Of a DNA stretch of 64,000 bases, positions 1 to 64,000 are shown piece after piece. The stretch covers positions 384,001-448,000 of the forward strand of contig OZ242320.1 in NCBI GenBank assembly GCA_965208125.1, in the 5' to 3' direction. How positions within the stretch are numbered: position 1 is the stretch's first letter; the number at the start of each line of letters is the position of its first letter. The notes under the pieces are model-generated. The model was not told the DNA's origin, ran no database searches, and was given only the letters and a program-made list of their open reading frames with translations. A program made the translations under genes and the position numbers. The stretch comes from Candidatus Latescibacterota bacterium. GTDB lineage: Bacteria; Latescibacterota; UBA2968.

Positions 1-15
1 GGAAAGTATAGTTAT

Positions 16-804
16 TTACTCACCCCTCCACACCGTCGGAAAGTGTTCCCCCCGCAAAATTTCGCCATCTTCCACGGTCACAAATTCTTTCATCACGTGA
101 TTGCCGCTCGCATCGTAATACGTATCCTGCGTCATATAGTGAATCGCAATCGCACGACGGGGTCGCTTGCTGCGATTATCGTGCGAACCGTGCCAGGTCA
201 GTGCGTGGTGATAATGCACCTCGCCCTTTTTTACCGGTCGGCGCACCACCGATATGGACTGACCTTCAAACTCTGATGGCATAGCACCAAAGTCCTTTAC
301 CTCCCTTACAAACGCAATCTGATTGCCCCACTTGTGCGAACCCGGCACCATACTCATACACCCATTCTCTACATCCACATCGTCCAACGCCACCCACGCG
401 CTCACCTCTGTCATCGGCCGAATAATCGGCCACAGCGGCGCGTCCTGATGCCATCCGGTCGTCCCCCCAATTTCAGCGGGCTTGTACTGAATCTGATCGT
501 GCCAGATACGCAACTCCGTCGCCCCGGTCAACTGCGCCATTTCCTCCACAATCTTCTCTGAATACATCAAATTCTTAAACGACTCACTCGCTTCCCAAAT
601 ATTCACAATCTGCCAGACCGGCGCCGAATCATTACCGCCCAAATTGCGCAACAAAACCGGCTGCGACACATCATCGCGGTCTTTATTCTCAATCACCCGG
701 TACAATTCCTCGCGCAACACCTCGACCTGCGCGTCGTCCAGCACCGGACCCCCATTCAAAAACCCATTCTCGTGAAACTCCGCCACTTGCTCTTCTGTCA
801 GCAT
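16..804 (-). CDS. Phytanoyl-CoA dioxygenase (PhyH) family Fe(II)/2-oxoglutarate dioxygenase
   Basis: WHQD (HxD) and distal WHGS His, SAWVALDD, NGCMxxVPGSH, RRA motifs; RBS AGGAG. Confidence 0.9.
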   Translation of the reverse strand: MLTEEQVAEFHENGFLNGGPVLDDAQVEVLREELYRVIENKDRDDVSQPVLLRNLGGNDSAPVWQIVNIWEASESFKNLMYSEKIVEEMAQLTGATELRIWHDQIQYKPAEIGGTTGWHQDAPLWPIIRPMTEVSAWVALDDVDVENGCMSMVPGSHKWGNQIAFVREVKDFGAMPSEFEGQSISVVRRPVKKGEVHYHHALTWHGSHDNRSKRPRRAIAIHYMTQDTYYDASGNHVMKEFVTVEDGEILRGEHFPTVWRGE

Positions 805-856
805 AGATTAGTCTCCTGAAAAAACATCCTTCACACTACGCCCCGCCGGTGGGTGC

Positions 857-882
857 GGGCGACCACAGGGGGTCGCCCCTAC
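857..882 (-). repeat. GTAG-family REP-like palindrome
   Basis: Minus strand GTAGGGGCGACCCCCTGTGGTCGCCC: GTAG head plus GGGCGACC/GGTCGCCC stem; intergenic. Confidence 0.7.
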
Positions 883-899
883 ATTTCATACTTCATACT

Positions 900-2132
900 T
901 CACACTAAATTCCCCTCCGCCCGGCTATTCCTTCCCACAACAGCAACAGCCGCCTCCATCCCCACACACAAATTGCTACCGATCAAATTATAGTCGCTCT
1001 CACCACTCTCCTCAATACCCTTCAACTGCGTCGGCTTTTCCTGATCATCCGCACACCGATTGCCCTGCACAATCGAATGTGTCAAATCCTGCACGCGGAT
1101 ACCGGGATATTTTCCCTTCTCCGCCCGGGAATTGCTCAGCAACAAATTCCCCGTAATCACCTGCTCATCCCCTCTATTGGCATCTATCCCGCACATCCCA
1201 TTGTACGAACACACATTATTACTCACAATATTGTGGTGATCCCCGCCATTTGCCACACCGCCAATCCCGTGTTGTCCATTTTCGGAAAACACGCTATCGC
1301 TACACACCGAATGATGTACCCGCGCGCAAAAATAATACCCATCGCCCCCATTTCCCTTCCCGATATTGTGCGACCACACACTGCGCGCCAAACCCGTTCC
1401 GGGATGAAATCCATGCCCGCGACACTCGTGAGCCTGACAATGCGCCACCTGGGCATCGCAACCGCGCTGAATCCCAAACCCATCGCTGGGCCATCCAAAC
1501 ACCGAACAATTCAGAACGCGCACGCGCTCACACCCCACAATATGCATTGCCGAATACGTAAAATCCCACCAATCACCCTCGTAATCCTCGGGTCCCTTAA
1601 TCGTCAAATCCCGTATCTCAACATCCGTCTCACCTTCTGACCATATACAGGGAAACAGATTCACCACCCGGGCATTGTCATTCGCCAACAACCGCCGATT
1701 AAACGGCACACTCATCCACACGCGATTGCCCACAACCCGCTCAACCTCCCCGTGCGTACCCCACCATCCCCTGTGCTTATCGTCGCAAACCCCAATCCCC
1801 TCACCCACGCGAAAAGGCGGACTGGTCTTACAGGTCAACACCCGACCACCTTTGCGAATATCCTTTGACAGATAAGCCACCTGCAAAGGCCGAATCTTCA
1901 ACACCGTCGCCGGCCCATCGCCGACCAGACTCACCCGACTGGGTACGTACAGCGTCTTGCGCAAAAGATACGTACCCGAAGGGACACGCACCCTACCCCC
2001 GCTCTCTGGCAAAGATGCAACCGCATCCTCCAGACCACATGTCATCGACTCCCGATCAAAAAAATCCGCTGCATTCACCTCATCTCGCGGCGCATCGGGC
2101 AATGGAATTTCTCTCACTGGCATAGCAGGCAT
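900..2132 (-). CDS. Right-handed parallel beta-helix (pectate lyase superfamily) protein
   Basis: GGRVRVPSGTY, VSLVGDG, repeated xxNxxxxNxxxGI beta-helix units; RBS GGAGGAGG. Confidence 0.8.
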   Translation of the reverse strand: MPAMPVREIPLPDAPRDEVNAADFFDRESMTCGLEDAVASLPESGGRVRVPSGTYLLRKTLYVPSRVSLVGDGPATVLKIRPLQVAYLSKDIRKGGRVLTCKTSPPFRVGEGIGVCDDKHRGWWGTHGEVERVVGNRVWMSVPFNRRLLANDNARVVNLFPCIWSEGETDVEIRDLTIKGPEDYEGDWWDFTYSAMHIVGCERVRVLNCSVFGWPSDGFGIQRGCDAQVAHCQAHECRGHGFHPGTGLARSVWSHNIGKGNGGDGYYFCARVHHSVCSDSVFSENGQHGIGGVANGGDHHNIVSNNVCSYNGMCGIDANRGDEQVITGNLLLSNSRAEKGKYPGIRVQDLTHSIVQGNRCADDQEKPTQLKGIEESGESDYNLIGSNLCVGMEAAVAVVGRNSRAEGNLV

Positions 2133-2153
2133 GACATCCTCCTCCTGATTCTT

Positions 2154-2873
2154 TCAAGCACTCTCCAAAAACACCGTCACCCCCATATCGGCGTATTTCT
2201 CGCGCGTATCCGGCGTGCGGTTGCGATGACAGACCGCCACGCCAGTCCCTTCCAAAGACCTGCACAAATACGCGATCGTATCATCTACAGACTTCAACCA
2301 GTGTTGCGGATGTGCCTTAATGCTCATAGACAAATCCGTCGGACCCATCGACAAACAATCCACACCCGCCTTCGCGAGCAAATGCCCGCGCGTTGCGGCC
2401 TCTACCGACTCAATTTGCAACCACAAAACCCCAAAACTATTCCACCAATCGGCGTACTCCTCCGTGGTTTTATCTTCCGTGCCTCGCCGATGTCCCCCGC
2501 CAAAACTGCGCCCTCCGGCCGGCGGATAATAAAAATAGTGCAACGCATCATCAACCGTCTCTTCCAACTCAGTCTGCGGAATCTCGATCCCACACGGTCC
2601 CAAATCGAGATAATTGCCAATCAAATAGGCATTGCGCGTGTGTTTAATCCGAAACTGCACGAACACATCGCGCTCGGCAGCCATATCGCAAAACGCCGCA
2701 ATGCGCTCTTCGCTCAATGGCGTATGCTGGCTGTCAATAGACACGAAATCGTAATCATCTCCATCCATAATCTGATCGAATCGATCCGGCGGTGTATTCG
2801 GTGCCATAGACACGCCAATAATGTGTTCACCATTGCGGTATTTCTGCTTGAGTCCAATTGCGTTTTCAAACAT
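2154..2873 (-). CDS. HpcH/HpaI aldolase family protein
   Basis: DFVSIDSQH, YLDLG, YPPxGxRS, QIES, GPTDL; start reset to ATG 2873 after AAGGAG. Confidence 0.85.
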   Translation of the reverse strand: MFENAIGLKQKYRNGEHIIGVSMAPNTPPDRFDQIMDGDDYDFVSIDSQHTPLSEERIAAFCDMAAERDVFVQFRIKHTRNAYLIGNYLDLGPCGIEIPQTELEETVDDALHYFYYPPAGGRSFGGGHRRGTEDKTTEEYADWWNSFGVLWLQIESVEAATRGHLLAKAGVDCLSMGPTDLSMSIKAHPQHWLKSVDDTIAYLCRSLEGTGVAVCHRNRTPDTREKYADMGVTVFLESA

Positions 2874-2884
2874 GAACGTCTCCT

Positions 2885-4138
2885 TTAACTGTGATTGCTC
2901 TTCTCCCATTCTCGAAGTTTATCTGCATTTTCGCGCACCTTGACAAATGCGCGCGACATATCCCGCATCCGCGTTTCAGAAGTCAGCAAAGCCCTCTGGC
3001 TTATCGACAGCCGCTCCTTGCAATACTGCTCGACCTTTGGCAGGTGCAACGAGCGATAATCCTGCGCCGTATCTGTCCACGCAAAAGGCGTATAATCACG
3101 CGCTTTCCAATCCTCTTGAAAAACCGGATGTTTGTAAACCGGCGTCTCGTATCCCGTACTCACTGGCACCCCTTCAGCGCGTATTGCCCTGACAAATGCA
3201 TCGCGAGAAACGCCTTCAAACGCTTCGGATAAATACCGCGCACCATACACATGCCAGTTGACCCGGGTTGCATCTTCCAACCGGTGAATCGGCTCAATAC
3301 CCTCAACCTCCGACAACGTACGCGTCAACATCGCCCCATTTTGTTCGCGGATCTCCGTATGCTCGGGAATGCGCTTCAACTGGCACAACAAAACCGCAGC
3401 GACAAACTCCGTCATCCGGTGGTTGCCACCCCATTGTCGAGATTCCTCCGTACGACCATACCGCGACCGCCCGACATTGACCGCACAGCCAATCGCATCG
3501 GCAATTGCCTCGTCATTGGTCAGGGCAATGCCCCCATCTCCACCCGTCATATTTTTGCTCTGCTGAAAAGAAAACCCCGAAGCCAGTCCCCAACTCCCCA
3601 GCCCGCGATCTCGATAAGTCGATCCCCACCCGTGCGCCGCATCTTCTAAAATCGCGAGATTATGACGCTCGGCAATATCCAATAACCGCTGGAGATCACA
3701 CGCCAACCCACCAAAATGCACCGGCATAATCCCCTTCGTTCGATCTGTAATAAGGCTCTCGACCTCCGCCACATCGAGATTATTGGTATCCGGGTCTATA
3801 TCGCAAAAAACAACCGTAGCACCTGCTTTTAGAATCCCCGAACACGTACCGATAAATGTATAGGCACTCGTAATCACTTCATCGCCTACGCCAATACCCG
3901 CACCGCGACAAATCATCTCCAGAGCCACAGTGCCGCCCGTACACGCGACCCCGTATTTCGCATCTTGAAATGCCGCAAATGTCTCTTCAAACTCCTGGCA
4001 CTTCGAGGAATTATACCACGCCCGACTCTCCAGCACCTCAATAAGCGCATCTCTTTCGGCCACATCGTACATCGGCCATAAAATATCATCCTTTTCTTTT
4101 ACCTCACGCTCGCCACCCAACAGCGCTAACTCTGCCAT
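2885..4138 (-). CDS. DegT/DnrJ/EryC1/StrS PLP aminotransferase
   Basis: LALLGG start, GTVALE, PVHFGG, EDAAH, FSFQQSKNMTGGDGG; start reset to 4138 after AAGGAGG. Confidence 0.9.
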   Translation of the reverse strand: MAELALLGGEREVKEKDDILWPMYDVAERDALIEVLESRAWYNSSKCQEFEETFAAFQDAKYGVACTGGTVALEMICRGAGIGVGDEVITSAYTFIGTCSGILKAGATVVFCDIDPDTNNLDVAEVESLITDRTKGIMPVHFGGLACDLQRLLDIAERHNLAILEDAAHGWGSTYRDRGLGSWGLASGFSFQQSKNMTGGDGGIALTNDEAIADAIGCAVNVGRSRYGRTEESRQWGGNHRMTEFVAAVLLCQLKRIPEHTEIREQNGAMLTRTLSEVEGIEPIHRLEDATRVNWHVYGARYLSEAFEGVSRDAFVRAIRAEGVPVSTGYETPVYKHPVFQEDWKARDYTPFAWTDTAQDYRSLHLPKVEQYCKERLSISQRALLTSETRMRDMSRAFVKVRENADKLREWEKSNHS

Positions 4139-4152
4139 ATTTCCCTCCTTGA

Positions 4153-4641
4153 TCAATCCCTCTGCAAACATTCGACCAGCAGGTCCAATGCTTCGCGGGC
4201 GAACACTTCCATATTCTCTCCCCGATTCTCGCTACCCGTTGCGATAGCAATCGCCCGCTCGGTATCTGGCCCCACAACGCCGATACACGTATGGCCGGGC
4301 GGATCGCCGTACCGATTTCCCGTCGGACCAGCCGCGCCTGTCTCGCCGATACCCCAGTCAGCCCCCAAACGTTCGCGCGCAGCGCGAGCCAGATGCAGGG
4401 CATGCGTCTTTGTCGCAGCCCTCGCCTCGCCCATTGCCGCATCGGAAACAGCCATCAATATTTGCTTTGAGTCACCCGTATAACACACCCCACCTCCCCT
4501 GAAATAAGCCGAAGCCCCCGGCACAGCCAAAAGTGCAGCAGAAATGATACCACCCGCCGACGACTCGGCCACCGCCACAGTCTGCCCCTTTTCTTTTAGC
4601 AATGCACCAACATCTGTGGCCATTGTCTTAAAATCCGCCAT
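4153..4641 (-). CDS. CinA C-terminal domain / PncC-like amidohydrolase
   Basis: VAVAESSAGG, VPGASAYF, ETGAAGP. Confidence 0.85.
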   Translation of the reverse strand: MADFKTMATDVGALLKEKGQTVAVAESSAGGIISAALLAVPGASAYFRGGGVCYTGDSKQILMAVSDAAMGEARAATKTHALHLARAARERLGADWGIGETGAAGPTGNRYGDPPGHTCIGVVGPDTERAIAIATGSENRGENMEVFAREALDLLVECLQRD

Positions 4642-4666
4642 ATTAGACCTCTAAATTGTTTGGTAT

Positions 4667-6439
4667 TTATTCGTCTTCTTTTGATCTTCTATCCCCTACC
4701 GGAGCCTCAACGCGAACCGTTACAATATCCGCATCGTGATATTGCTGGTGGCGCACAGACGACGTGAAATGCTGAAGCAAACGCAGCGAGATTTCATGCT
4801 CGACCGGCATCTCGTCTGTATGTTCTCTGAGATAGGCCATGCGATCCTCAATATTTTCCTCACCAGTCGAAGCGATAAACTCGAGTTCCGCGCCATTGCT
4901 TCCATCGCTGCGCACAATTAGAAGCAGGCGTTTTCCCGCTTGTTCGCCCTCCCCTTGCTGAATGAGAATCAGAAGGGTTTCCTCCGCAGATAGACATAAA
5001 CGATTCGTCATCTCGGCATCCCACCCCCTGCGCGAGGCAAACTTTTCGAGGAAGGCCGTGATTTCTGGCAAAGCCTCGACAGTGAGCGCCGTCTCAATGC
5101 GCTGCCGGCGCGGTGCTGTCAACTCCATAAACAGCGTCAGAAAAATCGCCGTGAGACCGCCAGCTGTCATCCCATTGCCGAGTAGCGCCCCCCACCACTC
5201 TCCGAGATATTCCGCAAAAATGGCCTGATCCTGAAACCCCACACCAATCCAGAATGCGACGCCCGCGATCATCGCCTTGCGATAATCTACCCCATCCTGG
5301 ACGATAATCCGCATACCCACAACAAAGAGAAGTGCCAGCAGCACCGTCACATAGGCTCCGACCACGGGATTGGGGATTGCCAGCAGTAGTGCCGATACCT
5401 TGGGAATAAAGGACGCCACCACAAATACGATGCCAATACACACGCCGACGCCGCGCGCGGCAACGCCGGTGAGTTCTGTGATTGAAACACTTGACGAGTA
5501 GGTCGTGTTTGGAACTGTCCCCGCAATACCAGAAAGCAAGTTGCCCACGCCATCTGCGGTAACTGCGCCCTGCACCGCTCGAAAATCGGGCGCGCGAGGC
5601 GTACGCCACGAAACCTTCTGGATCGCGATAGAATCCCCTATTGTTTCGATAGCACCGACCAGGGTCACAAATATAAAGGCGGGAAGAAGCGACCAGAAAA
5701 CAGGACCAAAGCTGAGGTCAAAACCCGGCCAGCCACCACCTGCGGGAAAACCAATCCATGGAGCATCGATAACGCGCTGGATGTCGTACAGCCCAAAAAA
5801 CGAAGCGACAATACACCCCACGACAATCCCTATAATCGGCACCCAAAGACGCCACATACCCGAAACCCGCAGCGCGAGCACGACCACGACGAACAGGGTT
5901 ACAATAGTACATGTGGGCGCGGCAGCCGAGGGCGTTCCTTCGGGCACATCCGCCAACATATCAAATACGATCGGCATAACGGTCACCGCGATCAACATGA
6001 TCACCGTTCCCGCCACGGTTGGCGTAATGATTCGCCGCAGTAACGAGAGCCGCGTCGAGAGCGCGAATTGGAACAACGACGAAATGATGACCAGGGTTGC
6101 GAGCATCGCCGGACCGCCCTGGGCAAGTGCCGTCACGCAAACCGCGATAAAAGCACCAGAAGTGCCCATAAGAAGGATGTAGCCTGCACCAATGCGTCCA
6201 ACGCGCACAGCCTGCATCACTGTGGTCAACCCACTGACCAAAAGCGCGGCAAAAACCGCCCACGACAAATAAGGCTCGCCCCCGCCCGCGGCCCTCACCA
6301 CGATGACAGGCGTAATTACAATGCCCGCAATACAGAGCATGGCAGCCTGAAACCCGAGTGCGAAAGTAATGGTATTGGGGGGCCGCTCATTGGGTTCGTA
6401 AAGCACACTCTGGTCGCGGCGGTCAGTCTCAGATTGCAT
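4667..6439 (-). CDS. NCS2 (xanthine/uracil/ascorbate) permease with a C-terminal RsbW/HATPase_c-like domain
   Basis: NCS2 motifs (GTSGAF, ETIGD, ADGVG, PNTTYS, IPNPVVG) plus ~150-aa soluble C-terminal extension. Confidence 0.8.
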   Translation of the reverse strand: MQSETDRRDQSVLYEPNERPPNTITFALGFQAAMLCIAGIVITPVIVVRAAGGGEPYLSWAVFAALLVSGLTTVMQAVRVGRIGAGYILLMGTSGAFIAVCVTALAQGGPAMLATLVIISSLFQFALSTRLSLLRRIITPTVAGTVIMLIAVTVMPIVFDMLADVPEGTPSAAAPTCTIVTLFVVVVLALRVSGMWRLWVPIIGIVVGCIVASFFGLYDIQRVIDAPWIGFPAGGGWPGFDLSFGPVFWSLLPAFIFVTLVGAIETIGDSIAIQKVSWRTPRAPDFRAVQGAVTADGVGNLLSGIAGTVPNTTYSSSVSITELTGVAARGVGVCIGIVFVVASFIPKVSALLLAIPNPVVGAYVTVLLALLFVVGMRIIVQDGVDYRKAMIAGVAFWIGVGFQDQAIFAEYLGEWWGALLGNGMTAGGLTAIFLTLFMELTAPRRQRIETALTVEALPEITAFLEKFASRRGWDAEMTNRLCLSAEETLLILIQQGEGEQAGKRLLLIVRSDGSNGAELEFIASTGEENIEDRMAYLREHTDEMPVEHEISLRLLQHFTSSVRHQQYHDADIVTVRVEAPVGDRRSKEDE

Positions 6440-6455
6440 CGGTCAAATCCTTTCC

Positions 6456-7460
6456 TTAATGTGTTGCCAGCAACTCATCGCCATAAGCAAATAGCGCAGG
6501 TGTCCCACCCGTATGCACAAACACAACCGTTTGATCTCTGCGATACCATCCCTCGCGGATATGCTCAATCATTGCACCATAAGTTTTGCCCGCATAAACG
6601 GGATCGAGCAACAACCCTTCGGTTTGCGCGGCCAATAATACGGCTTCGTGCGCTCCGGGCGTCAATACGCCATAAGCTGGCCCCGCGTATTTGCCATAAC
6701 TCTCAAATTCATCTGCCGTAAAATTCAGATCCAAATTCAAAATTTTGCACACCTCATTCGCAACCTCGGCGAGTTGTACATTCTTTTTTTCATCGTCCTG
6801 TGGACTCGGACTTATGCCAATAATCCGCACATCAACACCCAGTGCTTTTGCACCAACGACAAGTCCGGTATGCGTATGCACGCCCGCACACACATAGATT
6901 GCATCGGGTATCACATCCATTGCCTGCATCTGCTCCCACAATTCCAAAAATCCATCCACATAAGACACGCTGCGATAATAATACCCATCCGAACTCGTGT
7001 TATAGATCCTGTGTCCATCGGCCTTTAATTTTTCAATGACGGCTACCTTCTCCTGCTCGCTCTCAATCAAATGCACCTCTGCGCCAAACAGATGCGTGAG
7101 CAACAAATTGCCATTCACGGGATCTGCATGGTCATCCTTGCGCCCCACCATCACCGCCTTCAGACCCAGTCTGGCCGCAACCGCTGCGGTCAACCGCGAT
7201 TGATTCGACTGCGATGCTGCGCCGTGAAGCAACACATCATACCCCTCATCCACAGCGGGTGCGACGGAATATTCAAACTCGCGCACCTTATTCCCCCCAA
7301 ACGCCAACCCCGTCTGATCCTCGCGCTTAACCAGAATGCGCGGCCCCCCCAACTTTTCTGCCAACCTCGGACAATCCATCAACGGCGTGGGCAAATCGGC
7401 AAGCGACAATCGGCTGCACGTTCCCAACGCCTCTCGAACCTCTCGAATAGAATAGCTCAA
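6456..7460 (-). CDS. D-cysteine desulfhydrase / ACC deaminase family PLP enzyme
   Basis: KREDQTGLAFGGNKVR, QSN, LLLDPVYxGK, FVHTGG. Confidence 0.9.
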   Translation of the reverse strand: MSYSIREVREALGTCSRLSLADLPTPLMDCPRLAEKLGGPRILVKREDQTGLAFGGNKVREFEYSVAPAVDEGYDVLLHGAASQSNQSRLTAAVAARLGLKAVMVGRKDDHADPVNGNLLLTHLFGAEVHLIESEQEKVAVIEKLKADGHRIYNTSSDGYYYRSVSYVDGFLELWEQMQAMDVIPDAIYVCAGVHTHTGLVVGAKALGVDVRIIGISPSPQDDEKKNVQLAEVANEVCKILNLDLNFTADEFESYGKYAGPAYGVLTPGAHEAVLLAAQTEGLLLDPVYAGKTYGAMIEHIREGWYRRDQTVVFVHTGGTPALFAYGDELLATH

Positions 7461-7477
7461 AGGTATTGCTCCTCTTT

Positions 7478-8524
7478 CTAATTATCTATCTCCACCGCCT
7501 GAAGCAGCGCTTTGATAAAACCAAATTGAAAAGCAAATGCCTGCTCGAAATGCCCTTGTGCAGTGTGGCCGGGCGCGTGATCGGGAACAATCATGTGCGG
7601 ATAGCCCACTTCCTTGAGCGCTTTCATCAGCACAAACATATTCATATCGCCCTCATCGGGATAAACTTCCTGAAACTTATTACGCCCACCCGTTATATTG
7701 CGGAAGTGGATGAGGTGAATTTTTTTTCTCTCCCCAAAATAGCGAATAATATCGGCCACTTCATTGCGCGGATCCACAACGCTCTCGGCCATGCAACCGA
7801 GGCAGAGATTGAGACCGTGGTAAGGACTTGGGCAAATATCTATAAAACTCTTGAACCCATCGTATCCACCCAGCACGCGATCAACACCTTTGTAACCCGG
7901 CGGCAACCAGGGATCGCACGGGTGACAGGCCATACGCACTTTGCATTCGGTGGCAACGGGAATAACGCGCTCCAAAAAGAAAGTAATATTTTCCCAGTTC
8001 TGTTCCGCTGTAACCGGTTCATCATACCGCGACGTATCCGCATCGGCCTTAGACAAATCCCACGTGGAATAGCGCACATCCCCTCGCCCGAGCGGAACGC
8101 TTTCCGTACGTTGATTTTCCATTTCGCAAAGAAAATACTTCAGCGCGGGAATACCTGCATCTGCGGCAGTGCGCACCATATCGCAGGCAATCTCGATTTC
8201 TTTTTCACCATCCTTCATATTCCCGCGCATAAATTCGGGCACAAAACTGCCATCGACATTCAGATGTTGCACAGGCAATGCCACCATTTCCACGGTAATG
8301 CCGTGTTTGGCAGCTTTTTCTTTTTTTTCTACAATCTCTTCCACTGTCCAGCCGCGACTGGGGTCTGGCGTAATTTCTCTGGCATCGTTGAGCGCCATAT
8401 TTGTAACACCACACCGCGCGAGAAATTCGAGATGCTCATCCGACGTAGAAAAACGCTGTGTACCAATATGCATGCGCGGATTTTCTGGATCCCATTCTGC
8501 ACCTGCGTACATTTCGGCTGCCAT
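7478..8524 (-). CDS. uxuA: Mannonate dehydratase family protein
   Basis: WENITFFLERVIPVA, ACHPCDP, IHFRN, PDEGD, PDHAP. Confidence 0.8.
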   Translation of the reverse strand: MAAEMYAGAEWDPENPRMHIGTQRFSTSDEHLEFLARCGVTNMALNDAREITPDPSRGWTVEEIVEKKEKAAKHGITVEMVALPVQHLNVDGSFVPEFMRGNMKDGEKEIEIACDMVRTAADAGIPALKYFLCEMENQRTESVPLGRGDVRYSTWDLSKADADTSRYDEPVTAEQNWENITFFLERVIPVATECKVRMACHPCDPWLPPGYKGVDRVLGGYDGFKSFIDICPSPYHGLNLCLGCMAESVVDPRNEVADIIRYFGERKKIHLIHFRNITGGRNKFQEVYPDEGDMNMFVLMKALKEVGYPHMIVPDHAPGHTAQGHFEQAFAFQFGFIKALLQAVEIDN

Positions 8525-8688
8525 GGTAATTCTCCTGTAATTTTTAATGAACTGCTACGCAGTTGACCACAATTCATCATGATAATGCAAGAGTTTCTGG
8601 ATAGCAACATGATTGGGGATTGTGGAGGGTATAAAATTGTGGTATCTTCTCACCTCCTCAAGCCCACCCCTATAAACAGGAACTTGTT

Positions 8689-9927
8689 ATGCAAGTCGAA
8701 ATCAACAAACACGCCTTAGATCGCGTACCGATATCGATCATTTTTGATGACTCTACTGTACTGGTAAATTTGAACTATTTTTTTATGAAAGACCGCCAGG
8801 CTGTAGATGGAACGGATTATCGCTGGGAAGATGTACCCGTGGTACATCCGGAATCGTTCACGCGCGAATTTGCCGAATTCTGTCTGGAACACGACGTGAA
8901 AGGCAAATTCAGCGTGGTACCGTGCCCTGCCGCGATTGGGCGAGTAGATCACGGACTCCCCCTGTTCTCCAAAGCGCAACAAGAAAGCTGGTTGGCGATG
9001 TGTCGGGAACTGATTATGCCCAACTACGACATCACGCCGGAAATGATCACACACACCTTCGTGGTAGATCTGGAAACATTGCAACCTGTTGATCCAAATT
9101 TATGGGAACAATGGGGATGGAACAATTTGCCAACCGACGAAGAAGAGCGGGTAACAAATTATATCGCGCTGGCGTGTGAGATCTTGCACAATGTGGGATT
9201 GACACCTGCAGGCGTCACAAGCCCGGGAGGATTTGGCAATCCAATAGACTTTTATGCAAAATGTGCGGAAAACGCCGTGCGCAGGGTAACGGGCACCCCG
9301 ACACCGTATCTATTTAAGCGCGTATCGTCCAGCGGTCCGGTAGATTGTCCGGTATGGTATCCCAAACCCGAACGCGGCGAAGCAATGGGTGAAGTGATCG
9401 CAGCAACGGGTGATCGCACGGGATCGTGGACTGGATATGGCGAAGTGGATGTAGATTATTACATCACATCGGATCTTCAGGGTGGGCGTTTGCCCGAAGT
9501 CATCGACGCGGGCGACCCTGCCGTGATGATCAGCCATTGGCAGGGATTTTACGGGATTCACAACGAGGACCGCCGCGGGTTTCGGGCATTTCAGACCATT
9601 GTGCGGCGGCTCAAAGAACGCGACCCCAATGGCGAGAAATCGCAATGGCGTAAATGCAGTGAAATTACCAACTATGCCATCGCGCGCGAGATGGCTGATA
9701 TAAAGGTAGAAGAACAAATAATAACACTCAATTTACCCGTACAGGTGCCCGAATTCACATTGCGATTGCGCGAAATAACAGTTGCAGGCGTAAAAATAAA
9801 CGGCAAACCCCTGACACCCGCGCTGACGAAAGCGGCCTTTCGAGATGGCACATATTATCGAGATGGCGATGTAACACTGGTAGCCTTTACGCCCGAAGGC
9901 CGAAATGTCAGAGTTGAAATAGCATAA
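8689..9927 (+). CDS. Hypothetical protein, possible polysaccharide-deacetylase-like fold
   Basis: Long ORF with RBS; IIFDD, KGKFSVVP, PEMITH, GVTSPGGFG resemble NodB-like barrels; function uncertain. Confidence 0.5.
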   Translation: MQVEINKHALDRVPISIIFDDSTVLVNLNYFFMKDRQAVDGTDYRWEDVPVVHPESFTREFAEFCLEHDVKGKFSVVPCPAAIGRVDHGLPLFSKAQQESWLAMCRELIMPNYDITPEMITHTFVVDLETLQPVDPNLWEQWGWNNLPTDEEERVTNYIALACEILHNVGLTPAGVTSPGGFGNPIDFYAKCAENAVRRVTGTPTPYLFKRVSSSGPVDCPVWYPKPERGEAMGEVIAATGDRTGSWTGYGEVDVDYYITSDLQGGRLPEVIDAGDPAVMISHWQGFYGIHNEDRRGFRAFQTIVRRLKERDPNGEKSQWRKCSEITNYAIAREMADIKVEEQIITLNLPVQVPEFTLRLREITVAGVKINGKPLTPALTKAAFRDGTYYRDGDVTLVAFTPEGRNVRVEIA

Positions 9928-9943
9928 CAGGAAAAACAAAAGA

Positions 9944-12025
9944 ATGACAAAAGCAAAACTCAAACGAGAAATCGGCTTACTCGGCGTCTATGCCATAGCA
10001 ACGGGCACGACCTTGAGCGCGGGATTCTTTTTATTGCCGGGTCTGGCTGCTGAACAGGCGGGTGCTGCCATTGTGCTGGCCTATATCGTCGCCGCTACGC
10101 CACTCGTACCCGCGATGTTCAGCATTATTGAACTGGCAACCGCCATGCCCCGTGCGGGTGGCGTGTATTATTTTTTAGACCGGTCACTCGGACCCTGGAT
10201 GGGCACGCTTGGAGGCATTGGCACCTGGCTGGCACTCGTATTAAAAGTATCATTCGCACTCGTGGGCATGGGAGCGTACATCGCGCTTTATGTACCCGAG
10301 TTGCCAATGACCCCCGTAGCCGTCGCAATTGCGGTTGGACTGGGCATACTGAATCTATTGGGCGCACAGAAAAGCGGTGGATTTCAGATGGCATTGGTGC
10401 TGGGTTTGTTGACGATCCTGGGGATATTTATCGGAGGAGGCGTACCTAATATTGAACAGGCGCGATTGGCCGCCATATTCGAGGCAGATACCCAGACGGT
10501 TTTATCCACGGCTGGCCTGGTCTATATCAGTTATGTCGGCGTAACAACCGTAGCGAGTTTATCAGAAGAAGTAAAACATCCCGAGCGCAATTTGCCTCTG
10601 GGCGTCATCTTCTCATTGATTACAGCGGTTCTGGTCTATGCATTGGGCACAGGCGTCATGGTCGGTGTATTGCCACTCGATCAACTGGTAGGTGATTTAA
10701 CACCCGCCGCCTCAGCGGCCAAAGCCGTATTTGGCAATTGGGGAGCGCTTGTCATCTCTCTGGCAGCCCTCCTCGCCTTTACATCGGTCGCCAATGCGGG
10801 AATGCTTTCGGCTTCTCGCTTTCCTCTGGCAATGAGCCGAGACCACATGATGCCGAGACTTTTTCAGCATTTGAATGCAAGAGGCGCACCTGTCCAAGGG
10901 GTATTGGTGACCATGGGCGTAATTGTTTTAATCCTCATCTTTCTCGACCCAACCAAAATTGCCAAATTGGCCAGTGCGTTTCAATTATTGATGTTCGCGC
11001 TGGTATGCCTGGCCGTAATTGTCATGCGCGAAAGCGGATTGGCTTCCTACGACTCGGGATATCATTCACCGCTATATCCGTGGATGCAGTTATTCGGCAT
11101 AGTAGCTTCGTGTACGTTAATCATTGAAATGGGCTGGTTATCGTCTCTATTCTCCCTGGGTCTGATCCTGCTGGGAACAATCTGGTATTTCAAATTTGCC
11201 CGAGACAAGGTCAACCGCGACGGCGCGATTTACCACATGTTTGAACGCTGGGGACAAAAGCGACACACCGGATTGGATGTCGAACTGCGGGGAATTCTAA
11301 AAGAAAAGGGATTGCGCGACGAAGATCCTTTCGAAGAGATCGCGGCGCGAAGTCTGGTCATCGATCTGGATCGTCCGGCTGAATTTGAGGACATAGTTCG
11401 ACAGGTATCGAAATGGTTATCGGGTCGCGTACCACACACCGTAGATGAAATCGAGAAACAATTGCTGGACCGCACGCATATTGGATCGACACCCGTGACG
11501 CACGGCGTGGGATTGCCACATCTGCGAATTGATGGGATTGAACACTGCGAAATGGTCATCGTGCGATCACTGCCGGGCATTCACATCCAGTTTACAGATC
11601 CACTGACCGGTCACGAGGTAGAAACGCAGCTAACCGCGCTCTTTTTCTTATTCAGCCCAGAGCACGACCCCTCACAGCACTTGCGCATTCTGGCACAAAT
11701 TGCGCGACGTGCAGACGATGAAAACTTCTTGCGCGAATGGCACTCTGCCAGCGATGAAGTCGAGTTAAAAGAAGTCCTGTTGCGCGACGAAGCCTTTTTA
11801 TTATTGACATTGCGCCGCGATCGCGCAACCGCCGACCTCATTGGCCGCGCCCTGATCGAGACAGATTTTCCAGAAGGCTGTCTCGTGGCGATGTTGCGCC
11901 GCAGCGGGCGCATGGTAATTCCCCGCGGCAATACCGTACTGCAAGAAAATGATCGATTGACAATTTTGGGAAATAATAAAGGATTGCGCAACCTCGAAGC
12001 GCGATATAGACGAATAGACGAATAG
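9944..12025 (+). CDS. APC amino-acid permease fused to PTS EIIA and TrkA-C (RCK_C) domains
   Basis: APC motifs (ELATAMPRAGG, SEEVKHPERNLP), EIIA GVGLPHLR and HLRILAQIAR, TrkA-C IPRGNTVLQENDRL. Confidence 0.85.
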   Translation: MTKAKLKREIGLLGVYAIATGTTLSAGFFLLPGLAAEQAGAAIVLAYIVAATPLVPAMFSIIELATAMPRAGGVYYFLDRSLGPWMGTLGGIGTWLALVLKVSFALVGMGAYIALYVPELPMTPVAVAIAVGLGILNLLGAQKSGGFQMALVLGLLTILGIFIGGGVPNIEQARLAAIFEADTQTVLSTAGLVYISYVGVTTVASLSEEVKHPERNLPLGVIFSLITAVLVYALGTGVMVGVLPLDQLVGDLTPAASAAKAVFGNWGALVISLAALLAFTSVANAGMLSASRFPLAMSRDHMMPRLFQHLNARGAPVQGVLVTMGVIVLILIFLDPTKIAKLASAFQLLMFALVCLAVIVMRESGLASYDSGYHSPLYPWMQLFGIVASCTLIIEMGWLSSLFSLGLILLGTIWYFKFARDKVNRDGAIYHMFERWGQKRHTGLDVELRGILKEKGLRDEDPFEEIAARSLVIDLDRPAEFEDIVRQVSKWLSGRVPHTVDEIEKQLLDRTHIGSTPVTHGVGLPHLRIDGIEHCEMVIVRSLPGIHIQFTDPLTGHEVETQLTALFFLFSPEHDPSQHLRILAQIARRADDENFLREWHSASDEVELKEVLLRDEAFLLLTLRRDRATADLIGRALIETDFPEGCLVAMLRRSGRMVIPRGNTVLQENDRLTILGNNKGLRNLEARYRRIDE

Positions 12026-12049
12026 ACGAATAGACGAACCCCGCCCTAC
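12006..12049. repeat. Tandem 8-mer (ATAGACGA x4) followed by a half GTAG-REP
   Basis: Four exact copies at 12006-12037 span the permease stop codon; CCCCGCCCTAC follows. Confidence 0.8.
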
Positions 12050-12126
12050 CACCCAAAATCACTACGAGCTTCGATTCGTAGATTCGTTGACGAACTGCCG
12101 GCGCAGTTGTACACCATTCCGCCCGA

Positions 12127-13698
12127 TCACCCGTAGAGACGGCCAACGGTCTCGGGATGTTTGCGAGCATCGCGCATGAGGCGATTGCCCCAGGTTGTGG
12201 GATATTTGCCCGTGACACATCCCAGACACAGGGTATCTGTTTCGCACCCAATGCTGGAACCCAGATCGGGAACATCGAGGTATCTCAGGCTATCGACATC
12301 GAGATCGATAGCCATTTTTTTTAGCGTTTGTGCGCTGGGCAGACCGCGGTATCGCACAGGGACATGTTCGGGAGCAAAAAGTTCGTCCAGGGTGGACATA
12401 TCAATACCGTAAAAACACGGCGCAACAATGGGCGGACAGGCCACGCGCACATGTACCTCGGTCGCGCCGCCGATATCGCGCACCTGATGGGCAAGGGTGC
12501 GAAGCGTGAGGGAGCGCACGATAGAATCTTCCACGAGGAAAACGCGTTTACCCGATAAAACAGAAGCCAATGACGTGTACTTGCTTTTAGCACTCTGCGA
12601 GCGGGTGGTTTTGGGCTGGATAAAAGTGCGCCCCACATAGCGATTGCGGATCACGCCTTCCATACAGGGCATATTCAAGTGATGAGCATAGGCATCGGCC
12701 GCGGCTTTAGCCGTATCGGGAACGGGCACAACCACACATGAATCGTCGATTTTCTGGTTTTCTTTCTCGGCCAAAATACGACCGGCCTCAGCGCGAGAAG
12801 TATAAACGCTGAGGCCGTCAATTTCACTGGCAACATTGGAAAAATAAACCCATTCAAAAAAGCAACGAGCTGTTTTTTTCGGTTCCGTATAGCACGCAAC
12901 GCGCAGGTCGCCATTTTCGACAATCACCATTTCGCCGGGTTTGAGCCATTTGATATCGCTAAAACCGAGATTAGAAAGAGCAGTTGATTCATTGGCTGCG
13001 GCAAAGAGACGGCCTTTCACCCCCCAGCACATGGGATGCAAACCGAGCGGATCGCGCGAGACGAACATGCGCCCCGAGGCGTCGAGAAATGCGATATTAT
13101 AAGCACCGTCAAAATCGCGAGAAAGCGAACGCATCACATCGGCCAGATCGGGTGGATTTTCACCCTTCAACCGATACGCCAGAGTATGCATGATAATTTC
13201 GGTATCGATATTGAGGGTAAAATGATACCCCTGCTTGGACAACAGGCGTTCGCGCAACAGCGTGTAATTGGCCAGATTGCCATTAAAAGCCAGACTAAAC
13301 CATTTCCAAATACGCCCGTGCTGTCGTTCAAAGGGCTGTGCGTAGCGCACATCGTCTTCACCACTCGTGGCATAGCGCGTGTGTCCAATCGCAGCAATCC
13401 CCGCATATTGGTTGATAATAGACTGGAATTTGCCTGGATGCGACATGCGGAAGGCTTCGGTAACGCCGCCCAGATCTTTAAAAGTGCGCAAAAGTTGATC
13501 GCGGTTGGGGTGATAAGAGCAATACCCCGCAGCGAGTTGCCCCCTGTTTTGAAGGTCGAGCAACATACCCGGCATAAGTGATGCAACATTTTCAAAGCCT
13601 GTACCGCAGTGATTCGATGCGGTATCATCGGCATTGCCGTTTTCCCTGAGCCAGTAGAGGGCTGCCACGCCGCATTCGTGACCAATATCTTCGCTCAT
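12127..13698 (-). CDS. purF: Amidophosphoribosyltransferase
   Basis: HECG propeptide/Cys1, QNRGQ, GHTRYATSG, CFFEWVYF, LVEDSIVR, CFYGIDM, CLGC. Confidence 0.95.
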   Translation of the reverse strand: MSEDIGHECGVAALYWLRENGNADDTASNHCGTGFENVASLMPGMLLDLQNRGQLAAGYCSYHPNRDQLLRTFKDLGGVTEAFRMSHPGKFQSIINQYAGIAAIGHTRYATSGEDDVRYAQPFERQHGRIWKWFSLAFNGNLANYTLLRERLLSKQGYHFTLNIDTEIIMHTLAYRLKGENPPDLADVMRSLSRDFDGAYNIAFLDASGRMFVSRDPLGLHPMCWGVKGRLFAAANESTALSNLGFSDIKWLKPGEMVIVENGDLRVACYTEPKKTARCFFEWVYFSNVASEIDGLSVYTSRAEAGRILAEKENQKIDDSCVVVPVPDTAKAAADAYAHHLNMPCMEGVIRNRYVGRTFIQPKTTRSQSAKSKYTSLASVLSGKRVFLVEDSIVRSLTLRTLAHQVRDIGGATEVHVRVACPPIVAPCFYGIDMSTLDELFAPEHVPVRYRGLPSAQTLKKMAIDLDVDSLRYLDVPDLGSSIGCETDTLCLGCVTGKYPTTWGNRLMRDARKHPETVGRLYG

Positions 13699-13707
13699 AA
13701 AAATCTC

Positions 13708-14811
13708 CTATCCCAATGCCTGATTCTGCATATAATGAATCCCCGCAACGATTTCCTCGCGCGTCACATCATCTCGCGGCACAATTTTTCCAATCCGCTC
13801 CGGCAATACAAAGCGGATGACACCGTCCCGCGCTTTCTTATCGCTTGCCATTCGCTCCAACACCTCATCGACCTTCAAATCGGGCACGCCTTTGGGGATA
13901 CCCAGGCGGGCAATAAGTGCATTTTGCCGCTCAAATGCCTCCCGCGGCCACATCCCCTTTTGCACCGCGATATACCCTGCGGCCAGCATTCCCAAACACA
14001 CCGCCTCGCCGTGTTTGTAATAATCATAATGCGTCACTACTTCCAGCGCGTGTCCCACCGTATGGCCGTAATTCAAAATTTCGCGCAAGCCCTTCTCGGT
14101 TTCATCGGCAGCCACAACACCCGCCTTGATGCGACACTGTTGGGCGACGAGCCAATTGATCTGATCCGCAGGCAGGCTTAAATTTGCCGCGCCCTCAATA
14201 CAATCTTCCAAAAACGCCACCAGACCGGGATCGCGTATGATCCCGTGCTTAATCACCTCTGCCATACCCGCCCGCACTTCGCGTTTGGGTAAAGTATCAA
14301 GTGTAGCCGTATCGATCAACACCAACTTTGGCTGGTGAAAAGCACCGATCATGTTCTTTCCCAAAACGTGATCCACGGCTGTTTTGCCCCCCACACTGGC
14401 ATCGACCTGTGCTTCCAGCGTCGTGGGCACCTGCACAAAATCAATCCCCCTCAAATACGTCGCAGCGACAAAACCTCCCATATCGCCGACCACACCACCG
14501 CCCAATGTCACAACACAGGATTTCCTATCCAATCCCGCCGCGATCAAATCGCCATATATCTGCGAGGCCGTCTCAAGCGTCTTGTATTGCTCCCCATCGG
14601 GCACAGTTACGACCACAACCTTCACACCGGCGCGCGCGAGACTCTGCTGAACCGCATCGAGATAGAGCGCGGCAACCGTCGGATTGGTCACAATCGCCGC
14701 TGTTTCTCCCAACCCGCGTTCCGCATACAAATCCCCCAAATCGCGCAAACAATCGCGACCAATTAAAATATCGTAACTTCGATCACCTAAATCAACCGTC
14801 ACCGTTTCCAT
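13708..14811 (-). CDS. aroB: 3-dehydroquinate synthase
   Basis: GGGVVGD, VPTTLxAQVDASVGGKT, LNYGHTVGHA, HGEAV; start reset to METVTV. Confidence 0.97.
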   Translation of the reverse strand: METVTVDLGDRSYDILIGRDCLRDLGDLYAERGLGETAAIVTNPTVAALYLDAVQQSLARAGVKVVVVTVPDGEQYKTLETASQIYGDLIAAGLDRKSCVVTLGGGVVGDMGGFVAATYLRGIDFVQVPTTLEAQVDASVGGKTAVDHVLGKNMIGAFHQPKLVLIDTATLDTLPKREVRAGMAEVIKHGIIRDPGLVAFLEDCIEGAANLSLPADQINWLVAQQCRIKAGVVAADETEKGLREILNYGHTVGHALEVVTHYDYYKHGEAVCLGMLAAGYIAVQKGMWPREAFERQNALIARLGIPKGVPDLKVDEVLERMASDKKARDGVIRFVLPERIGKIVPRDDVTREEIVAGIHYMQNQALG

Positions 14812-14825
14812 CACACCTTCCTTGG

Positions 14826-15101
14826 CTACGGAAATATCCTGTAAATATCTCTTCGATGAGCAATACGTTGGCATATAATCACCCTGTTTTCCCGTTCAAC
14901 CGCGATCCCTATACGATAATTGCCAATGCGGATCTTATATTTGTCTCGGTATCCCTTCATGCTTTCGATATATCCTAATTGAAAGGGGTTAGTTGAAGAA
15001 AGTTGATGAAATACAATGGCTTCTGCTCGTTTTTGAATATGTTCGGGAAGGCGTGCCAGTTCCCTCAAAAATCTCTCCGTATAATCAACTCTCCAGTTCA
15101 T
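14826..15101 (-). CDS. RelE/ParE-family toxin
   Basis: 91 aa, basic, YKIRIGNYRI and HRRDIY; overlaps the upstream antitoxin. Confidence 0.85.
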   Translation of the reverse strand: MNWRVDYTERFLRELARLPEHIQKRAEAIVFHQLSSTNPFQLGYIESMKGYRDKYKIRIGNYRIGIAVERENRVIICQRIAHRRDIYRIFP

Positions 15102-15294
15102 TTTTCAGTGACCGATAGTGTTGGTATGCTTCTTCTCCTGTGAGACAAGGCTCATCTTGGACTTCATCCATCAGGCGTGAGAGACCGTAATTTTCAATGA
15201 TCTCTTCGATGCGCTCAAATTCCGCAAGCGGAATCTGCACAGCGATTGGATTTTGGTTTTCATCGAGAACGTAATTTTTGTGTATTTCCAACAT
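15085..15294 (-). CDS. Putative antitoxin
   Basis: Small acidic ORF (YVLDENQNPIAVQIP) directly upstream of the RelE-like toxin; RBS GAGGAGG. Confidence 0.75.
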   Translation of the reverse strand: MLEIHKNYVLDENQNPIAVQIPLAEFERIEEIIENYGLSRLMDEVQDEPCLTGEEAYQHYRSLKNELES

Positions 15295-15311
15295 TTTTAC
15301 CTCCTCATTGT

Positions 15312-15872
15312 TCATCCCTGTTTATCAGTGGTTCTAAAAACACTCTGTAATTCAATCAATGCTGTCTCTGCTGTATCTTCGGGCGTGTGATCATTTGTCG
15401 AGGTTGCAAACGCATCTGCACGCGCATAAAAACGCTCTCGCTCTGCCATCATCACCTCAATTTTGTTTTTCAAACTCTCATCATCCAGCCTGGCCAGCAA
15501 GGGCCTTTCATCGCGCTTGCGGCTGACCCGTTCAAAAATCGTATCGACAGAAGCGCGAAAACAAATACAAACGCCTGTCTTGCGAATAACCGCCCAATTT
15601 CGCTCCTGCGTAATAGCACCACCGCCGAGAGAAACGACCACATTGCTCATCTTCGATGCCACGACAACTGCCTGGTGTTCCAACTGGCGAAATGCGGTCT
15701 CACCGTCTTGTTCAAAAATCTCGGGAATAGTTTTCCCAGCAGCATCGACCAGCAATTCATCTGTATCGACAAAGGTCCGCTTCAACCACCCGGCCAAAAT
15801 GCGCCCGACTCTGGTTTTCCCAGTAGCCATAAAACCGGTGAGGAATATGGGTTTATCAGGTAGATCAAACAC
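15312..15872 (-). CDS. aroK: Shikimate kinase
   Basis: GFMATGKT, DTD, GETAFR, GGGA, RPLL. Confidence 0.95.
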   Translation of the reverse strand: MFDLPDKPIFLTGFMATGKTRVGRILAGWLKRTFVDTDELLVDAAGKTIPEIFEQDGETAFRQLEHQAVVVASKMSNVVVSLGGGAITQERNWAVIRKTGVCICFRASVDTIFERVSRKRDERPLLARLDDESLKNKIEVMMAERERFYARADAFATSTNDHTPEDTAETALIELQSVFRTTDKQG

Positions 15873-15894
15873 AGCACTCTTCCACTATACGGTA

Positions 15895-17601
15895 TCACAT
15901 CTGTTCTGGCGTTTTCATCCCCAGCAAAGTTAGGCCCGATGCCAGCACCGTCTTAATCGCATAAACCAGTGCAACGCGGGCAGCCGTCAAATCCGCTTGT
16001 TCAGAAATAACCTGATGGGCATTGTAAAACCGATTGGCGACCGTACACAATTCAATCATAAGCGTTGTCACGACAGAGGGTTCGTATTCGTCTGCAGCTT
16101 TTTGAATCTGCCCTGGAAATCGCGCAAGACACTTGACGACCTCAATGGCTTCTGGCTCATTTAACAACGCGAAGTCGATATCCCTCGGCGGCAAAGTACC
16201 GTCATAACGCCGCAACACACTGCAATATCGCGCGTGGGTATATTGCAAATATGGACCGGTTTCGCCGTTGAAATTTAAAACCTCGTCCCAATCAAACACA
16301 ATATCGCGCGTCCGTTTGGAATCCAGATCCGCAAAAATAATCGCACCAATGCCCACATCTCGTGCAATCTGATCACTATTGGGCAAATCGGGATTCTTAT
16401 CGGCAATAATTTTTTGCGTCAACTCAATCGCGCGATTCAGCACATCTTCCAAAAAAACCACATTGCCCCTGCGCGTTGAGGCTCCAGTGCCATCTTTGAA
16501 TCGCAGCCGCCCAAATTGCACATGCGCGCATTTTTCTCGCCAGTCGTATTCCATCAATTCCAACACCTGAAACAACTGGCGAAAATACAGCGATTGCGCC
16601 ACATCCACCACATAGAGCAATTTTTCAAAACGATATGTTTCCCACCGATACTCCAGCGCAGCCAAATCGCGCGTACCGTATAATGTCGCATCGTCGCTAC
16701 GCAATGCGATCAAAGGCGGCATATCCCATTTTTCCAAATCCACAATGGTCGCGCCCTCACTCTCAGTCAGCAACCCCTTTGCCTGCAATCGATCCAATGT
16801 CGCGGGCATCTTATCCTGATAAAAACTCTCTCCGGCAATCGACTCAAACCCAATGCCCAGCATATCGTAAACGCGATCAAACTCCTTAAAACTCACATCC
16901 ACGCACACCTGCCACATCCGCACGGCTTCTTCATCGCCGTCTTCGAGGCGGCGAAACCAATCGCGGGCTTCTTGTTCGAGTTCGGGATTGTCTTCGATCT
17001 CCTCGTTAATGCGAACATAGAGTTCCAGCAACTTCTGAATGGTAATATCCGCCGTCAATTCGCCCTCACCCCAGTAATTCCACGCCAGAATCAATTTCGC
17101 AAACTGGGATCCCCAATCGCCCAGATGATTCACCCCAACCACTTCGTAGCCCAACGCCCGATAAATATTTCGCAAGGCATTGCCAATCACCGTTGACCGC
17201 AGATGGTGAATGCCAAATGGCTTGGCAATGTTGGGATGCGAAAAATCGATCACAACCGTCTTCCCAACACCACGATCTCCGCGCCCGTAATCCGTACCCT
17301 GTTCGAGAATCGCCGAGAGTGTTTCGCCAACCAAATTGGTCTTCGGCACAAAAAAATTGAGATACGGACCTGCGGGACGCACCTCTGAAATTCTATCACC
17401 CGTCGCAATTTGTGTACATAGCTCTTCGGCAATAAGATGGGGTGCTTTGCGAAAAATTTTGGCCAATGCAAAACACGGCAAAGCGTAATCACCCATCTCG
17501 GATTTTGGTGGCGTTTCGATCAGCGCCCTCACATCGCCACAAGACATCTCTATTGCTTTTGACACCTGCAATACAATTTCTTCGATAAAAGGATTGACCA
17601 T
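15895..17601 (-). CDS. argS: Arginine--tRNA ligase
   Basis: DFSHPNIAKPFGIHHLRS (HIGH-like), NHLGDWG, GETGPYLQYTHAR, DALR-type C-terminus. Confidence 0.97.
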   Translation of the reverse strand: MVNPFIEEIVLQVSKAIEMSCGDVRALIETPPKSEMGDYALPCFALAKIFRKAPHLIAEELCTQIATGDRISEVRPAGPYLNFFVPKTNLVGETLSAILEQGTDYGRGDRGVGKTVVIDFSHPNIAKPFGIHHLRSTVIGNALRNIYRALGYEVVGVNHLGDWGSQFAKLILAWNYWGEGELTADITIQKLLELYVRINEEIEDNPELEQEARDWFRRLEDGDEEAVRMWQVCVDVSFKEFDRVYDMLGIGFESIAGESFYQDKMPATLDRLQAKGLLTESEGATIVDLEKWDMPPLIALRSDDATLYGTRDLAALEYRWETYRFEKLLYVVDVAQSLYFRQLFQVLELMEYDWREKCAHVQFGRLRFKDGTGASTRRGNVVFLEDVLNRAIELTQKIIADKNPDLPNSDQIARDVGIGAIIFADLDSKRTRDIVFDWDEVLNFNGETGPYLQYTHARYCSVLRRYDGTLPPRDIDFALLNEPEAIEVVKCLARFPGQIQKAADEYEPSVVTTLMIELCTVANRFYNAHQVISEQADLTAARVALVYAIKTVLASGLTLLGMKTPEQM

Positions 17602-17626
17602 AAAAGACTACCTCTCCTCCTGTTCC

Positions 17627-18091
17627 CTATTTCAAAATATCCAAATCCAAAATTTTCTGTACATCGGCCTTCACTTGCGCGGGCACGCGAAACCGATAGC
17701 TCTTGCGTTGAGAAATGAGTTCCAAATCGCGCTCTGTGCGCCACACATATCTCGAAAAACGCTGCCAGGGCATGTAGCGCATACCCATCAGCAATCCGCG
17801 CGTGCTCATGGTCACGCGAATAGTAGCATACGCGATATAAAAAAACTCGAGAGAAAGCAAAAAGCCGAACAATTGCGGCACGAATCCCACACCATCTGAG
17901 ATCGCAGCCCCTCGAAACAGCACAATCCCTCCCGTCACAATCAAAAGCACATCCCATCGCTTTTGCAAAAAAACCACCACAGGCTCCTGCGCATTGGACA
18001 CATGACGCCGCAATCGCCAATAGGCCACAATAGACGCGCCCAATAAAACGGGAGCGAGAATCAACACAATTTGTATAAGTGTCAAAGACAT
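17627..18091 (-). CDS. Hypothetical membrane protein with a PH-like C-terminal tail
   Basis: Three hydrophobic segments then a GLL...PWxxF tail; packed between ubiE and argS. Confidence 0.6.
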   Translation of the reverse strand: MSLTLIQIVLILAPVLLGASIVAYWRLRRHVSNAQEPVVVFLQKRWDVLLIVTGGIVLFRGAAISDGVGFVPQLFGFLLSLEFFYIAYATIRVTMSTRGLLMGMRYMPWQRFSRYVWRTERDLELISQRKSYRFRVPAQVKADVQKILDLDILK

Positions 18092-18092
18092 G

Positions 18093-18854
18093 TTACGTTT
18101 TCGACGCCAGATAAATGGTTGCAATCCCAAAGCTCAACCGAACCGCCTGTATATCGACAAATCCTGCTTCAAATAACCAATCACAAAAATCATCACCTTC
18201 GGGAAAACGCATCACAGATTCGTACAAATAGCGGTAGGCATTCGGATCGCGGGAGACCATGTGTCCAATACGAGGCAAAATACGTTGAAAATAAAAATTG
18301 TAAAGGCCGCGGAACACAGGGATTCGCGGCCTTGAAAACTCCAGCACAGCCACACGCCCACCCACCTTGAGCACGCGGCACATCTCGCTCAGGGCCGTTT
18401 CCAATTCGGCCACATTGCGAATGCCAAATCCGATTGTCACGCCGTCAAATGTCTCCTCACCAAAGGGGAGACTCTCCCCATCGCCACACAAAAACGCGAC
18501 CGGATTTGCTCGCGATGCATTTTTTTTTGCGCCCTCGCGCAACATCGGCATTGAAGGATCGACACCGATCACCTGAATATTGCCAGCGCGCTTGCCGCAT
18601 TCAAACCCCAAATCGCCCGTACCCGTAGCCAGGTCTAAAATGCGCCAGTTTGGCCCGGGTCGCAATCGGTCAACAGTCTTTTTTCGCCAAACAATATCAA
18701 CGCCCATGCTCAACAGGTGGTTGAGCAAATCGTATCTGCGGGCAATTCCGTCGAACATCTGACGCACAAAAGCGCGCTTGGCTTCTGGTTCGAGCAACAC
18801 ATCGCGCGCGATACCCGCAGGATTTTTAGGGCTATGCCTGTGTTCACCTCTCAT
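18093..18854 (-). CDS. ubiE: UbiE/MenG demethylmenaquinone methyltransferase
   Basis: FDGIARRYDLLNHLLSMG, LDLATGTGD, FGIRNV, AYRYLYES; start uncertain. Confidence 0.93.
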   Translation of the reverse strand: MRGEHRHSPKNPAGIARDVLLEPEAKRAFVRQMFDGIARRYDLLNHLLSMGVDIVWRKKTVDRLRPGPNWRILDLATGTGDLGFECGKRAGNIQVIGVDPSMPMLREGAKKNASRANPVAFLCGDGESLPFGEETFDGVTIGFGIRNVAELETALSEMCRVLKVGGRVAVLEFSRPRIPVFRGLYNFYFQRILPRIGHMVSRDPNAYRYLYESVMRFPEGDDFCDWLFEAGFVDIQAVRLSFGIATIYLASKT

Positions 18855-19722
18855 TTTTTGTGCCGACCCGTTTGACAACGACATCTTTCATCACATCAGT
18901 CGGTGGCTCAACACCCGTCCAGATCGCAAAAGAACGCGCGCCTTGAAAAACCAGCATATCCAGTCCACCAAAAGCCGGTGCGCCAACCGACTGAAACGCG
19001 CGCATCAACTGCGTTTCCAGCGGATTGAACACCGTATCATAGAGCACCAAATCCGGATGGACAGCGCGTGCATCGGCAAGGGGTGAGGCATTGACCTCGG
19101 GATACATCCCCAGCGAAGTGGTATTCACAACCACGCCCGCATCGACAAACGCCCTGCACTGCGCATCGGCATCCAGCGCGCCCACATTCATTTTTGTACC
19201 TGTTATTTTTTCCATATCCAGCGCCAGCGCCTCTGCGCGCTTAACCGTGCGATTCAAAATTGTCACCCGCTGCACCTCGTCTTGCGTCCCCAGCGCATAC
19301 GCCACAGCGCGGGCCGCTCCACCTGCGCCGAGCACCACACAATGCGCGGGAAATGTCTCAACCCCCGCAATATCGCGCAATGCCCTCAAGACGCCATAGA
19401 CATCCGTATTGTATCCGACCAACTCATCTTCTTCGCGCGAAATAGTATTAACCGCCCCCACGGCCAGCGCTTCGGCTGAAATGCGGTCCATGTGTTCCAT
19501 CACCGCCAGCTTGTGCGGAATAGTTACATTTAACCCGCGAATATTCAACCCGCGCAACCCCTTCATCGCCTCGCCCACGCGGTCGGGCAACACGTGAAAA
19601 GCCACATAACAATAATCCACATCTAATGCGGCGATCGCGGCATTGTGCATATCGGGAGAAAACGAATGAGCCACCGGGTCGCCAATAACGCCCAGCACCT
19701 GACTTGTTGCGCGAATACTCAT
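18844..19722 (-). CDS. aroE: Shikimate dehydrogenase
   Basis: HSFSP, NVTIPHK, GAVNT, NTD, GAGGAARA, GLDMLVFQG. Confidence 0.96.
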   Translation of the reverse strand: MSIRATSQVLGVIGDPVAHSFSPDMHNAAIAALDVDYCYVAFHVLPDRVGEAMKGLRGLNIRGLNVTIPHKLAVMEHMDRISAEALAVGAVNTISREEDELVGYNTDVYGVLRALRDIAGVETFPAHCVVLGAGGAARAVAYALGTQDEVQRVTILNRTVKRAEALALDMEKITGTKMNVGALDADAQCRAFVDAGVVVNTTSLGMYPEVNASPLADARAVHPDLVLYDTVFNPLETQLMRAFQSVGAPAFGGLDMLVFQGARSFAIWTGVEPPTDVMKDVVVKRVGTKNER

Positions 19723-19877
19723 CAAGACCTTCGATTGCCATCCAGCAAATCATTCACAAACTCATCAGCGATATCAAAACTCTCTCTCCACGAGCAACCA
19801 TACGTATAGCGTATAAATGCCACACCGCCCAGGATCATCAAAATCGCAAAGAGCGCGAGCTTAAAAAGTATCTTCAT
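19722..19877 (-). CDS. Small (51 aa) single-TM protein
   Basis: MKILFKLALFAILMILGGVAFIRY...; RBS GAGGTGA; ATGA overlap with the aroA-like stop and TGATG overlap with aroE. Confidence 0.65.
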   Translation of the reverse strand: MKILFKLALFAILMILGGVAFIRYTYGCSWRESFDIADEFVNDLLDGNRRS

Positions 19878-20533
19878 ATCTTCACCTCTTTTGGTTGAAC
19901 AACAGTAGATAAACAGGCAAATAACCCGGCGAAATCGCGGCACATATCGCCCGTATTTGACACCTTCGTTTCGCCTTCGGCTGCCAATCCCGCAAGTGCA
20001 AAAGTCAATCCCGTATGGGCATCACCGCCGGCATCGACCTCTATTCCCTCAAGACGCACAGGCCCCTGCACAACCAGGCCATCGGGCATTTCGCCTACCT
20101 TAGCCCCCATTTGACGCAAATTTTGGATTGTCAATGATAGGCGATCGATCTCTCCCTGACGCAACCCCTCTCCATCCCGAATAACCATTTCACCTGCTGC
20201 CTGTGTGCCCAACACAGCGAGAAATGGCACTTCACGAATAAATAGATCCGTCTGCTCACCCCCGATGCGCGTGCGCCGCAATTCAGACCCCTGGACTTTA
20301 ACCGTACGCGTCACTTTTGCCTTTGATCGCGTCACCTGAATATCCAATTGTGCATTCAACCGCCGCAACAAATCCAATGCGCGGCGGGTCTTCCAATCAT
20401 CGCCCACGCAGTGAAGAGTCAAATCCGACTGCGATAACATCGCCGCAGCACCGAGCAAATACAGCGTAGTCTCGGCATCCCCCGGAACATCGCACTCCCC
20501 AATAAGCCCACGCGCTTCTTTTACCTCATACAT
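19874..20533 (-). CDS. Half-size AroA (EPSP synthase) homolog, single domain, catalytic motifs degenerate
   Basis: 219 aa; N-terminal LIGECDVPGD joins directly to the C-terminal half of AroA; IDE->IRE, KE->GE, DHR->DAH. Confidence 0.75.
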   Translation of the reverse strand: MYEVKEARGLIGECDVPGDAETTLYLLGAAAMLSQSDLTLHCVGDDWKTRRALDLLRRLNAQLDIQVTRSKAKVTRTVKVQGSELRRTRIGGEQTDLFIREVPFLAVLGTQAAGEMVIRDGEGLRQGEIDRLSLTIQNLRQMGAKVGEMPDGLVVQGPVRLEGIEVDAGGDAHTGLTFALAGLAAEGETKVSNTGDMCRDFAGLFACLSTVVQPKEVKI

Positions 20534-20544
20534 TTTTTATCCCT

Positions 20545-21654
20545 CTAACGCAACCGCACTTGGTAACCCGCATCTCGCAAAATATCGATAGACCGCTCGG
20601 CTTCCTCCTGCTGCCCAAATCCCATCCGAATCGTTCCTCCTTCGCCTTCGCGCACCTTTAGCACTTCAATATCCTCAATATTAATTCCTTCGGCAGATAG
20701 CCGCGAGGCAACATCGGCAATCACACCGGGTTTGTCCTCCACCACCAGCAAAATTTCGTGAAGCGGGTGCAAAAATCCCTTGGAATCTCTGGGAATCTCT
20801 CCGCGAATGCGATTCGCATAGTCAAAATCTTCCGATAACGCTTCCCGATCCACCTTATCTCGTATCGCCACAAGCGCGTCGAGATATGCATCGATCATCT
20901 CTCGAATAGGACCGGCATTCGTCTGACAAATATCTCGCCACATCGCAAACGGACTGGAGGCAATACGCGTCAAATCGCGGAACCCACCCGCTGCCATTTG
21001 CAGGGGAAGACCATCGGCCTCATTGAGCCTGCCCACCAATCCCACGAGTGTGGTAGCCATCATCTGCGGCAAATGGCTCACCGTCGCAGCGACCCGATCA
21101 TGGGTCTCGGCCTCCATACGCATAGAACGCGCACCAATGCATTGCACCAGTACTGCAAGCGCATCCACAATTTGATCGGGAACACCGCTTGCGGGCGTAA
21201 GCACATAAAGCGCGTTTTCAAACAAAAAGGGATCGGCTGCGCCCACGCCGCTCTTTTCCGACCCCGCCATGGGATGCCCGCCCACAAAATGCACATCTTC
21301 ACGCGCGACCCGTTCCGCACATGCGACAATCGCGCCCTTGGTGCTACCCACATCTGTGATAATACAACCCGGCGAGGCCGCTTGCACAACTGTGGGCAAC
21401 TGCTCCAGAATACGCACAATGGGCGAACACAAAAATACCAGATCTGACCGCTTTACGCCATTGTCCATTGCGTCGTATTCATAGCCACTGTCGATCACAC
21501 CGAGCGCACGGGCCTCTCGCAGGGTCTCCGCGCGGCTAATACCAATAATCTCGCGCCCAATACCCAGTCGTTTAAACGCCAGCCCCAGTGACCCACCAAT
21601 CAACCCCACACCCACAATGGCAATCGCGGCATCTCTAAACGGAGGATCATTCAT
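20545..21654 (-). CDS. tyrA: Prephenate/arogenate dehydrogenase with ACT domain
   Basis: GVGLIGGSL, DVGSTK, GGHPMAGSE, SHLP, GGFRDLTRIASS, C-terminal DKPGVIA ACT domain. Confidence 0.95.
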   Translation of the reverse strand: MNDPPFRDAAIAIVGVGLIGGSLGLAFKRLGIGREIIGISRAETLREARALGVIDSGYEYDAMDNGVKRSDLVFLCSPIVRILEQLPTVVQAASPGCIITDVGSTKGAIVACAERVAREDVHFVGGHPMAGSEKSGVGAADPFLFENALYVLTPASGVPDQIVDALAVLVQCIGARSMRMEAETHDRVAATVSHLPQMMATTLVGLVGRLNEADGLPLQMAAGGFRDLTRIASSPFAMWRDICQTNAGPIREMIDAYLDALVAIRDKVDREALSEDFDYANRIRGEIPRDSKGFLHPLHEILLVVEDKPGVIADVASRLSAEGINIEDIEVLKVREGEGGTIRMGFGQQEEAERSIDILRDAGYQVRLR

Positions 21655-21668
21655 ACAAATAACCTACC

Positions 21669-21908
21669 CTACATAAACCGGGACACGGATTCGTCACGAT
21701 TTGCTTTTGGGATAGAAACACCGTCCTCCCGGTAACACTCTTTCATCAACTCCCATGCTGCTTTCAATTCAACTAACGCCTCGTCAGGCGTCTGTCCAAA
21801 AGCCGAGACATTGGGAAGTTCCACGAAATGGGCGAGATAATCGCCATCTTCATCCAGAAACATCTTAACTGTGAATCCATCGAAGTCGTCCTGATTATTA
21901 TTTTTCAT
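21669..21908 (-). CDS. hicB: HicB-family antitoxin (short form)
   Basis: DEDGDYLAHFVELPNVSAFGQTPDEA; no DNA-binding tail. Confidence 0.85.
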   Translation of the reverse strand: MKNNNQDDFDGFTVKMFLDEDGDYLAHFVELPNVSAFGQTPDEALVELKAAWELMKECYREDGVSIPKANRDESVSRFM

Positions 21909-22143
21909 TTTTTGTCTCCCAATGATATTGTCTCAAAAATTGTCGAACCTGATAGCCCTTGGACATGGTACGATTGGGTTGGACTACGAGTCGGTACCCG
22001 TCGGGAGAGTACCAAACACGATGGCTTCCTCGCTGGCGGCGTTGCGTCCATCCGCATTGACGCAGGAGTCTTTCAAACTCCCTGAATTGCAAACCATTAG
22101 GATTTCGCTGAGCTTTGTCGAGCAAGGCTTCTCTTTGATCCAT
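21898..22143 (-). CDS. hicA: HicA-family toxin
   Basis: GWTQRRQRGSH motif, KGYQVRQ. Confidence 0.88.
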   Translation of the reverse strand: MDQREALLDKAQRNPNGLQFREFERLLRQCGWTQRRQRGSHRVWYSPDGYRLVVQPNRTMSKGYQVRQFLRQYHWETKNEK

Positions 22144-22201
22144 GCTGTCATTCTATTGAGTCCGCTTTTGGATAAACTTATGCTATAGTTGTTTCTTGCC
22201 T

Positions 22202-23227
22202 CTAAACCAAATCCGCCAGATCTTTCACAAACACTTCCGTGTCTTCCCACCCCAGGCACGGGTCAGTGATGGATTTCCCGAATATCCCTTCTTCGGGTTT
22301 TTGCGCGCCCTCCTCCAGATAACTCTCCACCATCAACCCGCGCACCACATTGTGAAGAAGCGGGGAATGGCGGCGGCTGCGCATCACCTCAAGACCAATG
22401 CGTGGCTGTTCGGAAAAAGTTTTATCTGAATTATTGTGATTGGTATCCACGATAATCGTCGGATTGCCCAACTTGCGCGCCAGGTATTGCTCGGCAACAT
22501 GCATCAAATCTTCGTAGTGATAATTGGGAATACTCCGCCCATTATACGACACCCCGCGCAACACCGCATGCGTCAACGAATTACCCGACGTACTGACTTC
22601 CCATCCATTGTGAAAAAACACATGCGGCATTTGCGCTGCATAAATGGCATTGAACATCACATCCAGATCGCCACCCGTCGGGTTTTTCATGCCCGCAGGC
22701 ACATCGACACCGCTAATGGTCAAGCGATGATTCTGATTTTCAACAGACCGCGCCCCCACGGCAATATAACTCAGCAAATCCTCCACATAGGGCAAATTCG
22801 AAGGATAGAGCATCTCATCGGCAGCCGTCAAATGCGACTCGCGGAAAGCGCGAATCTGCATCTGCCGAATCGTCTTAATCCCAACAACCATATCGGGCAT
22901 ACCTTTGGGATCGGGCTGATGGGCCATGCCCTTATACCCTTCGCCAGTCGTGCGCGGCTTATTGGTATAAATCCGCGGCACGAGCACCAGCTTGTCCATC
23001 ACCTGCTCTTGAAGCTGCGCCAGGCGATTCACATATTCACACACCGCATCGACATTGTGAGCCGAGCAAGGACCAATAACCAACAAAAACTTATCGCTCT
23101 TGCGCTCAAAAATAGCCCGAATCTCGGCATCGCGTTCATCCTTCTTAGCCTTCAAATCATCGGGCAGTGGCAAAACATCCTGGATTTCTTCTGCACTGGG
23201 AATGGGCTGAATCCGTTTGAAACTCAT
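22202..23227 (-). CDS. DAHP synthase, class I-alpha
   Basis: IGPCSAH, KPRTTGEGYKG, GARS, GMKN, DTNHNNS, SITDPC. Confidence 0.95.
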   Translation of the reverse strand: MSFKRIQPIPSAEEIQDVLPLPDDLKAKKDERDAEIRAIFERKSDKFLLVIGPCSAHNVDAVCEYVNRLAQLQEQVMDKLVLVPRIYTNKPRTTGEGYKGMAHQPDPKGMPDMVVGIKTIRQMQIRAFRESHLTAADEMLYPSNLPYVEDLLSYIAVGARSVENQNHRLTISGVDVPAGMKNPTGGDLDVMFNAIYAAQMPHVFFHNGWEVSTSGNSLTHAVLRGVSYNGRSIPNYHYEDLMHVAEQYLARKLGNPTIIVDTNHNNSDKTFSEQPRIGLEVMRSRRHSPLLHNVVRGLMVESYLEEGAQKPEEGIFGKSITDPCLGWEDTEVFVKDLADLV

Positions 23228-23240
23228 AATAGTACCTTTT

Positions 23241-23522
23241 TTAAGACTCTGAATCTAAGTGATCTTCTTCCAACCGCAATGACTCATCGATAATCTGCCT
23301 AAAAATGCGTTGCGCTGCTTCGTGACTCAAAGGACCGCCATTCAATTCGCGAATGCGGTTGAGAATCAGAGTTTCTCGTTCAGGGACATGAAAGGGCAAA
23401 CCCTCGGCACGCTTAATTTTTCCCACAGACAGGGCACACCGGGCACGCTCATTGAGCAACTCGAGAATCTGATCATCTAAGGCATCAATTTTCTCGCGCC
23501 AGAAATCCAGATCCTTCTCCAT
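23241..23522 (-). CDS. Chorismate mutase (AroQ class)
   Basis: REKIDALDDQILELLNERA, PERE, IFRQII. Confidence 0.92.
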   Translation of the reverse strand: MEKDLDFWREKIDALDDQILELLNERARCALSVGKIKRAEGLPFHVPERETLILNRIRELNGGPLSHEAAQRIFRQIIDESLRLEEDHLDSES

Positions 23523-23525
23523 AAC

Positions 23526-24329
23526 CTACACACCCTCTCCTAAAGGGCCGATCAAAGACCCGACAAAAGCACCCACCTTTGCAACCAGATCGGCATCGTG
23601 TTGGTACTCGCCAACGCGACGCACAATCGCGCTACCAACCACAACCGCATCGGCATATCGCGCAATGTCCGACACATGCTCGGGCGTTGAAATACCAAAC
23701 CCAACGGCAATGGGCATATCTGTGTACTGGCATATCGCAGACACCTTGCTTTGAATTTCATCAGCCAGAGAATCGCGCTCTCCCGTCACTCCTGTGCGCG
23801 ACACATAATAGACGAAACCCCTCGTATGCGACGCAATCAGCTTCATCCGATCATCGCGCGTAGTCGGTGTCACGAGAAAAATCGTATCCAGCCCATGCAC
23901 ATCCATCTGCGCCTTGTAATCGCTGCCCTCTTCCGGAGGCAGATCCAGCATCAGAACACCATCCACCCCCACATCTGCAGCGCGTTTTACAAAGCGCTCC
24001 ACACCGTAGCGATGAATCGGATTGTAATACGTAAACAACACAATGGGGATTTCGGTCTCATCCCGCACATCTGCAACCATAGACAACACGCCCTCGAGCG
24101 TTGCACCAGCGGCCAAAGCGCGTTGTGACGCCTCCTGAATCACGGGGCCATCAGCCAGAGGGTCTGAAAAGGGAACACCCAATTCCAGGACATCCACACC
24201 TCGCCGATCCAATTCCAACACCACCTGATGCGTGGTATTTAAATCCGGATCACCCGCCGTAATATATGCGACAAAGCCCGTCCTGCCCGCTTTTCTCAAG
24301 TCTTCAAATCGCCGTCCAATCCGCGTCAT
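23526..24329 (-). CDS. trpA: Tryptophan synthase alpha chain
   Basis: [27 protein letters not shown]. Confidence 0.98.
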
Positions 24330-25531
24330 CTCACTCCTTCTATAAACCGCGCCGCCTGTTGCACATCTTTATCTCCGCGTCCCGATAAATTGACAACCAC
24401 AATCTGATCTCGACTCATCTCCGGAGCCAGCTTGCAAACATGGGCAATAGCGTGTGAACTCTCCAAAGCGGGAATAATCCCTTCGGTATGACTGAGCAAC
24501 TCAAAAGCACTGAGCGCTTCCTCATCCGTCGCATACGTATAAGCCGTACGAGACATATCCCGCAAATAGCAATGCTCTGGCCCCACGCCCGAATAATCGA
24601 GACCAGCCGACACCGAATGTGTCAATGCGATTTGCCCATCATCATCTTGCAACACATAAATGCGCGCACCGTGCAAAACCCCCAAATCGCCGCCATTAAA
24701 CCGCGCGGCATGCTCGCCAGACTCAATACCGTGCCCGCCAGCCTCCACGCCGATCATCTGCACATCGGCATCATCCAAAAAAGCGTGAAACAACCCGATA
24801 GAATTGCTTCCCCCGCCCACACATGCGACGAGCACATCGGGCAATCGGCCTTCTCTCTCCAAAATTTGAGCACGGGCTTCAACGCCAATAACCCGCTGAA
24901 AATCGCGCACAATCATCGGATACGGATGCGGTCCCAAAACCGAACCAAAAATGTAAAACGTATCCTCCACATTGGTCACCCAGTCGCGAATAGCCTCATT
25001 AATCGCATCCTTAAGGGTTTTACTACCCGAATGGACACCCGTAACTTTCGCTCCCAAAAGCCGCATGCGAAACACATTGAGCGCTTGCCGTTCCATATCT
25101 TCAACACCCATGTAAATTTCGCATTTGAGACCGAACATCGCAGCCACAGTTGCCGTTGCCACGCCGTGTTGCCCGGCACCAGTCTCGGCAATAATCCGCG
25201 TTTTGCCCATTCGGTTGGCGAGCAAAATCTGCCCCATGGCGTGATTGATTTTATGCGCTCCCGTATGGGCGAGGTCTTCGCGCTTGAAATAAATTTTAGG
25301 CCCGCCGAGTTCTTCTGTCAACCGCTCCGCAAAATAAAGCGGCGTGGGCCGCCCGACATAATCGCGCAAATATTGATCCAGTTCAGCCCAAAAATCGGGA
25401 TCCCGCTTTGCCTCCTGATAAGCCGCCTCCAGGTCTTGCAACAGCGCCATAAGCGTCTCGGGCACATACTGCCCACCATAAGGCCCAAAATGCCCGCGCG
25501 CATCGGGCAAATCACTCGCGTTTACAGCCAT
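24326..25531 (-). CDS. trpB: Tryptophan synthase beta chain
   Basis: [28 protein letters not shown]; start reset to MAVNAS. Confidence 0.98.
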
Positions 25532-25544
25532 ATTGTATATCCCC

Positions 25545-26522
25545 TTAAATATCACCAACCACGCGGTCATAAAATGCCAGATACTGATCGCAGTCATCAC
25601 CATCGAGCAATGCCATTGCCTCGCGGGGATGCTGGTTGTGCTGGCCCGTGATGTTATAGGGCACCAGAGGTCCCCACGTCATTTCGCTGCGCAACTTGAC
25701 AAAATGATCTTCCAGCAACTTATAGACGGGACGGATCTTAAACTTGGGATTCCGCAAAAAACCGAGCAATAATTCCATGGGACAATTGCCCGCACCGCGC
25801 CCCAATCCATCCACTGTAGCGTCAATCCGATTGGCCCCTAAAATAATGGCCTCAATAGTATTGGCAAATGCCAGTTGCTGATTATTGTGCGCGTGAATAC
25901 CCACCTCTTTGCCCGAGCCTTTGGTCGCTTCCATGTATTTTCGCACGAGCATATCGACCTGCTCGCGATACAGCGCACCGAAACTATCTACAACGCAAAT
26001 CGTGCCCACAGGGGTTTCCATCAGCACCTCTAACGCCTGATCAATCTCGACATCTTGCACCGTCGAAATCGCCATAATATTACAACTCGTTTCATACCCC
26101 TTCTCGTGGGCATCGAGCAACATTTCGACAGTCTCGGGAATCTGCTCGACATAACACGCCACGCGCACCATATCGACCACGCTCTCGCTGGCTGGCAGAA
26201 TATCTTCGGCCCAATCGCTTTTGCCCGCATCGGCCATAATTGCGAGTTTCATCCCTGTCGCTTCGGGATCGTGATCCCCAGTAATTTTGCGAATATCCTC
26301 TTCATCGCTGTGGCGAAACGCACCAAAATCTCTTTTGGGGAACATCTCCTTGGAGTTTCGGTACCCAATTTCCATATAGTCAACACCCGCCGCGACACAG
26401 GTTTCATACACGGCCTTCACAAAATCATCATCAAAATGATGATCATTCATCAAACCGCCATCGCGGATCGTACAATCGAGGACCTTGAGTTCCGGGCGGT
26501 AAGTAATCCAGGGGGCTTTCAT
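25545..26522 (-). CDS. DRE-TIM metallolyase (HMGL-like / 4-hydroxy-2-oxovalerate aldolase-like)
   Basis: [27 protein letters not shown]. Confidence 0.85.
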
Positions 26523-26569
26523 AAAGAAAATCCTTTCTTAATTTGAGAAATCGACAAAATGATCATACC

Positions 26570-27481
26570 TCATTGACTGTGAACAATGTAAATATGACTG
26601 GAATAGTTCATATTCCGATTGGCCTTGAGATTTGAAATAAAACCTGTGACAAAAGCTTTGATGAGCGCTATGGAACCGTGCTTCCCCTTGTTTTTGTATT
26701 TCTCGCTGAGGAGAGACACGTAAAAAGCGTCCAGTTTCATAGGTATCTTTTCCCGAATCACAAATCTCTGGTTGGACAACAGCCTTTGTAAAGTCGAGTG
26801 AGAAAAATGCCAGAAGTGTCTGGGAACATCATAACCTGCCCAGTATTTGCCATAATATTGTGCATCAAAAGATTCGAAATTGGGCACAGCGATAAAAATC
26901 AGCCCATCATCAGCGAGTAATAACTTCAGATCAGCGAGCAACTTATTGGGATCCGGTACATGTTCCAGCACATGCCACAGTGTGATCACATCCAACTTTT
27001 TGTGCTCTATATCCTCTAACTTTTCTCTAACCAAGCGTCTTCCTGGCCCCAATAACTGGTTGGCTCTATCTCTCGCCAGGGCAGATGGTTCCATCCCCAG
27101 AACCTCCCATCCGCGCTTATCCATATAGGCGAGAAATTCTCCGGATCCACAACCATAATCGAGTAATCTTCCCTCTTTTTTTTTTCTTGCGATAAGCCGA
27201 TATTTCCATCGGAGAGTACGTGTTCTCACTCCTAAATAGATGAAATCCAGGATGCTTTGAGTTTTTCCTGTATGGGATATGTAATCGGGTGATTCATAAA
27301 AGTTGTGAATGCATTTCGCATCTGGCCGTGGATTGGTAAAATGAAAATTACAAAGAACACACTTTTGTATGTCAAAATGCTCATGGCTATAAGTATAGTC
27401 TTCACAGGTCAGAACATTCTCAAATTCCTTTCCCTTGCATACAGGGCAGATTTTTAACAGTTCCTGCTGCAATCCTTTCAT
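26570..27481 (-). CDS. Class I SAM methyltransferase with N-terminal Zn ribbon
   Basis: CPVC..CVLC, LLDYGCGSG, WHVLEH, YDVPRH; visibly more AT-rich than its neighbours. Confidence 0.88.
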   Translation of the reverse strand: MKGLQQELLKICPVCKGKEFENVLTCEDYTYSHEHFDIQKCVLCNFHFTNPRPDAKCIHNFYESPDYISHTGKTQSILDFIYLGVRTRTLRWKYRLIARKKKEGRLLDYGCGSGEFLAYMDKRGWEVLGMEPSALARDRANQLLGPGRRLVREKLEDIEHKKLDVITLWHVLEHVPDPNKLLADLKLLLADDGLIFIAVPNFESFDAQYYGKYWAGYDVPRHFWHFSHSTLQRLLSNQRFVIREKIPMKLDAFYVSLLSEKYKNKGKHGSIALIKAFVTGFISNLKANRNMNYSSHIYIVHSQ

Positions 27482-28743
27482 CACGCCGACCACCTGACCA
27501 GAAAGTAGCGGCGTTTACCGCGGCGCATCACCAGGTATTTACCAGCCAGTCTTTCAGAAGGCTCTAAAATATAGCCCATATCTGTACACCGTTGCCCATT
27601 GATATAAATGGCACCGGTCCTGATATCTTCGCGGGCTTGTCGCCTGGACGATGAAATCCGCGCATCCACGAGCAAATCTATCAAACCCACTTCATCAGCA
27701 CCATTGAGCGCGTAAGATGGCACATCGCTAAACCCTTCCGCAATCTCCTGTTCATTCAAATCCCGCAAATTGCCGTAAAACAGCGCCTCGGAAATATGCA
27801 CGGCGCGGGCCTTTGCGGCTGCACCGTGGATAAAAGTTGTCACCTCTTCGGCCAACACGCGCTGCGCCTCGCGCTTCTCGGGCCTCGCCTGCACTTCTCG
27901 TTCCAATTCCTCTATGCGTTCACGGCTCAAAAAAGTGAATAACTTCAAAAATTTCACCACATCGCGATCTGCTGCATTCACCCAAAACTGATAAAACTGA
28001 TAGGGCGATGTCCTTTCGGGATCGAGCCATAATGTTCCCGTCTCAGTCTTGCCAAACTTTGTCCCATCCGATTTTTCCAGCAACGGGAAAGTCAACCCAT
28101 ACACAGTCTTATTGAGCATGCGCCGACACAACTCTATGCCCGCCGTAATATTGCCCCACTGATCGCTACCCCCGATCTGAAGCTCACAGCCATACTCCCG
28201 GTTCAACTCCATAAAGTCATACGCCTGCAAAACCATATAACTAAATTCAGTAAAAGAAATCCCGGTTGAAAGACGCGACGACACCGACTCTTTGCCCAGC
28301 ATATATCCCATTGAAAAGTGTTTGCCCACATCGCGCAAAAATTCAATCGTACGCAACTCTGAAAGCCAGGTATAATTGCTCACCATCAGTGCCGAATTGT
28401 GCACAGCCTCAAAATCCAGATACTTTTCCAATTGCGCGCGCTGGCGCTCGGTATATGCCTGCACCACCTCCAGTGAATTCAACTGTCGCTCTTCTGCTTT
28501 CCCACTCGGATCGCCAATCAATCCCGTGCCACCACCCACGAGTGCAATGGGCTTGTGCCCCGCATCTTGAAAACGACGCAATCCCATAATAGGAACCAGA
28601 CTGCCCGCATGCAGACTATCGGCAGTGGGATCAAATCCACAATACAATGTCATCTGTCCCTCTGCCAAACGCCTGCGGAGCCTATCCTCATCTGTCATCT
28701 GAAAAATATAGCCACGAAATGCCAAATCGTCTAATACATCCAC
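27481..28743 (-). CDS. tyrS: Tyrosine--tRNA ligase
   Basis: YCGFDPTADSLHAG, GGSDQWGNI, KFGKT, S4 tail. Confidence 0.98.
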   Translation of the reverse strand: MDVLDDLAFRGYIFQMTDEDRLRRRLAEGQMTLYCGFDPTADSLHAGSLVPIMGLRRFQDAGHKPIALVGGGTGLIGDPSGKAEERQLNSLEVVQAYTERQRAQLEKYLDFEAVHNSALMVSNYTWLSELRTIEFLRDVGKHFSMGYMLGKESVSSRLSTGISFTEFSYMVLQAYDFMELNREYGCELQIGGSDQWGNITAGIELCRRMLNKTVYGLTFPLLEKSDGTKFGKTETGTLWLDPERTSPYQFYQFWVNAADRDVVKFLKLFTFLSRERIEELEREVQARPEKREAQRVLAEEVTTFIHGAAAKARAVHISEALFYGNLRDLNEQEIAEGFSDVPSYALNGADEVGLIDLLVDARISSSRRQAREDIRTGAIYINGQRCTDMGYILEPSERLAGKYLVMRRGKRRYFLVRWSA

Positions 28744-28764
28744 GTTTTTATCTCCATATTCATA

Positions 28765-29373
28765 TCACGCCTTTACGCGCGCCAAAAAATCCTTCACTTT
28801 TTTGTGATCCTTCTTCCCCGGCTCGGCTTCTACGCCACTACTCGTATCCACCGCATACGGACCAACTCGCTCAATCGCCTCCCGAATATTATCCGGATTT
28901 AGCCCACCGGCAAGAATAATGCGCCCATACTCTTTTGCCTCCACCGCCTTTGTCCAGTCAAATATCTCCCCTGTACCGCCGTAAGAACCCGCTTTCTCTG
29001 TATCCAATAAGAAAGTATTGACCAGATATGATAGCAGAGTCTGCACATTGAAATCGCGTCCCACGCGAAGCGCGCGAATCACCGGAACCGCATGCCCCAG
29101 ACACGCTTCGGGCGGCTCATCCCCGTGCAATTGAATCGCCCGCAGCCCCGCCAACTTCACGGCTATATCAATCTCTCGCTCCGATGCATTTACAAACACC
29201 CCTACAGGAGTCACAAATGGCGGCAAATCAAAAATAATTTCTCCGGCTTTCTCGGGTGCGATATAGCGAAGACTCTTCTCGTAAAAATTAAATCCCAGAG
29301 CATCCGCGCCATTATCAACCGCGCACAGCGCATCATCCCGATTTGTAACACCGCAAATTTTAGCTCGCACCAT
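28765..29373 (-). CDS. trpF: Phosphoribosylanthranilate isomerase
   Basis: KICG, QLHGDE, LAGGL, DTSSGVE. Confidence 0.97.
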   Translation of the reverse strand: MVRAKICGVTNRDDALCAVDNGADALGFNFYEKSLRYIAPEKAGEIIFDLPPFVTPVGVFVNASEREIDIAVKLAGLRAIQLHGDEPPEACLGHAVPVIRALRVGRDFNVQTLLSYLVNTFLLDTEKAGSYGGTGEIFDWTKAVEAKEYGRIILAGGLNPDNIREAIERVGPYAVDTSSGVEAEPGKKDHKKVKDFLARVKA

Positions 29374-30154
29374 ACCCCATCAACTCCTTCAACTTGGCGG
29401 CAATATCCGATTCTCGCATCAAACTCTCGCCCACCAGCACGGCATCTGCGCCCGCATCTCGAAGCGCGACAACATCCTCGCGCGTATAAATACCGCTTTC
29501 ACTCACCTTCAAAACCTCATCGGGTATGTGATCGATCAATCCATAAGTCGTATCCAGAGACGTATCAAAAGTTTTCAAATTCCGATTGTTAATCCCAACA
29601 ATCTCTGCCCCAACATCGAGCGCTACCATCAGTTCTTCTCTCTCGTGCACCTCCACCACCGCATCCAGCCCCAATGCCCGACTCGTCGCTATAAATAAGG
29701 ACAATTCTTCAGGCGTTAAAATCGACACAATCAACAACACAGCCGATGCCCCAATCGCACGCGCCTCGTAAATCTGATAGGGATCAATCGTGAAATCCTT
29801 TCGCAAAATGGGCCGATCTACAACTGTTGAAATCTGAGTCAAATAATCTGCCGACCCCTGAAAAAATTTCTCATCCGTCAATACCGAAAGCGCCGAAGCC
29901 CCATTTTTCACATAAACCTTCGCAATATCCACCGCGTCAAAATCCCCTCGGATCACGCCCTTAGATGGCGAAGCCTTTTTGACCTCGGCGATCACAGCAA
30001 TATCGTCCCCATCTATCAGCCCATCAAAAAACGAAGGCGGTTCTGGCACATCTTCTGCCAATCGCGCCATCTCTTCAAACGGCGTCTGCGCCATACACCT
30101 GGCGAGAAATTCGCGTTTATACGCCACAATTTTATCGAGAATATTGCCGGCCAT
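29360..30154 (-). CDS. trpC: Indole-3-glycerol-phosphate synthase
   Basis: IAEVKKASPSKG, SVLTD, LRKDF, GINNRNL, SESGI. Confidence 0.98.
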   Translation of the reverse strand: MAGNILDKIVAYKREFLARCMAQTPFEEMARLAEDVPEPPSFFDGLIDGDDIAVIAEVKKASPSKGVIRGDFDAVDIAKVYVKNGASALSVLTDEKFFQGSADYLTQISTVVDRPILRKDFTIDPYQIYEARAIGASAVLLIVSILTPEELSLFIATSRALGLDAVVEVHEREELMVALDVGAEIVGINNRNLKTFDTSLDTTYGLIDHIPDEVLKVSESGIYTREDVVALRDAGADAVLVGESLMRESDIAAKLKELMGYGAS

Positions 30155-30179
30155 AAAGTCCCACCATCCTCAGACAGTG

Positions 30180-31244
30180 CTAAAGCCACGACCGCGGATC
30201 GGGAACGGACACCCATCCATTTTCGCGCACCGCCTGCAATCCCGCAATACCCGGCAGTGTCATATCCAGCGCCTGCATCAAATCTATCGGCGATCGCAAT
30301 CCATTCGCAATCGCCTGCACAAAATCCAAAACAATGAGCATACTCGTTTTGCCGTGCCCTGCACCGAGTGCGTCCGAAAACTGGGACAACTCGGGATGGC
30401 AACATACTTCTCGCGTTACCTGCTCTTTATTCCCCACCGAATAATAACACACCGTTCGGGCTTCGCGAAATCGCCCCGTCTCTAAAGAACCCTCATCGCC
30501 ATAAAAACTCAAAAAATGGCTCATCCCATGCACATTCTGAAACGAATTTGTCAACCTGAACACCGCGCCTTCTTCCGTTCGAAACAAAGCCGTCTGCACC
30601 CAATCTGCTTCATACCCCTCTAAAAATTCATCCCGCCCTGAAGCTGAAACAGCCATGACCTCAACCAGACGATCACCCGTCATATTCAAATACGGCGACG
30701 TCCCATGTGTCGGATAAAGAAGGGGTTGCAAACTATTCCGCCAGGTAGAACGCCCATCGGGATGTCGTCTCAACGCTTTTAGACCGTGAATATACTCGGC
30801 TTCAGCATAGTAAATACGCCCCAATTTCCGCGCTTCATAAAGCGACCTGGCACGCACCACACTGGGTTCATAGACCCAATTCTCAGCCATCATATAAATG
30901 CGGTCACTTTTTGAAACAACCTCAACCAATGCCTTTGCCTCATCCATAGTCAACGCAGCGGGCACAGCACACAAAACGTGCTTACCGGCCCGAATCGCTC
31001 GAATCACATGTTCTGCATGAAGTGGCGCGGGCGTAAAAATAGCCACCGCATCAATCCGTTCATCAGCGACAAAATCATCAAAAGCCGCATAACAAGCATC
31101 GACACCCAACTGATCTTTCGCCTCGTCCTGTCTCTCTTGTTGGATATCACAAATAGCGACCAACTCAGTTCCAGCATACGCATCAAACACCCGCGCCCAG
31201 GACATGCCAAATCGCAAACCAGCAACACCTACTGAGAGAGCCAT
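30180..31244 (-). CDS. Gfo/Idh/MocA oxidoreductase
   Basis: N-terminal Rossmann fold, HVIRAIRAGKHVLCAVP, YAEAEY, YPTH. Confidence 0.88.
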   Translation of the reverse strand: MALSVGVAGLRFGMSWARVFDAYAGTELVAICDIQQERQDEAKDQLGVDACYAAFDDFVADERIDAVAIFTPAPLHAEHVIRAIRAGKHVLCAVPAALTMDEAKALVEVVSKSDRIYMMAENWVYEPSVVRARSLYEARKLGRIYYAEAEYIHGLKALRRHPDGRSTWRNSLQPLLYPTHGTSPYLNMTGDRLVEVMAVSASGRDEFLEGYEADWVQTALFRTEEGAVFRLTNSFQNVHGMSHFLSFYGDEGSLETGRFREARTVCYYSVGNKEQVTREVCCHPELSQFSDALGAGHGKTSMLIVLDFVQAIANGLRSPIDLMQALDMTLPGIAGLQAVRENGWVSVPDPRSWL

Positions 31245-31259
31245 TTTACCTCACTCCAA

Positions 31260-32273
31260 TCATTCTCGACTCGCCGCGACCAAACCCTCCAACTTCTCCA
31301 ACGCCTTGCCCGAATCAATCACTTCAGCCGCGACCTGCACGCCTTCGTTCAAATCACGCGCCTTATCGCCCGCCACAATTGCCGCCGCCGCATTCAACAA
31401 AACAATATCGCGCCGAGGCCCTTCTTCGCCATTCAGAATCGACCGCGTAATCTCCGCATTATAATCGGCATCCCCGCCTTTTAGCGCGTCGGCTGGAGCC
31501 TGAGCCAGCCCAAAGTCCCCAGGTACTACATCATACGTCGAAACCGATCCATTTTTTAATTCACTCACCCTCGTCGGCCCCGTCAGCGTCATCTCATCTA
31601 AACCATCCGAACCGTGAACCACAAACGTCCGCTCCGCTCCCAGAGTCCCCAAAACACTCGCGAGTGTCTCAGTCAATGCCGCGCTGTACACGCCGATCAC
31701 CTGCCGCTTTGCGCCAGCCGGATTGGTCAGCGGCCCCAGCGCATTGAAAATGGTCCGCGCACCAATTTCCCGACGCGGCCCAATCGCGTATTTCATCGCC
31801 CCGTGTAACGAAATAGCAAACAAAAACCCAATCCCCACATCGTCCAGACACCTGCTCACCGTCTCGGGCGACGCCTCAATATTCACACCCAATGCACTCA
31901 GCACATCCGCGCTACCGCTTTGACTCGTCGCCGCGCGATTGCCGTGTTTGGCCACACACAAACCCGCCCCAGCCGCGACAAATGCCGCCGTCGTCGAAAT
32001 ATTAAACGTGCCCGAATGATCGCCCCCCGTGCCACAAGTATCGACAATCACATCGTGCTTTGTCACAATAGGCGTTGCCTTCTCGCGCATCACAGACGCG
32101 GCCCCGGCAATCTCATCAACACTCTCCCCCTTCACGCGCAACGCAATCAAAAGCGCGCCGATCTGCGCATCTGTCGCCTCGCCCGACATAATCTGATTCA
32201 TCGCATCTGTCATCTCACCCCGGCTCAAATCTTCGCCTTCGATCACTTTTGCAATCGCCTCTTGTATGTTCAT
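31260..32273 (-). CDS. trpD: Anthranilate phosphoribosyltransferase
   Basis: [26 protein letters not shown]. Confidence 0.98.
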
Positions 32274-32309
32274 ACTCATCTCCTCGGTCAAAAAAATTTG
32301 AGGATAAGC

Positions 32310-32873
32310 TCACGCATTGAGAAAATTTTGCAGCAAATTCTTACCTTCACCCGTCAAAATCGATTCTGGGTGAAACTGCACGCCATCTACAGCCATATCT
32401 CGATGGCGCAAGCCCATAATCACGCCATCATCGGTCTCTGCCATAATTTCCAGACAATCGGGAAGGCTGTCTCTCTCCACTATCAAAGAGTGATAGCGCG
32501 TGGCAATAAACGGCTCAGGTAATCCCTGAAAAATAGACTCTCCGCTATGATGAATCTCCGACACCTTCCCGTGCATAATCGTCGGCGCGCCCACAATTTT
32601 CCCACCAAACGCCTGTCCAATAGATTGATGTCCCAAACAAACCCCTAAAATTGGAATTTTTCCTGCAAAATGCTGTACCAGAGCCACGGAAATCCCCGCT
32701 TCGTTTGGCGTGCACGGCCCCGGAGAAATCACGATCTTCTCGGGCGCAATATCCGCAATCTCTTCGAGGGAGATCTGATCATTGCGATATACCACCAGAT
32801 CCGCACCCAGTTCGCCGAGATATTGAACGAGGTTATAAGTAAAAGAATCGTAATTATCAATGACGAGAATCAC
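32310..32873 (-). CDS. trpG: Anthranilate synthase component II
   Basis: [27 protein letters not shown]. Confidence 0.96.
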
Positions 32874-34345
32874 AACAACTCTCCTCCCTCAGCCATTTCT
32901 ACCGCCCGAAACAATGCTCGTGCTTTGTTCACGGTCTCCTGATATTCGTATTCAGGCTCGGAATCGAACACCACGCCACCCCCTGCCTGCACATACGCTT
33001 TGCCATCCTTAATCACCATCGTGCGAATGGCAATGCACGTATCCATATTGCCCGCAAAATCGATATAACCCACCGCACCGGCATAAGGCCCGCGGCGCGT
33101 TGGCTCCATCTCGTCGATAATCTCCATCGCTCGAATCTTCGGTGCGCCCGACACTGTACCAGCCGGATAACAGGCAAAAAGCGCATCCAGCGCATCGACA
33201 CCCTCGTGCAATTCGCCGCGCACATTCGAAACGATATGCATCACATGTGAATAGCGTTCAATCGTCATCTGCTCGGTCACGCGCACCGTATCAAACTTTG
33301 AGACGCGCCCCACATCATTGCGCCCCAAATCCACCAGCATAATATGCTCGGCGCATTCTTTTTCATCGGCCAACAACTCCTGTGACAGTACCTGATCCTC
33401 TGCCTCTGTTTTGCCGCGCCACCGCGTCCCTGCAATGGGGCGCACCTGCACCACGCCATCCTCTACCCTGACGAGCAACTCGGGCGACGCGCCCACGAGT
33501 TGATGATCTTTTAAATCGACGTGAAACATATAAGGCGACGGATTCACTGTCCGCAACGCCCGATAAATATCCAGCGCATCCACCGTCACATCCATTGCAA
33601 AGCGCTGTGAAGGCACCACCTGAAAAATATCACCTGCCACGATGTATTCCCTACAATGCGCCACCACATCCATATACGCTTCTTTGCTCGTATTTGAAGT
33701 CACCTCGCACGAACTCGTTCCAGGCTTCAGGGATGCATCCACCGGTTGCGCCAGTGTCTCGATAAGTGCATCGATCCGCTTGACTGCATCTGCGTAATTT
33801 GCCTCCAGATCGCCCTCTGTATGCACATTGGCCATCACATGCACTTTGTGCGTCACATTGTCAAACGCCAGCACCGAATCGTAAAAGGAAAAAAATATAT
33901 CGTCAAAATCGAGATCGTCTTCAACTGTCTCGGGAATGCGCTCAATCAAACGCACGGCATCGTAGCTCACATAGCCTACAGCACCACCTGTAAATCGAGG
34001 AAACCCCTCCACATGTTGCGAATGATATTTTTTTAACAACCCCCGCAATACCTCAATAGGCTCCCCTTCAAATATTCGCAGTTCACCCGTCGTCGCATGT
34101 TCAACAAAAATTTTTGTTCCGCGCGAACGAAAAACCAAAAACGGATCCACGCCCAAAAACGAATACCGCCCAATTTGCTCGCCGCCCACCACGCTTTCAA
34201 ACAAAAACGCATGAGACGACTTTGCGCGAATTTTCAAATAGGCCGAAACGGGCGTCTCTGTATCCGCGAGAATTTCTCTTGAAATGGGAACGAGACCACA
34301 GCCTTTGCTCAACTTCTCGACAGTTTTGAGATCGGGTTGAATCAC
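32870..34345 (-). CDS. trpE: Anthranilate synthase component I
   Basis: [36 protein letters not shown]; GTG start. Confidence 0.97.
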
Positions 34346-34357
34346 TGGAAAATCCTT

Positions 34358-34397
34358 AAAAAAAATAAAAAGGTCGTGAGCAGTTTGCCCACGACCT
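34358..34397 (-). terminator. Intrinsic attenuator terminator upstream of trpE
   Basis: Minus strand AGGTCGTGGGCA-AAC-TGCTCACGACCT followed by TTTTATTTTTTTT. Confidence 0.92.
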
Positions 34398-34423
34398 CGT
34401 ACTTTTATTCTCTTACATCACAC

Positions 34424-34528
34424 TTAAAACGCAGGACAAACCACACTCTTGGACGGGCGGCGATAATAATAATATCGGCCGTCAAATCGACGCCAAAAAT
34501 ACCAGAAGTAGGATGTCAAAACGTTCAT
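34424..34528 (-). CDS. Aromatic amino-acid attenuator leader peptide (34 aa, MNVLTSYFWYFWRRFDGRYYYYRRPSKSVVCPAF)
   Basis: Hand-translated from ATG 34528 to TAA 34424; 6 Tyr, 4 Phe, 2 Trp; lies directly upstream of the terminator; below the ORF-track length cutoff. Confidence 0.88.
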   Translation of the reverse strand: MNVLTSYFWYFWRRFDGRYYYYRRPSKSVVCPAF

Positions 34529-34567
34529 TTTAGAGTCCAATTTTCAGTTAAAACAGACACAACGTTA

Positions 34568-34795
34568 TTAGACAAGTTCTTCAGCCGGGATAGTTCTTAA
34601 AAGGGTTTTCATCACTTTTTTTGCATTAAAGATATCAACCAGATAAACCTGATCGTCTTTAAATTCAACAGTAAAACCATCGCCTTCGATCACCTGATCA
34701 GATACACCTCGCATATCTCGCCGAAAAAAAAGAATATTTCCGGTTTCAGGATCGATCTTTTTTTCAAAGAGTTCAGGTCTAAAATTTAAATCCAT
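34568..34795 (-). CDS. Small DUF2283-like putative antitoxin
   Basis: 75 aa, VEF..VYLVDIFNAKK pattern; overlaps its upstream partner. Confidence 0.55.
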   Translation of the reverse strand: MDLNFRPELFEKKIDPETGNILFFRRDMRGVSDQVIEGDGFTVEFKDDQVYLVDIFNAKKVMKTLLRTIPAEELV

Positions 34796-35031
34796 CTTTT
34801 TGTCTTCTGTCGGTTGTCAATAGTTTTTTGATCTGTTCGATAAATTGTAATAAGATTTTTATTGTCCGGATCAATGACAAGAACGAATAGTATGCCCGTA
34901 ATGCGAATGATTTTGATATCGGTGCTTTGAGTTTTGTCGTAGAAGGTGTGTATTGAACTGCTTTTTGTTACAGCATCTGGATCAATTTCATAAAGTTTAA
35001 GTTTATCGAGAGCGTGTTGAGTAAAATTCAT
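34786..35031 (-). CDS. Small DUF4258-like putative RelE-fold toxin
   Basis: FTQHAL start, LITIY, RW C-terminus; AT-rich. Confidence 0.6.
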   Translation of the reverse strand: MNFTQHALDKLKLYEIDPDAVTKSSSIHTFYDKTQSTDIKIIRITGILFVLVIDPDNKNLITIYRTDQKTIDNRQKTKRWI

Positions 35032-35045
35032 TATCGAATGCGCCA

Positions 35046-35075
35046 AAGATAACAAATTCTAAAACAAATTGTCAA
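35046..35075 (-). promoter_or_regulatory. Sigma70-type promoter for the toxin-antitoxin pair
   Basis: TTGACA-18 nt-TATCTT with extended TG; AACAAATT direct repeat overlapping the spacer. Confidence 0.55.
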
Positions 35076-35084
35076 GAAGGAAGT

Positions 35085-35855
35085 TTATTCATGACCGTCA
35101 ATCGTGCCCACCTCAATTTTCAACTCATCGCGGTCAATAATGCGATCTACACGGCCATCGCGCACCCACACCACGCGGTCGGATACCGACAGCATCTTGT
35201 GATCGTGCGTCGCTGAAATCACGGTCACGCCCGACTCCTCGTTCATCTGGCGCAACAGTTCAATAATCTCCCGCCCCGTATTCAAATCGAGATTCCCAGT
35301 AGGTTCGTCAGCCAGAATGATCGCTGGATCGTTGGCAAAAGCCCGCGCAACAGCCACGCGCTGCTGCTGACCACCTGAAAGCTCAAAAGGCTTGTGCATC
35401 ACGCGTTCGCCCAGACCGACCTGTGTCAACAATTCTACACCCTTGTCGCGTGCCTCGTCGCTCGTCAGCCCGGCAAACACCATCGGCAGGGTCACATTCT
35501 CAAGCGCCGTCATCACCGGAATCAAATTATATGATTGAAAAATATAACCGATCTTCCGACAGCGCAACCATGCGAGTTCATAAGCGTCGAGTTGGGCCAC
35601 ATCGACATCGTCGATGTAAACTTTGCCCTCGGTCGGTTTGTCCAATCCCCCCACCATATTAAATAGAGTACTCTTCCCCGACCCAGAAGGTCCCATGATA
35701 GACAGATATTCGCCCTGCGTTACCTCCAGATCCACACCTTTGAGCGCGTGAATCTGCTCTTCGCCCATTATATACACCTTTTTCACATCCTGCGTGCGTA
35801 CAACTGTTGCCTCTTCGGCCTCTGCATTTGTTTCTGTTTTCTCTTCGGCAGCCAT
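35085..35855 (-). CDS. ABC transporter ATP-binding protein (LolD/MacB-like)
   Basis: GPSGSGKST, LSGGQQQR, ADEPTGNLD. Confidence 0.93.
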   Translation of the reverse strand: MAAEEKTETNAEAEEATVVRTQDVKKVYIMGEEQIHALKGVDLEVTQGEYLSIMGPSGSGKSTLFNMVGGLDKPTEGKVYIDDVDVAQLDAYELAWLRCRKIGYIFQSYNLIPVMTALENVTLPMVFAGLTSDEARDKGVELLTQVGLGERVMHKPFELSGGQQQRVAVARAFANDPAIILADEPTGNLDLNTGREIIELLRQMNEESGVTVISATHDHKMLSVSDRVVWVRDGRVDRIIDRDELKIEVGTIDGHE

Positions 35856-35881
35856 AAAACACCTCACAATCGGTTTGTCAT

Positions 35882-36553
35882 TTAAACTTCCAACGACATC
35901 GCATCGACCGGCTCCATCTTGGCAGCGCGATAGGCCGGCAAAATACCGCCAATCAGCGACAAAACAGAACCAATAACAATAGCTTTAATACCATCTTCAA
36001 GAATTTGAGCCAGAGGAAGGTGATCGAAAATCACCGTACCAAAACTCGACATATTGAGCAATGCAGTCAGCAAAAACCCAATGACCACGCCAATGACCGT
36101 GCCTGCAGTACCCATAAACGTCGATTCGAGAATAAACAGCTTAATAATAAATCCGTCCAATGCGCCCATACACTTCATGGTGCCAATCTCGCGGAACCGC
36201 TCGGTAACAGACATCAGCATAGCATTGGCAATACCCACCAAACACACGAGCAGTGACAACACCACCAGCCATGCATCCTTTGACCGTTGCTGCATTGCGG
36301 CGGCACTGTCGGGATCAATTTCAACGCCCTTTTGCTGCAAGATCAAGTTAATCTTGGGATCGCTGGCAGCCATCAAACCGTCAATAATGGCATTGCCTGC
36401 CCAAATCGACATTAAAAAAGCGATAGCAAGCACAATGCCACTCACCGTAATCAAAGACCGACCAAATCGGATCTTAACGCTATTAAAGCTGATCTCAACA
36501 GCTTTGGAAAGCGGAAGAGATATCTGGGTATTGAGTTCGTGCTGCTCTGCCAT
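35882..36553 (-). CDS. FtsX-like ABC permease (minimal periplasmic domain)
   Basis: GIANAMLMSVTERFREIGTMKCMGA, PAYRAAKMEPVDA. Confidence 0.9.
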   Translation of the reverse strand: MAEQHELNTQISLPLSKAVEISFNSVKIRFGRSLITVSGIVLAIAFLMSIWAGNAIIDGLMAASDPKINLILQQKGVEIDPDSAAAMQQRSKDAWLVVLSLLVCLVGIANAMLMSVTERFREIGTMKCMGALDGFIIKLFILESTFMGTAGTVIGVVIGFLLTALLNMSSFGTVIFDHLPLAQILEDGIKAIVIGSVLSLIGGILPAYRAAKMEPVDAMSLEV

Positions 36554-36594
36554 AAACGCCTCCAGTAACAAAAAAATTGCACAAATCAATGCTC

Positions 36595-36623
36595 AACATA
36601 AAAGCCAATTGCCCCTCTGTCAA
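36595..36623 (-). promoter_or_regulatory. Sigma70-type promoter
   Basis: TTGACA-17 nt-TATGTT, 42 nt upstream of the permease start. Confidence 0.6.
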
Positions 36624-36638
36624 GCCAAAATACCAGAC

Positions 36639-37358
36639 TTATTTATTTTTGGCGTTGGTCTTTTTTCTCAAAAAATAGAATGTCAACAATTGCTTGAGAA
36701 ACAAATAGTACTCAGTCCAGTTCAATTTGCTGCTGCTGTGTTGCCGGTTGCGAAACACGAAGGGCACCTCCATAAAAGACTTATATTGCCCCTTGACCAG
36801 AATCTCCAGCAAAATTTTATACCCCGGCGAAGTCAATACCAGGTCTTTAATGACGCGCCGATGCAAGAAAAAATAGCCCGCCAGTGGGTCTTGTACACCG
36901 GTTAATTGCCGGGCGAGAAATACCCCCAATTGAGAAATAATCCTGCGGTACCAGGCCCATTGTTCGACGTGGCTCTCCGAATCAAATCGGCTGCCAATAG
37001 CCAGATCGTGATTTCGCAACCCGTAAATGAGTTGAGGCAAAACAATGGGGTCGTGGCTCAAATCGGCATCCATCACCCCCAAAAGATCTCGCTCTGCCCG
37101 CTCAAAACCGGCCATCACAGCACTGCCCAACCCCAATTTACCGGCGCGGTGAATCACCTGCACTGGATACCGACCCACGAGTGATTCGGCCACCTCACCC
37201 GTACCATCGGGAGAATTGTCATCAACCACAATCAATTCGAGGTCGATGTCGGAATAGTCTTTCAGGACATCGAATATTTCTTCGACCAGCAAGGAAATAT
37301 TCTCGCGCTCGTTATAGGTGGGCGTAATCAGAGAAATGCGGAGTGTACTATCAGACAT
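36639..37358 (-). CDS. Polyprenol-phosphate mannose synthase-like GT2
   Basis: PTYNERENI, DDNSPDGT, GKLGLGSA, MDADLSHDP. Confidence 0.9.
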   Translation of the reverse strand: MSDSTLRISLITPTYNERENISLLVEEIFDVLKDYSDIDLELIVVDDNSPDGTGEVAESLVGRYPVQVIHRAGKLGLGSAVMAGFERAERDLLGVMDADLSHDPIVLPQLIYGLRNHDLAIGSRFDSESHVEQWAWYRRIISQLGVFLARQLTGVQDPLAGYFFLHRRVIKDLVLTSPGYKILLEILVKGQYKSFMEVPFVFRNRQHSSSKLNWTEYYLFLKQLLTFYFLRKKTNAKNK

Positions 37359-38247
37359 AGGTATTGGCGATCTTTTGGAAAACGCCCTTTAATTGCCCCA
37401 AATTATGCTCAAAAGAGGCAGGCGCAATATCACATAATGTCCTGGCAAGTTCTATTGTCAACCCGGCTCGCAGCGGACGCTGTGCGGCCCGCCCAAATTC
37501 TGCAGACGTTACGGCAGACACCAGCGAAAGGTCAAGCCCCATAACCACACAAACCCGCTCGACCATTTCAAAGCGCGTCAAAAAATCTGTCCCACCAAAA
37601 TGCACCACACCGCGAAAGTCCGTGCGACACAATTTTAATATAAATGCGGCGAGTTCATCGACAAAAGTCGGATTCGTCCACTCGTCTGTCACCACGCGAA
37701 TCGCCTCGCGGCCCGCCAGCGATGAAATGGCCCAGGTCACAAAATTGGGCCGACAAGACGGGCGAAAACCGTACAACACCGCCGTTCGTACCACAATGCC
37801 GGGACAATGTGCATTCAACAGAATAACTTCGCTTTCTAACTTGGTCTGTCCATACACGTTCACCGGATGTGCTTCATCGCCCTCGGCATAAGGTCCCTTC
37901 TCTCCATCAAACACATAATTGGTCGATAAGTTCACCAGACCACATCCAATCCGTTCACACGCTTGAACCAAATTGCGCGTTCCATCGACGTGTATCGCAC
38001 GTGCAAGCGCGGGATTTCGCTCACATCCATCAACGCTTGTCATAGCTGCTGAATTGATCACCCACCTCGGGCGCACCTGCGCTACCACCTCGTGAACCAA
38101 ATCGGGCCGTGTCAAATCTACGACGAGATGTCCCTTTTGACCGCTACGCGACGCAGGTACTCGCTCCCAATCATCGCAGGATGCATCGCAAAGCGCGTGC
38201 CCTAAAAAGCCCGATGCGCCGACAATGAGCAATCGATTATTAGCCAT
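37351..38247 (-). CDS. dTDP-4-dehydrorhamnose reductase (RmlD)-like SDR
   Basis: GASGFLG, STNYVFDG, YGQTK; start reset to MANNRL. Confidence 0.85.
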   Translation of the reverse strand: MANNRLLIVGASGFLGHALCDASCDDWERVPASRSGQKGHLVVDLTRPDLVHEVVAQVRPRWVINSAAMTSVDGCERNPALARAIHVDGTRNLVQACERIGCGLVNLSTNYVFDGEKGPYAEGDEAHPVNVYGQTKLESEVILLNAHCPGIVVRTAVLYGFRPSCRPNFVTWAISSLAGREAIRVVTDEWTNPTFVDELAAFILKLCRTDFRGVVHFGGTDFLTRFEMVERVCVVMGLDLSLVSAVTSAEFGRAAQRPLRAGLTIELARTLCDIAPASFEHNLGQLKGVFQKIANTYV

Positions 38248-39707
38248 TAGTTTTCGCTTTCCCGCACAAATAATGCCAATCCGCGATTCAGCGCACCAGC
38301 ATATCCAATACGATCTATATTGGGTCCAATCAGAGCCGTCAAAATTGTCTCTGCCCGATCTCGATAATGCGGCTTTTTCGTATGCACAAAAAGCCGCATT
38401 AAAACCTGCGCCGCCACACCATTTCCCGAAGGCAACCACCGATCAATAGCGGGCGAGAGCGCCTCATCGGTCTCGGGGATTCGGTCTCTCAAAGCGCCCG
38501 AAGAATCGGCAAAAGCTGTCATAACCCGATCGGCATGCGCCCGCGCAAATAACAAATCTGCCCGGCGTTCTTGCACCTCAAACAAATCGAGGGCAGCGCG
38601 AATGATTAAAACTTGATCCAGCAAAAAATGGGGTGTTATCAGAGATCCCGCGTGGGCAAACAGGCTATCTTCCTGCACAAAGCGCGTCTTAACCGCTTCA
38701 AAAATTCGCCGCCCAGCATCTAAAAAACGCGCCTCGCGAGTTTCGAGAAACGCCGCGCACAAGCCCGAAACTGCCAGTGCATTCCAGCCCGAATAAACCT
38801 CTGCATCCCGCAATATATTTCCCGCCTGATCTCGAAAACCCGTCAGCCCGGCCCCCAGTAAAACATCTCCAGATAAGGCAAACTGTTCGAGCACTGCATC
38901 AGCCAGATCGCGGGACAAATTTACCTGTGCAAATGCCCGCAATAATTGAGCATTGACCGCCATGTGTTTTTCTGCATCAATCACAGGCCCGCGATCTGTT
39001 AATACCCCCAACACATAAACGCCATCTGTATCGCGTCGTGCGCTGTGTGCAAAATTGATCAAAGGCGAATCAATACCCGCTTCTGCAAGTGCGAGAAGAC
39101 CTTCCGGACCTGGATCAAAACCGCTTTTTACCACCGATTTCAAACTATCGCGCACGCGGTGCAAAAGCGCTGTGCTGGGATTGATACGAGGGCGCGGATT
39201 TTTCTTTTTATCGCGTACTGCTCGCCGCTTCAACTCTGCCCGCTGCACCTCGAGCCTGACGAGTCTATCGGGGTTATCGTACAAAATTTGCACCCACCGC
39301 AACAGGTCTGTCATATCCTCGGGATCGAGATAGGTGCTACCCGTAATCCACTGTCCATCGGGCGTTAAAAAAGAGAGAGATGGAATCCCGCCCAGACCAA
39401 AACGCTCAAACAAATCGGGCCGTTGATCGGCATCAACCCATATTGGCAGAGTGTAACGGGCAATCGCCCGCGCAATTTCTGAATCTTCAAAACACCGCGC
39501 TACCAGATCGCGGCACCAAACCGACCGTTGCGTGTACAAAAACAATAAAATGGGGCGCCCGAGTATTCGGGCAGAATCTCTTTGGCTCCATGTTCGCCAG
39601 CTTATTCTTCCACCATCCAACGCCGTTACATCTAATTTTGTCGCCTCATCTCCCCCGACACATGCTAAAAACCCCAACACGAGCGCGATCCAGATATTTT
39701 GCCGCAT
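38247..39707 (-). CDS. DUF255/YyaL (SPATA20)-like thioredoxin plus alpha-toroid protein, predicted lipoprotein
   Basis: LGFLAC lipobox, ISWRTW, WC, RPDL, WNAL, PSGNGVAA. Confidence 0.75.
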   Translation of the reverse strand: MRQNIWIALVLGFLACVGGDEATKLDVTALDGGRISWRTWSQRDSARILGRPILLFLYTQRSVWCRDLVARCFEDSEIARAIARYTLPIWVDADQRPDLFERFGLGGIPSLSFLTPDGQWITGSTYLDPEDMTDLLRWVQILYDNPDRLVRLEVQRAELKRRAVRDKKKNPRPRINPSTALLHRVRDSLKSVVKSGFDPGPEGLLALAEAGIDSPLINFAHSARRDTDGVYVLGVLTDRGPVIDAEKHMAVNAQLLRAFAQVNLSRDLADAVLEQFALSGDVLLGAGLTGFRDQAGNILRDAEVYSGWNALAVSGLCAAFLETREARFLDAGRRIFEAVKTRFVQEDSLFAHAGSLITPHFLLDQVLIIRAALDLFEVQERRADLLFARAHADRVMTAFADSSGALRDRIPETDEALSPAIDRWLPSGNGVAAQVLMRLFVHTKKPHYRDRAETILTALIGPNIDRIGYAGALNRGLALFVRESEN

Positions 39708-39853
39708 AACGACCTGCGTGTGACCAGTATTGATAATGTTTCTAAAAAATGTGGAACTCGCTGCTTGGGAAAACGTATAAACCGTTCAAAAAAGGCTTGA
39801 CACATGGGAAGGATTTGCTGAAGTTTTAAAATACTTCAGAAACGGGACAAAGC

Positions 39854-40117
39854 CTATTGAGACGCGAATTTTTCTATTGGAATAGCTTCGTCGATCAACA
39901 TAATGGGAATCGCGTCCTGAATGGGATATAAAAAGACGTGATCTTCGCGCACCAGGCCCCCATCAATTGGCTGTGCAATTTTTTGCCCGCCCCGGTTTTT
40001 AACCTCGCCTTTTGCAATCGCGCGGTTGATGGTGTCAATCAGCGGTTGATCGGCCAATTTCACGGGCGTTTTGTTCTCTGGACAGGCCAAAATATCGAGT
40101 AGGTCTTGATCAATCAC
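39854..40117 (-). CDS. Trm112/YcaR-like protein
   Basis: LLDILACP and YPIQDAIPIML. Confidence 0.85.
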   Translation of the reverse strand: MIDQDLLDILACPENKTPVKLADQPLIDTINRAIAKGEVKNRGGQKIAQPIDGGLVREDHVFLYPIQDAIPIMLIDEAIPIEKFASQ

Positions 40118-40332
40118 AGTTCTTCCCTTTCATCAATCAAAAATTCGTGACCTGAAAATAGGCAACACGCGAGTCTCAAACAAGCGGTTTTTTTGATCTT
40201 ATCTCACCATTAATCAGGGAATTTGTCTATCGCATCACCGCTAAAGCGCTGTTTTTTCTCAGTAAAATCCCATCGGTCACTTGTCCGATATCCGAGATGT
40301 GTCTGCTTTAGCGCGCGATGTTAGAATGCCCC

Positions 40333-40375
40333 CCGGTTGGCGGCGCGTTCACACGCGCTCACGGCCGGGTTTTTT
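40333..40375 (+). terminator. Intrinsic terminator-like hairpin upstream of porV
   Basis: CCGGTTG..GGCGCGT-TCAC-ACGCGCT..CGGCCGG plus T-run; G-U pairs favour the plus strand. Confidence 0.7.
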
Positions 40376-40419
40376 ATATCTTGCAGGCTCTCCGGTCAAT
40401 TCTATAAAGGAGAATCCCC

Positions 40420-41484
40420 ATGAAACACCGCCTTCTCGCCCTTTTCACGCTTGGTATTGGCCTGCTCAGCACCCCAGCTTATGCAACGCCAGAAAGCCAG
40501 GCCGCAGCCACTTTTTTGTTGTTCGCACCATCGGCTCGTGCAGCGGGCATGGGCAATGCGTATGTCGCTATTGCCGATGACGCAAATGCCACGTATTACA
40601 ATCCCGCCGCACTGGCCTCATTACAAATTCACAGTCTCAGTACCACCCTGTACAAACCCGTTCCCCGACTGGCCGGCGACATCTTTTCGTCATTCGGCGC
40701 TTATACACACCCCTTTAGTGGCATTGGCAATCTGGGATATAGCCTCATTTATAGTTCTTTGGGTGAACAAGTACGCACAGATGAAGAGGGAAACACCTTA
40801 GGTACGTTTAAGAGTTACGGCATGGCCCTGGGTGTATCTTATGGCACGCATCTCTTCAAAAATCTGGCACTGGGCATCACGGCTAAGTTTATCCATGAAA
40901 ACCTCTCCGACGCAGGTGCGGGTATTGAGCAAGGCAAAGGTACAGCGACTTCTTTTGCCGGAGATATAGGCCTCATGTGGGCAGCCACAGATCGGCTTAG
41001 CTTCGGCAGCGTGTTGCGCAATGTTGGCCCAAACATGACCTTTATCGATGCTGACCAGGCAGATCCACTGCCGCAAAATTTCGTTTTGGGCATCGCATAC
41101 AAAGTGATCAAAAACAACTCGTCTTCCCTGATGCTCACCGCAGATATTTACAAACCCCTCGCCTCTGATAATTTCTTTTCCTTTATTTCGGGCTGGAACG
41201 ACGACGCCTTTGGCTGGAAGCCCAATCCGGGCGGCAACGGTTTTACAGAATTTGACGATATGGATTACCGCGTAGGTGCCGAATGGATGTACCAGCTTTC
41301 TGAAGATTCGGCTTTTGCCCTGCGCAGTGGCTACTCCTATGACAAAGATGGTAAACGCAACTTTCCCACCTTTGGACTTGGTTTGAAATACAACTGGGCA
41401 AATTTCGATATCTCGTATTTTGTGCCAACTGAAGATACACCTGCCAGCAATACATTCCGCTTCACGGGTGGATTTATATTTTAA
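40420..41484 (+). CDS. PorV/PorQ-family outer-membrane beta-barrel
   Basis: Signal peptide, FLLFAPSARAAGMG, DDANATYYNPA, DPLP, terminal Phe; RBS AAGGAG. Confidence 0.88.
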   Translation: MKHRLLALFTLGIGLLSTPAYATPESQAAATFLLFAPSARAAGMGNAYVAIADDANATYYNPAALASLQIHSLSTTLYKPVPRLAGDIFSSFGAYTHPFSGIGNLGYSLIYSSLGEQVRTDEEGNTLGTFKSYGMALGVSYGTHLFKNLALGITAKFIHENLSDAGAGIEQGKGTATSFAGDIGLMWAATDRLSFGSVLRNVGPNMTFIDADQADPLPQNFVLGIAYKVIKNNSSSLMLTADIYKPLASDNFFSFISGWNDDAFGWKPNPGGNGFTEFDDMDYRVGAEWMYQLSEDSAFALRSGYSYDKDGKRNFPTFGLGLKYNWANFDISYFVPTEDTPASNTFRFTGGFIF

Positions 41485-41531
41485 TTTTTCAAGGTTCAGA
41501 AACTGACTCCTCTTGCATCAGTTGAAATACA

Positions 41532-42881
41532 ATGCTAAATCTCTTGAGATACAATGCCAAACCTCGCCTTCTCGCGCTCGGTACCGCCAGTTTGCTGAAC
41601 CTCACACTCTTAATTTCGTCTCTTTTCTCTCAAAATAGCAGCCCCCCTTCTTCGGATTTTAATGGCAATGGTGTTGTCGATTTCCCCGACTTTTTACTCT
41701 TTGCCAGCGCATTCGGATCTCAAGCCGGTCAAGAGCGGTACGATGCGAAATACGATCTGGATGGCAATGGCGAGATTGCATTTGACGATTTTCTGCTCTT
41801 TGTCGATAGCTTTAGCAAAGCGACACCACCACAGCCACCACCTCCCAGCGATCCACGCCTGACGCGGATTGAACTACCTGAAGGATTCCACATTCGCATA
41901 TACGCCGAAGGGGTAACGGGTGCCCGCTCAATGAGCCTCAGTCCAGACGGCACCCTGTTTGTCGGCACTCGCCCCCACGGCCGCGTGTACGCGCTACGCG
42001 ACGAAGACGGCGACCACAAAGCAGAGCGGGTCATTATCCTCGCCCGCGGCCTGAACAACCCCAACGGCGTCGCCTTCAAGAACGGCGACCTGTACGTAGC
42101 CGAAATCAACCGCATCCTGCGCTATACCAATATCGAATCACAACTCGACAATCCACCACAGCCGGACATCGTCAACGACGCTTTCCCCACGAATCGATCA
42201 CACGGCTGGAAGTTCATCCGATTTGGACCCGACGATTTACTGTACGTACCCGTCGGCGCGCCGTGCAACATCTGCAATCGCGGCGATCCTTATGCCTCAA
42301 TCGGAAGATTGGACACCAATGGCAACTTCAGCATCATAGCGCGGGGCATTCGCAACACCGTCGGCTTCGATTGGCACCCGGAAACGGGCGAACTGTGGTT
42401 CACGGACAATGGAAGAGACAGGATGGGCGACGATGTACCACCGGACGAACTGAACAGAATAACCGTCAATGGACAGCACTTCGGCTATCCCTACTGCCAC
42501 GGCACCAACATCGCCGATCCTGAATTCGGCGATCAGCGTAGCTGCGGCGAGTTTGTCGCGCCGGTCCAGAATCTCGGTCCGCACGTAGCGGCTCTGGGAA
42601 TGCGCTTCTACACTGGCGACATGTTTCCAGAGGAATACCACAACCAGATCTTCATCGCCGAACACGGATCCTGGAATCGCAGCAGCAAGATCGGTTATCG
42701 CGTCACCCTGGTGCGCCTGAATGGCAACGAGGCGGTCAGCTACGAACCGTTCGCAGAAGGCTGGCTACAGGGTGAATCGAACTGGGGCAGGCCAGTCGAT
42801 GTACTCGTCATGCCCGACGGTTCCCTATTGGTATCGGACGACTACGCCGGTCTGATCTATCGCATCAGCTATTCAAATTGA
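41532..42881 (+). CDS. Glucose/sorbosone dehydrogenase-family beta-propeller with N-terminal dockerin-like EF-hand pair
   Basis: DFNGNGVVDFPDF..DLDGNGEIAFDDF, Pro linker, GIRNTVGFDWHP, HGSWNR, GRPVDV. Confidence 0.87.
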   Translation: MLNLLRYNAKPRLLALGTASLLNLTLLISSLFSQNSSPPSSDFNGNGVVDFPDFLLFASAFGSQAGQERYDAKYDLDGNGEIAFDDFLLFVDSFSKATPPQPPPPSDPRLTRIELPEGFHIRIYAEGVTGARSMSLSPDGTLFVGTRPHGRVYALRDEDGDHKAERVIILARGLNNPNGVAFKNGDLYVAEINRILRYTNIESQLDNPPQPDIVNDAFPTNRSHGWKFIRFGPDDLLYVPVGAPCNICNRGDPYASIGRLDTNGNFSIIARGIRNTVGFDWHPETGELWFTDNGRDRMGDDVPPDELNRITVNGQHFGYPYCHGTNIADPEFGDQRSCGEFVAPVQNLGPHVAALGMRFYTGDMFPEEYHNQIFIAEHGSWNRSSKIGYRVTLVRLNGNEAVSYEPFAEGWLQGESNWGRPVDVLVMPDGSLLVSDDYAGLIYRISYSN

Positions 42882-42923
42882 TCTCGCATTATGAAACCGA
42901 ATACACGCTTGATGATAAACTAT

Positions 42924-45900
42924 ATGCACAAATCGCGTAGGGGCAGGTTTCAAACCTGCCCCTACATAATCATTTGCCCCTACATTTACGCTATTCTCCT
43001 GTGTCTTGTAGCCCTTTTAGTACAGCCCATTATGGCTTACGACACCTATCGCGTTTTGGCCGTGCGCGTCTCTTTTCCCCCCGAAGACCCCGACAACGAA
43101 ACCACCAGTGGAAACGGCACGTTCAATCTCAGTACAGTCGAAAGTCCCGATCGCATATACCCCTTTGACGCGCCTCCCCATGACCGCGCTTATTTTGAAG
43201 CCCACCTGCAGGCACTTTCCAATTATTACCGCGACATATCCCGAGGTCAACTGACCATAGAATACGATGTCTATCCACAAGACCTCACCGCGAGTTACGT
43301 CCTCGACACACCCTTGATCGAATACGGCAATGGACGCACGAGGCGCGAAATAAATGAGCGCGTCACGAGGCTTTTTCGGGATGGTATTCGCGCCGCAGAC
43401 GATGCAGATGGCGCAAATATAGTTTTCTCAAAATACCGCGCCTTTGCAGTATTTCACGCAGGACTCGGTGGAGAAGCAGGTCAAAAACTCAACGACATAC
43501 CCTCGGCCTTTATTTTTCAACGCGACCTCATTGAACTCGCCGACGGCGCAATTTCCGTCAACAATGGTGCTTTTCAGGTCACATCGGGCATGCTATTGCC
43601 CGAAGCCATCAGCACAAACGGTCAGGGTGGTCTCAATGGTACTATCGCCCGATTTTTTGCCTCGCAACTCGGCTTGCCTGGTCTTTCGGACTTTGAAAAC
43701 GATCTGCCCGCAATTGGCGACTGGAGTTTGATGGACACGGGTGCCAACAATCAAATTGACGCCACGCGCCTGGAACTCCAACCTCTCATAAACGACCCCG
43801 CCAGCACAACCCTGATCGGATTCTTGCCCAGTGGCATGATCGCCTGGTGCCGCATGCAACTCGGCTGGCTCAAACCACTCGTGATTACCCACAACGACAC
43901 CGTAGAAATCGCTGCATCCAGCATCACGTCCGATCTTCCGCAGGCTATTCGCGTGCCCATCAGCGCCACAGAATATTTTTTAATCGAAAACCGCTACTCG
44001 CGCTTCAATATTGAAAATCGCATTCCGCAAATCGAATTTTCCACCCCTCATAATGTCTGGCTTTCCACAGACGACTACGATGCATTCATACCAAGCTCAG
44101 GCATTCTCATCTACCACATTGACGACACCGTCATTCGAGCCAGCGACGCAGAAAAACACATTAATAGCCACCCCGATTACAAAATTGCACCTGCCCAATA
44201 TCGTCGCGGCATTGCCCTCGAAGAAGCCGATGGCCTGCAAGACATCGGCAATGTATCGGCCAGCCGCGTCATTCAGGGCGGTATCATCTCATTAAGCAGT
44301 ATCGAAGGCGTACCAGAAGACGCCTTTTACGCAGGCAACAACGCCGTATTTGGTCCCAATACCTCGCCGAACACCCGCAGCAATTTGGGCTATGAAAGCG
44401 GCATAACCATCGAAATCCTCAGTCCACCCGGCGAAGTAATGAAAATTGCTATTCGTTTTGACAATCGGATAGATAACTGGCCGATTACAAACTTGCATCC
44501 CACACGAGGAGCACCCCGCGTCATCGACCTCGACGGAGATAGAAGCAAAGAAATCCTTCACAGTTCTGGCGCGTGGAAAATCGCGGGTACACTGCACAGC
44601 ACGGACGAGGCATTTGCCACAACCCCTGCTATTGGCGACCTGAAAGAACCTGGATTCATCTATCATCGCGGAGAAACAACCCGAACGCACTGGCGTCCCA
44701 GTGGTACAGTCCACGAAACCGTCGATATCAATCCCCCTCCATTTTTCTCTTCCACACCCGTCATTGCAAAATTTCCCACAACACATGTCGATATCTGGGG
44801 ATGGAGCGATGGGAAAATCGAATGGGGCAATTTTCTATCTGAAACCGCGGGCGGCATCGCCCTGGACGACGCCATTCAATCACTCGCCGTGGGCAATATC
44901 GACGGCGACTCGGACAATGAACTCATCGCCATTACCAGCAGTGCTCAGATCCACCTCATTCACGGAACCAACCAGTCCAATCCACTTGCCACATTCGCAT
45001 CTCCCATCATCGGCGGCCCGACAACAGGCGACCTCGACCGCGATGGCGATGACGACATTGCGGTCGTCTCAACAGACGGCATCCTCTCCATCCTCGACGC
45101 CAACGGCCTCGCCTTTGCGAGCGACCCCGTGCCCGGTGGCGCGCATTCACCCCCTGTTGTCGCTGACCTCGATCGGGACGGATTTGTCGAAGTCCTCTTC
45201 GGCGGCAACGGCAAACTCTGGCTTTATCGCTTCAACGCCATCTTGCAAACCGAAGGCGCGCACGCCTTTCCGATAAAAGACGATGCTGGTCCCATCGAAG
45301 CGCCGCCCATTCTCGCCGACATCAATAACGACGCATCCCCCGATATTTTTGCAGGTACACGCGGTGGCCTTCTCTACGGCCTGACCGCCGAAGGACATCC
45401 TCTACCGGGATTTCCCCTATTAGTGCCCGGCCCCATTCTCTCATCACCACTTATCGACGACCTTGACAACGACGGCACCCTGGAACTCATTATCTATACC
45501 GCCGACGGCAGCGCGCAACTCTTCCACCTGGAAACAATTGACCCATCTTATACCGGCAACAAAATTATCTGGGGACAACTCGGCGGCGGACCGGGCAACG
45601 CGGGCAAATTGCTCCAACAGCCAGGCGAAATCACAACCCCAACAGAAACCTCGCTTTTACCTGCGGCGCGAGCATATCTCTACCCCAACCCGATCCGCAA
45701 TGGCGACAGGGCGCGCATTCGCTTTTTTTTATTAGAACCCGCCGAAGTTAGTATGACCATTTACAATCCCCTCGGTGAAAGAGTCGCCGACCTCACTCAC
45801 AACAATCCCAGGCCCAACACCGACAACGAAATCGCCTGGGATGTATCCGATTACGCCAGCGGCCTCTATATCTGTCGCCTGCAAGCCAGCAACAGCACGC

Positions 45901-45941
45901 GCACAGAGGTGCGATTTATCAAAGCCGCGGTAATTAAATAA
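42924..45941 (+). CDS. Secreted M6 (immune inhibitor A)-like protein with FG-GAP repeats and a T9SS-type C-terminal sorting domain; zinc motif absent
   Basis: FHAG, LGLP, WSLMD, LGW, EYFLIENR, FG-GAP DLDxDG repeats, YPNP...IYN..G..V...SGLY CTD; start uncertain (42891 or 42924). Confidence 0.8.
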   Translation: MHKSRRGRFQTCPYIIICPYIYAILLCLVALLVQPIMAYDTYRVLAVRVSFPPEDPDNETTSGNGTFNLSTVESPDRIYPFDAPPHDRAYFEAHLQALSNYYRDISRGQLTIEYDVYPQDLTASYVLDTPLIEYGNGRTRREINERVTRLFRDGIRAADDADGANIVFSKYRAFAVFHAGLGGEAGQKLNDIPSAFIFQRDLIELADGAISVNNGAFQVTSGMLLPEAISTNGQGGLNGTIARFFASQLGLPGLSDFENDLPAIGDWSLMDTGANNQIDATRLELQPLINDPASTTLIGFLPSGMIAWCRMQLGWLKPLVITHNDTVEIAASSITSDLPQAIRVPISATEYFLIENRYSRFNIENRIPQIEFSTPHNVWLSTDDYDAFIPSSGILIYHIDDTVIRASDAEKHINSHPDYKIAPAQYRRGIALEEADGLQDIGNVSASRVIQGGIISLSSIEGVPEDAFYAGNNAVFGPNTSPNTRSNLGYESGITIEILSPPGEVMKIAIRFDNRIDNWPITNLHPTRGAPRVIDLDGDRSKEILHSSGAWKIAGTLHSTDEAFATTPAIGDLKEPGFIYHRGETTRTHWRPSGTVHETVDINPPPFFSSTPVIAKFPTTHVDIWGWSDGKIEWGNFLSETAGGIALDDAIQSLAVGNIDGDSDNELIAITSSAQIHLIHGTNQSNPLATFASPIIGGPTTGDLDRDGDDDIAVVSTDGILSILDANGLAFASDPVPGGAHSPPVVADLDRDGFVEVLFGGNGKLWLYRFNAILQTEGAHAFPIKDDAGPIEAPPILADINNDASPDIFAGTRGGLLYGLTAEGHPLPGFPLLVPGPILSSPLIDDLDNDGTLELIIYTADGSAQLFHLETIDPSYTGNKIIWGQLGGGPGNAGKLLQQPGEITTPTETSLLPAARAYLYPNPIRNGDRARIRFFLLEPAEVSMTIYNPLGERVADLTHNNPRPNTDNEIAWDVSDYASGLYICRLQASNSTRTEVRFIKAAVIK
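42937..42965. repeat. GTAG-family REP-like perfect palindrome
   Basis: GTAGGGGCAGGTTT-C-AAACCTGCCCCTAC, with a partial copy TGCCCCTACA right after. Confidence 0.8.
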
Positions 45942-45946
45942 ACACT

Positions 45947-48900
45947 ATGTCTCGCAAACTCACACAAACGATCCTCATCCTCCTGACCCTGAGTACACAG
46001 GCCCTCGCGCAATTTGACGCCAATCACCCCGAACTGAACTGGCGCGTCATTGAAACCGAGCACTTCAAAGTCTATTACCATCAGGGGCTGGAAAAACTGG
46101 CGCCACATGCTGCCCAAATCGCCGAAGACGCGTACAGCCCGATCGCGTCCTTTTACAATTTTGAACCCGATAGCAAAGTCCGCATCATTCTCAAAGACAC
46201 CGAAGACTATGCCAATGGCGCGGCGTATTACTACCACAACACCATCGAAATTTGGGTCTCCAACCTCGACTTTGCACTGCGCGGCAGTACAGATTGGCTC
46301 CCAAACGTGATAACGCACGAATTGACGCACATCATCGCGCTCCAAATCGCCCGCAAATCCTCGCGGCGTATCCCCGCCATCTTCGTCAACTACCTGCAAT
46401 ATCAGGGCGAAGGCAAACGCGACGACATCCTCGCCGGCTATCCCAATGTCCTGGCCGCTTACGCCATTCCCGCTACCATCATCCCGCCCTGGTTTGCCGA
46501 AGGTACGGCGCAATACATGGCACCGGGCGCACAACACGACCGCTGGGACTCGCACCGCGATATGATTTTGCGCCAGGCCACGCGCAGTGGAAGCTTACTC
46601 ACCCGCGACGAAATGTCCGTCTTTGGTGCCAAAACGGGTCTTGGATTTGAAAAAGTATATGACCACGGCTATTCGCTCACCCTCTTTATTGTCGATACCT
46701 TTGGGCGCGACAAACTTCCCGAATTGTATCGGCAGATGAAAGTATGGTGGCGCACGGATTTTGGCAGTGCAATCCTCTCAACTCTGGGCATCTCTGCAAG
46801 CGAATTGCACGAGCGCTGGGTCGCATCGCTCGAAAAACGCTATGCGGCTCAAATCGCACAGATCGAAACCCGTCCCGCACAGGGCGACCTCATCCGCGAA
46901 GACGGCTACCTCAATCTGCACCCTCGCTGGTCGCCCGATGGCACAAAACTCGCCTACCTTTCCAATAAAGGGCGTGATTATGGGCGCACGAGTTTGATGG
47001 TCTATACCCTCGCCGACAGCAGCGTAGAAATCGCCGCTCCCAGCGCGGTTACGGCCTTTGACTGGTCAACCGATGGCAAGCAACTCCTCTACGCACGCCA
47101 CAGCCAGCCCAATAAATATGGCGGGCGGCAATGGGACCTCTACACCATGGATCCCAAAGCCGCGAAATCGAACCTGTTTCAAAATGTCAAAACCGCCATT
47201 GGCCTCGCGCGTGCCACCTTCCCCGGCGAAACGCGCCTCAGCACTGGCTTGCGCAGCATTCACCCGGCCTATTCGCCAGACAGAAAGCAAATTGCGTTTG
47301 TCAAAAATGGCGGGGGCAGCACCAACCTCTGCATCCTCGACATCGCGGCAGGCACTATTCGCTACCTCACATCCTTCGACGATGGCTCACAAGTTGCCAC
47401 CCCGCGCTGGTCGCCCGATGGATCGCAAATCGCATTCTCGCTTTACCAGAGCGGCACCTCGCGAGACATTGCCACCATTCCCGCAACAGGTGGAAACTAC
47501 ACAGTGCGCGTTGCCTCACGCGAAACCGACCGCGACCCGTGCTGGACACCCGATGGATCATCCCTCGTATTTGCCTCTGATCACGACGGCATCTTCAACC
47601 TCTATCGCGCCAATCTATCCAGCGGCGCAATAGACCGCCTCACCCGCGTGTACGGCGGTGCATTTCAACCCCACGTTCATCCAGACGGCCACCGCATCGC
47701 CTATGCCCACTACGGCAAAAACGCCTACGAAATTCGCGTTATTTCTCAGCCATTAAATGAGTCCGTAGAGACCAACATCTTTCGGATCGAACCCTTCGCC
47801 CCCACACCGCCTAAACCCGCAATAACGAGCCGCCCATACAAAAATGAATTTGCAACCACCACCATACTTCCGCGTCTGGCAATCGACAGCGGCAAACTCA
47901 AACTCGGCGCCATAGCGGGATCCGACGACGTCTTGCGAAAGCAAACCTTTTTTATCAGTGGCCTGCTTGCCCACGATCTGGATATGGACCTCTATGCGCT
48001 TTACGAATACCGCAAAAAACGTCCCACCTTTTTTCTTGAAGCCTATCGTCTATCGCGCCACGTTGAAGAAGATATAATCAGCCGCGATGAAGACTTTCGC
48101 ATCTACAACCGCACCTTTGCGCTCACGGGCATTGAAATAGGCGGCAAATACACCATGAGACGTGGCGGTACGATCGACGCTCGACTCGTGTACAATCGCA
48201 CGGGCGCAGTTCTGGACCAGGCGCGATTTAACGGCCTCAATCGCGACATAGTGGCCGCCACAACCCTCAACGGATTTGACCTCGCTCTCACCTATCGCCT
48301 CAATGCCATAGGTCGATCCCGCGACTCGGAAATCAATCCCCGATCAGGACGTCGTCTCGCGCTGCGTTACGACCGCTATTTCAACTGGTTCATCAGCGGC
48401 TTTGAGGAAAATACCTCGCTAATCGTCGAAACCTACGACCGCTATTTCTACAACCAACTATCCCTCGACTGGAACGAATTTATCCCGGTTGCCCCCGGAC
48501 GCAGTGCTCTGAGTTTCCGCTTTTTTGGCGGCGTGATCGACAGCGAAGTTGACGACACCTTTGACTTCTTCCTCGGGGGCTTGCCCGGCATGAAAGGATA
48601 TACGTTTTACAGCCTGGAAGGCCGCCGCGCCCTGATGTTGCGGTCGGCTTATCGCTTTCCCTTATGGTCGCGCATCAATCGGCAAACCGGTCCAATCTAC
48701 TCCGACCAACTCTACGGCGCTTTCTTTGCCGGCATTGCCCGCGCCTGGGATGGCACACCCGACGACGCGATACTCAAACGAGGCTGGAAGCGCGAACTGG
48801 GTACGCAATTGCGCTACGACGCCACCTCGTTTTATCTTTTTCCCACACGCGCCAGCCTCGACGTAGCCTATGGTTTCGACCATGTGCCTTTGCAACGGGC

Positions 48901-48988
48901 TGGCGATCCACTTGGACGAAGTGGCTTGAAGATTTATTTTACGTTATTATTTGGATTTGTTACGGATGTTGGAAAGAACATGAACTGA
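45947..48988 (+). CDS. Gluzincin peptidase domain + TolB/PD40 propeller + Omp85/BamA-like barrel
   Basis: HELTH..WFAEG; PRWSPDG repeats; C-terminal FFLGGLPGMKGY barrel motif. Confidence 0.8.
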   Translation: MSRKLTQTILILLTLSTQALAQFDANHPELNWRVIETEHFKVYYHQGLEKLAPHAAQIAEDAYSPIASFYNFEPDSKVRIILKDTEDYANGAAYYYHNTIEIWVSNLDFALRGSTDWLPNVITHELTHIIALQIARKSSRRIPAIFVNYLQYQGEGKRDDILAGYPNVLAAYAIPATIIPPWFAEGTAQYMAPGAQHDRWDSHRDMILRQATRSGSLLTRDEMSVFGAKTGLGFEKVYDHGYSLTLFIVDTFGRDKLPELYRQMKVWWRTDFGSAILSTLGISASELHERWVASLEKRYAAQIAQIETRPAQGDLIREDGYLNLHPRWSPDGTKLAYLSNKGRDYGRTSLMVYTLADSSVEIAAPSAVTAFDWSTDGKQLLYARHSQPNKYGGRQWDLYTMDPKAAKSNLFQNVKTAIGLARATFPGETRLSTGLRSIHPAYSPDRKQIAFVKNGGGSTNLCILDIAAGTIRYLTSFDDGSQVATPRWSPDGSQIAFSLYQSGTSRDIATIPATGGNYTVRVASRETDRDPCWTPDGSSLVFASDHDGIFNLYRANLSSGAIDRLTRVYGGAFQPHVHPDGHRIAYAHYGKNAYEIRVISQPLNESVETNIFRIEPFAPTPPKPAITSRPYKNEFATTTILPRLAIDSGKLKLGAIAGSDDVLRKQTFFISGLLAHDLDMDLYALYEYRKKRPTFFLEAYRLSRHVEEDIISRDEDFRIYNRTFALTGIEIGGKYTMRRGGTIDARLVYNRTGAVLDQARFNGLNRDIVAATTLNGFDLALTYRLNAIGRSRDSEINPRSGRRLALRYDRYFNWFISGFEENTSLIVETYDRYFYNQLSLDWNEFIPVAPGRSALSFRFFGGVIDSEVDDTFDFFLGGLPGMKGYTFYSLEGRRALMLRSAYRFPLWSRINRQTGPIYSDQLYGAFFAGIARAWDGTPDDAILKRGWKRELGTQLRYDATSFYLFPTRASLDVAYGFDHVPLQRAGDPLGRSGLKIYFTLLFGFVTDVGKNMN

Positions 48989-49008
48989 CCGCTCACAAAG
49001 GAATTCCC

Positions 49009-49680
49009 ATGAGAAAATTCACACTCTGCACGCTTGTTTTCGCGCTCATGTGCGGACAGGCCGCGGCAGAAAAATCGCCTAAAACGGCCTTCTTTCTCTC
49101 ACTACTTGTACCTGGTCTGGGTGAATTATATGCCGGAGCCAAAATGCGCGCAGTCGGGTTTATGGGTGCAGAAGCCCTCACATGGACCGCTTATGTATCA
49201 TGGCGGGGCAAAGGCAATGACATTAAAGAAGAATTTCGAGCGTATGCCGATCGGCATTGGCGGGAAGCGCAGTACAGCGCCTGGCGAGAATGGAACAAAA
49301 CTCAGCCCGAGCCATATCACGAAACCCACGCCCTGCCCTCCAAAAGCGAAGACACACAACAGTATTACGAACTCATTGGCAAATATCATCAATTTGTCTA
49401 TGGCTGGGACGATGTGACAGCTAACTTTTCCACCGACAATAAAAACGTGCCATCGTCACGCAGGCAGGACTATGAAACCCGTCGCAACGACAGCAACAAA
49501 TACCTCAAACGCGCATCTGTTGTCACAGGCCTGGCCGTACTCAATCACATTGCCAGTGCCATACACGCCTCAGTCTATACGCGCACGCTCCAAAAAAAGA
49601 CCGGTCCGAGCTTGTGGATCGACATCACGCCGGTCGATAACCATGGGCGGTCCATGGTTGAATTGAAAACGAGATTTTAG
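49009..49680 (+). CDS. Exported hypothetical protein (DUF5683-like)
   Basis: Signal peptide, KSPKTAFFLSLLVPGLGELY, QQYYELIGKY; start reset to 49009. Confidence 0.7.
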   Translation: MRKFTLCTLVFALMCGQAAAEKSPKTAFFLSLLVPGLGELYAGAKMRAVGFMGAEALTWTAYVSWRGKGNDIKEEFRAYADRHWREAQYSAWREWNKTQPEPYHETHALPSKSEDTQQYYELIGKYHQFVYGWDDVTANFSTDNKNVPSSRRQDYETRRNDSNKYLKRASVVTGLAVLNHIASAIHASVYTRTLQKKTGPSLWIDITPVDNHGRSMVELKTRF

Positions 49681-49684
49681 CATC

Positions 49685-50314
49685 ATGAAAACATCATCCC
49701 AAATCCTGATCGCATTCTCAATCGCCTGTTTCCTCGCTCCGTCTGCCGCATTTGCACAAGAAGCGAAATCACCTAAAAAAGCCGCCTTTTTATCCGTTCT
49801 CTTACCCGGCCTGGGCGAGCGATATGCGGGCGGGCGAAAATCCGCGAAATTTTTCCTATTTACCGAAGGCATGTTCTGGACGGGATTATTTGCATTTCAA
49901 AAACTCAACACCACGCGAGAAAACACCTTCCGCGCCTATGCCGCGGCGCGCGCTGGCGCAACCACCGTCAAAAAACCCAACTCTCATTACGACCGCCTAT
50001 CCAGTTACAACAGCATCTACGACTACAACGCCCGATTGCTATATGTCGAAGGCACATCGGCCAACCCACTGCCAGAAACACCTGAAAACTTTTGGGAGTG
50101 GGACACACCGTCTTCCCGCGAACACTTTCGGGAACTGCGAAGCAAAGCCACCTGGGCGCGCACGCGTGGCTTTCTCTTTGTGGGCGCACTCATCTTCAAC
50201 CGATTTGCCAGTGCGTTAAATGCCGCCAACATCGCCGCCAAAACCCGTCCCATTGCTACTGTTTCCCCCAATACCTCTGGGAACTTACAGGTGCGACTCT
50301 CAGTCCGGTTCTGA
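49685..50314 (+). CDS. Exported hypothetical protein, paralog of the preceding gene
   Basis: KSPKKAAFLSVLLPGLGERY, WEWD, terminal VRF. Confidence 0.7.
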   Translation: MKTSSQILIAFSIACFLAPSAAFAQEAKSPKKAAFLSVLLPGLGERYAGGRKSAKFFLFTEGMFWTGLFAFQKLNTTRENTFRAYAAARAGATTVKKPNSHYDRLSSYNSIYDYNARLLYVEGTSANPLPETPENFWEWDTPSSREHFRELRSKATWARTRGFLFVGALIFNRFASALNAANIAAKTRPIATVSPNTSGNLQVRLSVRF

Positions 50315-50316
50315 CA

Positions 50317-51843
50317 ATGTCTCCGCCAACAACGCCCAAACGCGATTTGCGTTATATTCTTATTTTTTTTTCCTGCTGCATTGCGCTTTTTTGCATCACA
50401 GCGCACGCCCAACCCATCCCCCAGAGCGGAACCCACCTGATCCCACGCAATACCACACCTTATCACCCTGCAACCAAAATATCCTCCTCCACACCTTTCC
50501 GCGTTGGCGATACGCTCACGCTACCCGCATACAGTTTTCAACTCGTTGGCGGCGGAAAATACCACACCACAACAACCTGTCGCTATGTGGGCGACCACTG
50601 TTACATTTTTGTAGAAGACGACATGTGGAACACCCCGCGCGTAACACAAGCGGGCATTGAATCCCTCGCACACGCATTTGATAAATCCACCGCACGTCAT
50701 CCTGACCGCGGCATTTACGAAACTGTCACCGCCCTCTTTGGTGATCCCCCGGATGTCGATGCCGATCCTCGCATACTCATCCTCGTACTCGACGTGCTCG
50801 ACAGTCCAATCACAGGCATCACATTTATCGGTTATATCGATACCGACAACGAATCCCCGCCCGTCTCGCGCGAAATCATTTATATCGACGCTCGGCCCCT
50901 CGACATTAACAGCAACCTCGCACGCGCCACACTCGCCCACGAATTTCAGCACCTGATCCACTGGAAAGCGGATCACGACGAAGCCAAATGGCTCGACGAA
51001 GGGTGCTCAGAATACGCCGAACTCGCCTGTGGATACAGAGATACTACAGCAGCAGCGACCGAAAATTTTCTCTCGCTCGCGGCCAATACAGATCTCACTT
51101 ATTGGGAAGATCAGTTTTTTGATTTTGACCAAGCATATCTCTACATGACGTACTTCGCACAGCGCTATGGCGACAGCGCACTCCGCAAACTCGTCGCAGA
51201 CCCGGACAGCAGCATAGCGAGCATCGACAATATTCTCCAAGCGCTCAACGTGCCCGAACGCTTCGATCACCTCTTTGGGCAATGGGCCGCGGCCATGTAC
51301 CTCGACGGCGAGGGCGACCTCGGCTATCGAGCTATTGACCTGCACCCGGTAAAACGCGAAATCCTCACCATCCCGACCAATAATCTCACGCGACGCGCCA
51401 CGCGCTGGGGCATAGACTATCTCGATCTGGGCGAAACACCCGACCTCGCCTTCACAATTCAATCCACAGGTGACAACGACCTCCTCGTCACACTCATTGC
51501 CGGAGGGAATCAGCCCTTTGCCGCACCGATCCCCATTTCAGCCTCACAGAGCAAACGCATACACACATCGGGCAATGCCATCAGAAGCCTCGCCATCACC
51601 TCCACATCTGGCACAACAATCGGTTACGCCCTCTCTGTATCTGAACTTGCGTCCGGCCCCGCAGCCGCAGACTTTGACGGCGACGGAGAAATCGGCTTCT
51701 CGGACTTCCTCGCCTTTGTCTCGAGCTTTGGCAAAACCGCGGGCGATGTTGGCTTCGACCCCACTTTTGACCTCGACGGCGACCTGAGCGTTACCTTCTC
51801 GGACTTTCTCATTTTTGTCCAAAACTTCGGCACAGACTTTTAG
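50317..51843 (+). CDS. Secreted zinc metallopeptidase (M30-like) with C-terminal dockerin-like domain
   Basis: TLAHEFQHLIH, WLDEGCSE, DFDGDGEIGFSDF..DLDGD; start reset to 50317. Confidence 0.8.
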   Translation: MSPPTTPKRDLRYILIFFSCCIALFCITAHAQPIPQSGTHLIPRNTTPYHPATKISSSTPFRVGDTLTLPAYSFQLVGGGKYHTTTTCRYVGDHCYIFVEDDMWNTPRVTQAGIESLAHAFDKSTARHPDRGIYETVTALFGDPPDVDADPRILILVLDVLDSPITGITFIGYIDTDNESPPVSREIIYIDARPLDINSNLARATLAHEFQHLIHWKADHDEAKWLDEGCSEYAELACGYRDTTAAATENFLSLAANTDLTYWEDQFFDFDQAYLYMTYFAQRYGDSALRKLVADPDSSIASIDNILQALNVPERFDHLFGQWAAAMYLDGEGDLGYRAIDLHPVKREILTIPTNNLTRRATRWGIDYLDLGETPDLAFTIQSTGDNDLLVTLIAGGNQPFAAPIPISASQSKRIHTSGNAIRSLAITSTSGTTIGYALSVSELASGPAAADFDGDGEIGFSDFLAFVSSFGKTAGDVGFDPTFDLDGDLSVTFSDFLIFVQNFGTDF

Positions 51844-51867
51844 CCTAAAAAAACGAAAGGGACTCCC

Positions 51868-53469
51868 ATGCCAATCACTACCCTTATTCACTCAGGCAAA
51901 ATTATCGACGGCACTGGCAACCCCTATTTCTACGGCGATATCGCTCTACAAAACGGCAAGATCTCCACCATCGAACCCCCGGGATCCATCCCCCGCGATG
52001 GCATCGGCGAAATCGTCGATGCATCCGGTCACATCGTCTGCCCCGGCTTCATCGACATACAGAGCCACTCCATTGTCCCACTCATGCGCGATGGTCGATG
52101 CCTCTCCAAAATCACCCAGGGCATCACCACCGAAATCATGGGTGAAGCGTGGACACCAGCACCTGTTGGCTCCAATACCCTCTCGCGATCTCTACCCAAA
52201 AACTGGCGGGCGCGGGCGCGGAACTGGCATCGCTTCGGCAACTGGCTCGACGCCATGATCGAAGCCGGCGTCTCACCCAACGTCGGCTCCTTCCTGGGCG
52301 CAGGCACCCTTCGCTCGCTGGCAATGGGCATGCGGATGGGTGAGCCAACTCCCGATGAAATGAAAACCATGCACCGCGTCATGGCCGAATCCATGGAAGA
52401 CGGCGCCTTCGGTCCTTCCTATGCCCTCATCTACCCACCGGACACATATACCAGCACGGATGAAATCGTCGAAATCTGTAAGACAGTGGCGAAATTCGGC
52501 GGCATCTACATCACCCACATCCGGTCCGAAGCCGACAGACTTCTCGAAGCCCTGGACGAAGCCATCGAAATCGGACAGCGCGCCAACCTCCCGGTCGAAG
52601 TCTATCACCTCAAAGCTGTCCCCGAGCACAACTACCCCAAGATGCACCAGGTCATTGAGCGCATAAATCAGGTACGCACCGAGGGCCTCGACATCACCGC
52701 CGATATGTATCCCTACACCGCCAGCGGCACCGGCCTATCTACTGTCCTGCCCACCTGGGTAGCTGCAGACGGCAAATTCTTCGACAACCTGCGCGACCCC
52801 GACATCCGCGCGAAAATCGTCTCCGAAGTCAGAAACCGCCAGGGCGAGATACCCCGTCGCCCCGACCGAATCGCTCCGGTCGGATTTAAAAAACCCGAAA
52901 ATCAGCAGTACATCGGCAAGCGCCTCTCTGAGATTGCCGAGATGCGCGGCCAAGACTGGGTAGAAGCCACCATCGACCTCCTGCTATCGGAAAACCAGCG
53001 CATCTTTACCATCTACCACACCATATCCGAAGACAATGTCCGTCTCCAACTCCAGCTTCCCTGGATCAAAGTCTCCACAGACGCAGGCGGCGTCGATCCA
53101 GAACGGGTGGCTGCTGAGGGACCGCTCCATCCCCGGTCGTACGGCACCTATCCCCGTGTCCTCGGCCGCTATGTCCGCGACGAAAAACTCATGCCACTCG
53201 AAGAAGCCATCCGCAAAATGACCTCCTCGGTCGCCAACCGCCTCTCACTGTGGGACCGCGGACGACTCCAGCCCGGCTGCTGGGCCGATGTCGTCGTCTT
53301 TGACCCCGACACCGTCGCCGACCGCTCGACATTCGACGACACCCATCAACTCTCTATCGGCATCCGCGACGTCTTCGTCAACGGCATCCGCGTCCTCGAA
53401 AATGGCGAACACACGGGCGCAACCCCTGGAATGTTCGTCAAGGGTCCGGGTGCGCAAGCAGGATCATAG
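51868..53469 (+). CDS. N-acyl-D-amino-acid deacylase (amidohydrolase)
   Basis: IIDGTG, PGFIDIQSHS, HIRSE, HPRSYGTYPR, ADVVVFD. Confidence 0.9.
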   Translation: MPITTLIHSGKIIDGTGNPYFYGDIALQNGKISTIEPPGSIPRDGIGEIVDASGHIVCPGFIDIQSHSIVPLMRDGRCLSKITQGITTEIMGEAWTPAPVGSNTLSRSLPKNWRARARNWHRFGNWLDAMIEAGVSPNVGSFLGAGTLRSLAMGMRMGEPTPDEMKTMHRVMAESMEDGAFGPSYALIYPPDTYTSTDEIVEICKTVAKFGGIYITHIRSEADRLLEALDEAIEIGQRANLPVEVYHLKAVPEHNYPKMHQVIERINQVRTEGLDITADMYPYTASGTGLSTVLPTWVAADGKFFDNLRDPDIRAKIVSEVRNRQGEIPRRPDRIAPVGFKKPENQQYIGKRLSEIAEMRGQDWVEATIDLLLSENQRIFTIYHTISEDNVRLQLQLPWIKVSTDAGGVDPERVAAEGPLHPRSYGTYPRVLGRYVRDEKLMPLEEAIRKMTSSVANRLSLWDRGRLQPGCWADVVVFDPDTVADRSTFDDTHQLSIGIRDVFVNGIRVLENGEHTGATPGMFVKGPGAQAGS

Positions 53470-53807
53470 CTCACTTAACCCTTGAGAGAAAACTAATGAC
53501 CGAAACTAAAAATACAGATCTGTTACAGCGCAATTTCATCGACATGCTCAAGGCGACGGGTAGATTGTACCCTACGAGACAATCGTGCTCGCCGTCAGAG
53601 CTAAGAAAATCTTCTAATTCTTCGGTGCGAAGTACTGGAATCTTCATTTCTGTTACATCCATATTCAAATTGAAGTATTCTTCCACGGTCATCCACCATT
53701 TTATATACTCGCACTGAAAAGACTCATGTGGTCAATGGGTGAGGCCACGTATTCGCTCGCCCTTGAAGTGGCTGCACATATTTATGATCATTGGATAAGG
53801 GATTGAG

Positions 53808-55427
53808 ATGGGGAGACTTGCTGTTTTGTTGGCAATTATTCTATTCGCGGGCGGATCCGTGCATGCACAAGTTCCGCCCATTTTTACGCCCGGAACAGAA
53901 CTTCACGATATTTATTGTCGCGCATGTGCCCATTTTTTTCCTGAGACTCTGCCTGCTGACAGCGAGTTTCGGCTGGATAGAGCTATCTGTGGGACATCGG
54001 CAATAAGAGGTCTGACTGCGAATTGGGATCGTTTGCCTCCCGCTGCAAAGGAGGCATTTGCGTTTCTTCAGCAGCGTCCTATTCTGAGTCATTCAATTCT
54101 GTCTTCAGGGGGGCATTTCAAGATTCACTACAATACGACGGGGACGCACGCCGTTGCTCCAACAGACGCAGATGGCAATGGCGTTCCGGATTATGTCGAT
54201 GAGGCTGCGCGGGTTTTTGAGTCGGTTTGGGATTTGGAGATCAATCAATTGGGGTACAATCCCCCTCCATCTGATGGCGATGGTGTTTACGACATTTATA
54301 TCAAAAATCTTGCCATTCAGTCGGTTTATGGTTTTACATATCCGATTGCATATCCGGAATCGAGAACGTCGAGTTATATGGAAATTGACAATAATTTTAC
54401 GGATAATATTTATCCTGTAAATTCACGTGGATTCAACGGATTGCGCGTGACGGCTGCCCACGAGTTTTTTCACGCGATTCAATTTGGGTATTATGCCGAT
54501 TTTGGTGCCGCCTGGTGGCAAGAGCTCACGGCGACCTGGATGGAGGATGTGGCCTATCCCGACGTAAATGATTTTTACCAATACATGAGTTGTGCGAGCA
54601 ACCATTCGTGTTTTTACGACGATCCCGAAGCCTCATTGGATACAAGCCCTTTGACCAGTCCTCATCCTTTCGGTGCTTCGATTTTTGCCCATCACTTGGA
54701 GCAGGTTTACGGGGTGGATGAGATTAAAAGCGTTTGGGAGTTGCTCAAAAGACGCGATCCGAGCACATATAGTTTGTCGCTTATTGATGATGGGATGCCC
54801 CTGAGCGGATTTGCCCAGGTGATGCCGCGGTTTGCCGCGTGGAATTATTTAACTGATATGCGTGCGCGTCCCGGGTATTATGTTGAGGCGCACGATTTGC
54901 CTTCGATAAAGCATGCCAATATATTCCTCGGCACGGGGAGCTCTTTTGAAGGGTCTGAAACGGTAGATCATTTGGGGACGACATACTTGCGCGTGGCAAC
55001 TTTGAATATCGCTGGCGGACTTCGGGGGGTGTTTTCACTGGACGACCAGGGACAGTGGAAGTTGCTGGTTATGCTGATTTCTCCGTCAGGTGTTGAGCTA
55101 TTGTACCCGCGGGGGACAACGGTGGTTATTCCCAGAGCCAATCGTTTTGACGAGGTTGTATTTATCGTGATGGAGACATCGCTTTCGGGAGAAAGACGGC
55201 GTGTGGATTACACGCTATCAACTGGCGGAAGTATGGCGACAGATCTCGTGTGCGATGTCGATGGCGATGGGCGCGTTGCATTTTCCGATTTTCTACGCTT
55301 TGGGAATGGTTTTAAGCTTTTGCACACGGATGATAAGTACGATCCAAAATTGGATTTCAATGGTGATGGTCCTGTTGATTTTCTGGATTTTCTCATTTTT
55401 GTTTCCCATTTTGGTGAATCGCGTTAA
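53808..55427 (+). CDS. MXAN_6640-like secreted metalloprotease with C-terminal dockerin-like domain
   Basis: FKIHY, DADGNGVPDYV, AAHEFFHAIQ, WWQELTATWME, DVDGDG..DFNGDG. Confidence 0.8.
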   Translation: MGRLAVLLAIILFAGGSVHAQVPPIFTPGTELHDIYCRACAHFFPETLPADSEFRLDRAICGTSAIRGLTANWDRLPPAAKEAFAFLQQRPILSHSILSSGGHFKIHYNTTGTHAVAPTDADGNGVPDYVDEAARVFESVWDLEINQLGYNPPPSDGDGVYDIYIKNLAIQSVYGFTYPIAYPESRTSSYMEIDNNFTDNIYPVNSRGFNGLRVTAAHEFFHAIQFGYYADFGAAWWQELTATWMEDVAYPDVNDFYQYMSCASNHSCFYDDPEASLDTSPLTSPHPFGASIFAHHLEQVYGVDEIKSVWELLKRRDPSTYSLSLIDDGMPLSGFAQVMPRFAAWNYLTDMRARPGYYVEAHDLPSIKHANIFLGTGSSFEGSETVDHLGTTYLRVATLNIAGGLRGVFSLDDQGQWKLLVMLISPSGVELLYPRGTTVVIPRANRFDEVVFIVMETSLSGERRRVDYTLSTGGSMATDLVCDVDGDGRVAFSDFLRFGNGFKLLHTDDKYDPKLDFNGDGPVDFLDFLIFVSHFGESR

Positions 55428-55604
55428 GCGGAGTAACTCCATGCTTGACGCACAGCATGTTTGATTCACGGATCTGTCGCCCAAAAATTGAATCAGTTTG
55501 CAGGCTAATTTGCGCTATGCCACAGCCTTTATACCGGTTCTACCATTGGGGCGTATTTCATTTATTTTTAGCCTAAAATGACACGGACGCAGACAGACCA
55601 AAAC

Positions 55605-56522
55605 CTATGTAATCACACCGCGCTTGCGAAGCACATCATCCACCTCATCATCGCCCGTTGTTTTGTCGGCAAAGTTGAACTCCGATCCCGCATTGAGCAG
55701 CAACTCAATCACCCCAGCGTAATCGGCATCTGGAACGGGATGATTTGCCAAAAAGTACATCGTTGAACCAAGAGCTGTACCACCAAAGTCATTTTTCAGC
55801 TCAACAGAAGCTCCGCACCCCAGAAGCATCTCGACCGCATCTCTGCGGCCGCGTTGTGATGCCAGCATCAACCCCGTATTATTTGCCCCGCCTTTTACAT
55901 CGATATCCACACCGCGTTTGAGAAGACATTTCGCCACCTCAGTGTGGCCATACTTGCAAGCAGACCAGAATACCTCTTCCAACTCCCTGCGGGATATATC
56001 TCCCTCATCAATGAATCTCTCGACCAATTCAAGCTCCCCCAAACCAGCGGCGACTTCGACATTCATGATCTTTGCACCGCATTCAAGAAGAGCCTGAACC
56101 GACTCGGGATACTCAGAACTAAGCGCGAGCCTTAGTGGTTCACCATCTCCCTTTAACCCATCTACCCTCGCTCCCGAATTGACGAATACACTCACAAGCT
56201 CAGCGGCGACACCCGATTTATGTGGGTGAAAACTGGTCACCAGTGAAACAAGAGGTGTAGTCCCCGATCCTCCATCCAGAAACGTAGCATCTATCTCAGC
56301 ACCAGCATCAATAAGCACATTTGCAACATCGACTGCGTTAGTCGGTGTCCTCTGCCGTTCATCTTCCACGCCATTTGCCGCCACATAGTGAATCAACATC
56401 GCCCTATGCGCTCTGGAGGACCGCATGCGAATCAAATCAGGCTCTCTTTTGAGCAGTAGTTTAAGCGTCTCCGTATCACCGGAAATCACGGCATCAACTG
56501 CTTCCTCAAATTTCTCAGTCAT
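55605..56522 (-). CDS. Ankyrin-repeat protein
   Basis: YGHTEVAKCLLKRGVDID, TGLMLASQRG, GGTAL. Confidence 0.88.
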   Translation of the reverse strand: MTEKFEEAVDAVISGDTETLKLLLKREPDLIRMRSSRAHRAMLIHYVAANGVEDERQRTPTNAVDVANVLIDAGAEIDATFLDGGSGTTPLVSLVTSFHPHKSGVAAELVSVFVNSGARVDGLKGDGEPLRLALSSEYPESVQALLECGAKIMNVEVAAGLGELELVERFIDEGDISRRELEEVFWSACKYGHTEVAKCLLKRGVDIDVKGGANNTGLMLASQRGRRDAVEMLLGCGASVELKNDFGGTALGSTMYFLANHPVPDADYAGVIELLLNAGSEFNFADKTTGDDEVDDVLRKRGVIT

Positions 56523-56525
56523 CTT

Positions 56526-57200
56526 TCACACCCCCTCATCCCTCACCACTTCCCCATCGAGCAGATGCACAATGCGTTTGCTATAGCCCGCCCACTTTTC
56601 CGAATGCGTCACCTGCACAATCGTTGTCCCTTCCTCGTGCAACCCGGTGAACAAATCCATCACATGTTCGCCCTGCGTCGAATTTAAATTCCCCGTGGGT
56701 TCATCTGCCAGAATCACACGCGGCTTGATCACCACGGCGCGCGCAACGCCCACGCGCTGTTGTTCGCCGCCAGACAACTGGTGGGGAAACAAATCCTTCT
56801 TTTCCACCAGATCAAACTCATTCAGCATCGCATTCACCATCTCCTCGCGTTCATCGTTCTTCACCTTCTTGTATAACAAAGGCGTCTCGATATTTCCGTA
56901 CACGGTCAACTCGTCAATCAAATGATAGCTCTGAAACACAAAACCGATATTGTTCTTGTGACAATCCGACCGCTCGCGCTCGCGCATCTTATGCACGGCA
57001 TCGCCATCAAACAAATATTCCCCTCTATTCGACGAGTCCAGCATCCCCATAATGTGCAACAACGTAGATTTGCCCGAACCGGAAGGCCCCATAATAGATA
57101 CAAACTCCCCGGACGCGACCTCCAGATCAATCCCCTGCAACACAACCGTCCGAATAAAACGCGACGAATACCACTTTTGAATGCCCGACATCTGAATCAT
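56526..57200 (-). CDS. ABC transporter ATP-binding protein (MacB/LolD-like)
   Basis: GPSGSGKST, LSGGEQQR, ADEPTGNL; RBS AAGGAGG. Confidence 0.93.
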   Translation of the reverse strand: MIQMSGIQKWYSSRFIRTVVLQGIDLEVASGEFVSIMGPSGSGKSTLLHIMGMLDSSNRGEYLFDGDAVHKMRERERSDCHKNNIGFVFQSYHLIDELTVYGNIETPLLYKKVKNDEREEMVNAMLNEFDLVEKKDLFPHQLSGGEQQRVGVARAVVIKPRVILADEPTGNLNSTQGEHVMDLFTGLHEEGTTIVQVTHSEKWAGYSKRIVHLLDGEVVRDEGV

Positions 57201-57259
57201 CTCACACCTCCTTTATAAACTAATTTTGAACGACGGATCAAATTGTAACTCCCATCCTA

Positions 57260-57276
57260 TGCAATATCCGTGCCAA
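57260..57276 (-). promoter_or_regulatory. Sigma54 (-24/-12) promoter
   Basis: Minus strand TTGGCACGGATATTGCA matches YTGGCACG-N4-TTGCW. Confidence 0.85.
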
Positions 57277-57339
57277 AATATTTATCTCATTATTTTTCAA
57301 TCTTTTATCACAAAACAGCTAAATCGCACTGCGATACAA

Positions 57340-57378
57340 GTGTCCGATATTGATACACAGGTGTCCGAAAATGAACAC
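57340..57378. promoter_or_regulatory. Tandem upstream activator sites for a sigma54 enhancer-binding protein
   Basis: GTGTCCGATATTGATACAC and GTGTCCGAAAATGAACAC: imperfect palindromes 21 bp apart, separated from the promoter by an AT-rich spacer. Confidence 0.65.
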
Positions 57379-57388
57379 TTAAAACCAA

Positions 57389-58264
57389 CTATACCTTCAC
57401 CTTCAACGCACCCGGAACAACCTCAATCTTTGCGGGAACTTCACACATCGGTTCTCCATCCGCAAAAATCCACAGGGGATCATCGGATTCAATCTGCAAA
57501 GTTCTCGTCTGCACAATACGCACAGCAGAATGACCAACATGTGCGCCGGAATACGCGCGCAAAAACATCCGCAGAACCGTCCAGCGCGAAACATCTGCCA
57601 CAATGCACACATCCAGCACCCCATCATCAACAATGGCATCAGGTACAATTTTGACCCCACTCCCATAAAAAGGCGCATTCGCCGTTGCCGCCAGCAAAAT
57701 ACGCCCTTCAAAAACACCAAAATCTCCTCTCAGACGCACAAAAGGAGACCGATATCCAGATAGCGTTCGCAAAACCGCCAGACAATAGGACGCAGTCCCA
57801 CCCAATCTCGAAGGTCGAGACCGCGCCCTTTGCGCCACCACGGTATCGAAACCCAAACTCGCAACAGTCGCAAAAAATCGGTCACCCACTTTCCCCAGAT
57901 CAATCGCGCGCTTCACCCCATGCACCAGCGTATTGACCCCATTCTTCACATCTCTGGACAAACCCAATGCCCGCGCCAGATCATTCCCCCGACCACAGGG
58001 CACAACCCCCAAAACCGCGTCTGAATTTGCAAGCCCATTGACCACCTCATGCACTGTCCCATCCCCCCCACACGCAGCCACCTGTCGTGCCCCACGCGCC
58101 AACGCTTCCCGCGCTAACCGCTCGCAATCGCCCGGTGCTTCAGACATCATCAAATCGGTATCTACACCGCGCTCGCGCAACAAATCCGCAACCCGCTCAC
58201 CTGTGCGCCTTGCACGACCGCGTCCCGAAACGGGATTCGCAATAATTGTCCAGTGATTTGACAT
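57389..58264 (-). CDS. Diacylglycerol/lipid kinase (YegS/BmrU family)
   Basis: NPVSG, GGDGTVHEVVNG, GRGND, DDGVLD, ADGE. Confidence 0.9.
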   Translation of the reverse strand: MSNHWTIIANPVSGRGRARRTGERVADLLRERGVDTDLMMSEAPGDCERLAREALARGARQVAACGGDGTVHEVVNGLANSDAVLGVVPCGRGNDLARALGLSRDVKNGVNTLVHGVKRAIDLGKVGDRFFATVASLGFDTVVAQRARSRPSRLGGTASYCLAVLRTLSGYRSPFVRLRGDFGVFEGRILLAATANAPFYGSGVKIVPDAIVDDGVLDVCIVADVSRWTVLRMFLRAYSGAHVGHSAVRIVQTRTLQIESDDPLWIFADGEPMCEVPAKIEVVPGALKVKV

Positions 58265-58279
58265 AAGATTAAAAAGAAA

Positions 58280-58440
58280 ACTCACCTCGCATTGAGATGA
58301 GTAGAGTCGAATCCGAAGCAGGCGGGAACGATTCTATTGAGCTTAGGGGGTAACTTAGGGGGTGACTTAAGGGGTAGCTTGGATGGTAACTTGGATGGTA
58401 ATTGCCAACCGGGCATCCGCCTCAGATCGCACTTCTGGGT
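58280..58440 (-). pseudogene. Degraded fragment of a TPQV-repeat / HTH-type (Fic or ATP-binding regulator) C-terminus
   Basis: Minus strand reads TIQVTIQATP*VTP*VTP*A, followed by LLISMRGEFS in another frame; boundaries approximate. Confidence 0.45.
58342..58401. repeat. Five tandem 12-bp repeats
   Basis: CTTAGGGGGTAA CTTAGGGGGTGA CTTAAGGGGTAG CTTGGATGGTAA CTTGGATGGTAA. Confidence 0.9.
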
Positions 58441-58475
58441 TTGGATGCAGGTCAGAAGACGTCACATTCTCTCCG

Positions 58476-59531
58476 TTAAATCCCGAACCTCTGTTTCAAT
58501 CTTTGAATCCGATTAAAAGATTCGCAAATGCGATCTTCTTCGACAACGCCATCTGCTACCGCCTGCACAATGGCATTTTTAACATCGTACACCTGATCAA
58601 TATTGTATTCCCCAATCTGGTTGGCGAGCAAAATCATATCAACACCTGCTTTTACGGCTTCAACAACCGCCTCTGTCAACCCATACGCCTCGACAATCGC
58701 CCCCATTTGCATATCGTCAGAAATAACGACCCCATCAAAACCCAGCTCATTCCTCAGCAGTTTCGTCATAATATCATGCGACAAAGTTGCCGGTCTTCCG
58801 CTCTTATCGAGCTTCCAATTCACAATATGCGCGGTAAGAATCGGATCATCATAGCCTTTCTGGATAAATTTTTGATACGGCAAAAGCTCTTTCGCACGTC
58901 GGTATGTCTGTGTGACATCGGTAACACCCAGATGCGTATCGCCCGCCGCGCTTCCATGTCCTGGAAAATGTTTCAGCGCCGGTATCACCTGCTGTTCTCG
59001 ATGCGCCTTAATAAACGCATTTGCATGTGCCACCACAGTCCTCGGGACATCGCTAAATGACCGTTCTATCGCGCCAACAGCCGGACTTTGGGGATCTATA
59101 TTCACATCGACAACCGGAGCAAAATTCCAGTTAATCCCCATATCTTTCAATTCGCACGCAAGTGCTTCTGCTACTTTTTTCGTCTTACCCGGAGACTGTC
59201 TGCCGAGTTCTTGAGCAGAAGGCACAGAAACCGAAAATCCATACTCCTCTTTTAGCCGATTGACATACCCACCTTCTACATCAACAGCGATAAAATAGGG
59301 CGCTATGTCCTGAAGCACCGAGGTCAAAGCGCGCAGTTGCCGCGGAGACGTAATATTCCGCACCATCTCACCTTTGCTCGGCAAATCATAATCAAAAAGC
59401 ACAACCCCACCGGGTTGAATATCCCGCAATAGCGCAGCAATATCCCCATATAGAACATCACCGCGAAAACCGATCATCAACATCTGTCCCACGGCTTCCT
59501 CTATGGAAGTTCCAAGATCATCGGGCGTCAC
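58476..59531 (-). CDS. GH3 beta-N-acetylhexosaminidase-like (N-terminal domain only)
   Basis: DVEGGYVNR, FAPVVD, KHFPGHG..DTH, ISDDMQM; probable GTG start overlapping the SDR stop. Confidence 0.88.
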   Translation of the reverse strand: MTPDDLGTSIEEAVGQMLMIGFRGDVLYGDIAALLRDIQPGGVVLFDYDLPSKGEMVRNITSPRQLRALTSVLQDIAPYFIAVDVEGGYVNRLKEEYGFSVSVPSAQELGRQSPGKTKKVAEALACELKDMGINWNFAPVVDVNIDPQSPAVGAIERSFSDVPRTVVAHANAFIKAHREQQVIPALKHFPGHGSAAGDTHLGVTDVTQTYRRAKELLPYQKFIQKGYDDPILTAHIVNWKLDKSGRPATLSHDIMTKLLRNELGFDGVVISDDMQMGAIVEAYGLTEAVVEAVKAGVDMILLANQIGEYNIDQVYDVKNAIVQAVADGVVEEDRICESFNRIQRLKQRFGI

Positions 59532-60340
59532 GCCATATCTCCCAAACCCTGATCCTTCATCTTCCTCCTCACCAGCCACTCGACAATTTTGGGATGAATC
59601 AATTGCAACCATGGCAATGCGCGGTGGTGCCAGGGAAGCACCAATTCGCGCTTCTGTTTTCGCATAGCCTTCAAAATTGCCACACAACAATATTTAAGAG
59701 AAAGCGCCTCTTCATTGTGCCGCTGTGAGGAATCGCCCAGTGCTTCACCATCTTTCCCAAAAGCGTGTTGTCTCAGATTCGTCCCCTGAAGCCAATGCGG
59801 CAAGACCGTCAAAATATGTACGTCTTCCACTTCCAGACGCAGAGCGTTCAAAAAACCCAGCACCGCGTGCTTTGACGCGCCATATCCCGTGTGCAAAGGC
59901 ACGCCAAATTTGCTCTGCAAAGATGCAATGGCCACGATCAGGCCCTTCGAAACTTTTAAATGTGGCAATGCCGCATGCACGCAATAAACCAGACCGAGAT
60001 AATTGGTCTCCATCAGCTTGCGAAACACCTCCAAATCTTCCACCTCATCAAACCTCGCCCACATACTGATCCCGGCATTGGCAATCAAATAATCTATGCA
60101 ACCAAATTCTACAATCGTCGCCTCAACCAATTGCTCGCAATTTTCGATCTGTGTAACATCCCCCACCACTGTCACCACCTGCGCCCCCAACCGCCGACAC
60201 GCCTCAGCCGTCTCGCCCAGCTTTTCCTCTCGCCGTGCAAACAATGTTAGGTGTGCGCCCTGTTTCGCCAGTTCCAGAGCCAACGCAGCCCCAAGCCCCG
60301 AAGACGCGCCTGTAATAATCACTACCTTATCCCTAAACAT
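59528..60340 (-). CDS. SDR oxidoreductase, DHRS7/DHRS7B-like
   Basis: ITGASSGLG, NAGIS, METNY, IVAIASLQSK, YGASKHA. Confidence 0.85.
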   Translation of the reverse strand: MFRDKVVIITGASSGLGAALALELAKQGAHLTLFARREEKLGETAEACRRLGAQVVTVVGDVTQIENCEQLVEATIVEFGCIDYLIANAGISMWARFDEVEDLEVFRKLMETNYLGLVYCVHAALPHLKVSKGLIVAIASLQSKFGVPLHTGYGASKHAVLGFLNALRLEVEDVHILTVLPHWLQGTNLRQHAFGKDGEALGDSSQRHNEEALSLKYCCVAILKAMRKQKRELVLPWHHRALPWLQLIHPKIVEWLVRRKMKDQGLGDMA

Positions 60341-60374
60341 CGCGCCATTCAAAATCAATAATTCCTTTCCATTC

Positions 60375-62207
60375 TCAATCCGCAAACGCCCCATTGCCAA
60401 TGGCGAAGATATTATTTGGATCCATCGCCTTTTTCATCTGCCGCAACACTGCAATGCTATTTTCGCTTTGAATCTGAGGCAAAAATCCACTGCGGAGTTT
60501 GCCCACGCCGTGATGGTGCGACAAAGACCCGCCGTAGTCTAAAATTTCCTGCCGCAACTGGCGCTCAATCGCGTGATAAACGCCAACCGAATCCTCAAGC
60601 CCCTGCGCGCAAAAACCCATTGTAAAATAAATGCACACGCCCGTGTGATAGGTCTGCGTCACGCGATAGGCCAGAAAGGGCTTGCCCGGCACGCCGTATT
60701 CTTCACACAAAACAACCAACTTCTTTTCCACCGCACCAATAACATCGTGAATATTAGTCCACGGCACAGAAGTCTCAAATGTCTCACCCAAAATGTGAAA
60801 CTGAGTAAAAAAATCGCGAATATACGCAATACCAAACGTCAACATATATCCCCGCTCGCCACGGCGCGCACCGCCCGAAATACCGCCGTACTTCTTCGCC
60901 AAACGGAAAATCGTCTTTTCCTGCTGCCGGACCTCGTCTTTTGTGCCCTCCATCACAATCGTACACGCCACCAACTGATTCGGATCAAAACCCTTGACCT
61001 TGACCAAAAAAAATTGCTGAATATCCTGCTGGAACTTCTTGAATCCTTTAGCCTCGGGCTTCAGCGCCTGTCCAAGATGAAATTCCGTATTGTTCACCAG
61101 CCGAATACTCGCCGGAATTTGTCCCGTCTGTCGAAGTGCCTTTAAGTAACCCACACCCCGTTCAAATGACGGAAACACCAACGAACCAAACGCCTGTGCT
61201 TCGGGCTGTTTGTGAATCTTTATCGTCGCCCGGGTAATAATCCCCAAATTGCCCTCACTTCCAAACAAAAACGACCGGGGCTGCACACCCGTCGAATTGC
61301 GCGGCGTCGCATGGTGTGTCTCCACCTCCCCCGTTGGCGTCACCAGCGTGGCCTCTATCACAATATCCTCAATATTGCCATACCGGTTCTTTTTCATACC
61401 ACTGGCATTGGTCGCAATCCATCCCCCCAGAGTTGAAAACTCCAGACTATCTGGATCGTGTCCCGACGTGTATCCCAGCTCATTCAGCGCAATCTCCAAT
61501 TGCTTACCCGAAATACCCGCTTGCACACACGCCTGAAAATTCTCTTCATCCACCTGCACAATGCGACTCATGCGGCGCATATCCACCGACGCGACCATCC
61601 GCGTCTCTGAAATAGGAACAGCGAGCGCACCGCTCACATTCGTCCCGCCGCCATAGGGCACCAGCACCACATTGTGGTCATTTGCAAGCTGAATAATAGC
61701 CTGAATATCCGCGTCTTCCTCTGGGAACAACACCACATCCACCAGGCGTTTGGGCGGCCGATGGTACAAAATTTGATACACCTCATCCACACTCAACTGT
61801 CCGTGGCTATGCACCAGACGCGCTATGTCCTCCTGAGAAACCCCATCTTCGTTGAGCGCATCGCGCACCGCCCTTAAAAATTCGTCATTTGCCACGGGTG
61901 TGGGCAAATCGCGGTGCTCGATCTCTTGCCCCATATCTTCGGGACGGATCGGCACATTGAGCACCTCTTCGACAAAAGGCAAAAAATACGGCATCCGATA
62001 GCCACACAGCGGATACCGCGTTCCCGTCACCTGCACAGTCCTGTCATCGTCAAACTCAAACCGCGTATCCTTATATCCCCACTTGTGTGCAAACCGCTCG
62101 CCTTCTGCTCCCTCAGAAAAACGGTCTTTGCTGGCAAAAGCGCGACGCCCCCGAACGAGCAAAAATACCATCACCAATAAAATTGCAACTATCATCAGTT
62201 CATTCAT
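60375..62207 (-). CDS. Alkyl-dihydroxyacetone-phosphate synthase (AGPS), FAD-linked
   Basis: WGYKDT, PYGGGTNV, GHDPDSLEFSTLGGW, SGMKKNRYGNIED, PASIRL, RVTQTY, GGSLSHHHGVGK. Confidence 0.9.
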   Translation of the reverse strand: MNELMIVAILLVMVFLLVRGRRAFASKDRFSEGAEGERFAHKWGYKDTRFEFDDDRTVQVTGTRYPLCGYRMPYFLPFVEEVLNVPIRPEDMGQEIEHRDLPTPVANDEFLRAVRDALNEDGVSQEDIARLVHSHGQLSVDEVYQILYHRPPKRLVDVVLFPEEDADIQAIIQLANDHNVVLVPYGGGTNVSGALAVPISETRMVASVDMRRMSRIVQVDEENFQACVQAGISGKQLEIALNELGYTSGHDPDSLEFSTLGGWIATNASGMKKNRYGNIEDIVIEATLVTPTGEVETHHATPRNSTGVQPRSFLFGSEGNLGIITRATIKIHKQPEAQAFGSLVFPSFERGVGYLKALRQTGQIPASIRLVNNTEFHLGQALKPEAKGFKKFQQDIQQFFLVKVKGFDPNQLVACTIVMEGTKDEVRQQEKTIFRLAKKYGGISGGARRGERGYMLTFGIAYIRDFFTQFHILGETFETSVPWTNIHDVIGAVEKKLVVLCEEYGVPGKPFLAYRVTQTYHTGVCIYFTMGFCAQGLEDSVGVYHAIERQLRQEILDYGGSLSHHHGVGKLRSGFLPQIQSENSIAVLRQMKKAMDPNNIFAIGNGAFAD

Positions 62208-62223
62208 TTCGTACCTCACGTTT

Positions 62224-63981
62224 TCAAGACTCTTCCGGATTCAACAACGTCGCAATATGCACCGCTTGAAACAGCGCGGCAGCCTCGGACTGAATCCGCA
62301 GCGACCGTCTTTTGGGCAACAGGGTCGTCTCTCCCAGCATAGGCGGCGAGACCCACACATCGACCTGCCCCGGGTTGATATTGATATTGCCTTTTGGACA
62401 TTTGGGCCACAGCGCGTGAAGCCCGCGGTAGGCAATCGGTACAATCACCACATCCTGGGGCAATTGTGCAAACACTCCGTGTTGAAGCGGAAATTGTTGA
62501 AGCGCAAAAGCCGCGGTCGTCGCCATCGGATAAATAACGCCCGGTCGCTCTGTCAATGCCTGTGCCACGCGCTGTGTCGTATGGCCCGCAGCATGGGACC
62601 GCTCGAGCATCACATAGCCATCGACATTTTCCAAAATCTGATCAAAGACCTCCGACGTCATCCCAAACTGCGTGATCTGTTTCGACCCAATTTTGATACC
62701 CGAACGCGCCAGCCCCGTACGCGCCAGAATTACACAAGGTTCGGGTCTTTCCCACCCCATCGCATCCAAAAATTTCCGAGACTGCAAAACCCTGTACAAA
62801 ACGGGATGATCAAACAAACTCTGATGCGTTGGCAAAAAAATAAGACGCCGATCTTCCGTATCGGCTCCCAAATCTCGTACAATGGCTTCAAAATGGGGAT
62901 CGATATAAATATCAACGCGAATATCAAAAATATCCAGCGTGCGACGCCCCCAATCGAGCCAGGTGCGCCATCCAGCTTCGCGGCGACGAATGGGATCGGC
63001 TTCTCTTTCCAACAATTTCTTCTTTTTTCGTCCCACCTTGAGTGAAGTCCCCATCCACCTGACAAAACGCATTCCTCGCTGCAATTTCGAAAATTCCCCT
63101 CGACGCCCGACATCGGAATATTCCAAAAATCGTCCCCGCGCCGTATCTGCGAGCAAAGCGGGAATTTCCACACGCGAAACACTTTGCCCAATGCTATCAA
63201 TTTGCGCGTTCACATCGCATATCAGCTTAACCGACAAATCAATCATATCTCGCGTCAAATAACTATACTCCTGCCCATACCAGTACAACCGGGGACGCAG
63301 CCTGGTGGGATCTTCCTGATGCGCGTGCAAAAATTCAATCAACAATGCCTTGATGTGCAACACATCATCATCTATCCCATTCAGTTCCACATCGTCGCGC
63401 AACTGAGCTAAAGCCACCTCTGCATCCACAATAACCTTCCACACCGACACGCCAAACCAGCCAAAATTTGTCAAATAATTATACCGCGTTGACAGCAGCC
63501 CTCCCGCAGCAATCAAATCGAGCGTGCGCTGTGCCACATCTTGCAACAAATCGCGCAAAGTGCCCACAATCTGCGCGCCATCTCGTTCACAACTGTACTC
63601 CTCGGCCCAGTGTGCACCCTCATCTGCCTCCACATTGCTAAGAACCTCTGCAACGGCGCGGGCATGCGACATCGGCACCTGTGTAATATGCACCTGAGCC
63701 AGAGCCTCTTCAACGGCTTCGGGCGCGTGCAACTCCGCCTGTGCCAGAGCCTTCAAATACAGAGATTGATATAACTTTAAAAAATCTTTCGCATCCCCGC
63801 GTCCGCGCTCGACAAATTGTCGCCGAAGTTGCAAATAAATTCGGCTGCCCGTGTGATATTGCGGAAGCAACTCCGCAAAAGGACGATACGCCTCGTCCAA
63901 ACGCTCATTGCGAACCTCAGGCAGGCCTTGAAAAATCGCATCCACAAGCTGAGCGCGAAATTGTAGTGCCTCCATATCCAT
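62224..63981 (-). CDS. PlsC/GNPAT-like glycerolipid acyltransferase with a large unknown N-terminal domain
   Basis: C-terminal LPLAT motifs: FLPTHQSLFD (HxxxxD), VIYP, VPIA; the ~340-aa N-terminus is unrecognised. Confidence 0.72.
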   Translation of the reverse strand: MDMEALQFRAQLVDAIFQGLPEVRNERLDEAYRPFAELLPQYHTGSRIYLQLRRQFVERGRGDAKDFLKLYQSLYLKALAQAELHAPEAVEEALAQVHITQVPMSHARAVAEVLSNVEADEGAHWAEEYSCERDGAQIVGTLRDLLQDVAQRTLDLIAAGGLLSTRYNYLTNFGWFGVSVWKVIVDAEVALAQLRDDVELNGIDDDVLHIKALLIEFLHAHQEDPTRLRPRLYWYGQEYSYLTRDMIDLSVKLICDVNAQIDSIGQSVSRVEIPALLADTARGRFLEYSDVGRRGEFSKLQRGMRFVRWMGTSLKVGRKKKKLLEREADPIRRREAGWRTWLDWGRRTLDIFDIRVDIYIDPHFEAIVRDLGADTEDRRLIFLPTHQSLFDHPVLYRVLQSRKFLDAMGWERPEPCVILARTGLARSGIKIGSKQITQFGMTSEVFDQILENVDGYVMLERSHAAGHTTQRVAQALTERPGVIYPMATTAAFALQQFPLQHGVFAQLPQDVVIVPIAYRGLHALWPKCPKGNININPGQVDVWVSPPMLGETTLLPKRRSLRIQSEAAALFQAVHIATLLNPEES

Positions 63982-64000
63982 TGCCCCGCTCTGACTTTTG

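Follow-up and report, generated by a model that had tools for sequence, protein, structure and literature searches.

Glyphosate acts on EPSP synthase (AroA), a two-lobe enzyme known from textbooks. The literature on the E. coli enzyme assigns substrate-binding or catalytic roles to the motifs KSISHR, NSGTTMR, RPM.R, SAQVK, IDE, KE.DR, and DHR.

A truncated EPSP synthase has been described from Pseudomonas syringae, where TyrA is fused to a truncated AroF (Song, Bonner, Wolinsky, Jensen 2005, BMC Biol 3:13; PMC1173090). They consider that this remnant might develop into a regulatory domain of a new kind, and a figure legend marks it as a pseudogene (PMC1173090). A survey of EPSP synthases takes the enzyme from Coxiella as the class II reference and drops sequences of less than 350 amino acids as truncated (10.1101/2020.05.27.118265); with this cut-off, short forms of EPSP synthase go unseen. 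A dead paralogue can also regulate a pathway, as is described for the AdoMetDC "prozyme" of trypanosomes (PMC5201418).

Here we describe a free-standing, one-lobe derivative of EPSP synthase from a Candidatus Latescibacterota bacterium (assembly GCA_965208125.1). The window that we analyzed is a stretch of 64,000 nucleotides, positions 384,001 to 448,000 of contig OZ242320.1, and positions below are counted from its first nucleotide.

A one-lobe protein encoded between tyrA and aroE

The gene has an ATG start and an intact frame of 219 codons (Table 1). The spacer between the stop codon of tyrA (TAG at 20545-20547) and this ATG reads AGGGATAAAAA. The preliminary description of this DNA had reported an intact ORF with a ribosome binding site, 11 bp past tyrA, and the frame and the AGGGA in the spacer bear this out. 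A motif of the GAGGG/GGAGA type lies 5-8 nt upstream of the ATG at all 19 of the loci that we read from the same genus.

Residues 10-196 of the protein match positions 225-405 (of 417) of the Pfam profile PF00275 (E = 2.3e-24), and the score of 86.3 bits is well over the gathering score of 22.8. Against TIGR01356, which describes functional AroA (EC 2.5.1.19), the protein scores 96.9 bits, or a third of the family cut-off of 287.25 bits. At 219 amino acids, it also lacks the two-lobe architecture of the family, which has two hinge crossovers and about 420-450 amino acids. The ancestor of the gene is the EPSP synthase located between tyrA and aroE in this phylum.

One source labels such genes as "3-phosphoshikimate 1-carboxyvinyltransferase." On one-lobe genes, this label would mislead pathway reconstruction.

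The preliminary description had also claimed that AroA was reduced to a single structural domain, and the predicted fold agrees. The AlphaFold2 model, built from an alignment of 67 rows, is a single compact lobe (pLDDT 94.6, pTM 0.91). Residues 2-4 and 7-15 form strands in it, and pLDDT averages 96 over the first ten residues. In a Foldseek search with this model, EPSP synthases rank first (TMq 0.81, rmsd 2.2-2.6 Å). With VIA-align, the best structural matches are the EPSP synthase structures from Coxiella. The alignment against Coxiella AroA (4egr_A) gave Z = 29.5, an rmsd of 2.1 Å, and 28% identity, with 212 of the 219 residues aligned; residues 1-214 of the model cover residues 2-428 of the 4egr_A chain. 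The top structural matches are all two-lobe proteins of 400-445 amino acids. From the model, the lobe, which comprises the N-terminal strand and the C-terminal half, is predicted to be complete and to fold alone.

The gene order tyrA, aroA-like gene, mini-gene, aroE is found at the loci of all 27 relatives that we fetched. The mini-gene encodes a hydrophobic protein of 51 amino acids and is present in 124 of the 151 genomes from the phylum. No Pfam family matches this mini-protein, and a search of the ESM Atlas with it gave a top score of 0.77 and no family. By the positive-inside rule, its acidic tail is probably outside the cytoplasm, which makes it a less likely partner of the lobe. The ATGA overlap between the one-lobe gene and the mini-gene is replaced by other spacings (-17, +3, or +4) at 7 of the 19 loci in the genus. 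Within positions 18000-24500, sites that resemble promoters or terminators are no more common than in shuffled sequence.

Table 1. The one-lobe gene, its parts, and its neighbors. Positions are within the window.
Feature	Position	Strand	Basis or remark
One-lobe derivative of EPSP synthase, 219 aa, predicted to be catalytically dead	19874..20533	-	ORF, PF00275, TIGR01356, AlphaFold2, omega
11-nt spacer past the tyrA stop, with Shine-Dalgarno-like AGGGA	20534..20544	-	Sequence
Codons 1-14, original N-terminal strand of the parent	20492..20533	-	Comparison with P0045, AlphaFold2 strands
Codons 15-18 (D-V-P-G), deletion junction where two hinge segments are fused	20480..20491	-	Comparison with P0045, repeat in L046
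Codon 100 (R), slot of the Asp in canonical IDEIP	20234..20236	-	Alignment; most variable site in the genus
tyrA, prephenate dehydrogenase with C-terminal ACT, upstream partner	20545..21654	-	PDH_N, PDH_C, ACT; NF005107, 309 bits
Gene for the 51-aa hydrophobic mini-protein	19722..19877	-	ATG overlaps the TGA stop of the one-lobe gene (ATGA, 19874-19877)
aroE, shikimate dehydrogenase, downstream partner	18844..19725	-	TIGR00507, 254.9 bits; start overlaps the stop of the mini-gene
DAHP synthase, upstream in the string of aromatic genes	22202-23227	-	PF00793
Chorismate mutase, upstream in the string of aromatic genes	23241-23522	-	PF01817

Lost motifs and an active aroA elsewhere in the genome

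The motifs KSISHR, NSGTTMR, RPM.R, and SAQVK belong to the missing lobe. The remaining ones are degraded: in the alignment, the one-lobe protein has FIREVP, LRQGEIDR, and GDAH where canonical proteins have IDEIP, RKKETDR, and DHR (the canonical motifs were taken from the sequences of canonical relatives). The three remnants (IRE, GEIDR, and DAH) also vary within the genus. Position 100 is the most variable site in the protein, with six types of residue among 19 genomes, and the equivalent of DHR is DAH, DAL, DAR, or DTR. The loss of catalytic residues that had been read from IRE, GE, and DAH is confirmed by this alignment and by the variability at position 100.

The 5.75-Mb genome has matches to PF00275 in three places: a full aroA, murA, and the one-lobe ORF. 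The full aroA (G000:C1:3387134-3388405) encodes 424 amino acids and scores 424.4 bits against TIGR01356, so EPSP synthesis is supplied elsewhere, as the preliminary description had expected. The genome's MurA scores 471.7 bits against TIGR01072. The one-lobe protein and the full-length AroA are just 27% identical over 110 residues, which implies that the one-lobe gene and the housekeeping aroA come from different lineages. A separate aroA of the active type was also found in 30 of the 31 relatives that we searched.

We searched the assembled genome (roughly 4% may be unassembled) for the complementary lobe, using residues 26-225 of the full-length relative P0045, and the sole match was the housekeeping aroA, which is weakly similar. 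This indicates that the genome does not encode a complementary half. With its catalytic residues lost and an active-type paralogue in the same genome, the one-lobe protein is probably a pseudoenzyme, and we infer that it cannot make EPSP.

Excision of a lobe between two hinges

The closest full-length relative that we found is P0045 (428 amino acids), which is 73% identical to the one-lobe protein over the shared part and whose N-terminus begins with MSTHEVKEARGLIGECDAPG. The 13 residues ahead of D-V-P-G in the one-lobe protein are identical to the N-terminus of P0045 at 12 positions, versus 0 of 13 for the segment that precedes the second hinge of P0045. Past the junction, 10 of 15 residues match the sequence that follows the second hinge, versus 5 of 15 for the sequence that follows the first. 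These matches show that the one-lobe protein is an N-terminal strand joined to a C-terminal half, and they substantiate the earlier suggestion of an AroA-like N-terminus that runs directly into the sequence after the second hinge. Relative to P0045, 209 residues are absent, and they lie between the two D-x-P-G hinges.

Two origins had been proposed for the short form: the clean excision of the inserted domain, or the retention of the C-terminal half alone. The comparison with P0045 supports the excision and not the retention of just the C-terminal half. In L046, a full-length locus from a sister genus, the DNA that encodes the hinges reads CCAGGTAACCC and CCAGGTGACCC, which is a direct repeat with 10 of 11 positions identical. 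A repeat like the one in L046 could have mediated exactly the in-frame deletion that we observe. At the base of the genus, 209 residues were deleted in frame, likely via a short direct repeat that encodes both hinges. The locus shows that a discontinuous domain can be set free cleanly, probably by recombination from hinge to hinge, and can then endure as a protein of its own.

Conservation and selection in the genus

The preliminary description suggested looking for the same half-gene in relatives and estimating dN/dS. We found the one-lobe form, with the same synteny, in all 21 genomes of the genus, many of which are single contigs. At 19 of 19 loci that we read, the ORF is intact, with 214-223 amino acids; one of the 19 stops six codons early, at a length that it shares with another species. 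Across these 19 genomes, 122 of the 219 positions are invariant. Within the genus, calculated pI values of the lobe run from 5.2 to 9.8.

The median omega of the one-lobe gene, by the NG86 method, is 0.147 (range 0.060-0.434, 171 pairs). As controls, the medians are 0.102 for tyrA, 0.121 for the mini-gene, and 0.148 for aroE. The deepest pairs within the genus have dS of 0.93-1.35, and in 6 pairs, the upper limit of the 95% bootstrap interval for omega is at most 0.33. With omega of about 0.15, the gene does not evolve neutrally; it is under purifying selection that is as strong as on the neighboring enzymes.

Contigs from four public sequencing runs cross the junction between tyrA and the ORF, and together with the 21 genomes they show that the short form is not an artefact of assembly. 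Contigs from three RNA libraries, each of a different study (X16, X17, and X19), cover the gene and span this junction. The records from RNA libraries that match the locus are 13 (20064-20576), 21 (20372-20601), and 28 (20433-20604); they are 90-97% identical to the window and come from relatives. These contigs show neither strand, nor level, nor the ends of transcripts, bins of X17 and X19 with no coverage carry no meaning, and DNA may have been carried over into the libraries, so they give just a faint hint that the one-lobe gene is expressed.

Full-length dead paralogues at the same position

In the five other genera of the family, all 10 genomes have an open frame of 433-490 codons at this locus. 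Full-length copies sit at the same position in the operon in the sister genera, in f2 (the sister family), and in f3, a family from the same class. These full-length copies lack KSISHR, NSGTTMR, RPM.R, SAQVK, RDHTE, KE.DR, and DHR. In f3, the operon copies score 147-153 bits against TIGR01356, versus 361-432 bits for a second aroA elsewhere in the genome. In the class that contains the source genome, only the second aroA passes the AroA model. In the distant families f5, f6, and f11, the translated operon copies retain every motif. And in 12 genomes from f5, f6, f9, f11, f12, and f13, the sole gene that passes TIGR01356 is the one that is most similar to the half-gene.

These sequences indicate that the operon copy had become a pseudoenzyme while still full length, ahead of the excision, a stage that the preliminary description did not see. 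We propose that the likely order of events was as follows. An active aroA would have been present in the operon; a second aroA would then have arrived or risen; the operon copy would have lost catalysis while staying full length; and finally, one lobe would have been excised in the genus of the source genome. The direction of the first three steps is taken from a tree that was rooted on the canonical copies.

Constraint differs between the lobes of the dead paralogues. Averaged over 29 full-length dead paralogues, identity is 55.5% in the columns of the retained lobe and 40.0% in those of the other lobe, and the retained lobe is the more identical one in 405 of 406 pairs. Among 20 canonical-looking AroA proteins, the values are 42.7% and 42.5%, and the retained lobe is higher in 88 of 190 pairs. 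For one genus, six genomes gave 15 pairs with dS under 1.5, and omega in these pairs is 0.18 in the retained lobe versus 0.32 in the other lobe. All 66 pairs from a set of 12 sequences have the higher dN in the other lobe. The differences in identity and in omega imply that the discarded lobe was already less constrained, though not free, before it was removed.

A second loss of the same lobe, and further reduction

We found a second set of one-lobe proteins (215-227 amino acids) with the same architecture and synteny: P0029, P0031, and the loci L032, L033, and L038. Their junction differs (L/V-P-E/S-G-K/E-W) and has three extra residues. We built a tree with IQ-TREE from the retained columns of 24 sequences, leaving out the housekeeping aroA and the 160-residue piece from G020. 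The short forms of the genus nest among the full-length forms of their own family (100/98, a starred branch), and the second clade of short forms is set apart by another starred branch (99/97). The AU test rejects a single clade of short forms (delta lnL = 52.9, p = 2.6e-6), for a group that was named after viewing a FastTree tree. Loss of this lobe occurred independently in a second lineage.

The model of the second one-lobe form has a pLDDT of 96.7. For one pair of genomes, with synonymous sites near saturation, pS and pN are 0.67 and 0.20 for the second form, which is close to its neighbors (0.67 and 0.16 for tyrA, and 0.63 and 0.15 for aroE).

Reduction has gone further in the sister family. 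G020 retains only a piece of 160 amino acids. In G022, which is 95% complete, the paralogue is gone and the operon consists of tyrA, the mini-gene, and aroE; such complete loss is seen in 1 of the 15 genomes from the genus of G022. These cases show that reduction recurs as a rule, that complete loss has been tolerated at least once, and that the paralogue is dispensable in some lineages.

A search of representative sequences gave 4287 matches with E ≤ 1e-3. We read 10 short representatives, and 8 were fragment-like. P0174, P0186, P0222, P0220, P0195, and P0139 look like fragments with canonical motifs, and we rejected them as one-lobe forms; we also rejected P0185 and P0255, which are fragment-like and do not have the full set of motifs. 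Of the other two, P0136 represents the dead paralogue in a short form, and P0259 (226 amino acids) might be a further one-lobe form with intact motifs, or its start might be internal.

What the lobe may do

We think it reasonably probable that the one-lobe protein is an excised, dead lobe of EPSP synthase that has been retained as a non-catalytic binding module, with a regulatory or scaffolding role in the pathway to aromatic amino acids. This reading is suggested by the position in the operon, by the selection on the gene, and by the constraint that is specific to this lobe. The binding role would already have been housed in this lobe while the dead paralogue was still full length, and this would explain why the other lobe was expendable. 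The preliminary description had raised the idea that the lobe was repurposed, and we use that word in the same conditional sense. The former active-site positions vary freely, so that the old cleft probably does not serve as the working surface, and the range of pI from 5.2 to 9.8 speaks against a conserved electrostatic binding face. The complete loss in G022 and the 160-residue piece in G020 likewise weigh against a strong claim for this role. Selection could also act in part to keep a product that is obligatorily translated foldable and harmless.

A related but unlikely reading is that this lobe of class II-type EPSP synthase had a second, non-catalytic function before catalysis was lost, such as allosteric or scaffolding control of enzymes from the aromatic pathway (TyrA, for instance), and that the protein has been repeatedly pared down to that lobe. 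The paring down would have happened on two occasions within Latescibacterota, and might have recurred in Pseudomonas syringae, once another aroA took over the chemistry. In that case, one-lobe proteins would be natural forms of EPSP synthase that are reduced to a moonlighting module hidden in the enzyme.

The ORF could instead be a translated spacer, which is read through only so that the mini-gene and aroE are expressed, with a protein that has no job and with selection that does no more than keep this product foldable and non-toxic. The genes are tightly packed, with an 11-nt spacer followed by overlaps of 4 nt; promoter- and terminator-like sites are at the level of shuffled sequence; the former active-site positions drift; and the gene was lost from G022 and reduced to 160 residues in G020. 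But translational coupling demands only an open frame, while omega (0.147) is at the level of the enzymes on either side and 122 of the 219 residues never vary. Conservation of the protein is the same where the spacing differs (7 of 19 loci), and the same lobe is better conserved in the full-length relatives, where the coupling argument fails. Also, the operon works without the gene in G022, and a useless spacer should have disappeared from more than one genome in 15. We consider a spacer doubtful. The same conservation bears on the idea that the gene is a recent pseudogene or the product of an assembly collapse, as its half size and the redundant active paralogue might suggest: the structure is the same in 21 of 21 genomes, contigs from public runs cross the junction, and omega is about 0.15 at dS of up to 1.3, so that we give this idea almost no credence.

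Two other explanations would keep some chemistry in the protein. The lobes of EPSP synthase and MurA share one fold, and a homodimer could in principle rebuild the cleft. Two or more copies of the lobe might assemble, with a homodimer that mimics the two-lobe cleft, and bind or convert a phosphorylated or carboxylated metabolite, and the E and R of RKKETDR do persist in the genus, as GE.DR. But the other cleft residues that remain are lost or variable (position 100 and DHR), and in full-length dead relatives, GE.DR reads GP.DC, GS.DS, or GG.DV. This makes new or residual chemistry quite improbable. That the missing lobe is encoded elsewhere, so that the two pieces reassemble into a split enzyme, is close to inconceivable: in the assembled genome (about 96% of the whole), PF00275 finds the full aroA, murA, and the one-lobe ORF alone, residues 26-225 of P0045 match only the housekeeping aroA, and weakly, and the motifs in the retained lobe are lost too. 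We therefore prefer a non-catalytic binding module to these alternatives.

Comparison with known systems

In the literature that we searched, which takes in few subscription journals, we found no report of a free-standing, one-lobe EPSP synthase. We also looked for a TyrA-fused remnant (about 530 amino acids) with residues 530-741 of P0114, and the best 120 of 8000 matches were full-length proteins or fragments. Relative to canonical AroA of the class II type, as in the structures from Coxiella burnetii (4egr, 3tr1, and 3slh), the one-lobe protein has a similar fold, half the length, and degraded motifs.

The lobe resembles the remnant from P. syringae, which records an event of the same kind in a different phylum, in that about 200 N-terminal residues of EPSP synthase are lost (209 here), that the genome has a second, stand-alone aroA, and that tyrA is adjacent. 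The P. syringae remnant is fused in frame to TyrA, whereas the lobe from Latescibacterota is free-standing, with its own ATG and ribosome binding site. The case from Latescibacterota also differs in its estimates of selection, in the mapping of the breakpoints to the two hinges, in the documented dead stage of full length, and in two independent excisions. As with the trypanosome prozyme, an inactive paralogue is kept under selection beside an active one. Unlike the prozyme, an entire lobe has been removed.

Truncated remnants of EPSP synthase and dead paralogues are kinds of proteins that were already known, and the present case adds a free-standing form and an unusually complete evolutionary series. 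At one position in an operon, the series runs from an active enzyme to a full-length dead paralogue, a single lobe that was excised with precision (twice), a stub of 160 amino acids, and complete loss. We estimated selection for the dead paralogue of full length and for the single lobe, and the series points to the lobe that must house whatever non-catalytic role the dead paralogues have.

A conserved mini-gene beside aroA

Directly downstream of aroA, or of its dead or short derivative, the loci that we read contain a gene for a hydrophobic mini-protein (see table). This protein is highly conserved and was found in 124 of 151 genomes of the phylum. It did not match any Pfam family, and a search of the ESM Atlas returned no look-alike. 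The mini-protein appears to be a conserved, undescribed part of the tyrA-aroA-aroE string.

Features of the operon and of two sister-family loci
Feature	Location	Strand	Details
Mini-protein gene, 51 aa	window 19722-19877	-	hydrophobic; sequence MKILFKLALFAILMILGGVAFIRYTY.CSW.ESFDIADEFV..
HicA toxin homolog and overlapping 79-aa partner ORF	window 21669-22143	-	HicA: PF07927, E = 4.4e-11
C-terminal piece of dead paralog, 160 aa	L026 (genome G020) 4146-4628, oriented locus
Locus with the dead paralog deleted	L050 (genome G022) 4145-4390

Variation around the one-lobe gene

In the window, the HicA homolog and its partner ORF are inserted between the DAHP synthase gene and tyrA. Within the genus, 4 of 19 loci carry this pair (L004, L007, L019, and L020). 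In at least 13 other loci of the genus, tyrA abuts the DAHP synthase gene, without this pair. The pair looks like a mobile toxin-antitoxin cassette within a biosynthetic operon. The spacer between tyrA and the one-lobe gene varies as well: in one species (L016, genome G017), it is 135 nt, instead of the 10-16 nt found otherwise. Neither the one-lobe ORF nor the ribosome-binding-like motif in front of it has changed in this species.

The best public DNA run for window positions 18800-21700 (X1) contains two populations over this region. Contigs that are identical to the window have a depth of about 5, while contigs that differ from it at roughly 5-11% of positions have a depth of about 210-230. 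In that sample, then, the window genome is greatly outnumbered by a close relative.

Reduced forms in other genomes

In one species of the sister family (G020), the dead paralog of EPSP synthase is reduced to a 160-aa C-terminal piece. A database protein of the same length, P0028 (6 member sequences, from 3 contigs), is nearly identical to this piece. In another sister-family species (G022), the dead paralog is wholly deleted, and tyrA, the mini-gene, and aroE remain.

Another short database protein, P0259 (a representative of 226 aa), seems to combine a strand with the C-terminal half of EPSP synthase. P0259 could be an additional one-lobe form, or else a fragment with an internal start; it retains the canonical motifs of EPSP synthase (IDELP, RVKETDR, and DHR).

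Follow-up and report, generated by a model that had tools for sequence, protein, structure and literature searches.

A predicted leader-peptide attenuator with tryptophan, tyrosine and phenylalanine codons ahead of the aromatic gene cluster of a Latescibacterota bacterium

Introduction

In the window (the whole 64,000-nt stretch of DNA analyzed here, from Candidatus Latescibacterota bacterium), a short open reading frame crowded with aromatic codons and an intrinsic terminator precede trpE, the first gene of a long cluster for aromatic amino acid biosynthesis. An earlier note, made from the letters of the DNA, read this arrangement as a ribosome-mediated attenuator responding to tryptophan, phenylalanine and tyrosine alike. 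The questions raised by the locus are whether the element is an attenuator at all and, if so, which amino acids it senses.

Results

Organization of the leader region

The features of the locus are listed in Table 1. Translation of the minus strand gives the same peptide as that in the earlier note, with both of its aromatic blocks: codons 7–12 are Tyr-Phe-Trp-Tyr-Phe-Trp (34510–34493), and codons 19–22 are four Tyr. The frame opens with ATG at 34528 and closes with the stop codon at 34426–34424. Aromatic residues occupy 12 of the 34 positions, compared with 8.6% in the long ORFs of the window (binomial p = 1.5e-5). Tested by residue type, the enrichment reaches significance for Tyr alone (p = 5.7e-4), the values for Trp and Phe being 0.069 and 0.056.

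Table 1. Features of the leader region and the genes behind it (window coordinates; energies in kcal/mol)
Feature	Position	Strand	Details
P1, promoter-like site (TTGACA, 18-nt spacer, TATCTT)	35046..35075	-	10/12 matches; TG ahead of the second hexamer
Two small overlapping ORFs between P1 and the leader	34568..35031	-	81 aa (ATG 35031) and 75 aa (34795-34568)
Leader ORF	34424..34528	-	34 codons and stop; 2 Trp, 4 Phe, 6 Tyr and 5 Arg codons
Segment 1 (anti-antiterminator strand)	34502..34527	-	Codons 1-9; overlaps the first aromatic block
Central hairpin	34452..34483	-	Four Tyr codons (34474-34463) in loop; -10.3 folded alone
Segment 2 (antiterminator 5' strand)	34425..34442	-	-13.1 duplex with terminator 5' arm and loop
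Intrinsic terminator hairpin (segments 3 and 4)	34370..34398	-	13 pairs, 7 G-C, loop 3; -21.3
Terminator T-run	34358..34369	-	Read from sequence and terminator scan
trpE	32870..34345	-	GTG at 34345; Chorismate_bind 6e-96, Anth_synt_I_N 2e-36
Rest of aromatic cluster	13708..32873	-	Same strand, short gaps

The leader start in most relatives is preceded by an AGGA- or GGAG-type box, as judged by eye. The Shine-Dalgarno box of the window's own leader is weak and no good ribosome-binding box is found there, because a two-ORF cassette took the place of the usual one. Neither the 81-aa nor the 75-aa ORF of this cassette matches a Pfam or NCBIfam family above the cut-off. The same cassette context is found in loci L005, L009 and L010 and a related one in L016, while most genomes of the genus are without it and carry a P1-like box directly ahead of the leader. 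In a metatranscriptome contig from a relative, position 35038 directly adjoins 34528, the cassette being missing. The two-ORF unit (34568–35031) may be a small mobile cassette, toxin-antitoxin-like judging from the size and overlap of its ORFs.

On the other side of the leader, the GTG start of trpE follows 12 bases past the T-run in the window, and an AAGGA box lies in between. In the comparison across the genus, the gap between the T-run and trpE comes to 15–18 bases in the window and in 12 of the 20 genomes. At L006, L009, L010, L011 and L016, insertions of 30–140 nt made of short repeated units are found between the T-run and trpE, and these look like a small repeat element. In most genera except that of the window, a second strong TTGACA-type promoter-like box (11/12 and 10/12 matches) lies between the terminator and trpE (L029, 1421–1450; L052, 456–485; by eye in L022–L035, L041, L044 and L052–L054), and the attenuator there would thus control only the part of transcription that derives from P1. 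A stretch of about 50 nt between this second box and trpE is conserved in those genera.

Mutually exclusive helices

The leader of the window is laid out as three mutually exclusive helices (1:2, 2:3 and 3:4), as in classical attenuators. The terminator hairpin (3:4) begins about 30 bases past the leader stop. The earlier note had given it 12 bp and a U-tract just before trpE; the hairpin and the T-run stand, and the number of pairs has to be corrected to that in Table 1. In an alignment of 35 sequences (A1), 97.4% of the cells of the terminator pair, and five of its ten pairs are changed on both sides, an outcome reached by 0 of 500 shuffles.

The antiterminator (2:3) was also foreseen in the earlier note as a pairing of 34442–34430 with the 5' arm and loop of the terminator. 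The duplex energy in Table 1 bears this out, and when the 3' arm is left out of the fold, the antiterminator is the minimum-energy structure (−14.1 kcal/mol). When the 3' arm is included, the terminator wins (−30.5 kcal/mol, z −4.2). Segment 2 ends one base inside the stop codon of the leader, and a terminating ribosome would therefore cover it. Segment 1 is the best duplex partner of segment 2 (−11.2 kcal/mol) and is paired with it in the full fold. In all 22 leaders that were folded, segment 1 either overlaps the first aromatic codons or lies immediately before them. In genus g7, segment 1 covers Trp-Arg-Gly-Tyr codons, resembles the terminator arm and pairs with segment 2 at −16.4 kcal/mol.

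The whole leader folds at −59.2 kcal/mol (z −2.9 against shuffles). The energy of the antiterminator is unexceptional in comparison with shuffled sequences (z −1.4 for the fold and about 0 with shuffled arms), and that of the 1:2 helix in the window is not significant taken singly; the support for these short helices is conservation, not energy. The hairpin around the Tyr codons forms as drawn in the earlier note when folded alone, while the full-length fold keeps its inner part and replaces the outer part. Hairpins with Tyr codons in the loop recur in folds of other genera, and the central hairpin is a candidate for an RNA polymerase pause hairpin.

The helices suggest the following course of events. 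Transcription would start from P1, and a ribosome would translate the leader while RNA polymerase advances. With charged tRNA plentiful, the ribosome at the stop codon would cover segment 2, so that the 3:4 terminator forms and transcription stops before trpE. A stall at codons 7–12 (within segment 1) or at the Tyr run of codons 19–22 would hold segment 1 and leave segment 2 free; with a footprint of the usual size, a ribosome halted at codons 19–22 would sit between segments 1 and 2. Free segment 2 would then pair with the 5' arm of the terminator, giving read-through into trpE and the genes behind it. If the leader is not translated, 1:2 pairing would leave the terminator free to form.

Conservation among relatives

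TrpE relatives are present in 61 of the 61 related genomes, and the DNA 5' of trpE was examined in 55 of them. Two of these regions (L017 and L024) are cut by contig ends, and the remaining 53 have at least 300 nt. A leader ORF and a terminator stand before trpE in all 53 (28 of L001–L030 and 25 of 25 of L031–L055), which span 13 genera of four families. The earlier note had advised a search for conserved Tyr-, Phe- and Trp-rich upstream ORFs in related genomes and had regarded a leader that is not conserved as fatal to its reading; such ORFs with the open frame kept are present in 53/53.

The peptide sequence turns over almost wholly between genera, while the aromatic codons are kept. Each leader has at least one Trp, at least one Phe and at least two Tyr codons (51 unique peptides), and the mean aromatic fraction of these peptides is 0.278 in frame versus 0.082 and 0.080 out of frame. 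The start-codon heuristic over-extended two of the peptides (L025 and L027). In the pooled leader residues, Trp amounts to 5.3% (background, 1.3%), Phe to 10.1% (4.3%), Tyr to 14.2% (3.1%) and Arg to 16.2% (6.8%). Length differences among the leaders are all frame-keeping, and the stop codon is always at or just before segment 2. Substitutions within genera are distributed over the three codon positions as 14/12/19 and 21/19/25, with no clear third-position bias.

The best partner of the terminator 5' arm lies over the last 20 or so bases of the ORF and the stop codon in 45 of the 53 regions. In the other eight (L011, L013, L018, L021, L029, L034, L035 and L044), among which are both genomes of genus g2, the strongest partner lies elsewhere. 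In the 7-pair core of the antiterminator, 89.4% of the cells pair, compared with 28–49% when the core is slid along the alignment. Covariation, which the earlier note had also proposed as a check, is thus seen in the terminator as described above and not in the antiterminator core, which is invariant in the alignment and has 0 compensatory pairs. In L055 (family f3), the terminator and the segment overlapping the stop codon both differ in sequence yet match each other.

A scan for the terminator-core pattern in one genome per species gave 97 stretches, and the DNA around 80 of them was taken. Of these 80 loci, 30 combine the core with a leader and TrpE, and each of the 30 belongs to this lineage. 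Ordinary terminators of other phyla, with no leader attached, make up the remaining 50, which means that the terminator core is not specific to the element. One match in Desulfobacterales (L117) has a distant TrpE downstream, with no aromatic leader found in the scan. A scan of the window's genome (G000) for leader-type ORFs before terminators gave 85 raw candidates, and a second attenuator was not found among the nine inspected, which lie inside genes, at gene ends, or ahead of unidentified ORFs.

Taken together, the ORF, the terminator, the antiterminator and segment 1 make a strong comparative case for ribosome-mediated attenuation before trpE, and we regard the element as very probably a ribosome-mediated transcription attenuator of the classical kind. 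This reading is based on the observed anatomy, conservation and gene context, from which we infer the stalling logic and the amino acids sensed. The best explanation of the locus as a whole appears to be a classical leader-peptide attenuator heading the aromatic cluster and working by the stalling logic above, an assignment that we favor with clearly less confidence than that of the type of element.

The aromatic gene cluster

Behind trpE, the cluster continues with trpG, trpD, an oxidoreductase gene, trpC, trpF, tyrS, a methyltransferase gene, an HMGL-like aldolase gene, trpB, trpA, genes for chorismate mutase and DAHP synthase, a HicA/HicB-like pair, tyrA, an aroA remnant, aroE, ubiE/menG, an ORF without a known family, argS, aroK and aroB. 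The order trpEGDC ... chorismate mutase, tyrA, aroA, aroE, argS, aroK, aroB is kept in 14 of the 14 genomes sampled from four families. The trp genes, the genes for chorismate mutase and DAHP synthase, tyrA and the shikimate genes follow the leader on one strand in all 14, and tyrS in 12. The family matches in the window and the conserved order agree with the earlier statement that the leader fits the trp, tyrS, tyrA and shikimate genes downstream. The genome has pheA elsewhere, behind another gene and without a leader of its own. In G000, which is 96% complete, no match to the TrpR family and 0 matches to TRAP (PF02081) were found; the Bacillus subtilis control for TRAP was matched.

Several other details of the cluster should be noted. 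A GFO/IDH/MocA oxidoreductase gene lies between trpD and trpC, and the methyltransferase and HMGL-like aldolase genes lie between tyrS and trpB (non-aromatic genes at 30180–31244, 26570–27493 and 25545–26522). The aldolase recurs in 4 of the 14 relatives and the oxidoreductase, at its place, in 0 of 14. Between the DAHP synthase gene and tyrA, a HicA-family ORF (PF07927, E 4e-11) and a HicB-like partner occupy 21669–22143 (minus strand), and no match to the pair is found at the same place in the 14 relatives sampled. The aroA of the cluster (19874–20533, minus strand) is a C-terminal half only, covering model positions 208–396 of 415, and a full-length aroA is located elsewhere in the genome (G000:C1:3387134-3388360). 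The spacing in the relatives suggests that a full-length aroA stands at the cluster position there. The argS gene (15895–17601) belongs to the conserved aromatic cluster in nearly all relatives. In family f3, 46 of the 64 genomes sampled have no TrpE match at E 1e-100 and whole genera are without one (e.g., 0/22 and 0/8), which hints at a lineage-wide loss of tryptophan synthesis, genome completeness being variable.

Amino acids probably sensed by the leader

The earlier note had proposed that the attenuator senses all three aromatic amino acids. This proposal is supported in part: Trp codons are present in all the leaders of the phylum, and Tyr codons are enriched 4.6-fold in leaders and track tyrS. 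Phe is not singled out, being enriched 2.4-fold in leaders. Arg is enriched to the same degree (2.4-fold), and enrichment alone is therefore no proof of sensing. The enrichment of Arg may be structural (CGN codons in stems) or meaningful.

The relation between tyrS and the composition of the leader is as follows. In the 12 of 14 genomes with tyrS within the operon, the leaders have 2–6 Tyr and 1–2 Trp codons. The gene was not found in the operon of two genomes (G053 and G058) or in any of 16 further regions (0/16), 13 of which carry a leader. The leaders without tyrS in the operon (those of G053 and G058 and 13 more of other families) have 1–2 Tyr and 2–4 Trp codons, the latter mostly adjacent in the 13. 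In a wider sample of the phylum, a Trp-rich leader is present in 14 of 20 upstream regions. The terminator filter flagged 11 of these 14, and the other three have, by eye, a hairpin with a shorter T-run; no leader was found in six regions of the sample, from families f6, f9 and f10. The common leader type of the phylum looks Trp-specific, and that of the window's order looks like a derived, Tyr-enriched type coinciding with tyrS and DAHP synthase. Behind the association of Tyr codons with tyrS there are perhaps two independent evolutionary events, one in the clade of f1 and f2 and the other between genera g13 and g16 within f4. Three of the 12 genomes with tyrS in the operon have another type of TyrRS gene at the same operon position (L159, 3093–4316; L162, 14330–15541; L163, 3032–4555) with products 30–34% identical to that of the window; all four match TIGR00234, and the ORF of L163 (507 aa) is apparently N-terminally extended.

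The strongest rival is an attenuator that senses tryptophan only, the Tyr and Phe codons being by-products of a hairpin RNA with an A/U-rich loop and CGG/CCG stems. The Trp-dominated leaders of the other families and classes of the phylum, with their 2–4 mostly adjacent Trp codons, are in line with it, as are the location of the Tyr run in a hairpin loop, the near constancy of its codons within a genus (TAT in all 20 at three columns) and the enrichment of Arg codons, presumably structural, to the level of Phe. Genus g7 speaks against it: either Trp position can be replaced there by Leu, Arg or Tyr, whereas the Tyr and Phe columns are kept, the changes in them being TAT/TAC synonyms or exchanges between Tyr and Phe. 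A constraint at the RNA level could be an alternative cause of this pattern in g7. The Tyr enrichment is, moreover, frame-specific, Tyr-rich leaders coincide with tyrS in the operon, and a stall at four hungry Tyr codons would by geometry leave segment 2 free. We consider sensing of tryptophan only unlikely, though it is the rival to be taken most seriously.

Sensing of Trp and Tyr by the leader is thus well argued from composition and gene content, and that of Phe, for which the case is weaker, is plausible. That the Tyr codons sense as well as the Trp codons seems to us more likely than not; that all three aromatic amino acids act is a tentative proposal, on which we lean slightly to the doubtful side. 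Going further, the leader might be a tunable multi-input sensor in which Tyr codons expanded as tyrS (and DAHP synthase) joined the operon and Arg codons may report the charging of tRNA-Arg for argS. If this is true, one 34-codon frame would register how well as many as four tRNA species are charged, among them those served by two synthetases embedded in the operon. We regard this extension as rather improbable.

A separate gene or another kind of switch

The leader could also belong to a stand-alone small gene, coding for a micro-protein or a small RNA, which has its own promoter and terminator and is a mere neighbor of trpE or acts in trans. The promoter-like box between the terminator and trpE in most genera outside that of the window would suit such a gene, and so would metatranscriptome contigs of relatives that cover the leader. 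These contigs come from four runs of three studies, show 88–99% identity and cover both the leader and trpE; they are assembled contigs, and DNA may be present in the libraries. Among the contig pieces listed from the four runs, none spans the leader, the terminator and trpE on window coordinates. Three contigs end close to the terminator, at 34401, 34396 and 34367; since assembled contigs cannot show RNA ends, this is at most a weak hint of termination. The sequencing runs that contain parts of the window come mostly from sponge, coral and marine metagenomes, with shares below 0.5; the bacterium is probably sponge-associated, and such shares allow no firm habitat.

Against a separate gene, the gap between the T-run and trpE is short in the window and the 12 of 20 genomes of its genus mentioned above, where P1 can feed trpE by read-through only. 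The peptide is not conserved as a protein, and three mutually exclusive helices with a stop codon on segment 2 would be purposeless in such a gene. Furthermore, the element always adjoins trpE, the window's genome containing the terminator pattern in one copy. A stand-alone gene is accordingly a very unlikely explanation.

The spacing of Trp12, Asp16 and Pro24/25 in the leader of the window, which we take to resemble that of TnaC, is present in the window's genus and genus g6 and might point to nascent-peptide arrest by free tryptophan, yet it occurs in family f1 only, is absent from f2, f3, f4 and other classes with the same RNA architecture, and would have the wrong sign, switching biosynthesis on at abundant Trp; we give this explanation hardly any credence. 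Just as improbable is control through a protein or a tRNA, by a TRAP-like, T-box-like or riboswitch mechanism in which the ORF would be incidental: the unusual conservation of the terminator arm and segment 2 across a class could mark a binding site, but the genome has no TRAP family match, a cmscan against Rfam of 33800–35200 (1.4 kb) gave no family at E 0.01 and, with E up to 10, only eight chance-level matches without a leader, T-box or riboswitch family (the best being rli42, E 0.078), and the open frame with frame-specific aromatic codons is kept in 53/53.

Discussion

The classical attenuator reading can be compared with several known systems. The Escherichia coli trpL leader (Rfam Trp_leader, RF00513) shares with the leader of the window a short reading frame with regulatory codons in or next to segment 1, the 1:2, 2:3 and 3:4 helices, a stop codon at which a terminating ribosome would cover segment 2, and an intrinsic terminator just before trpE. 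The window leader differs from trpL in having no sequence or covariance-model match to Trp_leader and in its two Trp codons, which are non-adjacent and outnumbered by six Tyr and four Phe codons. The cluster behind it adds tyrS, chorismate mutase, DAHP synthase, tyrA and shikimate genes, and TrpR was not found in the genome.

Multivalent leaders are known from the thr and ilv operons of E. coli, in which codons for several amino acids are present and shortage of any of them relieves termination. Those leaders concern aliphatic and hydroxy amino acids, whereas that of the window concerns aromatic ones. In the aromatic supraoperon of B. subtilis, the trp genes are part of a larger cluster, and TRAP binds triplet repeats to operate a terminator/antiterminator switch before trpE. 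The window shares with it the placement of the trp genes in a larger same-strand aromatic cluster and the terminator/antiterminator before trpE; the difference is that the genome lacks a TRAP family match and that the switch would be read by a translating ribosome.

Among published leaders, the closest one with mixed aromatic codons is aroR of Corynebacterium glutamicum (Phe-Tyr-Phe), which attenuates aroF, the DAHP synthase operon (Neshat et al. 2014, as described in the review PMC11802643). It is separate from trpL, has no Trp codons and, according to the review, responds to Phe, not Tyr. The leader of the window likewise mixes aromatic codons, but there a single leader precedes the genes for Trp, Tyr and the common pathway. 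The pheM-pheST attenuator of E. coli, also named in that review, places a synthetase gene under a leader with codons for its own amino acid. The location of tyrS behind Tyr codons in the window is similar, except that there the synthetase gene forms part of a biosynthetic operon, with codons for other amino acids also present in its leader.

The earlier note did not recall a described leader of this composition. In view of the mixed Phe/Tyr leader aroR (PMC11802643), this has to be narrowed: no leader with Trp, Tyr and Phe codons ahead of a trp operon was found in the full-text literature, subscription papers being outside its coverage, and within the same coverage nothing was found on gene regulation in Latescibacteria. 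No new principle is involved, as attenuation by leader peptides is well established, and both multivalent leaders and a mixed Phe/Tyr leader have been described.

The finding would extend leader-peptide attenuation to Latescibacterota, a candidate phylum without cultured members. The regulatory element is absent from Rfam and could be modeled and added for annotation. The leaders of the phylum appear to form a natural series in which one RNA scaffold carries Trp-dominated codons without tyrS in the operon and Tyr-rich codons with it, offering a comparative handle on the evolution of attenuator specificity. For the organism itself, the locus suggests that one sensor can govern an entire pathway, from the common trunk to three end products, along with a tRNA synthetase.

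What the first reader, a model, noticed from the sequence alone, without database searches (positions are those of the whole stretch)
60375..62207. AGPS is strikingly animal-like and carries an N-terminal membrane anchor
Seen: long blocks such as GHDPDSLEFSTLGGW, SGMKKNRYGNIED, PASIRL..F..G.ALKP, KGFDPNQL, RGYMLTFGIAYIRD, RVTQTY and GGSLSHHHGVGKLR. From memory these closely follow metazoan AGPS rather than generic bacterial FAD-linked oxidases. The N-terminus MNELMIVAILLVMVFLLVRGRR is a TM/signal anchor where animal AGPS has a peroxisomal targeting extension. Inference: the gene is either a bacterial sister lineage of eukaryotic AGPS or the product of interdomain transfer.
Basis: partly seen in the sequence, partly recalled or inferred. 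Interest (0 to 1): 0.7.

Follow-up and report, generated by a model that had tools for sequence, protein, structure and literature searches.

The report
Membrane-anchored bacterial ether-lipid synthase (AGPS)
This is a genuine bacterial copy of the enzyme that makes the ether bond of ether lipids, tethered to the membrane by a short N-terminal helix and sitting in a four-gene pathway operon, but it is an ordinary, vertically inherited member of a large bacterial family and has no special kinship with animals.

Summary
ORF 60375-62207(-) encodes a 610-aa alkyl-DHAP synthase (AGPS). It scores 514 bits against guinea-pig AGPS, with the catalytic Arg, Tyr and HHH loop conserved. It starts with a hydrophobic helix followed by RGRR.

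About 42-49% identity to animal AGPS is normal for bacterial AGPS, and this gene ranks only 37th-59th of 76 bacterial copies against animal queries. In ML trees it is nested in a Latescibacterota/Poribacteria/Marinimicrobia clade inside a wide bacterial radiation. AU tests reject it as sister to animals (p 3e-51) or to the animal/oomycete/alveolate group (p 0.0016). It occurs in 122 of 131 genomes of its class, so it is inherited vertically.

New details:
- The N-terminal anchor is specific to this clade (110 of 117 close homologues; 0 of 63 other bacterial loci).
- The gene lies in an operon: FAR, an orphan acyltransferase, AGPS and an SDR.
- In this class PlsY was found in 0 of 131 genomes and the orphan acyltransferase in 129 of 131. 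The DHAP route may therefore start all glycerolipid synthesis there.

AGPS homologues in Latescibacterota are already in print, and this scan has reported the operon before on other DNA.

The parts
60375..62207 (-). AGPS (alkyl-DHAP synthase) coding sequence, 610 aa from ATG. An alternative GTG start at 62219 gives 614 aa.
   Evidence: ORF. Pfam FAD_binding_4 plus FAD-oxidase_C. 514 bits to guinea-pig AGPS 4bby. GAGG 6 nt upstream of the ATG.
62154..62198 (-). N-terminal hydrophobic helix LMIVAILLVMVFLLV, preceded by MNE and followed by RGRR. Predicted N-out/C-in membrane anchor.
   Evidence: Translation checked. Top Kyte-Doolittle 19-residue window is 2.3. Conserved in 110 of 117 close homologues and in 9 of 12 loci of its clade, against 0 of 63 other bacterial loci. 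The topology is inferred from the positive-inside rule.
62214..62217 (-). Shine-Dalgarno-like GAGG, 6 nt upstream of the ATG at 62207.
   Evidence: Sequence read. Its function is inferred.
61320..61739 (-). FAD-binding domain (PF01565), residues 161-300 of the 614-aa form.
   Evidence: Pfam E 1.3e-37.
60402..61205 (-). FAD-linked oxidase C-terminal (cap) domain (PF02913), residues 339-606 of the 614-aa form.
   Evidence: Pfam E 2.1e-37.
61101..61103 (-). Arg373 (614-aa numbering), aligned to guinea-pig Arg419.
   Evidence: Alignment. Invariant in alignment A1. Codon checked. The residue's role is recalled from the AGPS structure papers.
60627..60629 (-). Tyr531, aligned to guinea-pig Tyr578.
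   Evidence: Alignment, where PDB chain 4bca differs from 4bby exactly at this Tyr. Invariant in A1. Codon checked.
60510..60518 (-). His568-His569-His570, the HHH loop (guinea-pig 615-617).
   Evidence: Alignment. Invariant in A1. Codons checked.
62224..64000 (-). Orphan HX4D acyltransferase and candidate DHAP acyltransferase, 646 aa. The gene runs off the window end; the full gene is L090:3225-5165(-).
   Evidence: ORFs. No Pfam family passes (PF01553 E 0.1). The AlphaFold model's best Foldseek matches are PlsC 5kym (E 6.7e-4) and plant GPAT. Present in 132 of 168 genomes of the phylum.
62809..62826 (-). HQSLFD, the HX4D acyltransferase motif of the orphan acyltransferase.
   Evidence: Translation checked. 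H, Q and S are invariant in 5 orthologues. Aligned in register with the HRSYMD motif of FARAT acyltransferase domains (not significant).
59528..60400 (-). Short-chain dehydrogenase and candidate acyl/alkyl-DHAP reductase. Its start overlaps or closely follows the AGPS stop.
   Evidence: Pfam adh_short E 1.8e-46. NCBIfam PRK06181. Next to AGPS in 9 of the 11 closest loci. Lies in the same open frame as AGPS in a Leptospirales genome.

Best explanation
The gene encodes a catalytically competent alkyl-dihydroxyacetone-phosphate synthase. This flavoenzyme swaps the acyl chain of 1-acyl-DHAP for a fatty alcohol to make the ether bond.

In this Latescibacterota lineage the enzyme is held at the cytoplasmic face of the inner membrane by a short N-terminal helix, with the N terminus outside and the catalytic domain inside.

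It is the third gene of a tight operon:
- a fatty acyl reductase (FAR) makes the alcohol;
- an orphan HX4D acyltransferase is inferred to make acyl-DHAP;
- AGPS makes alkyl-DHAP;
- a short-chain dehydrogenase is inferred to reduce it to 1-alkyl-glycerol-3-phosphate.

No PEDS1/CarF desaturase was found, so the predicted products are alkyl (plasmanyl) lipids, not plasmalogens.

The gene is inherited vertically within its class. It belongs to a wide bacterial AGPS radiation. Its likeness to animal AGPS is the general conservation of the family.
For: Identity as AGPS:
- Both Pfam domains are present.
- 514 bits, E 6e-153, to guinea-pig AGPS over residues 46-606.
- Arg373, Tyr531 and His568-570 align to guinea-pig Arg419, Tyr578 and His615-617, and are invariant in 10 diverse homologues.

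Anchor:
- Kyte-Doolittle 2.3.
- Present in 110 of 117 full-length close homologues.
- Present in 9 of 12 loci of its clade and 0 of 63 other bacterial loci.

Operon:
- FAR of 534 aa with NAD_binding_4 plus Sterile domains.
- Gaps of 9 and 16 nt between genes, and an overlap at AGPS/SDR.
- The same four genes occur in L001-L004 (4 of 80 loci), and AGPS-SDR in further Latescibacterota loci.
- AGPS and an SDR lie in one 1040-aa open frame in a Leptospirales genome.
- The acyltransferase model matches PlsC/GPAT folds.

No plasmalogen step: PF10520 was not found in this genome (96% complete), but was found in 4 of 4 control genomes that carry AGPS.

Vertical inheritance:
- AGPS is in 122 of 131 genomes of families f1-f4, and in 1 of 36 elsewhere in the phylum.
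- GC content of the gene region is like that of the rest of the window.

Phylogeny: and the AU tests.
Against: - No enzyme of this operon has been assayed. Function rests on homology and gene order.
- The acyltransferase is only weakly tied to the family: Pfam E 0.1; hhalign probability 1.9%, E 0.026; model pLDDT 68.5, with low-confidence stretches inside the acyltransferase domain. Its substrate (DHAP or G3P) is not shown.
- The SDR belongs to a huge family, and its role is inferred from position and one fusion.
- The anchor's topology is inferred. No dedicated TM or signal-peptide predictor was available.
- 7 of 117 close homologues and 3 of 12 clade loci lack the anchor, so it is not indispensable.
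- RNA-library contigs that cover the operon are 90-95% identical relatives, and contigs cannot prove transcription.
Confidence: 0.8

Rival explanations
1. The gene, or its lineage, is the specific bacterial sister of eukaryotic or animal AGPS, or it came from a eukaryote by interdomain transfer.
For: - Identity to animal AGPS is high (42-44% by BLAST; 514 bits).
- When rooted on the outgroup, the bacterial sequences sit above a grade of eukaryotic sequences. Taken at face value, that would fit an old eukaryote-to-bacterium transfer of the whole bacterial family.
Against: - The window's clade is nested deep among bacteria.
- AU tests reject clade+animals (delta lnL 243, p 3.5e-51) and clade+animal/oomycete/alveolate group (delta lnL 185, p 0.0016).
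- The gene ranks 37th-59th of 76 bacterial AGPS against six animal queries.
- It is conserved across its class.
- The eukaryotic grade is weakly supported. Monophyly of that eukaryotic group (p 0.17) and of the bacteria (p 0.52) is not rejected.
Confidence: 0.04
2. The N-terminal hydrophobic segment is a cleaved Sec signal peptide, and the enzyme works outside the cytoplasm.
For: - There is a hydrophobic run at the extreme N terminus.
- In the window and some close homologues a small-x-small motif (AFA, AHA, VYA) follows a few residues later.
Against: - There is no positively charged region before the hydrophobic run (the protein starts MNE).
- Two to four Arg/Lys residues follow the run directly. 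By the positive-inside rule (established knowledge) this keeps the following domain in the cytoplasm.
- The small-x-small motif is absent in more distant anchored homologues such as P0028 and P0043.
- The cofactor FAD and the substrates made by the neighbouring cytoplasmic enzymes argue for the inside.
Confidence: 0.06
3. The protein is a different FAD-linked oxidase, such as a D-lactate or glycolate dehydrogenase, that only resembles AGPS.
For: NCBIfam lists only sub-threshold GlcD-type hits. Pfam names only the generic domains.
Against: - AGPS scores 514 bits. The best non-AGPS structure scores 89 bits and covers the FAD domain only.
- The N-terminal AGPS-specific region (WGY.DT.F, residues 46-100) and the HHH loop are conserved.
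- The neighbouring FAR and acyltransferase genes fit an AGPS pathway.
Confidence: 0.03
4. The operon's main job is the acyl-DHAP route to ordinary ester lipids: the acyltransferase plus the SDR replace PlsX/PlsY. On this reading AGPS and FAR add only a minor or conditional ether-lipid fraction.
For: - PlsX, PlsY and PlsB were not found in this genome, which has only one small PF01553 protein.
- PlsY was found in 0 of 131 genomes of families f1-f4, where the orphan acyltransferase is in 129 of 131.
- Some genomes keep the acyltransferase but show no AGPS with this query. Genus g28 has the acyltransferase in 5 of 5 genomes and AGPS in 1 of 5.
Against: AGPS is still present in 122 of 131 genomes of these families. 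In this genome it is wedged between the acyltransferase and the SDR. This reading complements the best explanation and does not contradict it.
Confidence: 0.3

Closest known systems
Mammalian peroxisomal AGPS (guinea-pig structures 4bby and others)
   Same: Same two-domain flavoenzyme over the whole catalytic length: 514 bits, query 46-606 to chain 95-653. The Arg, the Tyr and the HHH loop are conserved.
   Different: There is no N-terminal targeting extension; a single membrane helix is found there instead. It is encoded in an operon. It is about 42-44% identical to animal sequences.
Myxococcus xanthus MXAN_1676 (Agps) in the operon MXAN_1676-1675-1674
   Same: A bacterial AGPS tied to FAR and acyltransferase functions. 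Deleting MXAN_1676 blocks ether lipids made by that route (PMC13012113, figure legend and passages read).
   Different: - Myxobacterial-type loci have AGPS followed by one FAR-acyltransferase fusion that carries a recognisable PF01553 domain (L017). Here FAR and the acyltransferase are separate genes upstream, and the acyltransferase is an orphan family.
- Myxobacterial-type AGPS lacks the N-terminal helix and lies in the other bacterial subclade.
- Their genomes carry PEDS1/CarF; this one does not.
AGPS homologues reported in Latescibacterota and Poribacteria metagenome bins
   Same: The same genes. Agps homologues were reported in 67 of 92 Latescibacterota bins from the Black Sea (PMC11868695, passages) and in sponge-symbiont Latescibacterota, Poribacteria and Acidobacteriota (bioRxiv 10.64898/2026.06.23.733905, passages).
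   Different: In the passages I read, those papers report BLAST hits only. They describe no anchor, no operon and no phylogeny relative to eukaryotes. The supplements were not seen.
Dictyostelium AGPS (2uuu)
   Same: Same reaction and same fold.
   Different: It is only 308 bits and about 30% identical. It falls in a separate clade with short sequences that begin 'KWWGWG'.

Membership tests
AGPS (alkylglycerone-phosphate synthase, EC 2.5.1.26) | FAD_binding_4 plus FAD-oxidase_C architecture, with full-length similarity to characterised AGPS. | tested here: met
   Pfam. 514 bits to guinea-pig AGPS over 561 residues, against 89 bits for the best non-AGPS structure.
AGPS (alkylglycerone-phosphate synthase, EC 2.5.1.26) | Active-site Arg, Tyr and HHH loop (guinea-pig Arg419, Tyr578, His615-617; their roles are recalled from the structure papers). 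| tested here: met
   Aligned and identical. Invariant in A1. Codons checked.
AGPS (alkylglycerone-phosphate synthase, EC 2.5.1.26) | Placement inside the AGPS clade and apart from other FAD-linked oxidases. | tested here: met
   Trees rooted on a paralogue from the same genome.
AGPS (alkylglycerone-phosphate synthase, EC 2.5.1.26) | Acyl-DHAP plus fatty alcohol gives alkyl-DHAP (enzyme activity). | not testable with these tools
   Needs an enzyme assay or a complementation test.
Eukaryotic (animal-type) AGPS lineage | Groups with animal or other eukaryotic AGPS to the exclusion of bacterial sequences. | tested here: not met
   Nested in a bacterial clade. AU tests reject the join: p 3.5e-51 and p 0.0016.
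Eukaryotic (animal-type) AGPS lineage | N-terminal peroxisomal targeting signal (PTS2). | tested here: not met
   The N terminus is a hydrophobic helix. The PTS2 consensus is recalled.
GPAT/LPLAT acyltransferases (the upstream orphan protein) | HX4D motif and the PlsC/GPAT fold. | tested here: inconclusive
   The HQSLFD motif is conserved. The top Foldseek matches are PlsC 5kym (E 6.7e-4) and plant GPAT, on a model of pLDDT 68.5. However, Pfam gives E 0.1 and hhalign gives probability 1.9%.
Myxobacterial AGPS-FARAT operon | AGPS next to a FAR-acyltransferase fusion protein. | tested here: not met
   FAR and the acyltransferase are separate genes upstream of AGPS. The fusion is seen in L009 and L017 instead.

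The most novel reading that the evidence does not exclude
In this class of Latescibacterota the peroxisome-style DHAP route (orphan acyltransferase, membrane-anchored AGPS, SDR) has replaced PlsX/PlsY/PlsB as the only entry into glycerolipid synthesis. On this reading, sn-1 ether lipids made by this AGPS are a default bulk membrane component and not an accessory. The membrane anchor is then the bacterial counterpart of confining the pathway to the peroxisomal membrane.
Probability: 0.35. Interest if true: 0.65.

Novelty: new variant of a known kind. Interest (0 to 1): 0.4.

Why it matters
Ether lipids are abundant in sponges and sediments, and their bacterial sources are poorly known.

- A membrane-tethered AGPS in a complete FAR, acyltransferase, AGPS and reductase operon gives a directly testable source. 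It is conserved across a whole class of sponge- and sediment-associated bacteria that lack PlsX/PlsY.
- The operon names candidates for two bacterial steps without known genes: a DHAP acyltransferase of a new family, and the alkyl-DHAP reductase.
- For the origin of eukaryotic ether-lipid synthesis, the result is a caution. Similarity to animals does not mark this lineage as donor or recipient.
- The AGPS tree does carry one strong split that published work did not use: bacteria plus algal fusion proteins against the animal/oomycete/alveolate forms.

Tried and rejected
I named the unnamed representatives by PDB look-ups and by two further homologue searches.
- The protein atlas gave no usable taxon for P0136 and nothing for P0142.
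- The treekit mixture-model tree on 87 rows did not finish in two calls. I used LG+G4 on 87 rows and the mixture model on 50 rows.
- treekit's test_one_clade did not finish. I ran constrained IQ-TREE fast searches and an AU test myself. These are fast searches under LG+G4 only.
- The orphan acyltransferase had no significant match to PDB sequences or to Pfam. Its profile comparison with FARAT acyltransferase domains was not significant.
- A paper search for the AGPS active-site residues found nothing, so their roles are recalled.
- Searches for a described N-terminal anchor on bacterial AGPS and for algal FAR-acyltransferase-AGPS fusions found no relevant paper. The one hit concerns Legionella and host peroxisomes (listing only).
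- A search for Latescibacter with PlsY/PlsX (listing only) showed nothing on loss of these genes.
- RNA runs held only 0.06-0.14 of the sampled words. The laid contigs are 90-95% identical relatives and cannot show transcription, strand or ends.
- Several deep-branching representatives (P0128, P0130, P0135, P0145, P0147, P0155, P0157, P0162, P0189) could not be assigned to bacteria or eukaryotes.
Full report
**What is there**

The minus-strand ORF 60375-62219 (614 aa from GTG) carries the Pfam domains FAD_binding_4 and FAD-oxidase_C. Against all PDB sequences, its best match is guinea-pig peroxisomal AGPS: 514 bits, E 6e-153, residues 46-606 aligned to 95-653. Dictyostelium AGPS scores 308 bits. 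The best non-AGPS flavoenzyme scores 89 bits, over the FAD domain only.

Arg373, Tyr531 and His568-570 (614-aa numbering) align to guinea-pig Arg419, Tyr578 and His615-617. They are invariant in an alignment of ten diverse homologues. The catalytic roles of these residues are recalled from the AGPS structure papers, and a paper search did not retrieve those papers.

A GAGG lies 6 nt upstream, and close homologues begin M-x-E followed by the hydrophobic run.

**The N terminus**

The segment MNE-LMIVAILLVMVFLLV-RGRR is the most hydrophobic 19-residue window of the protein (Kyte-Doolittle 2.3).

- Of the 120 best homologues (60-95% identical), 117 were full length with the conserved WG[YF] block. 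Of these, 110 have such a segment scoring at least 1.6.
- Among the 80 loci fetched from species-representative genomes, 75 could be scored.
- The segment occurs in 9 of the 12 loci of the window's own clade (L001-L005, L007, L009-L011; not L006, L008, L049).
- It occurs in 0 of 63 loci of other bacterial groups.

The anchor is therefore real, conserved and clade-specific.

There is no basic residue before the run and two to four directly after it. By the positive-inside rule the catalytic domain should stay in the cytoplasm, giving an N-out anchor and not a signal peptide. This topology is inferred, because no dedicated predictor was available.

**Context**

The window is G000:C1:384001-448000 of a single-contig 5.75-Mb genome. 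Its nearest named relative is a Candidatus Latescibacterota bin, 95% identical in AGPS.

- Upstream of AGPS, after a 16-nt gap, lies a 646-aa protein that runs off the window end.
- Upstream of that, after a 9-nt gap, lies a 534-aa fatty acyl reductase with NAD_binding_4 and Sterile domains.
- Downstream of AGPS, overlapping its stop or closely following it, lies an SDR.
- Divergently upstream lie yceD, fabH, fabD and fabG.

The 646-aa protein has no Pfam family (PF01553 E 0.1) and no PDB sequence match. It does keep an HX4D motif (HQSLFD). An AlphaFold model (pLDDT 68.5, built on five sequences) finds PlsC (5kym, E 6.7e-4) and plant GPATs as its best fold matches. A profile comparison with the acyltransferase domains of FARAT fusions puts the motifs in register but is not significant.

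The four-gene order FAR, acyltransferase, AGPS, SDR recurs in 4 of 80 loci (L001-L004). AGPS-SDR recurs in further Latescibacterota loci. Myxococcota and Gemmatimonadota loci instead have AGPS followed by a FAR-acyltransferase fusion. In a Leptospirales genome AGPS and an SDR lie in one 1040-aa open frame, which ties the SDR to the pathway.

PEDS1/CarF (PF10520) was not found in this genome, which is 96% complete. The same search found it in 4 of 4 Myxococcota and Leptospirales genomes that carry AGPS. The predicted products are therefore alkyl lipids, not vinyl-ether lipids.

**Is it specially animal-like?**

No. More than 5000 homologues exist, and at least 599 stretches in species-representative bacterial genomes encode one. 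They span Latescibacterota, Chloroflexota, Myxococcota, Gemmatimonadota, Acidobacteriota, Spirochaetota, Deinococcota, Cyanobacteriota and other phyla.

With six animal AGPS as queries, the window's protein is 42-44% identical and ranks 37th to 59th of 76 bacterial AGPS. The Myxococcota/Acidobacteriota/Gemmatimonadota group has a median of 45-46% and reaches 49%. The animal representative P0129 was identified by its 718 bits to the guinea-pig enzyme.

**Phylogeny: data**

I combined three sets of sequences:
- 75 of the 80 bacterial loci, dropping the 5 that were incomplete;
- 88 of 150 cluster representatives, keeping those with one full-length AGPS domain;
- named eukaryotic sequences.

A paralogue from the window's own genome served as outgroup.

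**Phylogeny: topology**

FastTree on 165 rows, IQ-TREE LG+G4 on 87 hand-picked rows and LG+C20 PMSF on 50 rows agree on four points.

- Dictyostelium-type AGPS sits in a separate clade.
- Animal, oomycete and alveolate AGPS form a poorly resolved basal group.
- One strongly supported clade (SH-like 99; SH-aLRT 100 and 100) holds all labelled bacterial AGPS together with algal fusion proteins.
- Inside that clade, the window's sequence is nested in a Latescibacterota/Poribacteria/Neomarinimicrobiota clade (SH-aLRT 99 for 11 rows; 98 for 5 rows and 97 for 13 rows under the mixture model).

**Phylogeny: AU tests**

These used LG+G4 and fast constrained searches.

- Window's clade joined to animals: delta lnL 243, p 3.5e-51. 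Rejected.
- Window's clade joined to the animal/oomycete/alveolate group: delta lnL 185, p 0.0016. Rejected.
- Monophyly of that eukaryotic group: p 0.17. Not rejected.
- Monophyly of the bacteria: p 0.52. Not rejected.
- One clade holding both eukaryotic groups: p 0.03. Marginally rejected.

The direction of any ancient interdomain transfer is therefore open. This matches the published remark that AGPS gave insufficient signal (PMC13012113, section 11).

**Inheritance**

Across 168 genomes of the phylum, AGPS (E at most 1e-80) is found in 28/30, 22/22, 1/3 and 71/76 genomes of families f1-f4, the window's class. Elsewhere it is in 1 of 36. The GC content of the gene matches that of the window. 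This is vertical inheritance within a class, not a recent acquisition.

- PlsX (PF02504) and PlsY (PF02660) were not found in this genome, while the control genomes rang.
- The only PF01553 protein found is a 250-aa open frame, so no PlsB-sized protein was seen.
- Across the phylum, PlsY is in 0 of 131 genomes of f1-f4 and in 29 of 36 others.
- The orphan acyltransferase is in 129 of 131 genomes of f1-f4 and in 2 of 36 others.

These genomes are kin, so the pattern reflects one or two evolutionary events, not 168 independent observations. It suggests that the DHAP route starts glycerolipid synthesis in this class.

Some genomes keep the acyltransferase but show no AGPS with this query (genus g28: 5 of 5 against 1 of 5). 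The acyltransferase and the SDR may therefore be the core of the route, with AGPS and FAR forming the ether branch.

**Expression and habitat hints**

Contigs from RNA libraries labelled sponge or coral metagenome, from four studies, cover the operon at 90-95% identity. One contig bridges the acyltransferase/AGPS junction. These are relatives, and contigs cannot prove transcription.

**What is known already**

- AGPS homologues in Latescibacterota and Poribacteria bins are in print as BLAST hits (PMC11868695 and bioRxiv 10.64898/2026.06.23.733905; passages read; supplements not seen).
- The M. xanthus operon is described, and its AGPS deletion is reported to block the route (PMC13012113).
- This scan has reported the Latescibacterota operon before on other DNA.
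- I found no paper describing the anchor or the loss of PlsX/PlsY in this phylum (listing only).

**Verdict**

- The evolutionary interpretation is not supported for this gene.
- The membrane anchor is confirmed and shown to be specific to the clade.
- The gene is a new variant (anchored, in a split-gene operon with an orphan acyltransferase) of a known bacterial ether-lipid system.

Noticed in passing
Proteins P0144, P0161, P0188, P0159, P0164, P0149 and about 110 others: Diatoms, dinoflagellates, Triparma, Pycnococcus and brown algae encode single polypeptides of 2100-2700 aa. Several join an acyl-CoA-binding domain, often an aminotransferase-like domain, FAR, an acyltransferase and AGPS. 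Their AGPS domains group with bacterial AGPS and not with animal, oomycete or alveolate AGPS (SH-aLRT 100). The passages I read of PMC13012113 do not mention a triple fusion, and a paper search found none.
   Followed up: partly
Own genome, and 168 genomes of the phylum: The orphan acyltransferase and PlsY have nearly complementary distributions. In the window's class the acyltransferase is in 129 of 131 genomes and PlsY in 0 of 131. In the rest of the phylum the figures are 2 of 36 and 29 of 36. PlsX and a PlsB-sized PF01553 protein were also not found in this genome.
   Followed up: partly
L090:7157-10871 (just beyond the window's end): The ether-lipid operon is transcribed divergently from yceD, fabH, fabD and fabG. 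The gap between yceD and fabH is only about 260 nt, which leaves no room for the plsX gene that many bacteria carry there (the usual gene order is recalled).
   Followed up: no
L042:4782-7901: A Leptospirales genome has AGPS and a short-chain dehydrogenase in one 1040-aa open frame. This looks like a natural fusion of the ether-bond step with its presumed reductase.
   Followed up: partly
L016:731-4960; P0123; P0041: Other domain arrangements occur around bacterial AGPS. One is a 1410-aa FAR / AMP-binding / carrier-protein / acyltransferase protein next to AGPS, resembling ElbD. Another is an 810-aa acyltransferase-AGPS fusion. A third is a 1060-aa aminotransferase-AGPS protein.
   Followed up: no
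window 57389-59690 (-): Downstream of the SDR lie a GH3 glycosidase and a YegS/DAGK-type lipid kinase. The kinase also follows the operon in L001 and L002 only (2 of 80 loci). A role in phosphorylating alkylglycerol or diacylglycerol is speculation.
   Followed up: no
window 55605-56522 (-): A 305-aa ankyrin-repeat protein. From recalled knowledge, such repeats are often enriched in sponge symbionts. That would fit the sponge labels of the RNA runs holding relatives of this locus.
   Followed up: no
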